Both the position numbers and the translations under genes were made by a program. A stretch of DNA of 64,000 bases, from assembly GCA_964016885.1 (NCBI GenBank), contig OZ024745.1, forward strand, positions 85,498,001 to 85,562,000, read 5' to 3'. Shown here in pieces: positions 1 through 64,000 of the stretch (within the stretch, counting starts at the first letter, position 1; each line of letters starts with the position of its first letter). The stretch comes from Eledone cirrhosa (taxonomy: Eukaryota). The notes beneath the pieces were generated by a model. That model saw nothing but the letters and a program-made list of their open reading frames with translations. It did no database searches and had not been told where the DNA came from.

Positions 1-746
1 TTTCCCCTACCATTCAAAATCTATACAACTTCATACTTTCTGCTACTTTCTCTTTCCAAGTTTGATGGTTATACTGTCCGTTTTACTCTCTCATATCATC
101 TGCTTGCCTCTAACTACAACCCACACATTTTGCTACTTTCTCTTTTATACAGCTACATTTATTCAACAACAAGCGATAAATCTTTTTTAAAACCTCTTTT
201 CCAAATGTATACAAACACACACTCACTTCAACAACAACAACAATCTGCCTTTTATAGATAATGATAAACAATAATATCCTCTATGAGGACACTAAACCTG
301 CTAGAAACAGCAGCTAACTCTCCCCCATATCACACCGCTCCCTACTGTCTTAAATTTAGAAAACACATATCCTCTATGAGGTCACTAAACCTGCTAGAAA
401 CAACAGCTAACTCTCCCTCATATCACAACCCTCCCTACTGTCTTAAATTTAGAAAACACACAGACAACCATGCAGAACAACTCCATCGCAGCTCTGTTGT
501 TCGGCTGGCATCGACAACGCGCGTGTTGCGCAAGTACTGTGAAACAATAAATTTCAACACTTTTTTGCACAGAGATAATATCCATAGGCGAAACTACAAT
601 TGTCACTGCTGGCGCAGCTCCTGCTTCCAGGTCTGCAATTCATTCACCCAGTGCCTGGCAGACAAAAATGTGCTGCCATAAAATGGGTGGTGCAACCTAA
701 CTTTGGTAACTTAATGACCCCGAGCAACGCCGGGCTTTAATGCTAG
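1..746 (+). mobile_element. Helitron-like non-autonomous element, 3' part
   Basis: Ends in a GC-rich hairpin CCCGAGCAACGCCGGG (719-734), 8 nt upstream of CTAG (743-746) followed by T: the canonical Helitron 3' end. The 5' boundary is not visible. Confidence 0.65.
274..460. repeat. 93-bp tandem duplication (2 copies) inside the Helitron-like element
   Basis: ATATCCTCTATGAGG...AAATTTAGAAAACACA recurs with period 93 (ATG at 283 and 376). Confidence 0.9.
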
Positions 747-747
747 T

Positions 748-768
748 ATATTATATATATATTTTATA

Positions 769-824
<56 letters not shown>

Positions 825-1067
825 ATATATATATATAAATTATAAATATATATTATATTACATATATATATATTATATATATATATGTATTATATATATA
901 TATTACATATATATATATTATATATATATATATTATATATATATATATCTATTATATATATATATAATATATATATATTTATATATATAATATATGTATA
1001 TATTTATATATTTATATATATATTATATGTATATATATATTATATATATATATATATTATATATATA

Positions 1068-1137
<70 letters not shown>

Positions 1138-1142
1138 TATAT

Positions 1143-1182
<40 letters not shown>

Positions 1183-1197
1183 TATATATATATATTC

Positions 1198-1273
<76 letters not shown>

Positions 1274-1320
1274 AATATATATATATTATATTCATATATA
1301 TTATATACATATATACATAT

Positions 1321-1352
<32 letters not shown>

Positions 1353-1353
1353 G

Positions 1354-1450
<97 letters not shown>

Positions 1451-1452
1451 TA

Positions 1453-1504
<52 letters not shown>
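748..1504. repeat. Degenerate (TA)n microsatellite
   Basis: Direct reading; source of spurious YI-rich ORFs. Confidence 0.98.
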
Positions 1505-1506
<2 letters not shown>

Positions 1507-1514
1507 AACGAGTA

Positions 1515-1617
1515 GGACCCCGACGGCTGAGCTCAAGCCGTTTCGACGGCTAATTCTGGACTAAATGAAAATGTTTATCCTGGTATATGAATAGCCGAGC
1601 TTTTCAGGGCTAATTCC
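1515..1617 (-). ncRNA. Hammerhead-like motif, family A (core CUGAAAA in this copy)
   Basis: Reverse-complement copy of 3423-3527. Confidence 0.5.
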
Positions 1618-3422
1618 ATATATGGTAAAAGTGATTGTCACAAGGATTGGTAAAAGGTTTGTTGTTCTGACACATAATTCTATCATGATTTGTGGAGGGA
1701 AGGGGTAGCTGAACCTGCCAGTAGTGCCAACTATAGCTGGGCAGGAGGGCAAGGAAGTATTATAGGGAGGGAGGGTAGGGGAGGATGTCGAAACAATAAG
1801 TAAAACAATATGGGGTAAATATATAGAAAAATACCGAGAATGTTAAAAAAACAATTAAATATTTAAAAAAAAACAATTTCTGGGTACTATAACCTGAGGA
1901 CAGCTATCAAGTCTCTCACTGGTACTGCTAGACTAAAGAAATGTTTACTAGGTGGGACGGAAATATAATGAGACCCTTTTAAGAGGTATTAGTAATCAAC
2001 CGAGTATAACTTACGGTGACGGGTCAACAAGTGGGGGGCCAAAATACTAAAGAAACTACCACAAAATAATAATTCAGAGTCCCGAGACTAATACGAAATA
2101 AAGGTTTCTACCCCAGGCACAAGGCCAGCAACCATCCAGTGCAAAATAATAAACTAATAGGATATAATAATTCAGAATCCCGAAAAAGAATACAAGAAAG
2201 ATGAACTGGTAACTGCATGTAAACACAGATTGCGTAGGACTTACCTCGCCCTCAAACCCCATAATGACTCGGGTGGGGGTGGGGGACAAGGGCTATAACA
2301 CCCCACTTGCCGACTTTGTAATGGGTAACCCCCGCTTGCAAAGGTAGACGTAAGATCGTCTTTTATATCTTTTTATCGCTTCCTCTATATTTCCTTCTTC
2401 CCCTTCCCTCCCTAGTCCTTCCACCCCAGTCCTCTTTCTTTGTCGTCGTCCTTTTCACTTTCTCGCCCACCCGAGGCAGCCCCTCTGTCCTTTGTAGCCT
2501 CAGTACCCCCACCCCCTTCCCCTATTCTATGATAGAATTGGCCGACTCCGCTTTTTATAGCAGATGTGATAGACACCGGATACTTGCCTTCTTATCCGAT
2601 GGCTGCCCCTTTTCCGTGCTTTCTACATTTCTTAGTGGTATCTTGCTTTAATTTTTCGTATATCAGTATTTATTTGGGGGGGGGGGGGGCTTCTGATTTA
2701 ATTTTCCGTATCAAATTTTTCATATACTTCGTACGAGGATTTATGTAGTTTGCACTAGAATTTTTATTTCGTAGCGGCACCCTTAGAGATAGTATTAGTA
2801 TTCTTTTTCGGGATTCTGAATTATTATATCGTATTAGTTTCTTTTTTTGCACTGGGTGGTTGCTGGCCTTGTGTCTGTGGTAGAAACCTTTATTTCGTAT
2901 TAATCTCGGGACTCTGAATTATTATTTCGTGGTAGTTTCTTTAGTATTTTGGCCCCCCACTTGTTGACCCACCACCGTAAGATATATTGGGTTGATTACT
3001 AATACCTCTTAAAAGGGTCTCATTATAATTCCGTCCCACCTAGTAAACCTTTCTTTAGTCTAGCAGTACCAGTGAGAGACTTGATAGCTGTCCTCAGGTT
3101 ATAGTAACCAGAAATTGTTTTGTTTTTTTATATTTAATTGTTTTTTTAACATTCTCGGTATTTTTCTATATATTTACCCCATATTGTTTTACTTATTGTT
3201 TCGACTACCTCCCACTCCGCCTCCCTAGTATACTTCCTTGACCTCCTGCCCAGCTGTAGTTGGCACTATCAACGCACGACTGGGTTTCCCCCACCCCCTC
3301 TCCCTCTTTCTTCTACTGGCAGGTTCAGCTACCCCTTCCCTCCACAAATTGCCATGATAGAATTATGTGTCTCAACAACAAACTTTTGACCAATCCTTGT
3401 GACAATCACTTTTACCATATAT

Positions 3423-3527
3423 GGAATTACCCTCTGAGAAGCTCGGCTATTCATATACCAGATAAACATTTTCATTTTAGTCCAGAATTAACCGTCGAAA
3501 CGGCTTGAGCTCAGCCGTCGGGGTCCT
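3423..3527 (+). ncRNA. Hammerhead-like motif, family A (atypical core CUGAGAA)
   Basis: Stem I ACCCT/GGGGT, CTGA at 3434, long interrupted stem II, GAAA at 3497, stem III CGGCT/AGCCG, GUC triplet at 3517-3519. Confidence 0.6.
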
Positions 3528-3639
3528 ACTCGTTCCTATTACCCACTCTACTACCCTAAGTATTGCGTACTTTGGTGCGTTATGGTCCACCTGGTTCTTT
3601 ACCACATTTCTTTCGTTATATATATCTATATATAATATA

Positions 3640-4280
3640 TAGAAATTACATGAATCAAAGTTCTGTTCAAATCATTTATTCTCTTACAATTGTTTCTTCC
3701 AAACCGAGGTTTGGAGTCTTCGGAGCAATTTTTCAATGATTGTTTACATACATGACCTCCTTTTCAACACATTAGACATACAGAAACATATGTATATATT
3801 GATGCACAGTGGGTTGACATCCATTATAATATTTAAGCTTGGCAGTTTACATTCAAAGATTAAAGACATATTAAAAGAAAATTACAACAAAATTAAAGTT
3901 ATAATACAACATTGGCAGTTTACGAAGAATATGCAGGAGGATAGTTAGAAGTAGTTAGTTACACGTGGGGCATACAGTGTGTCCTATTTATATAAGATTA
4001 TAGTGCGGTAAGGTGTTATATGGGATATAAGCACTTTAAGCGGGCAATCAAGAGTATTATGGGCGTTGTATAGTATTTTATGTGTATGATATAGAAGCTT
4101 GTGTGCAGAGATTCATGTAACTTCTATATAACTGCTCTGTAGAACAACTGATGTTATTACATTGAGCTGTTTATCTTATTGGTAATAAGGTAGTAATAAA
4201 TTACTGTTTAGGGTTTAAAATATATATAATTATAAAAGGTTTTAGTATATACATAACCATAAATAGTATCCTTAATACTA
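3640..4280 (-). mobile_element. PLE family D relative, non-coding foldback remnant
   Basis: 3640-3760 is homologous to 61550-61670. 4110-4260 is the inverted tail, homologous to 61390-61560. Short inverted repeat TAGAAATTACATGAATC / GATTCATGTAACTTCTA. Confidence 0.75.
3679..3731 (-). ncRNA. Minimal hammerhead, family D (core CCGAAGA)
   Basis: Reverse strand reads ATTGCT CCGAAGA CTCCAAACC TC GGTTTGGAA GAAA CAATTG TA AGAGAAT. Confidence 0.65.
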
Positions 4281-4305
4281 TATATAATATATATATATAT
4301 AATAT

Positions 4306-4374
<69 letters not shown>

Positions 4375-4454
4375 TATATAATATATATATATATAATATA
4401 TATATATAAATATATATATAAATATAATATATATATATAATATATATATTATAT

Positions 4455-4506
<52 letters not shown>

Positions 4507-4589
4507 ATATTATATATATATATATATTATATATATATATATTATATATATATATTATATATATATATATATATATCATATATACGATA

Positions 4590-5330
4590 TTAATAAATGG
4601 AAACTATATTTATAAAACCATATTTATTTCATTATACATATTTCAGGGATACTAAATTAAAATATGGTATGCCTTCATCTGACAAAATACAATATATAAA
4701 CAGTTTTATAAATAATTTTGACGTACCCTATTAAATGCAACCAGTATTTTTGGAAGCTGTCTGGATAGTGAAATGTTTATTATTTTATTAGTTATAGTGT
4801 TAAGCACAATTAGAAAAAGACGGAGAGAAAGAAAGAAAAGACGGAGAGAGAGAAGGAGAAAGAAAGAAGGAGAGAGAGAAAAAGAAAACCTGGAGAAATA
4901 TCGGAGAGAGAGAGAGAAATGTATGTAGAAAAGAGAGAGATAAATAGATAGGAAGAAATAAAAAGAAAGAAAAAAGGAAGAAATAAGGAAGAAATAAGAA
5001 AAACAAAGGAAAGCAACAGAGAGATAATAAGTCATCATACAGATAGAAAAACTCAAGAGAGAGAAAATACTATATAGAGAGAGGGGGAGATAGTGACAAC
5101 TTTACGTCATGTCATATTAAGTTGAGTTAACAATTTATATGAAATGAATAATAAAAATATAAATATCAATATTCATGAATGGGACATAGGTATATAATAT
5201 GAGAAAATAACATTGTTCAATAATGACCATATGTTTAGTTTAAAAACTTGAGATCAATATACCAAAATCTGAGTTAAATCCTTCAAAAAAAGTACCCTAT
5301 TTATAAAAATCAGGATACAAATATGTATAT
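4590..5330 (-). mobile_element. Diverged PLE family C 3' end (pLTR plus part of the 3' UTR)
   Basis: 4590-4770 is homologous to the reverse complement of 13915-14100 and includes an HHR with core CAGATGA (4618-4697). The right boundary is uncertain. Confidence 0.7.
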
Positions 5331-5639
5331 ATATATACACACATATATACGTCCTGAAAATAAAAATTATGTCTACTCAAGCCAATAATATAGACACACT
5401 TCTTGTGTTATAAAAAGTTCACAGTATATATACATAAATATACGATTAATATTCATGTCCTCATATATACGATTACCGTTCATGTATCTAATATTATGCA
5501 TATCTGCAACACACATCGCATATATACACACACACATATATACACATATATATGTATAAATAAATAAATAAATATCTGCGTGAGTTTTCCAGCATCGGTC
5601 ATGTATATATACATACATATATGCAAACACATAAATAGA

Positions 5640-6333
5640 ACCTATAACACTTTTATAGATATTTATAGGGGGGTTGTCACAGGTTGTTTTTTCATATATG
5701 AGTGTTTGAATTTCTTTTTACTTGAAAAAGGGGGCTCACAAAGGCTTTTTTGGGGTTGGTTATAAATGAAATTATGGCTGTCACGTGAACAAGTTTTCAT
5801 TAAATTTTCGTGCCCTTATTTGGAAATCCATTCTGTAGCCTTTTTAGCGAATTTTATGATAAGTGAAAGATAATGGTCAAGAGAAAGAGATGGGAGAATT
5901 GTTCTGGTTCAGTGAATATGGTTAGTTCGCTGGGGTGTCAGAATTCAGATTTTCTATTGAATAAAGAAAGTAAAGATATGTATGTTTATTTGTGTGCTTG
6001 TGTGTGTGCGCGCGTGTGTGTGTGTGTGTGTGTGTTTGAATTTCTTTACTTAAAAAAAGGTGGCTCACGAAGGCTTTTTTTTAATAAACGTGATTTGATT
6101 GGTTATAAATGAAATTTGGCTGTCACGTGAACAAGTTTTCATTAAATTTTCGTGCCCTTATTTGGAAATACATTCTGTAGCCTTTATAGAGAATGTTATG
6201 ACAAGGGAAAGATAGTGGTCAAGAGAAATGGGATTGAGAGAATTGTTCTGGTTCAGTGAATATGGTTAGTTCGCTGGGGTGTTAAAGTTCAGATTTTCTA
6301 TAGAAGTAAAGATATGTATGTTTATTTGTGTGC

Positions 6334-6374
<41 letters not shown>

Positions 6375-7680
6375 TATTGGAAGATGATTCTATTAGTAGA
6401 AATGGGGGAGGGAGTTGTGTGTGTGTGTATATGGGTGTTATGTGTGTGTGTGTGCGAGTATGTTAAGATGGAGAGAATATATATTTTGTGTGTGTATGTG
6501 TGTAAGAAAGTGGTTCTATTAGTAGAAATGGGGGAGGGAGTTGTGAGTGTGGGGGTTGTTATGTGTGTGTATGGGTGTTATGTGTGTGGGAGTATGGTTA
6601 GCATGTTAAGATGAAGAGAATATATATATATATATATTGTGTGTGTGTGTGTGTAGGAAAATGATTCCTTTAGTAGGAATATTTTTGAATGAACATATTT
6701 TCCTTACTTATTCGTATTTGTTCTGTTGTATTGTCAGTGCAAACGTATGTTAAGGTTTATTTAGTTCGGGTTTTTATTTTCTAAAGTAGAAGGTGTTATG
6801 TGTGTATGTCATATTATGGTGTTGACATAATGTATATTAAACCATATTTAATGCTGGTCTATATTTTTGAATAAACATATTTTCCTTATTTATTCGTATT
6901 TGTTCTGTTGTATTGTTAGCGCAAAGGTAAAATGGGAAGACTTGGAATGTGGGTGTCTTATTACTTGCGCAAATGTCTAGATGTGCACTTAGTGGTATCT
7001 GTCTCGTGGTTGGATCTCGTAATTGTTGGCGATGAACTGTCATTCTGTTTCTGAGCGTGAGTTTAGTTTGTCCTATATAATCTTCATTGCATCCTTTACA
7101 TTTAATGGCATAAATTAGATTTTTTGATGAGTAAGTGAAGTGATTTTTTACAGTAAAATGTTGTCCTTATTTAAATGTATACGTGATGCCTTCAATGAGG
7201 TGAGTGCAGGTTCCACAATTAGAGCGACCACATTTTTTGATACTTGGTTATGGGTTTGTGGTAGATAATTTGGCATTGGTGAGTAATGTTTTCAGTGATT
7301 TTGGTTGTCTTTTGTTTTTGATTATTTTGTGTGTTTCAAGGGCTTTTTTCATTCTTGGGTTTTGTTTTAGTAGTGGGATGTTCTGGTGAATAGTGTTGTA
7401 AGCTTCCGCATTTATTGGGTTTAGTGTTGAGATATATGATAGAATATTGGACGTACCTTGAATTTGTTTCTGTTTCCGTAATTCATCAATGCCTATTGCT
7501 TTAGCACTTTCTATTCCATTATTTATTAGTAATAGTGGGTACTCTCTCTCTCGAGTAGAATTTCCTTTAATTCTTGAAGTCTTTTATTTCGCGTTTCATA
7601 ATTGGAGACAATTGTGCAAATTCTTCTTGCTAGGTTAAAAGGAATGTTCGTCTTCGTGTGCTTTGGATGGTTGGAGGTAT
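5640..7680 (-). mobile_element. Neptune-like PLE, 5'-truncated
   Basis: Minus strand 7680-6837 encodes thumb SNHPKHTKTNIPFNLARRICTIVS, linker KKCGRSNCGTCTHL and GIY-YIG NLIYAIKCKGCNEDYIGQT...RMTVHRQQ...HLDIC. The 3' region has tandem duplications and (TG)n; the left boundary is uncertain. Confidence 0.75.
6837..7680 (-). pseudogene. PLE RT thumb plus GIY-YIG endonuclease fragment (disrupted)
   Basis: Motifs as above, interrupted by stops and frameshifts. Confidence 0.8.
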
Positions 7681-7777
7681 AATATATATATATATATTTA
7701 TATACTATATATATATAAATATATATTATATAAATATATATATTATATATATAAATATATATTATATATATATATTA

Positions 7778-7846
<69 letters not shown>

Positions 7847-8120
7847 TATATATATATATATATTATATATATTATATATATATTATATATATATATATTA
7901 TGTATATATATTATATATATATATTTATATATATATGTATATATATATATATTATATATATATTATATATATATATATTATATATATGTATATATATATA
8001 TATTATATATATATATATTATATATATTATATATATGTGTATATATATATATATTATATATATATATATATTATATATATATATATATTATATATATATA
8101 TATATTATATATATATATAT

Positions 8121-8665
8121 TATACTGATTAATGTTCAGAGCCATCCTCAACATTCTCGTGTAGCACCCATCCACCATCTGAGTGAGTTTCTTGGTCAGT
8201 GTCCAAGTCTCAGACCCATACAGCAGCACAGACTCCACTACAGCAATGAAGAGGCGGACTTTCAGGTCACTACGAAGGTCTGACTTCCACACCGATCTCA
8301 AGCTGTGGCACGCCGCCCAGGCCTTGCTCTTCCTCTCAACCATTAATCGGTATACACTGAGGATGAAAAACTCAGAGCTGTATGGGAGCATCCCAAAAGT
8401 CAGCTCAAAAGTGAGACAGAGGAGACAGAGGAGACTGAGGTTAGCTGGACATGCTCACCGACATCCAGAGTTGACATTGCACTCAGTGCTCCTTTGGGAG
8501 ACCCTACATGGACACACAAGAAGAGGAAGACCAAGGTTAACGTATGTTGATGCCCTAAGGACAGACACTGGTCTGTTGGACACGCAGGACATGGCAGCGA
8601 TAATGAGGGACAGAGATCGCTGGAGTGAACTCCTCCATGGATCTCGGGAATTTTACCCGCCTTAG
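8121..8665 (+). mobile_element. RTE-clade LINE 3' fragment with inverted 5' half
   Basis: Minus 8340-8121 encodes KVRLFIAVVESVLLYGSETWTLTK...DGCYTRMLRMALNI. Plus 8341-8665 continues NSELYG...RRLRLAGH...RRGRPRLTYVD...MRDRDRW. (TA)n on both sides. Confidence 0.85.
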
Positions 8666-8666
8666 A

Positions 8667-8713
<47 letters not shown>

Positions 8714-8721
8714 ATATATTA

Positions 8722-9702
8722 ATTTATTAAAATAACAGATTAAAGTTTAAGCAAAGAATCGCTGCTTTCACCCTTAACGGGATCTTCTGGTATTTAGGGT
8801 TTGGCTATGTGTATACGGGAGTTTTGCGTCCGCGTGAGTGTGCAGGTTCGTACGTTGGTGGGTGTGTGTATATGTGTACTTCTTGTTTTAGTTGACTTAC
8901 GTCTCCGAACCTCCGTGTATTTATATGTAGGTATGCGTGTGCGCTTGTTATATACGTATTTATTTACTTATATACGTTTATATAATTATTTATTTATTTG
9001 TACACAAGCATACACACACACACATATTTATATGTGCGTGGTTTTGTATACCCATGGTAAGGTTTTGCGTATGCTTGTGTATGTACGTATCTGTTTGCGT
9101 GTATGTATTTATTTGTTTCTATTACTTCTGTATTGTATTTATTTACTTTGTTCTTAACTCTGTAGCGGATATTCATTTGGTCTCCTAGTTAGAATTTTAG
9201 TCTACGATTTCTGCTATACCATTTACGTGGTTTTGTCTTTGCGTGCTATTGTTCTCCACGCTCCACATATGACTTATTATCTTCGTTTTTTCGTTCATTG
9301 CCAGAGAACGTCTCTATGCACCACCTAAGAGAACATTAGTCTACGACCTCTTTTATACCATAAACGTGGTTCTGTCTTTGCGCGTAATTGTTTTTCACCG
9401 CTCCTATTAATGACGTATTATTCGTTTTTTCCCGTTTCTAGCCAGCGAACGTTTCCACGAACCAAAGTATCGTCTTCCTGTCTTCCTCCGGTTGCAACGT
9501 TTTTTGAAATATCCAGTTCTGCGTTTACAGATTGACTTTGTTAGTTTCAGAAGATCCCGTTAAGGGTGAAAGCAGCGATTCTTTGCTTAAACTTTAATCT
9601 GTTATTTTAATAAATATTTGCTCTACGGTTCTTATATATTTGATATATATTTTCCTCATCGAGCCCTCTTTGGATTTTAGTCTTCAATTTTATTATTATT
9701 AC
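8722..9702 (+). mobile_element. PLE family B, non-coding 3' copy with short inverted 5' arm
   Basis: 8789-9702 is the reverse complement of 48755-49668. 8722-8789 is an inverted copy of the pLTR end. Confidence 0.9.
9527..9602 (+). ncRNA. Hammerhead-like motif, family B (core CAGAAGA)
   Basis: ACAGATTGA..AGTTT CAGAAGA TCCC GTTAA GGGT GAAA GCA GCGATTCTT TGC TT AAACT TTAATCTGT. Confidence 0.65.
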
Positions 9703-9750
9703 TATAATATATATATATATATAATATAATATATATATATATAATATAAT

Positions 9751-9829
<79 letters not shown>

Positions 9830-9833
9830 ATAT

Positions 9834-9902
<69 letters not shown>

Positions 9903-9927
9903 ATATATATATATATATAATATATAT

Positions 9928-9993
9928 ATCATAAAACATCTCTATAGAATCACCAGATTGTTGCAAAACACCTATGTATATATGTAAACCTTT
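9928..9993 (-). repeat. 65-bp dispersed motif embedded in (TA)n
   Basis: Copies at 48538-48602, 56587-56747 and 60937-61057; partial inverted copies at 56855-56880 and 61313-61331. Confidence 0.85.
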
Positions 9994-10059
9994 ATATATA
10001 ATATATATATTTATATAATATATATATATAATATATATATATAATATATATATATATAT

Positions 10060-10117
<58 letters not shown>

Positions 10118-10124
10118 ATATATA

Positions 10125-10166
<42 letters not shown>

Positions 10167-10182
10167 TGTATATATATATAAT

Positions 10183-10213
<31 letters not shown>

Positions 10214-10517
10214 CAATATATATAATATATATATATATATAGTATATATATATATATATATAATATATATATAGATATATAATATATATATGTATATATA
10301 TAATATATATATATATATAATATATATATATAATATTTATATATATATATATATAACATATATATATAATATATATATATGTATATAATATATATATGTA
10401 TATAATATATATATATATATGGAAAGTTATATTTAAATTGTTGGGTTACTACTAGTAAATATTTATAACTGATATAAAAGCACTCAACAAGTATTTGGAG
10501 TATATTTACGATATTAT

Positions 10518-12655
10518 ATAAAACAATTAATAGATAAATGTGACTCTTTTATAAGGAGAATCAGGTGGCGAGCATTCCACTTTGATAAATCTAATATAAA
10601 TGAAAATGTCTCGGACTTTAACAAAGTTTTCAAATCTAAAAGAAATCCACCCCCTAACAAACTTTTATCTGATTTTGAAAACGATATAATTTCTATCATA
10701 CAAGGGGTCAAATTCAAGAGAAACTTCAAAGGCCAGGAATATCTGAAAGGCATTAAGGATAATATTGAGATCTTAGAGAAAACTGAGAAGATCTTGGTGA
10801 AATCTGACAAGACCAACAACCTCTATGGAGTGCAGAAAGACATGTATAATGGCCTCATACTGAAGGAACTGAGGAAAAAGTATAAGGTAGCAGATAAGGC
10901 CGAGCTTGAGATAATGAATGTTGAAGCATCTTGTATAATGCACGAGTTGGAAATTGAGAACAGAACACAACCTTTCGTGCCCAGGAAACCGAAGATCAAT
11001 ATGAAAGATCACAAAAGGTATTTTGAAAATGACTTGCCAGTTAGATTGATCGCACCATCAAAATCGGACCTGGGCAAATTAAGCAAAAACATTCTTGACA
11101 GGGTGATACAGCAAATTAAAAACTTGGATTGTTTACCTAACCTGAGCTTGTGGAAGGGAACTAGAGAGGTTGTTGAGTGGTTTAAGCAAATTAAATATAA
11201 CAATAATAATAAGTTTATTCAACTTGATATTCTTCTATTACCCATAATCTACTAAATAAGGCACTAAATTACGCATTCAAACATACAGACCTAACTAGCA
11301 ATGAAATGCACATTATATTATCGGCTAGGAAAACATTGATAGAATTTAATGACCAACTATGGACCAGAGCAGATAGAGATAGCAATTTTGACATTACTAT
11401 GGGATCATCCGACTCAGCTCAGGTAACTGACCTTGTGGGCTTATTTTTAATCAATTCGCTACATAGGAAAATACCTGATACTACCGGAGGTTTATATAGA
11501 GATGACATGCTTTTACTTATTGATAATAATAACTCTGAACTAAATAGAAAAAGAAAACAAATTACACAATTTTTTAATTACTTTAATCTAAAAATAGAAA
11601 TTGAGAACAATCATAGAATAGTCAATTTCCTAGATATAACATTAAATCTCAACACATGTCTTCACTATCCATTTCACAAGTTGAATGAAAACTTAAACTA
11701 TGTCAGCTTTAACTCTAACCACCCCAGATCTGTCAAAAACACTATAGTAAACTCTGTTCAAAAACGTATCTCTAGAATCTCGTCTAATAGAAAGATTTTC
11801 GACGAAAAAGCCCAGTACTACAATGAAGCGTTAGCTAGAGCAGGTTATAGTGATAAGATTATGTACATAGATAATGATAGACAAACTAAACAAAATAACA
11901 ACTATTTTAATTACGGCCACAACCTTAACAACTATAATAGAAAGCATTACAATAATTCCAAAAGCCAAAAAAAAAATAGAACTAGGAACATAATATGGTT
12001 TGCCCCCCCTTTCTCACTAAACATTAAAACCCACATCGCTAAACTATTTTTTAAAGCTCTTGATAATCGCTTCCCTGGAACACATAGGTATCAATCAATT
12101 TTCAATAGACATACTATAAAATTAACCTACTCATCCACCAAAAATTTAGCACAAAATATTAATAGAATAAATAATAGGAACTTAAAACCTAGCGATAATA
12201 GCATAAATAATATACAAGTTAACAAATGTAACTGTAGAGATAGATCTAAATGTCCGTTAAATAACAACTGCTTAGTTAAAAATATAATATACAACTGTAA
12301 TGTTAAAACGGACTCTAATTCTTTTAACTACGTCGGTTCCACATCGACGGAATTTAAACTTCGTTATAATAACCACAAGAATTCTTTCACAGATCCAAGC
12401 AAAAAATCTTCAACAGCACTATCAGGCGTACTCTGGCAACTTAGGCAAGATAACGTTAGATATTCGTCGGCTTGGAATATAGTCTCAAGAGGGATTCCTT
12501 TTAATTCATCATCTGAGACATGTGACCTCTGCGCGGAGGAGATATTCTTTATACTAAAATCTAAAAATTCCCTTAATCTACGGACAAATTTATTCAGTTG
12601 CTGCAAACATAGATTGAACTCAACTTTTAAATATAAATTTAAATTTAAAATGTAG
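10518..12655 (+). pseudogene. PLE reverse transcriptase plus GIY-YIG endonuclease (one frameshift, start missing)
   Basis: IRRIRWRAFHF, KSDKT, KDHK, MGSSDSAQ, GLYRDD, FLDITL, SNHP, CNCRDRSKCPLNNNC, IIY..YVG, CDLC, CCKH. About 13 nt deleted near 11230 relative to the copy at 53200. Confidence 0.92.
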
Positions 12656-13987
12656 TATATTTAGTTTGATTTGTAATTATTTGGGAAACTAGCCGATAAA
12701 TCTTTCGATTTCTTCTTTTTATTCTTCTTTTTCTTTTTATTTTTATTTTAAACATTCTTCATGAAAAATTAAACTACCCTAAAAGTTGATGCTCCAAATA
12801 TATCGAATAAACGTTACACTAGATAAACTTCTATATTAAATATAAGAACATATGTAGACCAAATGGGCATCCTAAACTTTTGAAATGATTTCTGCTAGAC
12901 GTGATTTGGTAAATAATTTTTAGCTTTATCTGTTTTCGACTCTGATGCTTATAATGAACTTGGCAATATATTGTCAATTAATTTTGAAGGGTTGATCTTT
13001 GTGGTCGATTTGCGTGGCATATTATGTTTTTATTTCTATTATTTTAATATTTTAATATTTTTAATATTTTCATTTTTAATATGTAATATTTTTTTTAGTT
13101 TTCTATTTTATTTATTTGTTTATTTTTATTTTTATTATTATTATTATTATTATTTTTTATTTTTTATTTTTGTTTCTGATATTTTTATTAATATATTGAA
13201 ATCTGTTCTCTATTTCTGCTTGATAGATAATCATGTAGAGTAAAGACAAGAATAGTATTGTTAAAATTAATATAGACTCTATATATATGTGTATATATAC
13301 ACATATATGTATACTTAAATTTTTATAGCACAATGAGAATGTTCTCCGTGTGAAATAGGGGTTTGCAGAGTTGATCACGTAAATTCACATCGATGTTTGT
13401 AGTTATCATATAAACATATGAATTTTTAAAACTAGACATAAGAACATTACTTTTCACACATTATAGATACGTGTCTCATTCAGGAATACTGATATTTACA
13501 TTATAGTGCCTAGTTTTTATACGAACTAATATATCTACATTAAAACATAGGGTTTTTAAATTATGCCTCGCCTATGTCTGGTTACTTTTCATTTTTCTCT
13601 CTATATAACGGCTGGTTTCTTTCCTAACCACATATATCTCCCTTACATTAATACTAGAGCTAAATAAATAAATAAATAAATAAATGTATCATCGATACGT
13701 CGTTCAACTTCCTACTTTTCTCTATATATATCTATCTCTATCTATTTCCTCTCTCTATATATCTCTCTCTGTTTCTTTACATGAAGTTCTTATCTTTATC
13801 TATCTTTCCATCTCTCTATTTTGTTGCATGCATTTCTTCTTTTTCTTCTTTTTCTTCGTTTTCTTTCTTTCTTTCCTTCCTTCTTTCTTTCTTTCTTTCT
13901 GTTTACAATTTTTCACTGCCAAATCAACTTTTTCAAATACAAGTCGATGTTGAACGGTATGTCAAATCTATTTATCTATAAAACTGT

Positions 13988-14068
13988 CTATATTGTATTT
14001 TGTCTGAAGAAGGCATAACATATTGTTAATATGATATCCCTGAAATATATATAATGAAATAAATATGG
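13988..14068 (+). ncRNA. Type I hammerhead ribozyme, family C
   Basis: CTGAAGA at 14004, stem II AGG...CCT, GAAA at 14042, palindromic TATATA loop III, AUA triplet, stem I TATTGTATTTTGT/ATGAAATAAATA. Confidence 0.8.
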
Positions 14069-14105
14069 TTTTATAAATATAGTTTCCATTTATTTAATAT
14101 CGTAT

Positions 14106-14236
<131 letters not shown>

Positions 14237-14453
14237 AATATATATATATATATTATATATATTATATGGAGTTGCGACCGATAGATAGTATTAGCAGTTG
14301 GAAAGACCAACGGAAACTTTGTTCCCTCGATCCGATTTGACGAAAGTCGATCGTTCCTTAAATATATAATTATATATATATTATATATATATATATAATA
14401 TATATTATATATATATAAATATAATATATAAAATATATATATATATATAAATA

Positions 14454-14503
<50 letters not shown>

Positions 14504-14551
14504 TATATAAAATATATAACATGTAATATATATAATATATATATATAATAT

Positions 14552-14627
<76 letters not shown>

Positions 14628-14682
14628 TTAAAAAATAATGAATAAAACAATGAAACAGTTCCTTATATTAAACAAAAAAAGT

Positions 14683-14835
14683 TCATTATTTAACGATCGT
14701 TTCTAGGATATATATGTGTTAGAATTGGCATGCATATTCAACAGATCTATGTACAAAATTATACAAAATTATACAAACTATCAAGATTAAATATACATAC
14801 CAAACACACATATATGCCGTCTTCAGAAATAATGA
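14683..14835 (-). ncRNA. Hammerhead ribozyme, family F (long stem II)
   Basis: Mirror copy of 21088-21240. Confidence 0.75.
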
Positions 14836-15448
14836 AATATATTTATTGATAATAACAACAATTCAAAATTTCAGGTCCGTTTGGGAACGGAGTTCAAATT
14901 GACCAATGAAAATACAAAAAATTTTATGCAGTTTGGTGTGTGTATATACATGTAATTAACTTCGTACACATATTTATACAAAGCCATATGCTCACATGCA
15001 TACGCATGCCAAAAAGATGTATGCAAATACAAAAATTCAAGGCTAATGTCTCTGTAAGTTAATATTCCACAGATAAAATGCGTATAGACACATAAATATG
15101 AAATAAATGTATACACATATTCACATACTCACACATATCCGTACACTCACACACACACGCGCGTATATGTATAAACATACACATAATTACGAACATACAT
15201 ACACACACACACCCGCACACACATATATATGTGTGGATATAGCATTATCATAAGCACATGGATATTAATGCACGCACATAAACACTGCCACACACATTTA
15301 GATCAAGATACAGAAATTAGGTGGGAGGGGGGGAGAGGTCAGTATTCAACGGTTTCGGCAGACTGCTTATTTATAGATGTATCTATAAACTTAGAAATAA
15401 AAATAAAAGAAAAGAAAAAGAAAAAAGAAAAAAGAAATATATCAAGAA

Positions 15449-17174
<1,726 letters not shown>

Positions 17175-18749
17175 ATCATACATCCTTATTTGCATGCGCA
17201 TATATGTATTTTTATACTCAGATATAAACACCCAAACATATATACACCTACCTACATATATTTTCATACATACACGCTTACAAATACAGATAATAATAGT
17301 ATGGGGGAGAAGGGGGGGGGGGGAGAAGGGGATTATAGTAAATATATGTTTCAAGAAACATAGAATATTAATCTGTATTTGGATCCCAATATATGTTTTT
17401 ACATAGTTTCAGTGTTAGGAAATGCAAGAAATAAGGCAAAATTATGCATTTCAATATAAGTATACCATTAATTATAGGTTAACTAAACTAAAGATAGTTA
17501 ACATATTGATTTCTAAGGTGTAAACTAGTTAGGTTTATAATATTTGAAGCAGAATTTTGAAGTTAAATAGTAGTAGAGTATTAATTATAGTAACTAGGTA
17601 TACATCCATCAAGAATATATTAACTAGGTATACATCCAAAACACTAAAATATTGTGTAATCATTAATTGTGAAAAACCTTTAAATATTACTAATATATAC
17701 TTAGTAATTTAATTTATAGATTAATTTTAATTTATTTAACCCTTTATTAAAATTCCTTTACAGATAAAATATAACAAAATATCGTTTATTCAATGACAGA
17801 GAAATAATTTTTAGTATTATAGACCTAATTAATATACATTTTAGAGATATATTTATAATTTGGTTTTAAATTTAGTCAACCTAAAAATTTAATTTAATTG
17901 GCTTAAAATTAGTATCCTAATACAGACGGATTGCAGAGTGTCATGTAATCATAGAATAGGATGTGTTTTGGATGTATACCTAGTTAATATATTCTTTGCA
18001 ATTTTTGAAAAAATATGTATATGTATGTATGTATGTGTATGTGTATGTATGTATATATATGTGTATATATATATATATATATGTATGTATATGTATATGT
18101 ATTAATTTTGATTTCTGTTTACATATAATTATATTCTGCTATTGATAAAATACAATATCTGTTTTATTTATTATATACCTAATTAACATATACTATAGAA
18201 ATTAATATATAATTTTTAATTTAGTTAACCTATAATTTATATTCTACTACCGATGTAATACTTTATTTGTTTTTTCCCTATTACTAAATTCATTTCCTAA
18301 TATTGATACCATAACGTTAATAATTTTAATTTAGTTATACTATAATTAATACTCTACTACTATTTAACTTCAAAATTCTGCTTCAAATATTATAAACCTA
18401 ACTAGTTTACACCTTAGAAATCAATATGTTAACTATCTTTAGTTTAGTTAACCTATAATTAATGGTATACTTATATTGAAATGCATAATTTTGCCTTATT
18501 TCTTGCATTTCCTAACACTGAAACTATGTAAAAACATATATTGGGATCCAAATACAGATTAATATTCTATGTTTCTTGAAACATATATTTACTATAATCC
18601 CCTTCTCCCCCCCTCTCCCCCATACTATTATTATCTGTATTTGTAAGCGTGTATGTATGAAAATATATGTAGGTAGGTGTATATATGTTTGGGTGTTTAT
18701 ATCTGAGTATAAAAATACATATATGCGCATGCAAATAAGGATGTATGAT

Positions 18750-18872
<123 letters not shown>

Positions 18873-19688
18873 ATATATGTATGTATGTGTGGGCGTGTAT
18901 GTGTGTGTATATATATGTGTGTATGTATGTGTGTGTATATATGTGTATGTATATGTATGTCTCTCTATATATAAGTGTATCTTCGTATCTATGTGGGTAT
19001 ATGTGTGTATGTACATATATGCACATATATATGTTTATGTGTATATGTGTGTATGTGTATGTGTGTACGTGTGCGCACATATATATGTGAGTGTGTGTGT
19101 GTGTGTGTATATATATATGTATGTCTATGTATATATATATTTGTATGTGTATATATATATATCATTTATTATTATAATATAACTTATGTGTATATATATA
19201 TATGTGAGAGTGTGTATATGTATATATATATATGTAGATATATATGTGTATGTGTGTTTTTGTGTGTGTGTATATATATGTTTATATGTGTGTATGTATG
19301 TGTTTGTATGTGTGTTTATGGTTGTATGTGTGTGTGGGTATATATATATATATGTATGTATATATATATATATATATGTGTATATGTATCTCTATTTATG
19401 TGTGTATATATGTATATGTATAAACCTTTTCCTTGTATGTCTGAGTTGTGTGAGAGTGTAGTGGTGTTTGTATGTATATACGCATATATGAATGCGTATG
19501 TATTTGTATATATGCGTATATGTAAGTGCGTATGTGTGTGTGAATATATATCTATGTCTATGTATGAGTATGTATGTGTGTGTATGTATGTGTGTGTGTA
19601 TGTATGTATGTGTGTATGTGTGTATATATATGTGTGTATATGTATGTATGTATGTGTATGTATGTATGTATATGTGTATGTATATGTG

Positions 19689-19720
<32 letters not shown>

Positions 19721-20399
19721 TATTTATTATATATGTATGTGTGTGTATGTGTGTATATATATCTTTATATATGTGTATGTGTATGTATGTGTAGGTGTGT
19801 GTGTGACTATATATGTATGTGTGTATATGTGTATGTATGTATATGTATGTGTGTGTACATGTATGTATATATATATGTATGTATATGTATATAGATATGT
19901 ATATATATGTATGTATATATATATATATGTGTATATGTATCTCTATTTATATGTGTATATGTGTATATGTATATACCTTTTTCTTTGTAAGTCTGAGTTG
20001 TGTGAGAGTGTAGTGGTGTTTGTATGTATATACGGATATATGGATGCGTATGTATTTGTATATATGCGTATATGTAAGTGCGTATGTGTGTGTGAATATA
20101 TATCTATGTCTATGTATGAGTATGTATGTGTGTGTATGTATGTGTGTGTATATGTATGTATGTATGTATGTCTGTATGTATATGTGTGTATATATATGTA
20201 TGTATGTGTATGTCTGTATGTATATAAGTATGTATGTGTATGTATATGTGCGTGTATATATATATATATGTGTGTGAATATATGTGTGTGTGTATATGTG
20301 TGTATGTATGTGTGTATATATATATATGTGTGTGTGTATGTATGTGTATATATATATGTATATGTTTATATATGTGTGTGTGTGTGTGTTGTATGTGTA

Positions 20400-20477
<78 letters not shown>

Positions 20478-21087
20478 CTTGATATATTTCTTTTTTCTTT
20501 TTTCTTTTTCTTTTCTTTTATTTTTATTTCTAAGTTTATAGATACATCTATAAATAAGCAGTCTGCCGAAACCGTTGAATACTGACCCCCCCCCCCTCCC
20601 ACCTAATTTCTGTATCTTGATCTAAATGTGTGTGGCAGTGTTTATGTGCGTGCATTAATATCCATGTGCTTATGATAATGCTATATCCACACATATATAT
20701 GTGTGTGGGGGTGTGTGTGTGTATGTATGTTCGTAATTATGTGTATGTTTATACATATACGCGCGTGTGTGTGTGAGTGTACGGATATGTGTGAGTATGT
20801 GAATATGTGTATACATTTATTTCATATTTATGTGTCTATACGCATTTTATCTGTGGATTATAAACTTACAGAGACATTAGCCTTGAATTTTTGTATTTGC
20901 ATACATCTTTTTGGCATGCGTATGCATGTGAGCATATGGCTTTGTATAAATATGTGTACGAAGTTAATTACATGTATATACACACACCAAACTGCATAAA
21001 ATTTTTTGTATTTTCATTGGTCAATTTGAACTCCGTTCCCAAACGGACCTGAAATTTTGAATTGTTGTTATTATCAATAAATATATT

Positions 21088-21240
21088 TCATTATTTCTGA
21101 AGACGGCATATATGTGTGTTTGGTATGTATATTTAATCTTGATAGTTTGTATAATTTTGTATAATTTTGTACATAGATCTGTTGAATATGCATGCCAATT
21201 CTAACACATATATATCCTAGAAACGATCGTTAAATAATGA
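21088..21240 (+). ncRNA. Hammerhead ribozyme, family F (long stem II)
   Basis: Perfect stem I TCATTATTT/AAATAATGA, CTGAAGA at 21097, GAAA at 21220, palindromic CGATCG loop, GUU triplet. Stem II spans about 116 nt. Confidence 0.78.
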
Positions 21241-21433
21241 ACTTTTTTTGTTTAATATAAGGAACTGTTTCATTGTTTTATTCATTATTTTTTTAATATT
21301 TTATCTTGACTCTGTATTCCGTTTATCTTTCACCGAAAGTGATTTTTCATTGCATCTCTTCTTTCCATGATATCCGGACTACATTGAGTTCTCCATACGG
21401 ATTGGACACTACCGTAAACTCTTGGTAGATTTA

Positions 21434-21587
<154 letters not shown>

Positions 21588-21816
21588 TATATATAATATA
21601 TATATATAAATATAAAATATATATTATATATATATATAATATATGTATATTAATATATATATATATGTATATATTATATATATATTATATAGATATATTA
21701 TATATATTATATGTTATATATGTTATATATATATATATATATACTATATATATATATATATAAATTAATAAAAATAATGATTAAAAACAAAGAAATAGTT
21801 ACTTATATTAAAAAAT

Positions 21817-21954
21817 TCATCATTTTACGATCGTTTCTAGGATATAAATGTTTATGTTTGTATGTATATCATATAGATCTATGTAAAATGTTTACAAACT
21901 ATCTGAGGGAATATACATACCTACACATATATATGCTGTCTTCAGAAAAAATGA
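21817..21954 (-). ncRNA. Hammerhead ribozyme, family F relative
   Basis: Reverse strand: TCATTTTTT CTGAAGA ... GAAA CGATCG TA AAATGATGA. Confidence 0.7.
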
Positions 21955-22691
21955 TACTTGTTTATTGAAAAAAACCAACAAAGATTTAATATAATAGGTC
22001 TGTTTGGGAACAGGTTTTGAATTGACCAATAGAAAGGTAGTAAGTGGTCAATATGGTAGAATAGTAGTAATAAAACTTTAATTTAGGGGTAGAGGAAAGC
22101 AGATTTCAGTTTTGAATGGAAAGAGTATGATGAATGAATTGATTATTTTAGGGATGAAAATAGGTCAAGTCGGTAAAAGGTACACGAAGAATTGATGTTA
22201 TAAAAGAATAATGCTAATGTAAATATCTAAGGAGAATAAAGTTTTACGATAAATGTGTTAGTGAAAAATATCAATCTTATTTAAAACATAGGGAATTTAC
22301 ATCTATAAAAGGAAATAAATTAATTAAATTGATAGGTATATTTATATTGATAAATTTATATTAATTCATATAGATATGATAAATAAGAGTTAGATTTAAC
22401 TGAAGAGTGCTGTTAAAAACGAAGGGAAAATAAAAAATAATAATAATTATTATTGGGACGGGGGGGGGTAAATTTATTAGTGAGAAATAACAAATTTATA
22501 TAGATTATAAGGAACATAGAATCATAACCTGAAATTAAAATAGTTTATATGTATACTTAGTGGTATAAATTTTAGGAAAAGATAGCTGTAAAAGGGAAAT
22601 AAAATTATGCAGTTCATTAGTAGTAGAATATTAATTATAGGTTAACTAATTTAAAAAAAGTGTTATTATAATAATTTCTAAAGTATATATT

Positions 22692-23034
22692 AATTAGGTT
22701 TATAATATTTAAAAGTTCTTCTCAGTTTATGATTACATGATATAATTAATTCCTGTCATTTATTTAATAGGATATCCTTAGATTTCATTATTTCAAAAAG
22801 TTCCTGGGAACATAATCTACATTCATATCTCTTATTTTGATAAGGGGTGGCCCTTTTGAGCACACTCCATGTCAGGTTATAATCTATATTCCTCTTTCTA
22901 TAATTATTAATTATTTCAGCTAAAGATGTTGTATTAGCTAATGCGGCATTTTTAAAACTGTGTTTGTGGGTATTAAATCTTACTTTAAATTGGTTAGAAG
23001 TAGCTCCTATATATGAATAAGTTGAGTCCTTAAA
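22692..23034 (-). pseudogene. PLE GIY-YIG endonuclease fragment (absent from the ORF track)
   Basis: Translates as SYIGATSNQFKVRFNTHKHSF...LTWSVLKRATPY...CRLCSQE...LLNK*QELIISCNHKLRRTF. Confidence 0.88.
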
Positions 23035-23166
23035 TCAAAGTTTTATTACTACTATTCTACCATATTGACCACTTACTACCTCTCTATTGGTCAATTCAAA
23101 ACCTGTTTATATTAAATCTTTGTTGGTTTTTTTCAATAAACAAATATCATTATTTCTGAAGACAGC

Positions 23167-23347
23167 GGTGGATTGGCAGTATCGGTAGAGGGTCGGACGC
23201 CATGCTTTCCAGCATAGTTACGTCCCTTTCTGATCTGAGTTCAAATCCCGCCAAGGTTGACTTTGCCTTTCATCCTTACGGGGTCGATAAAATAAAGTAC
23301 CAGTAATGCACTGGGTAATTGCTGGCCTTGTGCCTAAAGTAGAAACA
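23167..23347 (+). mobile_element. tRNA-derived CORE-type SINE (octopus-like)
   Basis: A-box TGGCAGTATCGG, B-box GAGTTCAAATCC, core GCCTTTCATCCTTACGGGGTCGATAAAATAAAGTACCAG, 18-bp TSD at 23149-23166 and 23348-23365. Confidence 0.88.
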
Positions 23348-23708
23348 ATTATTTCTGAAGACAACATATATATGTGTAGGTATTCCCTCTGATAGTTGGT
23401 AAAAATTTTACATAGATCTATATGATATACATACCAACATAAATATATATATCCTAGAAACGATCGTTTTTATTCATTATTTTTATTTATTTATTAATTT
23501 ATCTTGACTCTGTTTTCCTGTATTTTTCATCGGAAAAAAGTTTTTTGAATACATCTCTTTTCATGATATTCGGATTACATTGAGTTCTTCATACAGATTG
23601 GACACTACCGTACATTTTGGTAGATTTATCTACATATATATATATATATATATTATATTATATATAAATGTTACATATATTTATTATATATATATATATT
23701 ATATATAT

Positions 23709-23740
<32 letters not shown>

Positions 23741-23923
23741 ATATTATATATATATATATATATATTATATACATATATATATTATATACATATATATATA
23801 TGATATATATATATTATATATATATATATATATTATATATACTCTTTTACTCTTTTACTCTTTTACCTGTTTCAGCCATCCGGCTGAGGCCATGCTGGGG
23901 CACCGCCCTTGTTGCTACACATT

Positions 23924-26900
23924 TTATCTCCAACCTGTATAGGTTGGCCACTGGTGTAGGAGGGAGTTTGTTGCTGCTGCCCTTAGGTTTCCCCCGTGTC
24001 TTGCTGTGGGCTCATCCGGGATCCTGGATAACAAGGTGTCGAGATGTTTCTTAAAGACATCCACCTCCACGTCATGCAAGCCTCGCAGATGCCTCGGCAG
24101 CCTGTTGAAGAGTTGAGGGCCCTTGAATCCCAGGCTATTGCAATACCTGCTCCTTATTCTAGATGTGGAAGACGGGACCTTTGGCACCACACAGTCACGT
24201 CATGTTCGACGGTTGGTCCAGCTCCCAATGCCAAAGTTTGGTGCTAGTCCCTCCAGGATTTTCCACATGTAGATCACTGCGTATCTCTCCCGTCTTCGCT
24301 CCAAGGAGTAGAGGTTCAGTTCCTTTAGCCTCTCCCAGTAGCTTTTCTCCCTCATCTTGGCAATCCTCTTGGTGTAGCTTCGCTGGATTGCCTCAAGCTC
24401 CGTGGTTAGTTTGACACTATGGGGTGACGAAAGCTGGGGGCAGTAGTCCAGGCGGCTTAGGACAAAAGTCCTCCACAGTGTCAACATGGTGTCTCGATCT
24501 CTTGTAAGGAAAGTCCTCAAGATCCAGCCAGCGAATCGTCTACATGTTCTCGCCACCTTCATGATGTGTGAAGAAAAAGATGCATCATCGCTCATGTCTA
24601 TGCCCAGGTCTCGTATCGATTTTGACACGGGGATATCGGTCCCTCCTGGTCCTGTGTAGCTGTGTTCCGCTATATTTGCGTTTGTGTTTGCAGGTTTGTA
24701 TTGTAGGGCTTAGAATTTGCCAGCATTAAACTGCATGTTGTTTTCTTCCGCCCATCTGTATATGGCATCCAGATCCTGCTGTAAGAGGGCAGCGTCAGCC
24801 GGGTTTTTGATTGCCTGTGCTACCTTAGTGTCATCAGCATAGCTAGTGAGGGATGTTGTTGCATGCACCACAGAGGGCATGTCCGAGAGAGCCACCAAAA
24901 ACAGTAGTGGTCCCAGGACTGTCCCCTGGGGCACCCCACTTGTTATCGGTGTTTCCCTCGAGAGGGCCCCATTTGCTGCGACTGCCTGGCTTCTGTCCCT
25001 TAGGAAGCCATGCAGCCACTCACCTACTTTTCCAGTTATGCCGAGTCCATGTAATTTGTGACATATCATTCCGTGGTCGACCTTGTCAAAGGCCTTCGCA
25101 AAGTCAAGATATATCACGTCTACATGTGAGCTGTCTAGTAGTTGTCTCAGTACCCAGTCGTAGTGATGTAGCAGCTGTTTAAGGCAGCTTATTCCTGGGC
25201 GGAAGCCATGTTGCGTGCTAGTCAGGCGGTCATTTTCTTCGAGGAAAGTGATTAGTTTCTTTCTGACGACTCGCTCCATGACCTTACTGATATGCGACGT
25301 CAGGGAGACTGGCCTATAGTTATTGGCCTCCGCTCTACTACCTCCTTTATGGATAGGGCATATTGTGCCTTCTTTCAGCTCCCTGGGTAGTACACCGCTA
25401 GCCAAGGAGCTTCTGAAAAGCATCTTCAGTGGAGTTGCTAAGGCCCGCTTACATATTTTTAGGAGAACTGCTGGGAATCCATCAGGTTCAGCAGCCGAGT
25501 CTGTTCTAATTTCATCAATGGCATACACCACATCCTCCTCCGTTATGTCTATGTGGTTGATGGTTGCCATTTCTTGATGTAGTGTTGTGGCATCAAAGAA
25601 CTACTCTGGCTTCGTTATTTGCATGTGCCTCAGTGGACATGTGAAGACACTTTTGTACTGTTCGTTCAGTATTTCACATATCTCTTGGGGATTTTCGGTT
25701 AATGAACCGTCCGTGTGGAAGAGTGGTCCAATCTTGCAGTGTACTGAGGCAGTTTCTTTTGCAAATTTAAAGAAGGCGTTAGGGTTTGTTTTAATGTTTT
25801 CTATGGCCCTGTTCTCTTTCTTTGCCCTCTCATTCTCATGTGAAAGTTTGAGTGCAATCTCGGTGTTAAGTAGTGCACGTTTCAAATAGGATTCCTTCTT
25901 GTTTTGGTTTTGTTGACTATTCAACTGGTTTGAGAGTTTAGTTCTACGTCTCATAAGGATTTTCCTATCTCTGGGAATAAGATTTTTGTGTCTGTTTGCC
26001 TCTTTCTCCGGGACACACTTTTTGCATATGGTGTGTATCGTTGTCATGAAGTGTTGAAATTGTGTTAGTGTCTTGTGTGGCGATGATTTCACTCCATCTT
26101 TGCTTCCGGATTTCTCTCTTAATCTTTTTCCAGTTAGCCTTGTAGAAGTTAAGGTTGGATAGCGTCCCGGAGCTTCTTGGTGGTTTTGTCTCTGTTGGTT
26201 CTCTTGGACCACATATCATTAGCTCTACTAAGTTATGATCCGAGAGAATTGTTGGTGTCACCTTTACATTGTGGATGAGCACTTCGTTGTTTGTAAAACA
26301 GAGGTCCAGGACATTTTCGCCTCTTGTTGGGAGGAGTATTGCTTGCTCCATGAACAGCCTGTGTGTGAGGGCCAGCAGGGATTCCGTCTGTCTCTGTTCT
26401 ATTGACGTCATTCCAGGGAGGAGGTGGCCCTCAGGCCATTTGACCTTTGGTAGGTTGAAGTCTCCCAGCAGTAGGATGTTGAGACCCTGGTCCAGTTTGT
26501 CAAGGACCTCTTCTATCCTACTTAGGCTATCCTCAAATTTACCCTCATGACTGGGGGCATCGGGCGGCCGATATGTGACACATATTACCGTCTGTAGTTG
26601 CTTCATATGTATTATCAGTGTGTCACAGACTGAGTTTGAATGTGTCAACAGTACAATTGGTGTGACATCTTCACGGATATACAGAGCAACCCCACCATGA
26701 GTTCTCTCCTTCCTGTCCGAACGAAATACAGTATATTTCGGTATATGTATTTCTGCATCTGCTATACTACTTGTCAGGTGCGTTTCGGTTAGTGCCATGC
26801 ATAGTGCTTGATTGCTTATGGCTAAGTCTCCCAGGTAGGAAATTTTACTCATGTTGCTGAGTTTCACCAGGCCCCTGACATTCAGCAGCAGCACTGGTGT

Positions 26901-26963
26901 GACTTTTGGGGTGCCAGTTATGGCTGTCGGTATGACACCTGGTCTGGTGTCAGCGGCGGCCAC
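23924..26963 (-). pseudogene. LINE ORF2, APE endonuclease plus reverse transcriptase
   Basis: LNVRGL, LTETHL, GGVALY, YRPP, GDFNLP, SDH; YLDFAKAFDKVDH, GVPQGTVLGPLLF, YADD, LERRRER. Stops at 25601 and 24710; frameshifts near 26070 and 24200. Confidence 0.93.
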
Positions 26964-27059
26964 TCTGGGTCCCTTAACTGCGGTGGTCGCGAGTGCTGGT
27001 GTGGATGACCCTGGCTCTGGAGACGATGCAGCCAGGTCAGCTGTCCCACAATCTTCTCT

Positions 27060-27827
27060 GCCATCACTTAAACATTTTTCTGATCTGCTGCTGCCATCTG
27101 TATCTCGTCGGCATGTGCGTGCCTTCTCCTTGTTGGTGCAGCACGCGCGACATCAGCATACTTCTGGAGCGGCTTATTTCGGCTTTGGCTGGGGCATGTG
27201 GCGCGAGTATGGTGGGCATAGTTCGTTTTAGACCTAGGGTGGGCGACTCTGCATCCCATCCCTGTCTCTCCATGCCAGCATGTCCCGTTCTTGAAAAACT
27301 TGCAGATTACTTGGGGTTATTTGCTCCCAGTGTCTCGGTGCTTTCTGTTCTTTCTTTGAACAGTTGTCCACTGGTCCCTCTGCGCTTGGTTCTCCTTTGG
27401 AAGTTGATTTCGCTTTTCACCTTTGCCCTTAGCTTGTTGGTTGCCCGGCCTGCCCTCCCTGCCTGTGGCGTAGGGTATATCATTTTCTTTCAGGTCCGTG
27501 TTTGTGCTCTCCTCCTTTTTTCTTTCCCCTTCCTCTTCCCTCTCCCTCTCCTTCTCCTCATCCCTCCCTTCGGTTTTCTCCTCCCTGAGGACACGGCTTA
27601 GCATCGCCATATGTGGCGCTATGAGGACACGCCTTCTCAATTTCTTTTCTCTTTCTCTCTATCTGTGCCAGGGTCCTCAGAAACCCATGGCTCTTCAGGG
27701 TCTCCGCCATCTTTTTGCTTGGCGGAGACCCATCAGCCATGGTCCACCCCTTGATCAAAACCGCTAGTTCCATCTTTGACCAGTTTCGCTGACTCCTGAT
27801 TTCACCTTTCTCCTGCATGCAGTCCAT
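27060..27827 (-). pseudogene. LINE ORF1 (disrupted) with CCCH-type zinc finger
   Basis: Charged E/K/R-rich stretch, then ICKFFKNGTCWHGETGMGCRVAHP at about 27310-27237. Confidence 0.65.
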
Positions 27828-28967
27828 TTCACTGTGGAGGGGAGAAAGAGAGACAGTGGGAAGTGTAGGGTAGAGGGTAGAGAGGGACAGAGGGAGGGAG
27901 GGAGATAGAGATATAACTCCAGCGAGAAAAAGAAAGAGAAACAGAAGAAAAGAAAAGAAAAGGGGGAGACAGAAGAGGGGAGCGAGAGAGATAGCGGGAA
28001 GAGTGGGGGGGAGGTCAGAGGGAGAGAGAGAGAGAGAGAGAGCTCGTTGATCTAGAGAGAGGGAGAGAGAGAGCTCGTTGATCTAGAGAGAGAGAGAGGA
28101 AGAGAGAGAGAGATAGGAAGGAAGGAGAGAGATAGAGACAGCGTGAGCAACAGCAGTTCATAAATATAAAAATAAATTTTTAAATTTAAATTAATGAATG
28201 GAAGAAACCGGAAACATAGAGATATAGAAACACGATGTAAGTTGTATATAAGCTGAATGTAAATGTTTGTTTACAAATATACGAAGTTATTGTAATATCA
28301 GCATATCATACAAGAAACAACGAAATCGGGTCAAATACAGATAAGATTATACCAAATCAAACAAGATTATATCAAATTAAATTATGTTACTCAGAAAAAT
28401 CAAAATAATACAAGATCTGTTTAAGTTAAACCAAAATGCTCTGTATGGTAGTCAAGAAAAATAGAAAGCACGTGTGTGTTGTCTCCTATGAAGGAATCAT
28501 ACAGTGAAAATAAACATGTTCAAAACGGTATTATATGTAAAGTATACTTCAAAATAATTGCGTCAAAGCACAAAAACTTATCTTTTTTGTATGTTTTCCC
28601 TGTCCTCTGAAGAATTAAAACCATACATAAATCCGATTACTGTCGATTTAAAATATTAAAATTTCAAATCTGGAGAGATGACAATTCACGTCTTATACCA
28701 ACAAGTGCCAAGCCTATATATATTATATATATATATTATATATATATATATATTTTATTTTTATAGATATATATATATTATATATATATATATAGATATA
28801 TATATATATTATATATATATATGTTATATATAAATATATATATATATTATATATACATATATTATATATATATATATTATATATATATATTATATTATAT
28901 ATATATATATATATATTATATTATATATATATTATATATATATATATTATATATATAGGATCGAGTA

Positions 28968-29071
28968 AGACCCCGACGGCTGAGCTCAAGCCGTTTCGAC
29001 GGTTAATTCTGGACTAAATGAACATTTTTATCCTGGTATTTGAATAGCCGAGCTTCTCAGGGGGTAATTCC
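28968..29071 (-). ncRNA. Hammerhead-like motif, family A (3' pLTR)
   Basis: Same fold as 3423-3527, core CUGAGAA. Confidence 0.6.
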
Positions 29072-30183
29072 ATATATGGTAAAAGTGATTGTCACAAGGA
29101 TTGGTCAAATGTTTGTTGTTGAGACATAATAATTCTATCATGGCAATTTGTGAAGGGACGGGGTAGCTGAACCTGCCAGTAGAAGAAAGAGGGAGAGAGG
29201 GTGGATGAAACCCAGTCGTGCGTAGATAGTGCCAACCACAGCTGGGCAGGTGGTCAAAGAAGATACTAGGGGGAGAGGGGGAGGAAGTCGAAACAATAAG
29301 GAAAACAATATGGGGTAAATATATAGAAAAAAACCGGGAGGGTTAAAAAGCAATTAAATGTAAAAACACAATTTCTGGTTACTATAACCTAAGGGCAGCT
29401 ATCAAGTCTCTCATTGGTACTGCTAGACTAAAGAAAGGTTAACTAGGTGGGACGGAATTATAATGAGACCCTTTTAAGAGGTATAAGCAAACAACCGAAT
29501 ATACCTTACGGTGACGGGTCAACAAATGGGGTGCCAAAATACTAAAGAAACTACCACGAAATAATTCAGAGTCCCGAGACCAGTACGAAATAAAGGTTTC
29601 TACCCCAGGCACAAGGCCAGCAACCACCCAGTGCTGGAAAAAAAAAAAATACGAAATAATAATTCAGAATCCCGTAAAAGAATACTAATACTATCTCTAA
29701 GGGTGCCGCCACGAAACAAAAATTCTAGTTCAAACTACATAAATGCCCGTACGAATTAAATGTAAAATTTGATACGGAAAATTAATTCAGAATCCCCCCC
29801 CCCCCCTAAAAAAAATAGATAAAATAAATAAATACTGATATACGAGAAATTAAAGCAAACATACCAGTAAGAAATGTAGAAAGCACGGAAAAGGGGCAGC
29901 CATCGGATATGAAGGCAAGTATCCGGGGTCTAACACATCTGCTATAAAAAGTGGAGTCGGCCAAATCGATCATAGAATAGGGGAAGGGGTGGGGGTACTG
30001 AGGCTACAAAGGACCTTGGGGCTGCCTCGGTGGGGCGAGAAAAAGGACGACGACAAAGAGAGAGGACTAGGGAGGGATGAGGGAAATATAGAGGAAGCGA
30101 TAAAAGGATATAAAAGAAGATCTACCTTTGGAAGCAGGGGTTACCCATTACAAGATCGGCAAGTGCGGTGTTATAGCCCTAGT

Positions 30184-32337
30184 CTAACCCCCCGGGTCAT
30201 TATGGGGTTCGAGGGCGAGGTAAGTCCTACGTAATCTGTGTTTACATGCAGTTACCAGTTCATCTTTCTTGTTTAGGAGTTGGTCCGTCGAAAACAACAT
30301 TTGTAAAGTTTCCTCCGAGCATAAATTGCACGGACGGCGTCCTCCCGAGTAAGAGTTGGCTCTGGACAGTAAGCTCCAAGTGAGATCATAGGTAGTATTG
30401 TTATCCTTGAGGTCCCATATGTGGCCCGAAAGTGTCGTGGCGTGACGCCGGGCCGGGTTTCGGAAGGTATGTCTGTGTTGGTATAGCCGGGTCTTGCAGT
30501 CACATGCGGTTAATCCTATATAAGCTTTGTTGGAGGTATCCGTCCTCGCGTTGCACTGGTAGATCACATTACGATCTCTGCATCTGTTGTCGAGGGGGCA
30601 AATGGATCCATCAGGACAGTTGCACCTCCTGGTCGGCTCTCCACTGCTATTTAGGTTATTTCTTCCATAGGGGTTGAGTTTTTTGTTGTTAGAGGAGACG
30701 ATGTTTTGTGCAAAGTTTGGTGTGGTGATGTAAGAGAGTTTGATGGTATTTTTGTTAATTATGTTGTGGTAGAGGTGTTGTAGTGGGAAGTGTTTTTCAA
30801 TGAGCCTAAAGAAGATTTTCCCGATAGGAGTTGTCACCTCGGCGTTGTGGGGAGGATTAAACCATGTTACGTTGCGTGAGCGGCGGTGTCGCCTGCTGGT
30901 TCCGCTAATGGAAGCTGGACACTAGGATATTTCCTCCCGGAAACCTCTCCGCTTGAGGGCCTGGTTGTAATAAGGCGCATGTTCCTCGAATATCTGCTCA
31001 TTAGCTGACAAACGAGATATGCGGAGGGAGATGTTTTTAACCAGGTTATTGGTGATGTTCCTAGGATGGTTTGACCGGCGGTGGATGTAGTGCAGGTTGT
31101 CGTTAGGTTTCCTGTATGGGTAGGACAGATCGTTATAGAGGTCAAGAGTAACGTCCAGGAAGTTCATTCGGGTCAGGTACGTTTGTAGGGCTATTTTAAA
31201 TCCCCAGTCGCGGAAGAAGCTGATTAATTGTTTACGGACCCGACCTGTACTACTGGGGTTGTACCCTTTAAGGGTAAGGAGCCTATCATCACGGTACAAT
31301 CCACCGCCGAATGCAGGAAACATATCGGTGAGTTTGGCTATTAGGAATAATCCTATAAGATCTGTGACCTCAGCCGAATCCGTGGCGCCAATGCTGACGT
31401 CGAAGTGTGAGTCGGGAGCTCTCTTTATCCATTTGGAGTTGTCGAAGAGTAAGACTGTCTTCCTGGCGTGGAGGATGATGTTTCTTTCCTGGTCGGTGAT
31501 GGGCACAAGTGTTTTGGCGAAGTCCAAGGTAGCCGTAAGTAGCGGTAAGGTAATTGAAGCATAGTAACTCTCTATGTCAAACTGGATGAATTTAGTGTCT
31601 CGTTTTTCCTCCATATTGCTGAACCATGAGATTACTTCCTGGGTGTTGACCCATAGGCTAGGTCTGGCGTGTTGCTTAACTTTAGGTATAACGCGGTCTA
31701 GGATTTTTTTGCTGATTCTCCCTATGTCGGACTTCGTTGGGTTTATAAGCCTGATAGAAGGTTTACGGTCGAAATCGGATTTGTGGTCCTTTAGTGTGAA
31801 GTAGGGTGTCCGTGGGTCTAGGGGTTCCGTGCGGTCGGCGACCCCGAGGATGGAGGTAATTTGTTGTCCATCTCGATTTATGTGCTCGATGCATGAGTGG
31901 TTAGCCTTTTTATAGGGGGAGTTTAGGCTGCTCCTGATCAGTGTGTGGTATCTGTCGGGGTTGACAAAGTAGAGGTTACCAGTTTTATCCGAGTGCACCA
32001 TGATGTCATTGGTGTTATCATACTCTGTTAAGTTGCTACGGAGCTTTTGTAGGAATCGGTTGTGTCTGGGTTTGAATTTAATGTTCTTGACCAGTTGGAA
32101 AAGGTCATTCTCGAAGGGTGAGAGCATAGGGTTCGGAGGGGGAGATTTGTAGGTAATAAATCCGAATCTCTCCTTGGTACCGAAGTCCTGATTTTCGCAA
32201 AATCTGTCGTAGAAAAAAGTTCTCCATCTAAGTCTTTTCGCAAATAGATCGATTTTTTGCGTGAGCATCCGAAGGTAAAGTTTTTTCGGTGGGACTGGGA
32301 TGTTCTTGGTAGAGAAGTCGATGTTGTGTTTTCGCAT
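30184..32337 (-). pseudogene. PLE RT plus GIY-YIG endonuclease, 717 codons with one internal TAG
   Basis: ORFs 30922-32337 and 30184-30837 share one frame. Motifs STKNIP, HSDKT, KDHK, QFDIESYY, GLYRDD, WFNPP, CNCPDGSICPLDNRC, VIY..YIG, CNLC, CKH. Confidence 0.95.
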
Positions 32338-32520
32338 GGTGCGGGTGAAAGAACTTGAGCTTAGCGGAAAAGTCTGGATACGGCGTGGTAGGGTCGGAAA
32401 GTGCTATACTACGGGAATAGGAGCTAGATAGCGAAGGAAATGCGGTAAGGAACCAGATGGACCATAACGCACCAAAGTACTCAATACTTAGGGTAGGACT
32501 GTGGGTAATAGGAACGAGTA

Positions 32521-32624
32521 GGACCACGACGGCTGAGCTCAAGCCGTTTCGACGGCTAATTCTGGACTAAATGAAAATTGTTATCCTGGTATTTGGATAA
32601 CCGAGGTTCTCAGGGGGTAATTCC
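32521..32624 (-). ncRNA. Hammerhead-like motif, family A (5' pLTR)
   Basis: Same fold, core CUGAGAA. Confidence 0.58.
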
Positions 32625-33086
32625 ATATATGGTAAAAGTGATTGTCACAATGATTGGTCAAAAGTTTGTTGTTGAGACATAATAATTCTATCATGGCAAT
32701 TTGTGGAGGGAAGGGGTAGCTGAACCTGCCAGTAGAAGAAAGAGGGAGAGGGGTGGATGAAACCCAGTCGTGCGTAGATAGTGCCAACCACAGCTGGGCG
32801 GGAGGTCAAAGAAGATACTAGTGGGCAGGGGGAGGAAGTCGAAACAATAAGTAAAACAATATGGGGTAAATATATAGAAAAAACCGGGAGGGTTAAAAAA
32901 CAATTAAATGTAAAAAACAATTTCTGGTTACTATAACCTAAGGACAGCTATCAAGTCTCTCACTGGTACTGCTAGACTAAAGAAAGGTTAACTAGGTGGG
33001 ACGGAATTCTGGACTAAATGACTCATTTAGTCCAGAATTAGCCGTCGAAACGACTTGAGCTCAGCCGTCGGGCTCCTACTCGTTCT

Positions 33087-33160
<74 letters not shown>

Positions 33161-33385
33161 ATATATATATATATATTATATATATATATATATATATTAT
33201 ATATATTATATATATATATCATATATATATATATTATATATATATTAAATATATATTATATTTATATACATATATTATATATATATATATATTATATATA
33301 TATACTATATATATTATATGTTATATATATTATATATATATTTATATATATATATATATATTATATATATATATTATATATATAT

Positions 33386-33484
<99 letters not shown>

Positions 33485-33968
33485 CAATTAATACAATAAC
33501 AGAGATAGTTTAAAGCTAAACTCTGACTGGTAACCATCTCACTCAACAAACATTATGTTATATTTAAATATAAACCCAATTTAAGTGTTTGGGGAAAAAC
33601 CAGTTGTATTATTTTATGAGATATAATTAAAGTTAAAGTATATCTCTCTTTCCAAACAATTGTTTCATTATAAGTTTTCTACAAGTTGGGAGAATATTTC
33701 CAGTTCATGTAGAAGCCTAATATATATGCATGTAAGAATATATTTAGGTGGGCGCTTATAAATCATCAGTGGAAGCCCATTAGACTTTGATATTAGAAAG
33801 AAATTCTTACCGCAGTCAAAAATCGTGTCTGTTAAGTTGCTTCTTCTCGCATCGAATGATCGCCAAATTTGAAATTCCAGCAGTTTTTGACTGAGGAAGT
33901 ATCATAGTGACAGGAAGCGGGAAGGGGAGACAACTACGATCCACGAAAGGAGGAAAAAAATAATAATA

Positions 33969-34410
33969 TACACGCGGGTTAATTAGTTTTTTCGAAAACA
34001 TTTTCAATCCAACGTGTTAAGAACTCAATTGAAAATTAAAAAAATAAATATATGCGTGTATAAATTCCACACGCATATAGATATTTTCTTAGGCTAAAAT
34101 CAGAAGTGGTACCCGAATAAGAACCGCATCTCATAACCGCAGTAAATACAGAAAGTTATGCTTTAAAGGGCAAATGGGAATGTAAATCTCCAGCCGAATT
34201 AAGAGTAAAATATAAAACACACGCGGGTTAATTAGTTATTTCAAAACTAATATCAATTCCTCGTGTAAAGAACTCAATTAATTAAAGAAAATAAATATAT
34301 GCATGTAATTATATACATAGGCATATATATATTTTCTTAGGCTAAGAAACAGAGAAGTTACAACCAAAAAAAAACACATTTCACAACAGTAATAAATACA
34401 GAAAGTCAAA
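33969..34410. repeat. Diverged direct repeat, period about 249 bp
   Basis: ACACGCGGGTTAATTAGTT, AAGAACTCAATT, ATATTTTCTTAGGCTAA and TAAATACAGAAAGT each occur twice in the same order. Confidence 0.8.
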
Positions 34411-34419
34411 TTCATAAGG

Positions 34420-34497
34420 TATAAATATAAATATATATATATATATATTATATATATATATATTATATATATATATTTTATATACATATATTATATA

Positions 34498-34546
<49 letters not shown>

Positions 34547-34652
34547 ATATTATATATATATATATATATTATATATATTTATTACATATATATATTATAT
34601 ATAGATATTATATATATATATATATATATTATATATTTTTATATATATATAT

Positions 34653-34684
<32 letters not shown>

Positions 34685-34769
34685 ATATTATATATATATA
34701 TTATATATAAATATATATATTATATATATATATATTATATATATATATATATATTATATATATATATAT

Positions 34770-34801
<32 letters not shown>

Positions 34802-34984
34802 ATTATATATATATATATATTATATATATATATATATATTATACATATATATTATATATATATTATATATATATATATATAATATATATATATATATAAT
34901 ATATATATATTTATATTATATATATAATATATATATATTTATATTATATACATATATATATTATATACATATATATATATTATA

Positions 34985-35024
<40 letters not shown>

Positions 35025-35092
35025 AATATATATATATATATATAATATATATATACATATATATATACTTATAATATATATATATATATAAT

Positions 35093-35148
<56 letters not shown>

Positions 35149-35188
35149 TATATATAATATATATAATATATAATATATATAATATATA

Positions 35189-35271
<83 letters not shown>

Positions 35272-35284
35272 ATATATATATAAT

Positions 35285-35339
<55 letters not shown>

Positions 35340-35483
35340 ATATATATATATAAATAATATATATATATAAATATAATATATATATAATATATATATTATA
35401 TATATATATATAATATATGTATATATATTATATATACATATATATATTATATATATATATATATTATATATATTACATATATA

Positions 35484-35570
<87 letters not shown>

Positions 35571-35599
35571 ATATTATATATATATATATATTATATATA

Positions 35600-35642
<43 letters not shown>

Positions 35643-35647
35643 ATTTA

Positions 35648-35690
<43 letters not shown>

Positions 35691-35716
35691 ATATATTTAT
35701 ATATTATATATATAAA

Positions 35717-35761
<45 letters not shown>

Positions 35762-35765
35762 ATAT

Positions 35766-35799
<34 letters not shown>

Positions 35800-35873
35800 A
35801 TATATTATATATATATTATATATATATATAATATAAATATATAATATATATATATATATATACACATATATAT

Positions 35874-35906
<33 letters not shown>

Positions 35907-35907
35907 C

Positions 35908-35952
<45 letters not shown>

Positions 35953-35985
35953 CATAATATATATATAATATATATATATTATATA
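34420..35985. repeat. Degenerate (TA)n tract, about 1.6 kb
   Basis: Direct reading. Confidence 0.98.
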
Positions 35986-35996
35986 TTATTAAAATA

Positions 35997-36072
35997 ACAG
36001 ATTAAAGTTTAAGCAAAGAATCGCTGCTTTCACCCTTAACGGGATCTTCTGAAACTAACAAAGTCAATCTGT
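35997..36072 (-). ncRNA. Hammerhead-like motif, family B
   Basis: Reverse complement of 9527-9602. Confidence 0.62.
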
Positions 36073-36991
36073 AAACGCAGAAGTGGATATTTCAAAAAAC
36101 GTTGCAACCGGAGGAAGACAGGAAGACGATACTTTGGTTCGTGGAAACGTTCGCTGGCAAAGAACGGGAAAAAACGAATATAATACGTCATTAATAGGAG
36201 CGGTGAAAAACAATTACGCGCAAAGACAGAACCACGTTTATGGTATAAAAGAGATCATAGACAAATGTTCTCTTAGGTGGTTCATTGAGACGTTCTCTGG
36301 CAATGAACGAAAAAAATGAAGATAATGCGTCATATGTGGAGCGTGGATAACAATAGCACGCAAAGACAAAACCACGCAAATGGTATAGCAGACGTCGTAG
36401 ACTAAAATTTTAACTAGGAGACCGAAAGAATCTCCGCTACAGAGTTAAGAACAAAGTAAATAAATACAATACAGAAGGAATAGAAATAAATAAATACCTA
36501 CACGCAAACAAATACGTACATACACAAGCATGCGCAAAACACTTACCATAGGTATACAAATCCACGCACATATAAATATGTGTGTGTGTGTATGCGTGTA
36601 TACAAATAAATTAATAATTATATAAACGTATATAAATAAATATATGTATATAACAAGCGCACACACATACCTACATGTAAATACACGAATGTTCGGAGAC
36701 GTAAGTCAACCAAAACATGAAGTACACATATACACACACCCTACATACGTACGAACCTGCATACTCACACAGACGCAAAACTCCCGTATACACATAGCCA
36801 AACCATATGTACTAGAATATATAAAATTATACGTCATAACATAAACAATCAAATATACGTACAAGAAGGTATACGTACCTTCACAAAACATACGGGTAAT
36901 ATATACTTACCTATTCAAATAAGTAATGGTATAAACAAAACATATACTTAGCTCCCACATCGAGACGTAATATATCGACGTATAGATCGTA

Positions 36992-39110
36992 CTATCTGTT
37001 AGGGTATAACGTGGGGCTGTAATACAGGAAAGTTTTGTGCAATTTATGTTTACAAGCCGAAATTGCCTCAGATTTTTTATTTAAGATGTGGTCTGTGGCG
37101 TAGAGTATTTCCAGGGCCTCAGCGGCGCAGAGGTCACATGGTCTTTTATTTCCGTTATACGATGTAGCCTTAGCTAGGATCTCCCAGTGTAACTTATATT
37201 GGGTGTGGTTGTCTTTTAGACTCCAGATATAAGCTGAAAGTGACGTCATATTCCTTCTTAGAGGGTAACGAAAAGAATGGGTATTCATGTAAAGACGCTG
37301 CTTGAAAGTATTGGCGGATAACCCTATGTAGGCCCTACAGGACGTGGGTGTTACAACCTTACATTTGTAGACAATGTTACTAGAGAGGCATTTCCCGGAT
37401 AGGGGGCAATCAGCCCGATTCCTACAATTACAGTTAGTACTAACTACAGGGTTGCACGTGTTCCTACGGCTAGGTAGTTTAGCTAAATTTGAAGATGTGA
37501 TGTTATGTGCAAGGTCAGGTGTCGTAGAGTAAGAAATGTTAATAGTATTTCAATTAAAAATGTTACTATATTTATGTGTAGGGGGAAAATGCTTCATAAT
37601 AAGGGAAAGAAAGATCTTAGCTAATGGTGTGGCCACCTCCATATTAAATGGTGGGTTAAACCAACAAATGCGACCGGATCTATTTTTTCTAGGTCTATTT
37701 TCGTACTCTGTATATGCTACCTTATCGACATATCCACTTCGAGCAAGAGCTTCATTGTAATAAGTGGAATGGTTGTTGAAAATACGCTCGTTGTTGGAAA
37801 GACGGGAAAGCCTCAACGAAACGTTTCTTACCAGGTTGTTGGTTATGATGGTAGGATGGTTGGAATGCTTACTTATATAATTAAGCGTATCATTCGGCTT
37901 TCTATACGGGTAATACAACCCATTCAATAAATTGAGGCTAACGTCGAGGTAATTAACGACCGAGAGATTGGCCTCAACCTGTATAGAGAGGTTGAAGCCT
38001 TTAAAGAAGGCTGTGAGTTCTTTTCTGAACCTGTCGCAAGCACGAGGTCCGCACTTAGTCATGGTCAAAAGACCATCGTCACGGTACAAACCACCGCCCG
38101 CGTTGGGGAATTCGTCCTTGATAGAGAAAAGAAGGAAAAGGCCGATAAGATCAGTAACCTCCGTAGAATCACTGGCGCCCATACTCACGTCGAATGGGGT
38201 ACTATTGGATTTTTTAATCCAAATAGAGTCGTCGAAATTAATCACCTACTTTCAGGCATTGTTGATGACATCAACTTCGAAATCCTTAATCACTCTGAGT
38301 GTTTTAGCGAAATTGATAGCTCTAAGGAGAAGTGGTAAAATGATGGAGGAGTAGTAATTGTTGATGTCGAATTGGATAAAACGGCAATGTTCCTTGTTAC
38401 ATATGCCGTTGAACCAATCAATCACCGCGAAAGAATTGTTCCACAGTGCAAGAGGGGCCAAACTTCTAAATTTCAGGTATAATTCCATCAAGAATCGTTT
38501 TACTAAGTCTACCTAAATCGGACTTCGTAGGGTTAATAAGCCGAATAGAGGGGTTGTTCGGAAAATTGGATTTGTGATCCTTCAGGGTAAAATGGAGGGA
38601 AATAGGGTCCAGAAGTTCGGTCCGTTCCAGGATGTTGAGATCAGATGTGATTTTAAACCCAGCATCGTTGATTTCATTGATGACGCACCGATTAGTTTTA
38701 CGGAAATCCTTAGTTACAGCATTATGTAATAGTTGATGGTAAGTACTGCGCTCCACTTGATATAGGTTGCCAGTTTTGTCGGAATGGACGTGCACGGCGT
38801 TAGAATCCTTAATAGAACGAATTCTATTCTTCAGGTCTTGCTGGAAGGAATTGTTCCTATTCCGAAATGTGATACTCCGAATGAGTTCCAAGATATCATT
38901 TTCGAATGGTAGCAATGCTGGGTTATTATAGGTTTTAAATCCAAATTGATCCTGTTTGTTGTCTGCTTTTCGCGGATTATCGAAATAAAAGGCACGCCAA
39001 CGCAACCTTTTAATGAACGCGTCTGTTTTCTGTATTAGGAGTTTTAGGTATGTTTTCCTGCTTGGTACGGGTATGTTCTTTGTAGAGATATTCAGATGTT
39101 GTTTCTGCAT
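36992..39110 (-). pseudogene. PLE RT plus GIY-YIG endonuclease (disrupted)
   Basis: STKNIP, HSDKT, QFDINNYY, GLYRDDGL, CNCRNRADCPYPGKC, IVY..YIG, CDLC, CKH. Frameshift near 38470; stops near 38250 and 37550. Confidence 0.93.
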
Positions 39111-39254
39111 GATGAATATAAGTCAGTAGAGTGCTCAACTGAAGGAGCCAAATAGTAATAATAATAAATTTGAAGACTAAAATCCAAAGAGGGCTCGATA
39201 AGGAAAATATATATCAAATATATAAGAACCGTAGAGCAAATATTTATTAAAATA

Positions 39255-39330
39255 ACAGATTAAAGTTTAAGCAAAGAATCGCTGCTTTCACCCTTAACGG
39301 GATCTTCTGAAACTAACAAAGTCAATCTGT
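39255..39330 (-). ncRNA. Hammerhead-like motif, family B (5' pLTR)
   Basis: Reverse complement of 9527-9602. Confidence 0.62.
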
Positions 39331-39333
39331 AAA

Positions 39334-39427
<94 letters not shown>

Positions 39428-39476
39428 AATATATATATATATGTATAAATATATATATGTATATGTATAAATATAT

Positions 39477-39533
<57 letters not shown>

Positions 39534-39548
39534 TATATATATATAAAT

Positions 39549-39671
<123 letters not shown>

Positions 39672-39687
39672 ATATTATATATATATA

Positions 39688-40655
39688 TACCACATAGAAA
39701 AATGCGTACAGCAAAAAAAAGTAATATTGTTGGAATATAAACCTTTAAAAATACAGGACAAGAAACTAAAATAAAACTTTCAAAGAATAGGACAAGAAAC
39801 TAAGATAAAACTTTAAAGAATTGGACAAGAAATAAAGAATTTTACAATAATATTTGTGGCAAAATTTTTATTGGTAGAAAATCGAGTTCCACATTCATAG
39901 GCTCTGGGTTCCACATTTCGAGGTCGTCGTCAGACCGGGTGGATCATTTCATCCTGGTTTGAACACAAATTGGGCCATAACCATACCCCTATTTCATCAT
40001 TCGGCGACACGCCTCATGTGTCATGCATAATGTGAATGGACCCATGGGCCCATGAGCACAGATCTTAAGCAGCAGCGGACGGTCTTGTCGTCCCGCTCAT
40101 CCTTGATCTTGACCAACCCGTCCATCTTCTCCTTGCATCTTGTCGTTGAGTTCAAGTCCGGCAGTCCAGATGAATGCGTGCCACAGCTTTCTGGTACAGG
40201 AAGGGGGAGCAGGAGGACTGGAGGGAGGACCGGTGGTTGAGGGAGGTGCCGTAGTCGGTGGTCAGAGTCGACATCTTGTCCCGGTCGTCTTCTCCATCTT
40301 CGTCTGGTGTTGCGGGACCAGAGGAGACCTACAGCTGCACGGCCAATTCTTCTTGCACTGGTCATTCTGACGGAGCAGAACTTCTCAGCCAACCAACCCA
40401 ACCAGAACCAATCGCTCAAGGGCAACGCACAATGAGAGCATGACAATTATTATGCACTAATCAAGAAGAATAAAAACATTTTGCCACTAATATTATTGTA
40501 ATTTTTTTTATTTCTTGTCCAATTCTTTAAAGTTTTATCTTAGTTTCTTGTCCTATTCTTTTAAAGTTTTATTTTAGTTTCTTGTCCTGTATTTTTAAAG
40601 GTTTATATTCCAACAATATTACTTTTTTTTGCTGTACGCATTTTTCTATCTGGTC
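39688..40655. mobile_element. Non-autonomous DNA transposon or foldback element with TIRs of about 178 bp
   Basis: 39688-39865 is inverted at 40478-40655. Each TIR has three GGACAAGAAA subrepeats of about 33 bp. TA lies outside both ends; GC-rich 600-bp core. Confidence 0.8.
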
Positions 40656-41067
40656 TACTATTTTTTAAGGCAATGCAAGCAACAACTATCTAATAATTAA
40701 ATGATCATAGTGAATTACTGACAAGTGATTGACATTTTTAAGTTCTTTTGAGTATAATTGCAATCTAGTTGAGGCAAACTTGTGCATTTCAATGGTGTTA
40801 CGGATAAAAACTGATACTGCTGTCTACGACCTTTATATAGGATTGTCATGTTTCTTTGTATCTGCAATGTGGGTATACAAAATAAGAATTATGATATTAA
40901 CTTTTATTTAAAATCCCCAAAACTGCTGTGCATGAAAACTTCAAAAAGTAATTCTATTTCTATTGATGACCTCTTAGTTGCTCATACTAATTTTGTAAAA
41001 GATTTCAAGCCAATAATCAGAATGATCTGGTATAATTTTTATGCAGATAAATGACTAATTAGTATAA

Positions 41068-41128
41068 AGGGCCATCCAGATATCATGTGGAAACCGCGAA
41101 CCAAACATGGTCACATCTGGATGGCTCC
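41068..41128. mobile_element. Possible minimal PIF/Harbinger-like MITE
   Basis: GCCATCCAGAT...ATCTGGATGGC inverted ends with TAA on both sides. Confidence 0.4.
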
Positions 41129-41574
41129 TAAGCATCCCCTCCACATGGCGAGGACATGGGTCATCGTCGTGGAGCACTCACCTATTTTAAAAATATTAGA
41201 TTATGATAAATGAATTTAGTTAAAAATACAATTTGAAATATATTAGATAATAGAGAGAGACTCGTAATTACCTCCTCATGTAATTACATCGTAATTACCT
41301 CCCCTAGCGTCACGCTTACTACTCACTCACTTGAACACAAGATTTATCAGCAAACTTTGATTATAAACTTTTTCCCGCAGGACCAAATTTCTATATTTTT
41401 AAGCCACAAGATGCGTAATGATCTACTGTTCATGCTCATATAAGTTTTATCTCAGTGAAATAAAGTAAAGCCGCGCTGTACTGTCGTAAACAGACGATTG
41501 CCAACGAAAACAATATTACTAAACGGACTACCGTCCGTTAAGGATGTATATGTTATATATATATATATTATATA

Positions 41575-41617
<43 letters not shown>

Positions 41618-41619
41618 AT

Positions 41620-41653
<34 letters not shown>

Positions 41654-41697
41654 ATAAATTATATATATATATATTATATATATATATTATATATATA

Positions 41698-41770
41698 GGA
41701 ACGAGTAGGACCCGACGGCTGACCTCAAGCCGTCGGGGTCCTATTCGTTCCTGTTACCCACTTCCTTCGT

Positions 41771-41772
<2 letters not shown>
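41698..41772. mobile_element. Minimal foldback of PLE family A termini
   Basis: GGAACGAGTAGGACCCGACGGCT-loop-AGCCGTCGGGGTCCTATTCGTTCC plus an internally deleted tail. Confidence 0.85.
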
Positions 41773-41833
<61 letters not shown>

Positions 41834-41877
41834 ATATATTATATATATATATATATTATATATATATATTATATATA

Positions 41878-42004
<127 letters not shown>

Positions 42005-42112
42005 ATATATTATATATATATATATATATATATTACATATATATATTAAATATATAGATATATTATATATATTATATATATATATATATTATATATATAT
42101 ATAATATATATA

Positions 42113-42214
42113 TATTTATTAAAATAACAGATTAAAGTTTAGGCAAAGAATCGCTGCTTTCACTCTTATCGAGCCCTCTTTAGATTTTAGTCTTCAAAAT
42201 TATTATTATTACTA
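42113..42214. mobile_element. Minimal two-ended remnant of PLE family B
   Basis: Inverted short end (42113-42163) fused to the long tail end (42164-42214). Confidence 0.85.
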
Positions 42215-42309
42215 TATAATATATATATATATATATTATATACATATATATATTATATACATATATATATATTATATATATATTATATATATATATTATA
42301 TATATATAT

Positions 42310-42356
<47 letters not shown>

Positions 42357-42482
42357 AATATATGTATGTATAAATATATATATATATAAATATAATTATA
42401 TATATAAATATATATATATATATAATATATATATATATATGATATATATATATGTATATAAATATATATATATAATAAATAT

Positions 42483-42549
<67 letters not shown>

Positions 42550-42683
42550 AATATGTATAATAGATATATATATAATATATATATACATATAATATATATA
42601 TAAATATATAATATATATATAAATATAATATATATGGAATATATATATATATAATATATATATATATATAATATATATATGTA

Positions 42684-42726
<43 letters not shown>

Positions 42727-42951
42727 ATATTACATATATATATTATATATATATATATATTTTATATATATATATTACATATATATATATTATATATATA
42801 TATATATATTATATATATATAGATATCTATTATATATATATATTATATATATATTTATGCATATATTATATTTATATATATATTATTTATTTATATATAT
42901 ATTATATGTATATATATATTATATATATATATCTATTATATATATATATAT

Positions 42952-43011
<60 letters not shown>

Positions 43012-43019
43012 ATATTTAT

Positions 43020-43050
<31 letters not shown>

Positions 43051-43059
43051 ATATATATC

Positions 43060-43094
<35 letters not shown>

Positions 43095-43118
43095 ATAAAT
43101 ATATATATATATATTTAT

Positions 43119-43149
<31 letters not shown>

Positions 43150-43158
43150 GATATATAT

Positions 43159-43242
<84 letters not shown>

Positions 43243-43490
43243 GTGAGGTTTTTTTTACAAAATGAAAAATAACCGAGGTGTCTTACACGAGTGAAAGTAT
43301 AAAGAAAAAAAGATGAAATCGAAAATGCAACTGGAGTCTTTTTTTTTTTTTCAATATATATATTTATTTCGTTCCTTTAACGGTTTCGCAGTTCTTCTGC
43401 TTTTCAAAAGTAGAGTTGAGATGGAGGGTTTGTGGTTTTTCTCATATATATATACATATATATATATATATTATATATAAATATATATAT

Positions 43491-43575
<85 letters not shown>

Positions 43576-43664
43576 ATATTAAATATATATATATTATATA
43601 TAATATATATATATATAATATATATATATATAGAATATTTATATATATACAATATATATAATAT

Positions 43665-43709
<45 letters not shown>

Positions 43710-43809
43710 TATATATAATATATATATATATATAATATATATAATACATATATATATATTATATATATATATATATAATATATATATATATATAATATAT
43801 ATATATAAT

Positions 43810-43854
<45 letters not shown>

Positions 43855-43872
43855 TATATTTATATATAATAT

Positions 43873-43917
<45 letters not shown>

Positions 43918-44003
43918 AATATATATATATATATATTTATAAATATATATATTTATATATATATATAAATATATATATATAAATATATATATATATGTAT
44001 AAA

Positions 44004-44295
44004 TGGGAGAGATGACCCCTTAGCCTTTGTCAAGGCAGAATTCTAGGAGAAGGAAAACTCTGATATAACACCTGCAACCCTTATGGTATCCAATGATGTT
44101 GACTTGTTCTTCTTTTTGGTAAATATCATCTTGGTTAAGAGAGTGGGACTAGCTTTGGGCAGTGTTTGTATCAGACAGAGTTTTCAAGTCGCTGGCTTGA
44201 CTAAAAAGTCACACTCATTCAGCGCATCGTTAGGGGTTCTCCTACATGGATATAAAGTAGTGGCCGTACTCGAAAACGCGTTGGCAGCCACCATA
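44004..44295. mobile_element. Possible RTE 5'-UTR-derived fragment
   Basis: CTAGGAGAAGGAAAACTCTGA at 44043-44063, a motif I associate with RTE 5' ends. A related GAAAACTCTG lies on the minus strand near 44180. Confidence 0.4.
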
Positions 44296-44323
44296 TGTAT
44301 AAATATATATATATATGTATACG

Positions 44324-44388
<65 letters not shown>

Positions 44389-44394
44389 TAAATA

Positions 44395-44516
<122 letters not shown>

Positions 44517-44517
44517 T

Positions 44518-44550
<33 letters not shown>

Positions 44551-44719
44551 GATATATATATATATATATATATAAGAATTAAAATACTAGAGTGTGTTGG
44601 AGTTACACACCCTCTTCGTATTATAGAAATGACAGTAAAAGTATAGCTCAATGTAATTAAACAGAGCCTAATAATTATGAAAATAAACCAAAGAAGCCTT
44701 CAATACATCAAAAGTCTAT

Positions 44720-44766
44720 ATTAGTCAACAATGTTTCGTCCTATTAAGGACTCATCAGGGCAATTA
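44720..44766 (-). ncRNA. Minimal hammerhead ribozyme, family G
   Basis: Reverse strand: CTGATGA GTCCT TAAT AGGAC GAAA CATTG TT. Canonical core, imperfect stem I. Confidence 0.72.
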
Positions 44767-46552
44767 AAGCTATAAGAAGCACTATCGGCCAATACAAGCC
44801 AAAGAACTCGGAAGAATATGGAGTGTACAAACAATAAAGTATAGGAAAATATCAAGTAAAAATTGCTAAGGGAGTGAATTACATTTTGAACCATATTACA
44901 AATATAGTCCAATGCAAAAACTAAAGCTAAACAAAGGTGGTAATATAGAGCGGGAATTATTGTACTATATATAATATAATATAATATAATATAATATAAT
45001 ATAATATAATATAATATAATATAATTGATAATAATAATAATAATATTAAAAGGCCCAATATACATATATATATATATACATATATACACACATATACATA
45101 TATATCAATACACATTTCCATCAATTCAAGCACAAACTAACCCTTATTAAGAGTTTATATATAAATAATAATAATAATAATAATAAGAAGAAGAAAAATA
45201 AAGATAAAAATAAAGATAAAAATATAATACATATATTATTTAGAGTATAAAATGAAGAATAAATGAAGAATAAATGATTAAAAGTAAACATATAATATAT
45301 AATAAAACTATATAATTATATAATAGATAATCTCCGGTTAATTTGCACAAACAATATAAATGTTACAATAACACTATAATAACAATGTTATAATATAATG
45401 GCATATAACTTAACAAATCATATAGAGTTACAGACCGGGTGAGAAAAAATATTGTACAGAACTAAATTATGTTGGAAAAATTTATGTTGGAAAAATATCA
45501 AAACCATTGCAAGAAAAACAAATGGAGGTCAAATTTCTATACAATTGGTGTAAATAAATATTATCCAAACATTACAAAAATTATAAAAATACAAACATAT
45601 TACAGAATTTACAAAATTTAACATAACATAATGGTACATTTAATAATCGGTAAATAATAAAGATCAGTAGTACGTTTACAAAGAGTGGAATGATATAAAA
45701 CTTCAATATAAAATATTGAACATAGTATAATATACATAATTAAGTGGTTGGTGGACAGACATTTGTGAATAAGTGAATGAGAACCTGACAGAAAACTACG
45801 CACGGTAGTATAAATATATAAATAAAATCAACCGGAAATCTAAAAACAAAAACAAAAGTTTTTACTTAGGTGTCACATGCAGTTAAGTAAAAAATTTAGG
45901 AAACAAACCCGGATAAATGACTAGAAAACCCCATTAAATTAATTATTATTGAAAGTATCTATAATACATAATAAGTCAATACAAAATTAGCTATGGTTTA
46001 AATAATCAAAATCCCTAAATTATCAGATATGACTATAAAAACATCTGGAAAAGAATGAAATATTCAACTATCAGTTGAATAACGTTATCTACTAAACAGA
46101 CTTTAAATAGAATTATGGTAGGCCAATGGGGACAGAAAAAAGAAATGTATGGAGAATACGAAGGAGCATAAAATCATAATCCATATACTGTATAATACAA
46201 TAGAAAGGAGCAAAAAAGGGAATAGAGTATAATTATAGTATATTTGAAGGGGCGAATGACAAGTGTGTGAGTGGGGGAAAAAGGGGCGGGGTTAGTTATC
46301 CAAAGAAGAATCCAAATAGAATGAAATAATATAAAATAATATAAAATAATATAAAATAAAATATATAATCAGATATAAACTCTTAATGTGTTAATAATGA
46401 AAATATAATATTTAAGAAGATAGATATGGTATGGTAACCAAAAGACTATGAATGCTAGAATGAAAAGCTGTTAAAAACAAATAATAATAATGATGATAAT
46501 GATGGTGGTAAACAAAATGAACCTAATCTAAAAAGATAAGGGAATATAGCAG

Positions 46553-46859
46553 CTAATGGATACAATTTACACTACTAGAACCTTTAGGTTTATAATAAAA
46601 GTAAGAATTTGAAATGGCGTGGGGGCAAGAAGAGAATATCTCAGACTTTCTATTAAGTAAGGTTTCCCTAGAGAAAATTATAGAGTGGGTCTCAAGGATA
46701 CAGAGATTACAAAATCTAGTATCTTTTGAAAGGTTATTAGAGCGTGCTACTATACGCCAATTAAGGCTATATGGTATATTATCCCCCTTAAGATCCCAGA
46801 TATGGTTCACTAGAGAAGTAGAATTCTTAAACTTAACATGTTTAAAATTAGAGATATGA
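46553..46859 (-). pseudogene. PLE GIY-YIG endonuclease C-terminal fragment
   Basis: HISNFKH..STSLVNHIWDLK..WRIVARS..CNLCILE..LLNRKSEIFSSCPH. Confidence 0.88.
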
Positions 46860-46917
46860 GAATTATATAAATATATATATATATATAATAAATATATATA
46901 TATATATATATAAATAT

Positions 46918-46948
<31 letters not shown>

Positions 46949-46982
46949 TTATTATATATATATATTATATATATATATATGT

Positions 46983-47014
<32 letters not shown>

Positions 47015-47069
47015 ATTATATATATATATATATAGTATATATATATATATATATAATATGTATATATAT

Positions 47070-47134
<65 letters not shown>

Positions 47135-47194
47135 TATATATAATATATATATATATATAATATATATATATGTATATAATGTATATATGTATAT

Positions 47195-47258
<64 letters not shown>

Positions 47259-47410
47259 ATTATATATATATATATATAATATATATATGTAATATATATA
47301 TATATAATATATATGTATATATAATATATATATATAATATATATATATAATATATATATATAATATATATATATTAGATATATATATATTATATATATAT
47401 ATTATATATA

Positions 47411-47459
47411 TTTATTAGAATAACAGATTAAAGTTTAAGCAAATTTATTATTATTACTA
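47411..47459. mobile_element. 49-bp two-ended remnant of PLE family B
   Basis: TTTATTAGAATAACAGATTAAAGTTTAAGCAAA joined to TTTATTATTATTACTA. Confidence 0.75.
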
Positions 47460-47541
47460 TATTATATATATATATATAATATATATATATATATACATTA
47501 TATATATATATATATATTATATATATATCTATCTATATAAA

Positions 47542-47994
47542 TACGGTATTAAATAAATGGAAACTATATTTATAAAACCATATTTATTTCATTATATATA
47601 TTTCAGGGATATCATATTAACAATATGTTATGCCTTCCTCACACAAAATACAATATAGACAGTTTTATAGATAAATAGATTTGACATACCGTTCAACATC
47701 GACTTGTATTTGAAAAAGTTGATTTGGCAGTCTTTTTCAATTACAAGTCGATGTTGAACGGTATGTCAAATCTATTTATCTATAAAACTGTCTATATTGT
47801 ATTTTGTCTGAGGAAGGCATAACATATTGTTAATATGATATCCCTGAAATATATATAATGAAATAAATGTGGTTTTATAAATATAGTTTCCATTTATTTA
47901 ATATCGTAAATATAATCCAAATAATTGTTGAGTGCTTTTATATCAGTTATAAATATTTACTAGTTGTAACCCAACAATTTAAATATAACTTTCC
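47542..47994. mobile_element. PLE family C pLTR-only foldback
   Basis: 47542-47731 is inverted against 47732-47907, then the tail runs to 47994. HHRs at 47578-47658 (minus, core GTGAGGA) and 47792-47872 (plus, CTGAGGA). Confidence 0.88.
47792..47872 (+). ncRNA. Type I hammerhead ribozyme, family C
   Basis: CTGAGGA AGG...CCT GAAA TATATA TA. Confidence 0.78.
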
Positions 47995-48065
47995 ATATAT
48001 ATATAAATATATATTACATATATATATTATATATATATTATATATATTAAATATATATATTATAT

Positions 48066-48144
<79 letters not shown>

Positions 48145-48424
48145 TATACATATATATATTATATACATATATAAATATTATATATATATATTATATATAT
48201 ATATATAAATATTATATATATATTATATATATATATGTATTATATATATACATATATATATTATATATATATATATATATTATATATATATATATATACT
48301 ATATATATATATATATATATTATATATATTGTATATATATATATATTTATATATATATATATTATATATATATATACATATATATTATATATATATATAT
48401 ATTATATATATATATATATTTTAT

Positions 48425-48474
<50 letters not shown>

Positions 48475-48661
48475 ATTATATATATATTATATATATATAT
48501 TATATATATATATTATATAAATATATATATTATATATAAAGGTTTACATATATACATACGTGTTTTGCAACAATCTGGTGATTCTATAGAGATGTTTTAT
48601 GATATATATATTATATGTATATATATTATATATATATATACATATATTATATATATATATT

Positions 48662-48693
<32 letters not shown>

Positions 48694-48752
48694 TATATAT
48701 ATATATTATATTATATATATATATATTATATTATATATATATATATATATTA

Positions 48753-51700
48753 TAGTAATAATAATAAAATTGAAGACTAAAATCCAAAGAGGGCTCGATG
48801 AGGAAAATATATATCAAATATATAAGAACCGTAGAGCAAATATTTATTAAAATAACAGATTAAAGTTTAAGCAAAGAATCGCTGCTTTCACCCTTAACGG
48901 GATCTTCTGAAACTAACAAAGTCAATCTGTAAACGCAGAACTGGATATTTAAAAAAACGTTGCAACCGGAGGAAGACAGGAAGACGATACTTTGGTTCGT
49001 GGTAACGTTCGCTGGCAAAGAACGGGAAAAAACGAATAATACGTCATTAATAGGAGCGGTGAAAAACAATTACGCACAAAGACCAAACCACGTTTATGGT
49101 ATAAAAGAGGTCGTAGACTAATGTTCTCTTAGGTGGTGCATAGAGACGTTCTCTGGCAATGAACGAAAAAACAAAGATAATAAGTAATTATGTGGAGCGT
49201 GGAGAACAATAGCACGCAAAGACAAAACCACGTAAATGGTATAGCAGAAATCGTAGACTAAATTCTAACTAGGAGACCAAATGAATCTCCGCTACAGAGT
49301 TAAGAACAAAGTAAATAAATACAATACAGAAGTAATAGAAACAAATAAATACATACACGCAAACAGATACGTACATACACAAGCATACGCAAAACCTTAC
49401 CATGGGTATACAAAACCACGCACATATAAATATCTGTGTGTGTGTATGCTTGTGTACAAATAATAAATAATTATATAAACGTATATAAGTACATAAATAC
49501 GTATATAACAAGCGCACACGCATACCTACATATAAATACACGAATGTTCGGAGACGTAAGTCAACTAAAACAAGTACACATATACACACACCCACCATAC
49601 GTACGAACCTGCACACTTACGCGGACGCAAAACTCCCGTATACGCATAGCCAAACCCTAAATACCAGAATATGTAAACATTATACGCTATAACAGTCAAA
49701 TATACGTACGAGAAGGTATACATACCTTCACAAAACATACGGGTAATATATACTTACCTATGCAAATAAGTAAAGGAATAAACAAAACATATACTTAGCT
49801 CCCACATCAAGACGTAAAATATCCACGTATAGATGGTGCTATCCGTTAGGGCATAACGTGAGGCTGTAATACAGGAAAGTTTTGAGCAATTTATGTTTAC
49901 AAGCCGAAATTGCCTCAGATTTTTTGTTTAAGATGTGGTCTGTAGCGTAGAGAATTTCCAGGGCCTCAGCGGCGCAGAGGTCACATGGTCTTTTATTTCC
50001 GTTATACGATCTAGCCCTAGCTAGGATCTCCCAGTGTAACTTATATTGGGTGTGGTTGTCTTTTAGACTCCAGATATAAGCTGAAAGTGACGTCATATTC
50101 CTTCTTAGAGGGTAACGAAAAGAATGGGTATGCATGTAAAGACGCTGCTTGAAACTATTGGCGGTTAACCCTATGTAGCCCCTACAGGACGTGGGTGTTA
50201 CAACCTTACATTTGTAGACAATGTTACTAGAGAGGCATTTCCCGGATAGGGGGCAATCAGCCCGATTCCTACAATTACAGTTAGTACTAACTACAGGGTT
50301 GCACGTGTTCCTACGGCTAGGTAGTTTAGCTAAATTTGAAGCTGTGATGTTATGTGCAAGGTTAGGAGTCGTAGAGTAAGAAATTTTAATAGTATTTCTA
50401 TTAAAAATTTTACTATATTTATGTGTAGGGGAAAATGCTTCGTAATAAGGGAAAGAAAGATCTTAGCTAATGGTGTGGCCACCTCCATATTATATGGTGG
50501 GTTAAACCAACAAATGCGACGGGATCTATTTCTTCTAGGTCTATATTCGTACTCTGTACGAGATCAGCACTTAGTCATGGTCAAAAGACCATCGTCACGG
50601 TACAAACCACCGCCCGCGTTGGGGAATTCGTCATTGATAGAGAAAAGAAGGAAAAGGCCAATAAGATCAGTAACCTCCACAGAGTCACTGGCGCCCATAC
50701 TCACGTCGAATGGGGTACTATTGGATTTTTTAATCCAAATAGAGTCGTCGAAATTAATCACCGACTTTCGGGCATTAAGGATGACATCAACTTCAAAATC
50801 CTTAACCACTGTGAGTGTTTTAGCGAAATTGATAGCTCTAAGGAGAAGTGGTAAGGTGATGGAGGAGTAGTAATTGTTGATGTCGAATTGGATAAAACGA
50901 CAATGTTCCTTGTACATATGCCGTTGAACCAATCAATCACCGCGAAAGAATTGTTCCACAGTGCGAGAGGGGCCAAACTTCTAATTTCAGGTATAATTCT
51001 ATCAAGAATCGTTTTACTAAGTCTACCTAAATCGGACTTCGTAGGGTTAATAAGCCGAATAGAGGGGCTGTTCGGAAAATTGGATTTGTGATCCTTCAGG
51101 GTAAAGTGGGGAGAGATAGGGTCCAGAGGTTCGGTCCGGTCCAGGATGTTGAGATCAGATGTGATTTTAAACCCAGCATCGTTGATTTCATTGATGACGC
51201 ACCGATTAGTTTTACGGAAATCCTTAGTTACAGCATTATGTAATAGTTGATGGTAAGTACTGCGCTCCACTTGATATAGGTTGCCAGTTTTGTCGGAATG
51301 GACGTGTACGGCGTTAGAATCCTTAATAGAACGAATTCTATTCTTCAGGTCTTGCTGGAAGGAATTGCTCCTATTCCGAAATTTGATATTCCGAATGAGT
51401 TCCAAGACATCATTTCCGAAGGGTAGCAATGCTGGGTTCCACGGAGGGTTATTATAAGTTTTAAATCTAAATTTATCCTGTTTGTTGTCTGCTTTTCGCG
51501 GATTATCGAAATAAAAGGCACGCCAACGCAACCTTTTAATGAACGCGTCTGTTTTCTGTATCAGGAGTTTTAGGTATGTTTTCCTGCTTGGTACGGGTAT
51601 GTTCTTTGTAGAAATATTCAGATGTTGTTTCTGCATGATGAATATAAGTCAGTAGAGTGCTCAACCGAAGGAGCCAAATAGTAATAATAATAAAATTGAA

Positions 51701-51990
51701 GACTAAAATCCAAAGAGGGCTCGATAAGGAAAATATATATCAAATATATAAGAACCGTAGAGCAAATATTTATTAAAATAACAGATTAAAGTTTAAGCAA
51801 AGAATCGCTGCTTTCACCCTTAACGGGATCTTCTGAAACTAACAAAGTCAATCTGTAAACGCAGAACTGGATATTTAAAAAAACGTTGCAACCGGAGATA
51901 GACAGGAAGACGATACTTTGGTTCGTGGAAACGTTCGCTGGCTAAGAACGGGAAAAAACGAATATCATACGTCATTAATTTTAATAAATA
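48753..51990 (-). mobile_element. PLE family B, copy 2 with internal deletion
   Basis: Colinear with 35986-39336, lacking about 330 bp after GLYRDDGLLTMTKC. HHR-like motifs at 48855-48930 and 51781-51856. Confidence 0.93.
49839..51636 (-). pseudogene. PLE RT plus GIY-YIG endonuclease (frameshift and deletion)
   Basis: ORF pieces 50758-51636, 50564-50932 and 49839-50135 match family B copy 1. Confidence 0.92.
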
Positions 51991-52013
51991 TATTTATATA
52001 TATATTACATATA

Positions 52014-52074
52014 GGGCGGAGCCCCAGCATGGCCTCAGCCGGATGGCTGAAACAGGTAAAGGAGTAAAAGAGTA
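52014..52074 (+). mobile_element. 60-bp 3' stub of the CR1-like LINE
   Basis: Matches the reverse complement of 23841-23909. Confidence 0.85.
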
Positions 52075-52205
52075 TATATTACATATATATATATTATATA
52101 TATATATATATAATATATATATATATATATTATATATATTTATATATATATATTATATGTATATATATATTATATATATATATATTATATATATATATGT
52201 ATATA

Positions 52206-52276
<71 letters not shown>

Positions 52277-52831
52277 AATATATATATTTATTATATATAT
52301 ATTTATATATATATATATCATATATATATATATTATATATATATATATATATATATTTATATAGTTTTGTGAGGTTTTTTATATGAAATCGTGTGTCGAA
52401 ACAGATATTGTTATACTTGGGGAGGGTCATATTTGCGTAATATTGCCAGAATTAATAACAGAACACACTCACTGTTTGGTTGGTTTTCGCTTCTCGCTGT
52501 CTTTTATATCTGCGATCTAACTTACTCGGTCCTCAATGTTGCCATTGACTGACCGGCGGTCAAAAATAATACAGATACAATATAGACACAAACACATCTA
52601 TATATATATATATAGTTTACATAATTTACATAAATCTTTCGTTGCACATCTGCAACATCGTCAGTGGTGTTATATTCATTGTTCCTCCTGTTGTGTTGTG
52701 TGTCTACGCCATTTTTTATTCAGTCTGTCTATATATTTATTTATTTATTTGCTTGTTTGTTTATCTTATTTTATTTTGTCTTCTTTGCGCATGCGTTTGC
52801 GTGTGTGTATAGTGTTATGTGTGATGTGTGA

Positions 52832-54644
52832 CTGAAAGAGCTGAGGAAAAAATACAAGGTAGCAGATAAGACCGAACTTGTGAAAATGAATGTTGAAGCA
52901 TCTTGTATAATGCATGAGTTGGAAATTGAGAACAGAACACAACCTTTCGTGCCCAGGAAACCGAAGATCAATATGAAGGACCACAAGAGGAATTTTGAGA
53001 TTGACCTGCCAGTTAGATTGATCGCACCTTCAAAATCGGACCTGGGCAAATTAAGCAAAAACATTCTTGACAGGGTGATACTGCAAATTAAGAACTTGGA
53101 TTATGTATCTAACCTGAGCTTGTGGAAGGGAACTGGAGAGGTTGTTGAGTGGTTTAGGCAAATTAAATATGACAATAATAATAGGTTTATTCAACTTGAT
53201 ATAGCTAACTATTATTCTTCTATTACCCCTAGTCTACTAAATAAGGCACTAAATTACGCATTCAAACATACGGACCTAACTAGCAAAGAAATGCATATTA
53301 TATTATCGGCTAGGAAAACTTTGATAGAATTTGATGACAAATTATGGACCAGAGCAGATAGAGATAGCAATTTTGACATAACTATGGGATCTTCCGACTC
53401 AGCTCAAGTAACTGACCTTGTGGGCTTATTTTTAATCAATTCGCTACATAGGAAAATACCTGGTACTACCGGAGGTTTATATAGGGATGACATGCTTTTA
53501 CTTATTAATAATAATAACCCTGAACTAAATAGAAAATGTAAACAAATTACAAAATTTTTTAATTACTTTAACCTTAAAATAGAAATTGAGAACAACCATA
53601 GAATAGTCAATTTCCTAGATATAACATTAAATCTCAACACATGTCTCCACTATCCTTTTCACAAGTTGAATGAAAACTTAAACTATGTCAACTTTAACTC
53701 TAACCACCCCAGATCTGTCAAAAACACTATAGTAAACTCAGTCCAAAAACGTATCTCTAGGATCTCGTCGAATAGAAAGATTTTTGACGAAAAGGCCCAA
53801 TACTATAATGATGCACTAGCTAGGGCAGGCTATGCTGATAAGATTGTGTACATAGATAATGATAAACAAACTAAACAAAGTAACAACTTTTTTAATTATG
53901 GCAACAACATTAACAACCATAATAGAAAGCATTACAATAATTCCAAAAGACAAAAAAGAAATAGAACTAGGAACATAATTTGGTTTGCCCCCCCCCCCTT
54001 TCTCACTAAACATTAAAACCCACATCGCTAAATTATTTTTCAAAGCTCTTGATAATCGCTTCCCTAGAACACATAGGTACCACTCAATCTTCAATAGGCA
54101 TACAATTAAATTAACCTACTCATCCACCAAAAATTTAGCACAAAATATTAATAGAATAAATAATAGGAACTTAAAACCTACTGATAATAGCATAAATAAT
54201 ATACAAGTTAACAAATGTAACTGTAGAGATAGATCTAAATGTCCGTTAAATAACAACTGCTTAGTTAAAAATATAGTATACAATTGTAATGTTAATACTG
54301 ACTCTAATTCTTTTAACTACGTCGGTTCCACATCGACGGAATTTAAACTTCGCTACAATAACCACAAGAATTCTTTCACAGATCCAAATAAAAAATCTTC
54401 AACGGCACTATCAGGTGTACTCTGGCAACTTAAGCTAGATAACGTTAGATATTCGACGGCTTGGAATATAGTCTCAAGAGGGATTCCTTTTAATTCATCC
54501 TCTGAGACATGTGACCTCTGCGCAGAGGAGATATTCTTTATACTAAAATCTAAAAATTCCCTTAACCTACGGACAAATTTATTCAGTTGTTGCAAACATA
54601 GATTAAACTCAACGTTTAAATATAAATTTAAATTTAAAATGTAG
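52832..54644 (+). pseudogene. PLE RT plus GIY-YIG endonuclease (truncated; frameshift in a poly-C run near 53990)
   Basis: ORFs 52880-54016 and 53985-54644. The homopolymer frameshift may be a sequencing error. Confidence 0.92.
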
Positions 54645-55810
54645 TATATTTAGTTTGATTTATATTTATATGAGAACTAGCCGATAAATCTTTTGATTCC
54701 TAAATCTTTGATTCCCTCTTTTTACTCTTTTTTATTGTTTATTTTATTTTATTTATTTTTATTTTTATTTTTATTTTTATTTTTATTTTTATTTTTATTT
54801 TTATTTTTATTTTTATTTTTATTTTTATTTTTATTTTTATCTAAACATTCCTCATGAAAAATTAAGCTACCCTAAAAGCCGATGCTCCAAATTTTCTGAA
54901 TTAACCTTACACTTGATAAACTTATATATTAAATATAGGAACATATGTAGACATTATTGGACATCATAATCTTTTTTGCGATATTCCTTGCTAGATGTGA
55001 TTTGATAGATAATTTTTGGCTTTGTCTTGTAGTGAACTTGGCAATATATTGTCAATTAACCTTGAAGGGTTGTTCTTTGTGGTTTATTTTTATTTTCATT
55101 TTTATTTTTATTTTTATTTTTATTTTTATTTTCATTTTTATTTTTATTTTTATTTTTATTTTTATTCTTTTAGTATTGTAGTATTCTATAATATTTTTAT
55201 ATTTTTATTTTTTATTTTATTTTATTTTTATTTTTAATATTTATATATTTTTATATGTAAAATTTTTTTTTTATATGTAAATTTTTATTTTTAATATTTT
55301 TATTTTTTAATATTTTTAATATTTTTTATATGTAAAGTTTTAATACGTAATATTTTTAATACGTAGTATTTTTAATATGCAATATTTTTATTATTTAATA
55401 TTCTTTCGTAATATTCTTTTTTAGTTTTCTATTCTATATTTTTATATTTTTATATATTTTTACTTATTATCATTATTATTGTTATCTCTGCTTATAATAT
55501 AATATATATTTTCGATTAGTATATTGAAAATCTGCTCTCTATTTCTGCTTGATAGATAATCTTGTAGAGTAATCGCAAGAATAATAATACGCTCAAACTT
55601 TTATACCACATTGAGAATGTTTTCCGGGAACTTTGAATTTGCGGAGTGAATCAGTTGGATTCACATAGACATATGAATTTTTTTAAAAAACTAAACATAA
55701 GATAATGAATTTTCACGCATTGTGAATACTTGTTTCATTCAGGAATACTGATATTTACAATATAGTGTAAGTTTTATAAATACTAATACATTAAAACATA
55801 GGGTTTTCTA
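52832..55810 (+). mobile_element. PLE family C, 5'-truncated copy 2
   Basis: Colinear with 10860-13556; (TTTTTA)n expansions in the 3' UTR. Confidence 0.92.
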
Positions 55811-55814
55811 CGCC

Positions 55815-57109
<1,295 letters not shown>

Positions 57110-57111
<2 letters not shown>

Positions 57112-57597
57112 AAAGTTATATTTAAATTGTTGGGTTACAACTAGTAAATATTTATAACTGATATAAAAGCACTCAACAAGTATTTGGAGTATATTTACGA
57201 TATTAAATAAATGGAAACTATATTTATAAAACCATATTTATTTCATTATATATATTTCAGGGATATCATATTAACAATATGTTATGCCTTCCTCAGACAA
57301 AATACAATATAGACAGTTTTATAGATAAATAGATTTAACATACCGTTCAACATCGACTTGTATTTGAAAAAGTTGATTTGGCAGTCAAATCAACTTTTTC
57401 AAATCAACTTTTTCAAATCAACTTTTTCAAATACAAGTCGATGTTGAACGGTATGTCAAATCTATTTATCTATAAAACTGTCTATATTGTATTTTGTCTG
57501 AGGAAGGCATAACATATTGTTAATATGATATCCCTGAAATATATATAATGAAATAAATATGGTTTTATAAATATAGTTTCCATTTATTTAATATCGT
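57110..57597. mobile_element. PLE family C pLTR-only foldback
   Basis: Minus arm with tail at 57110-57385, plus arm at 57386-57597. Intact HHRs at 57231-57311 (minus) and 57482-57562 (plus). Confidence 0.9.
57482..57562 (+). ncRNA. Type I hammerhead ribozyme, family C
   Basis: CTGAGGA core, GAAA, TATATA loop, AUA triplet. Confidence 0.78.
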
Positions 57598-57742
57598 ATA
57601 TATATATATATTATATATATATTTATATATATATTATATGTATATATATATTATATATTTATATATATATAATATATGTATATATATATTATATATATAT
57701 ATTATATATATATTATATATATATATATGTATATATATATAT

Positions 57743-57774
<32 letters not shown>

Positions 57775-57829
57775 ATATATATATATATATATGTTTATAT
57801 ATATATATCACATATATATACTATATATT

Positions 57830-58351
57830 ATGTTTGCGTGTATGTATTTATCTATTTCTATTACTTCTGTATTGTATTTATTTACTTTGTTCTTAACTCT
57901 GTAGCAGAGATTCATTTGGTCTCCTAGTTAGAATTTTAGTCTACGACTTCTGCTATACCATTTACGTGGTTTTGTCTTTGCGTGCTATTGTTCTCCACGC
58001 TCCACATATGACGCATTATCTTCGTTTTTTCGTTCATTGCCAGAGAACGTCTCTATGCTCCACCTAAGAGAACATTAGTCTACGACCTCTTTTATATCAT
58101 AAACGTGGTTCTGTCTGCGCGTAATCGCTTTTCACCGCTCCTATTAATGACGTATTATTCGTTTTTTCCCGTTCTTTGCCAGCGAACGTTTCCACGAACC
58201 AAAGTATCGTCTTTCTGTCTTCCTCCGGTTGCAACGTTTTTTGAAATATCCAGTTCTGCGTTTACAGATTGACTTTGTTAGTTTCAGAAGATCCCGTTAA
58301 GGGTGAAAGCAGCGATTCTTTGCTTAAACTTTAATCTGTTATTTAATAAAT
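57830..58351 (+). mobile_element. PLE family B 3' fragment
   Basis: Homologous to 9093-9616; HHR-like motif at 58264-58339. Confidence 0.9.
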
Positions 58352-58367
58352 ATATATATATATATAT

Positions 58368-58442
58368 GAGTGTGTGTGTGTGTGTGTGTTCTTGCCTTGT
58401 TCATCTGTATTGGCAGTGTAGTATGTTCGTATGGTGGAATGC

Positions 58443-58496
<54 letters not shown>

Positions 58497-60716
58497 TTGT
58501 CTCGTTTGCGTGTGTGTGTGTGTGCGTGTGTTGTGTGTTGTTGCATCGCTTGTTAACTTAAACCAACGATTTCATTTCGCTTCTCTCTGATCGGTTGTTT
58601 ATTTGCGGTTGCAGTCGTTTGATAAAAAGCGCTTCCTTGATACGTAACGTGCCGACGTTTCTTTCAGTCGCTAGAATTGTGACAATGGGCCTTCCGTCTT
58701 TGTTTCCGCATTTGTCTATGTGTTTCCGGAAAGACGAGGCCCTGGTTTTAGTGTGTTCCTTGATCAGGATGTGCAAAGGTCGAATTGTGCTACCTATGTA
58801 GTATTGGTTGCACCTGTCACATTCTATCTTATACACGACGTATGTGCGTAGGCAACAGTTAGCTTGGCGTATCGGACAGTCTCTGAGGGAGCATGCGTCA
58901 GTAGATTTTTCGGGTTCCTGGAGAGGCATCTTCGCAGGGAGGGGTCCGAGTGGGCCAGGTGGATGTCGAGGCCCTCCCTCCGTATACCTTTGCGGATAGC
59001 GTTGGTGGTTTTCTCGCCCAGGTGTGGCATTTTAAGGAAGCATTTGCCTTGGGTGCTTCTCTGTCTCTTGCGTCTGGTGTCTCCTATTCTGTCTGTGATC
59101 GAGGTAGGGTACCCGTTCGTCTCCAGCACCTCTAGGAATAGCTTGGTATGAATGACACCACTCGCGAGATCGGTGCATCTGTTTTTGATTCGCGCGATCT
59201 CGTTCGTGATGTATCCTCTTTTGGCACTGTTAGCGAGGGCGGACTTGTAGTGAACGAACAGGTCCCTGCCGGCTGCCTTTCTGTAGAAGTTGCAGTGGAT
59301 CCCTCCTTGTTCCGTGATGTTGATCCGGAAGTCGAGGAGGGCAAGTGACCCGTCTTCGTTGGGGTGTTCAACACTGAAGTCAATGTTCTCGTCCGCGTTG
59401 TTGAACGTCTCATAGATTCTGTTCGCCGTGTCTTGGGAAGATGTGAGGATGAGGATATCGTCCACGTATCTTGAGAAAAAGGCTACGGCGTTGGGGTGGC
59501 AGGCGTTGAGTGCCTTGCGTCCGAGGTTGTCCATGTAGGAGATCGCTAGCACACCTGATAGACTTGATCCCATGGGCAATCCCGAGGTGTGTTGGTATAT
59601 TTGGTCAAGGAATCCGAAGTAGGTGTTGTCGACGACGATGGATAGGAGTTGGTGGATTTCAGTGGTGGTGAGCCCGAAGCAGTGTAGGTCGGTGGATTGG
59701 ACGCGTTCCATTAGTATATTGACGGCCGGGAGTGCCGGGACCGAGGTGTAGAGAGCAACTACATCAAGGCTGAAGGTATATCTGTTATTCCTTCTGGTGT
59801 CGGGATCCATTTGATGCAGGCGCTTCAACACCTCTTCGGAGCTGTTAACGTGTCCCGGCAAGGTGTCTAAGATGGGTTTGAGTATTCTGGCTAGGAGCCA
59901 ATGAAATTTTGTATACGATGGGCCTGATTTTCAGGTCGGGTCCCTGTTTGTGTGTTTTCACGAGGTGGTATAAGGCGGGTAGTCTGCTGTTCCTCGTGAG
60001 GAGGTTGTATCTCAGATTCCTCGGGAGCTTCCGCCGGTCGCAGATGTTGGTCCAGGCGGAGTTGATGTGTTCTTCTATCTACACACACACACGCACAGAC
60101 ACACAGTAGCATTCCACCATACGAATATACTACACTGCCAATACAGATGAACAAGGCAAGAACACACACACACACACACACACTCAAGCGAGACAACAAC
60201 ACACGGACACACACACACAGTAACATTTAACAAACAGGCAGAGAATGGACTGACAGCTAGCGCCATCGCACTACCTCATTCGGCCGCTGACATCTGTACA
60301 ACCGACCCCATTTCACGCGCACGCGCGCTCGGCCGAATACCTCAGATATTCAAATCAACAAACAGCGAAAGACGCGTTCTGAGTTATCCGACAGACAACC
60401 TTTTCCCCCACCCCGGAAAAAAAACCCAGTTGATGGATGTGAATCCGAAATAAATAGGGACTATTAAATCTCTCCCAAGGTAACTCTCTCTTGTGTTGTT
60501 ATTTTTATTTTTATCCTTTATACTCTTCCCTTCATTCTACACATCTCACACATGTTATACACACCACGCATCTCAACGTACACCCACTTACATCTCTCTC
60601 TCCACCACCGGACCTTGTTATCCGGAGATTTACCCATTTGCATTGTCGAGGCTTCCAAACGACCTAAAGATATTTACTTATTGTTCCACAATGCTTCAAG
60701 CAAACTTCAATACTCT

Positions 60717-60718
<2 letters not shown>
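58368..60718 (-). mobile_element. Naiad-like PLE, 5'-truncated, associated with (CA)n, with inverted arm
   Basis: RT-EN on the minus strand. 58385-58450 recurs inverted at 60101-60166. The right boundary is uncertain. Confidence 0.75.
58558..60078 (-). pseudogene. PLE RT (YVDD) plus GIY-YIG endonuclease
   Basis: LYHLVKTHK, IRPIV, SLDVVALYTSVP, GLPMGSSLSG, RYVDD, FYRK, CSLRDCPIRQANCC, VVYKIECDRCNQYYIGST, IKEH. Frameshifts near 59900 and 58910. Confidence 0.9.
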
Positions 60719-60788
<70 letters not shown>

Positions 60789-60858
60789 ACATATATATAT
60801 ATTATATATATATAGATATAGATATTTATTATATATATATTATATATAAATATATATA

Positions 60859-60936
<78 letters not shown>

Positions 60937-60946
60937 AAGGTTTACA

Positions 60947-61013
<67 letters not shown>

Positions 61014-61075
61014 GCGTTTTGCAACAATCTGGTGATTCTATAGAGATATTTTATGATATATATATTATATATATA

Positions 61076-61293
<218 letters not shown>

Positions 61294-61330
61294 TATATAT
61301 ATAATATATATATCATAAAATATCTCTATA

Positions 61331-61380
<50 letters not shown>

Positions 61381-61576
61381 TAGTTATACTATTTATGGTT
61401 ATGTAAACACAAAACCTTAAGCAGTTGTAAGTATTTTACACACACCCTAAATAGTGGTAGGCAGTAATGTATTACTACCTTATTACCAGTAAGTTAAGTA
61501 GCTCAATGTAAAAACATCAGATGATTTACAGAGCAGTTATATGAAATATAAGAATCAAAGAACTGTTCAAAACATT

Positions 61577-61630
61577 ATTGTGCTTACAGCTGTTTCCTCC
61601 AAACCGAGGTTTGGATTCTTCGGAGCAATT
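61577..61630 (-). ncRNA. Minimal hammerhead, family D (core CCGAAGA)
   Basis: Mirror of 63941-63993. Confidence 0.68.
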
Positions 61631-61800
61631 TATTAATGCATGGACAGTTATATGACCTCCTTTTCAGCCGAGAGACATACCAATACATATTCAAACATTG
61701 ATACATATTCAAACATTGTGGGTCAACATTCATTACAGAATTTAGAGTGGCAGTACACACTTCGAGATTACATTTATATTAATAGGTACAATCAAAAATC

Positions 61801-62499
61801 TCATACTCTACGACGCCTAACTTAGCATACCACATAGCTAGCAGCAATAATAGTAAAATTAGTTCTTACTTCCAACAAACAAAATCACAACGGGATGCAA
61901 ACCCTCTAAATACCACTGTAGCAAGCAACAATAGCAACGGCAGTAACAATAGAAATAACACTAGTATAAGTAATAACACCAGGGTTGTCAACCCGAACAC
62001 CCAAAATCCTATATCCACCACACAGACTTCCGCATTGCATTATAACCAGCAGACTAACGCACAGAATAATTGTAACTGTAGAGCTAATAGAACCTGCCCT
62101 TTAGATAAAAAATACCTAACCAAGGATGTCATATACTCATGCACAGTCACGACTAATAACTCTTCAGAAACCTATGTAGGCTCCACTTCTAACTGCTTCA
62201 AAATCAGATATAACTCGCACATCCACTCGTTCAAAAAGCACAGCCTAGCCAACTCCACCTCACTTTCTAGCTACATACACTATCTAAAATCTAAAAATAA
62301 ACCATACACACTCAAATGGGAAGTGATAGGCAGCGCGACCTCGTACAAACCACCTAATAAATTCTGTAACCTCTGTATACTAGAGACACACAATATTATC
62401 TTCTCCAACCGTAACCTACTTAACAAAAAATCTGAGGTGTTTGCAACTTGCCAGCACCGCCTCAGACATTCCTTCCAAAACTTTAAGCCCTATATATAG
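61801..62499 (+). pseudogene. PLE linker plus GIY-YIG endonuclease fragment
   Basis: Open frame SYSTTPNL...CNCRANRTCPLDKKY..VIY..YVGSTS..CNLCILE..CQHR. Confidence 0.9.
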
Positions 62500-63940
62500 C
62501 AATGTCGGACTGGAACCTAACACCACATCTAGCATCAAACACCAGAGACACACCCTATACTACATACCCAACACTAGCTGATCCATTATAACACAAACAA
62601 CGACATCCCTCTGGAACCCTTCGCAGGGAAAATACCCATTTATACCTCTACGGCAGGTGTGACAACATCCACCCACTTGGACGGCACTACACCGCTCTAA
62701 GGGTAATTTGAGCATGAATTGATCGGTTGGATGGTGTTGGGCAGAGGAAACACCTTCCTTAGACAGATGTAAAATGATTTAATCGAGTAGCGCTGTTGAC
62801 CAGTAGGACCGGGCTGCTGAGCGCAGTGAGTGAATGCAATGCAACTGCCGTGCGGGTTGTACGTATATGGATGATCTGACGGTCAGAGAGGGGTCGCGAG
62901 GACTGCGGATTGACCTTTGGCCTGCCTGGGGACGATTATCTTTCGACATCCAATGTAGCAAGCGATGACCCAGATCTTACCAGAGATCATTGGGTCCTGA
63001 AGCAATCCTGCAATCACCGCGCCTGGTCATATGAGCAGACTACAACCACAGAGATCATTAATTTAGAATCCTCGCTCATCATCTATAATTTCCATTTGTA
63101 ACACCTTAAGATGGGTTAATCCACCTTAATAATAATATGATCACCTTCAGCATAATTTAGTTAAACTACTCTATAGTTAGTACACTTTATGCTTTAAAAG
63201 TCTCTCTTGGAAGGTGCACCTCACCATAGATTTTAGGGTCTATATTGGGACACATTTTAATGGCTAGATATAGAAACCCCAGAGTTACCTCCCCGCATGC
63301 ATTAACTCCCCTTAGCCACACACACACTTCCGGTATTCAATGGCGTTTCTCGAAACGTAACAACCTCCTGTATCGAACTAAAGAACACCAGACTACGATC
63401 TCTAACTGGATTGTCGTGGATTATGTGAAAGGCATATAATCGAAATATACACTCCCTTGACCATGAAAATGCCGAAGTACATGAATTACTTGACATCCCT
63501 GCGCTGTGCATCTCCAATACTTATAACACTTTTAATGCTTGCACTATCTTTAATGCTTATAATATTTCTCCACACACAGACTATATCAATCATATAAAGA
63601 CTTTGCCACCAGATCTACCAACCTAACACTCTTATTTACCTACCTAAGTGCCTCTACCACACATATCTCTCTGCCACACTATATAAACAAGACGCACATG
63701 CGTGCCACACATATAACATTTGCACTATATAACCACTTATCTTCATGTTGTACTTTAACCTATATCTTTGATTTTTGATTGTACCTATTAATATAAATGT
63801 AATCTCGAAGTGTGTACTGCCACTCTAAATTCTGTAATGAATGTTGACCCACAATGTTTGAATATGTATCAATGTTTGAATATGTATTGGTATGTCTCTC
63901 GGCTGAAAAGGAGGTCATATAACTGTCCATGCATTAATAA

Positions 63941-63993
63941 ATTGCTCCGAAGAATCCAAACCTCGGTTTGGAGGAAACAGCTGTAAGCACAAT
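63941..63993 (+). ncRNA. Minimal hammerhead, family D (core CCGAAGA)
   Basis: ATTGCT CCGAAGA ATCCAAACC TC GGTTTGGAG GAAA CAGCTG TA AGCACAAT. Confidence 0.68.
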
Positions 63994-64000
63994 AATGTTT

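Follow-up and report, generated by a model that had tools for sequence, protein, structure and literature searches.

A hammerhead-like motif with A at core position 4 in the terminal repeats of a putative Hydra-type Penelope-like retroelement

Penelope-like elements of the Hydra clade are described as carrying RWK-like and DKT motifs, a CxCx5C linker and a nuclease with CxxC and CxH (PMC8557442, Craig et al. 2021). The hammerhead table of that paper (section 11/S2) has 26 rows, all with U at position 4 and G at 16.2; by our own count, 14 of the 26 have U-U at 10.1/11.1, 10 have U17 and 4 have A7. According to the text available from PMC4209133 (Cervera and de la Pena 2014), Penelope-type hammerheads have low activity and include variants missed by descriptors. 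In the accessible part of PMC11167929 (Frangieh et al. 2024), one such hammerhead cleaved only with the element's protein, cleavage-dead mutants showed unimpaired insertion in vitro, and reverse transcription began at two internal sites. This one reconstituted system, in which cleavage was dispensable for insertion, raises the question of why Penelope-like elements keep hammerheads.

How far can the hammerhead core change in nature? The main text of PMC3088659 lists natural U-U, U3-A8, A6C and other core variants, for which compensation by tertiary contacts is suggested, and describes a natural viroid hammerhead with U4C that was much slower in vitro and sufficient in vivo. Mutants of the CUGA turn in a tertiary-stabilised hammerhead had low activity except for the 3-8 swap (PMC9901934, in the part available), and a stem I-loop II contact via U1.7 is described for hammerheads in the accessible text of PMC11875169. 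We found no literature report of a natural A4; Figure 5, S6 and S7 of PMC3088659 and the supplement of PMC4209133, which lie outside the text available to us, could show one, and the accessible parts of PMC11014351, PMC6765202, PMC12192606, PMC6155905 and bioRxiv 10.64898/2026.07.22.740005 held nothing bearing on A4.

Here, we analyzed a window of 64,000 nucleotides of Eledone cirrhosa DNA, in which an earlier note had described a hammerhead-like motif, family B, as six identical copies with the full type I topology, A at position 4 and U-U at 10.1/11.1. Each of these points was borne out. The 76 nt recur with 0 mismatches at all six coordinates, on the + strand at 9527 and 58264 and on the − strand at 35997, 39255, 48855 and 51781, and all 20 of the 20 proposed pairs are standard, giving three stems with the open end in stem I. 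In the copy at 9527..9602 (+), whose sequence fits a type I motif with a distal and a proximal stem I, the distal part pairs 9527-9533 with 9596-9602 (7 bp) and the proximal part pairs 9543-9547 with 9589-9593 (5 bp), with an internal loop between them. Core positions 3-9 (9548-9554) read CAGAAGA, with A for U at position 4 (9549). They are followed by the mismatch of U10.1 (9555) with U11.1 (9567), which encloses a 3-bp stem II and a five-base loop beginning GUUA and ending in A (9555..9567), then by G12 A13 A14 and A15.1 (GAAA, 9568-9571), stem III (9571-9575 with 9583-9587; 4 bp plus one G-U) and the triplet CUU (9586-9588), with U17 at 9588, after which the cut is predicted. U1.6 and U1.7 (9594..9595) are unpaired, and U1.7 could form the stem I-loop II contact known from fast hammerheads. 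Stem III with its loop (9571-9587) is nearly palindromic: by inspection, 14 of its 17 positions could pair between two molecules, which would permit the dimer form described for Penelope-type hammerheads.

Compared with the core consensus C3 U4 G5 A6 N7 G8 A9, the motif fits at six of seven positions and departs at position 4. G12 A13 A14, the A15.1-U16.1 pair and H17 are all present (9568-9571, 9587 and the U at 9588), and U-U takes the place of a purine-pyrimidine pair at 10.1-11.1. Strict hammerhead membership thus fails at position 4, while position and shape match the Penelope-type hammerhead. As in the Hydra-clade rows available, the motif is of type I and lies near the 3′ end of a short element with a reverse transcriptase (RT) plus GIY-YIG, inserted in (TA)n, and one row, Hydra-1_aJap, has a core pattern identical to that of family B except at position 4 (PMC8557442). 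Family B departs from those rows in A4, in pairing G15.2 with C16.2, in its longer stem III, whose loop is 7 nt, and in a stem I that is both extended and bulged. The accessible descriptions of other Penelope-like elements share the hammerhead in both terminal repeats and core variants (U3-A8) that escape standard descriptors, but those hammerheads are mostly minimal, lack stem III and keep U4, whereas family B has a full stem III and A4. The viroid U4C (PMC3088659, main text) is likewise a natural change at position 4, but it replaces a pyrimidine with a pyrimidine, whereas in family B a purine is fixed in ~10,000 genomic copies. U-U at 10.1/11.1, U17 and a natural C4 are already known; only A4 is unusual. 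Hammerheads of this kind and the element clade that carries them have both been described before; the gain is therefore a natural variant that is new at one core position, and not a new system.

The six copies represent four insertions, namely two elements with both terminal repeats and two 5′-truncated pieces, since the copies at 35997 and 39255, and those at 48855 and 51781, are each the two terminal repeats of one element. In the element at 35956-39337, the downstream repeat carries the motif at 35997..36072 (−) and the upstream repeat at 39255..39330 (−), where the predicted cut lies 158 nt before the ATG at 39110. In the element at 48752-51979, the corresponding copies lie at 48855..48930 (−) and 51781..51856 (−), the latter with the same 158-nt spacing between predicted cut and ATG (51636). 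The copy at 58264..58339 (+) lies within a 5′-truncated insertion (57831-58353), and that at 9527..9602 within a 5′-truncated insertion comprising 3′ UTR, motif and tail (8782..9705, +) between (TA)n tracts. The family B 3′ UTR has an imperfect tandem duplication just upstream of the motif (9191-9464; ~140 nt, ~77% alike). A seventh copy, inverted and cut off so that it starts at core position 3, lies at the inversion junction (8722..8789, −).

The family B reading frame at 49839..51636 (−) encodes a putative RT with a C-terminal GIY-YIG and is broken, being frameshifted and carrying a deletion; a second frame (36992..39110, −) is broken as well. The motif lies ~930 nt past the end of the reading frame (932-947 nt in 5 linked cases) and again upstream of the frame. 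Motifs in the first frame include RWR, DKT, CxCx5C, CxxC and CxH; RWR and DKT are invariant in the family B protein alignment, and the CxCx5C linker is followed by CxxC and CxH in the C-terminal nuclease. Pfam gave no significant match to pieces of the family B protein, so that the domain call rests on these motifs and on likeness to related frames: 18 protein relatives, mostly unnamed, have 34-57% identity, and the protein resembles the printed Hydra proteins as judged by eye. As in the Hydra clade, the element has a single frame with RT followed by C-terminal GIY-YIG, is <3 kb long and has terminal repeats, and among 30 family B copies, the 3′ ends mostly run into TA-rich repeats. By its motifs and layout, the host is a Hydra-type Penelope-like retroelement; the Naiad clade was rejected because the nuclease is C-terminal.

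How fixed is A4 in family B? A 35-letter pattern with positions 4 and 7 left free had 10,203 matches genome-wide, of which 10,141 carry A4; by our own count, the other 62 comprise 27 T, 18 G and 17 C, a share at the level expected from decay after insertion. A4 was also present in all 30 copies of an older family B lineage defined by letters outside the motif, although 3 of the 30 had been chosen via an A4 pattern. Three of the 27 U4 matches were inspected and had no diagnostic letters in common; we therefore take them as scattered mutations. Neither the genome pattern matches nor the sampled blocks yielded a U4 lineage of family B, and the 94 nuclease matches in the sampled blocks included no close U4 sister family.

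A relaxed genome pattern gave 734 matches compared with 518 for its backwards control; among the first 100 of the 734 (20 of the 100 fetched) and in the sampled blocks, we found no second independent A4 family. Among the recurrent groups in these 100, one was a coding YADD stretch of a LINE-type RT, another a plain hairpin, and a third represented A4 decay of a hammerhead family that mostly keeps U4 (family F; 98 of the first 100 matches, 5,530 in all); a further group resembled a block cluster with U4 in all 19 of its hits in the sampled blocks, and the remainder were old family B copies. Near-identical motif pieces in low-depth contigs of runs X5 and X6, under other organism labels, were set aside, as carry-over is possible. 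Elsewhere, seven A4 copies of an otherwise-U4 hammerhead family are clustered on one strand (G000:C1:53356631-53369064), probably because a single mutated copy expanded in tandem at this site.

The earlier note had also placed U, A and C at position 4 within one clade, and different Hydra-type families do show U4 (family C), A4 (family B) and C4 (family D). It further cited a family C copy (4618..4697, −) in support of A4. The letters CAGATGA are indeed present, but 98 of the first 100 family C matches (4,997 in all) carry U4; hence, the A4 of this copy is a private mutation and not a second A4 lineage. In family D, whose copy at 61570..61640 (−) has its core starting at 61623, C4 is fixed (4,681 matches, with C in 99 of the first 100). 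Further family D copies lie at 63947 (+) and 3723 (−), and subfamilies vary in a palindromic stem III that remains self-complementary. In family A, the first 100 of the 1,893 matches divide into 63 with U3-A8 and 37 with a C3-A8 mismatch. The mismatched form resembles a subfamily that has spread, in which case it would breach the core more strongly than A4 does. A family A element lies at 28715-33513, and hammerhead ends of this family lie near 28982, 32535, 3496 and 1529.

These C4, A4, U3-A8 and C3-A8 families indicate that core changes are common among Hydra-type elements. In blocks picked as rich in family B, 15 clusters had at least two hits, only some of them tied to a Hydra reading frame: 12 have U4 (two of these with U3-A8), one A4, one C4 and one both C4 and U4. 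The mixed family (L043:7903, L044:1924, L055:3681, L058:2419; C4 in 3 and U4 in 4 of 7 hits) is a possible case of a switch inside one family. The U4 architecture closest to family B in this genome is that of family F (L352-L381; 5,530 matches), which has U4, U-U at 10.1/11.1, G15.2-C16.2 and U17 and would be a natural comparison construct.

That canonical descriptors would miss such variants, as the earlier note proposed, proved correct for those of the CUGANGA type, which would miss the A4 motif. An Rfam search of the window likewise gave no hammerhead match at the six family B copies (E ≤ 1), but it also missed the U4 copies of family C, so that A4 alone is not the reason. The sole Rfam hammerhead match elsewhere in the window was a weak HH9 match (44704-44774, −; E 0.23). 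That site is a canonical-looking U4 hammerhead, and a second U4 core lies at 52664 (−), both belonging to other families. Our relaxed descriptor found 125 matches in 1,064,000 bases of the family B-rich blocks compared with 0 in the reversed sequence, and the backwards control of the 35-letter pattern also gave 0 matches; these controls exclude a chance origin.

Is the motif conserved beyond its surroundings? The contention that the flanks vary while the motif stays the same is weak within the window, where four of the five other copies have just 1-3 changes in the 76 nt upstream of the motif (the fifth lacks such a flank); genome-wide data show it better. In 49 copies selected by their upstream flank and independently of the motif, 22 of 151 upstream positions carried a variant common to at least three copies, compared with 3 of the 76 positions in the motif (Fisher p 0.014, indicative only, because positions are linked). 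Two of these three motif variants lie in the internal loop, and the third changes a G-U to an A-U in a stem. Rare changes were similar in the two regions (1.9% upstream and 1.6% in the motif). A comparison of 8 old with 62 young copies gave 17 differences between the lineages over 9300-9526 (227 positions), whereas the motif had only two, which are confined to the internal loop of stem I; copies in the compared lineages are ~15% diverged upstream. Similarly, in contigs of one sample (runs X1 and X2), no core position had a variant at 3% or more, and the only two variants above 10% were both at internal-loop positions.

Because shared variants mostly avoid the stems and core, the motif looks selected, and these comparisons suggest moderate purifying selection, short of proof of catalysis. 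The 58 nt downstream of the motif were equally free of shared variants in 29 copies (a sample biased by its nearness to the anchor), and conservation may therefore reflect a non-catalytic role. Evidence that the fold itself is maintained was mixed, combining loop-located shared variants with no clear covariation and some stem-weakening changes in old copies. Of 40 double changes at 10.2/11.2, 23 formed a pair, compared with 17.9 expected (p 0.057), and no covarying stem II lineage was found; a single change at 11.2 occurred in 856 matches of mixed backgrounds. A G-A mismatch in distal stem I was common to 9 of 30 old copies, and six of these, which had been chosen via 11.2, also shared U at 11.2.

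The ends of the insertions bear on whether the copied RNA had been cut. Among 30 copies, 16 have 3′ ends at 9615-9617 and 14 at or beyond 9698 (an end class near 9705), with none at the cut; these two internal start sites bounding the tail are common to family B and the element described in the available part of PMC11167929. An anchor lying downstream of the motif had 17,555 matches; 90 of the first 100 were fetched, and none of these 90 copies has a 5′ end at 9586-9592. Consequently, the copied RNA ran through the predicted cut site. A 5′ boundary at 9603-9617, just 3′ of stem I, occurs in 20 of the 90 anchored copies, and many of these abut an inverted fragment of their own element; the RT may pause at the stem, or the AT-rich sequence there may be a favored junction.

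What, then, does a hammerhead with A4 do? On balance, we favor a Hydra-type terminal-repeat hammerhead that cuts slowly or with an element protein aiding its fold; most likely, the demand for catalysis is relaxed and the motif cuts weakly or with help from protein. The change from U to A would have arisen once, in the ancestor of family B, and would lower the rate through the lost U4 contact and a competing fold. The retained catalytic G8 and G12, 3-8 pair, A15.1-U16.1 pair and 5-bp stem III, with the possible U1.7-loop II contact, would allow residual cutting after 9588, probably aided by the element's protein. Reverse transcription would start within the RNA downstream of the cut site, on uncut or rejoined RNA, and the element may tolerate A4 because of this internal start. 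With such a template, as in the reconstituted element, fast cutting would be unneeded for insertion, and selection would maintain modest rather than fast cleavage. Slow cleavage after 9588 would shorten read-through transcripts to a point 158 nt ahead of the ATG or yield unit-length RNA.

A less likely reading is that the motif no longer cuts and that its hairpins persist because they serve the element in some other way, for example by binding its protein, by setting where reverse transcription starts or through overlap with an internal promoter. In the folding predictions, the hammerhead fold (−9.9 kcal/mol) lies 5 kcal/mol above the predicted minimum (−15.1 kcal/mol), and the folding energy (z −0.63) gave no support for the hammerhead fold. 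With A4, the computed value for a competing helix that pairs C3 with G12 rises from 0.02 to 0.40, which could mean no cutting at all. A motif that does not cut would also fit the lack of genomic ends at the predicted cut, the dispensability of cleavage for in vitro insertion of another Penelope-like element (PMC11167929, in the part available), the spread of a family A subfamily despite its C3-A8 mismatch, and the 58 downstream nucleotides just as free of shared variants. On the other hand, the remaining core letters stayed constant between lineages that differ at 17 of 227 upstream positions, a constancy that a purely structural role would not obviously need. Furthermore, 12 of the 15 multi-copy clusters in the sampled blocks keep U4, which indicates that the core is normally under selection in such elements.

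Could A4 instead be a fully functional alternative core, cutting about as well as the U4 form, with a tertiary contact and the stable stem III rescuing it? The motif has the unpaired U1.7 and the loop II beginning GUUA, which bear on the contact in the accessible text of PMC11875169; with its five-pair stem III, a monomer could fold; family B is the most frequent block cluster (24 of 125 hits, in blocks picked for this family); and compensation of variant cores by tertiary contacts is suggested in PMC3088659 (main text). However, single CUGA-turn mutants were all low even in a tertiary-stabilised hammerhead, the U4A value itself lying outside the part of PMC9901934 available. The lack of a second independent A4 family among the relaxed pattern matches listed and in the sampled blocks also argues against it. 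A CUU triplet is a handicap for hammerhead cleavage, and here it adds to the U-U closing a 3-bp stem II. Together, these points make a core as good as the U4 form unlikely. That the motif is a neutral relic hitchhiking on one successful master element, with copy identity reflecting the youth of the family, is very improbable: the 1-3 upstream differences among window copies, the equal decay of motif and flank after insertion and the shared stem-weakening changes of the oldest lineage would fit, but shared variants are scarce in the motif and loop-located, and the core, A4 included, is retained in lineages ~15% diverged upstream.

A related and improbable idea, prompted by the predicted folds, is that A4 would be a working core outside the consensus whose off-state helix, positions 2.3-4 with 11.1-15.1, would be opened by the element protein as a protein-gated switch. 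If so, A4, C4, U3-A8 and C3-A8 would form a natural mutational series on the purpose of Penelope-like hammerheads. More generally, ~10,000 A4 copies beside families with C4, U3-A8 and mismatched 3-8 pairs offer natural constructs to gauge how much cutting is needed. Should A4 prove active, hammerheads are undercounted by descriptors that fix CUGA; should it prove inactive, the elements retain a motif of hammerhead shape for some other purpose.

Other repeats in the window include two Penelope-like elements of other types (58558-59930, −, and 6837-7583, −), a degenerate LINE-type element that includes AP endonuclease and RT (24200-27152, −), and a 3.5-kb inverted duplication of low-complexity DNA (14145-21776).
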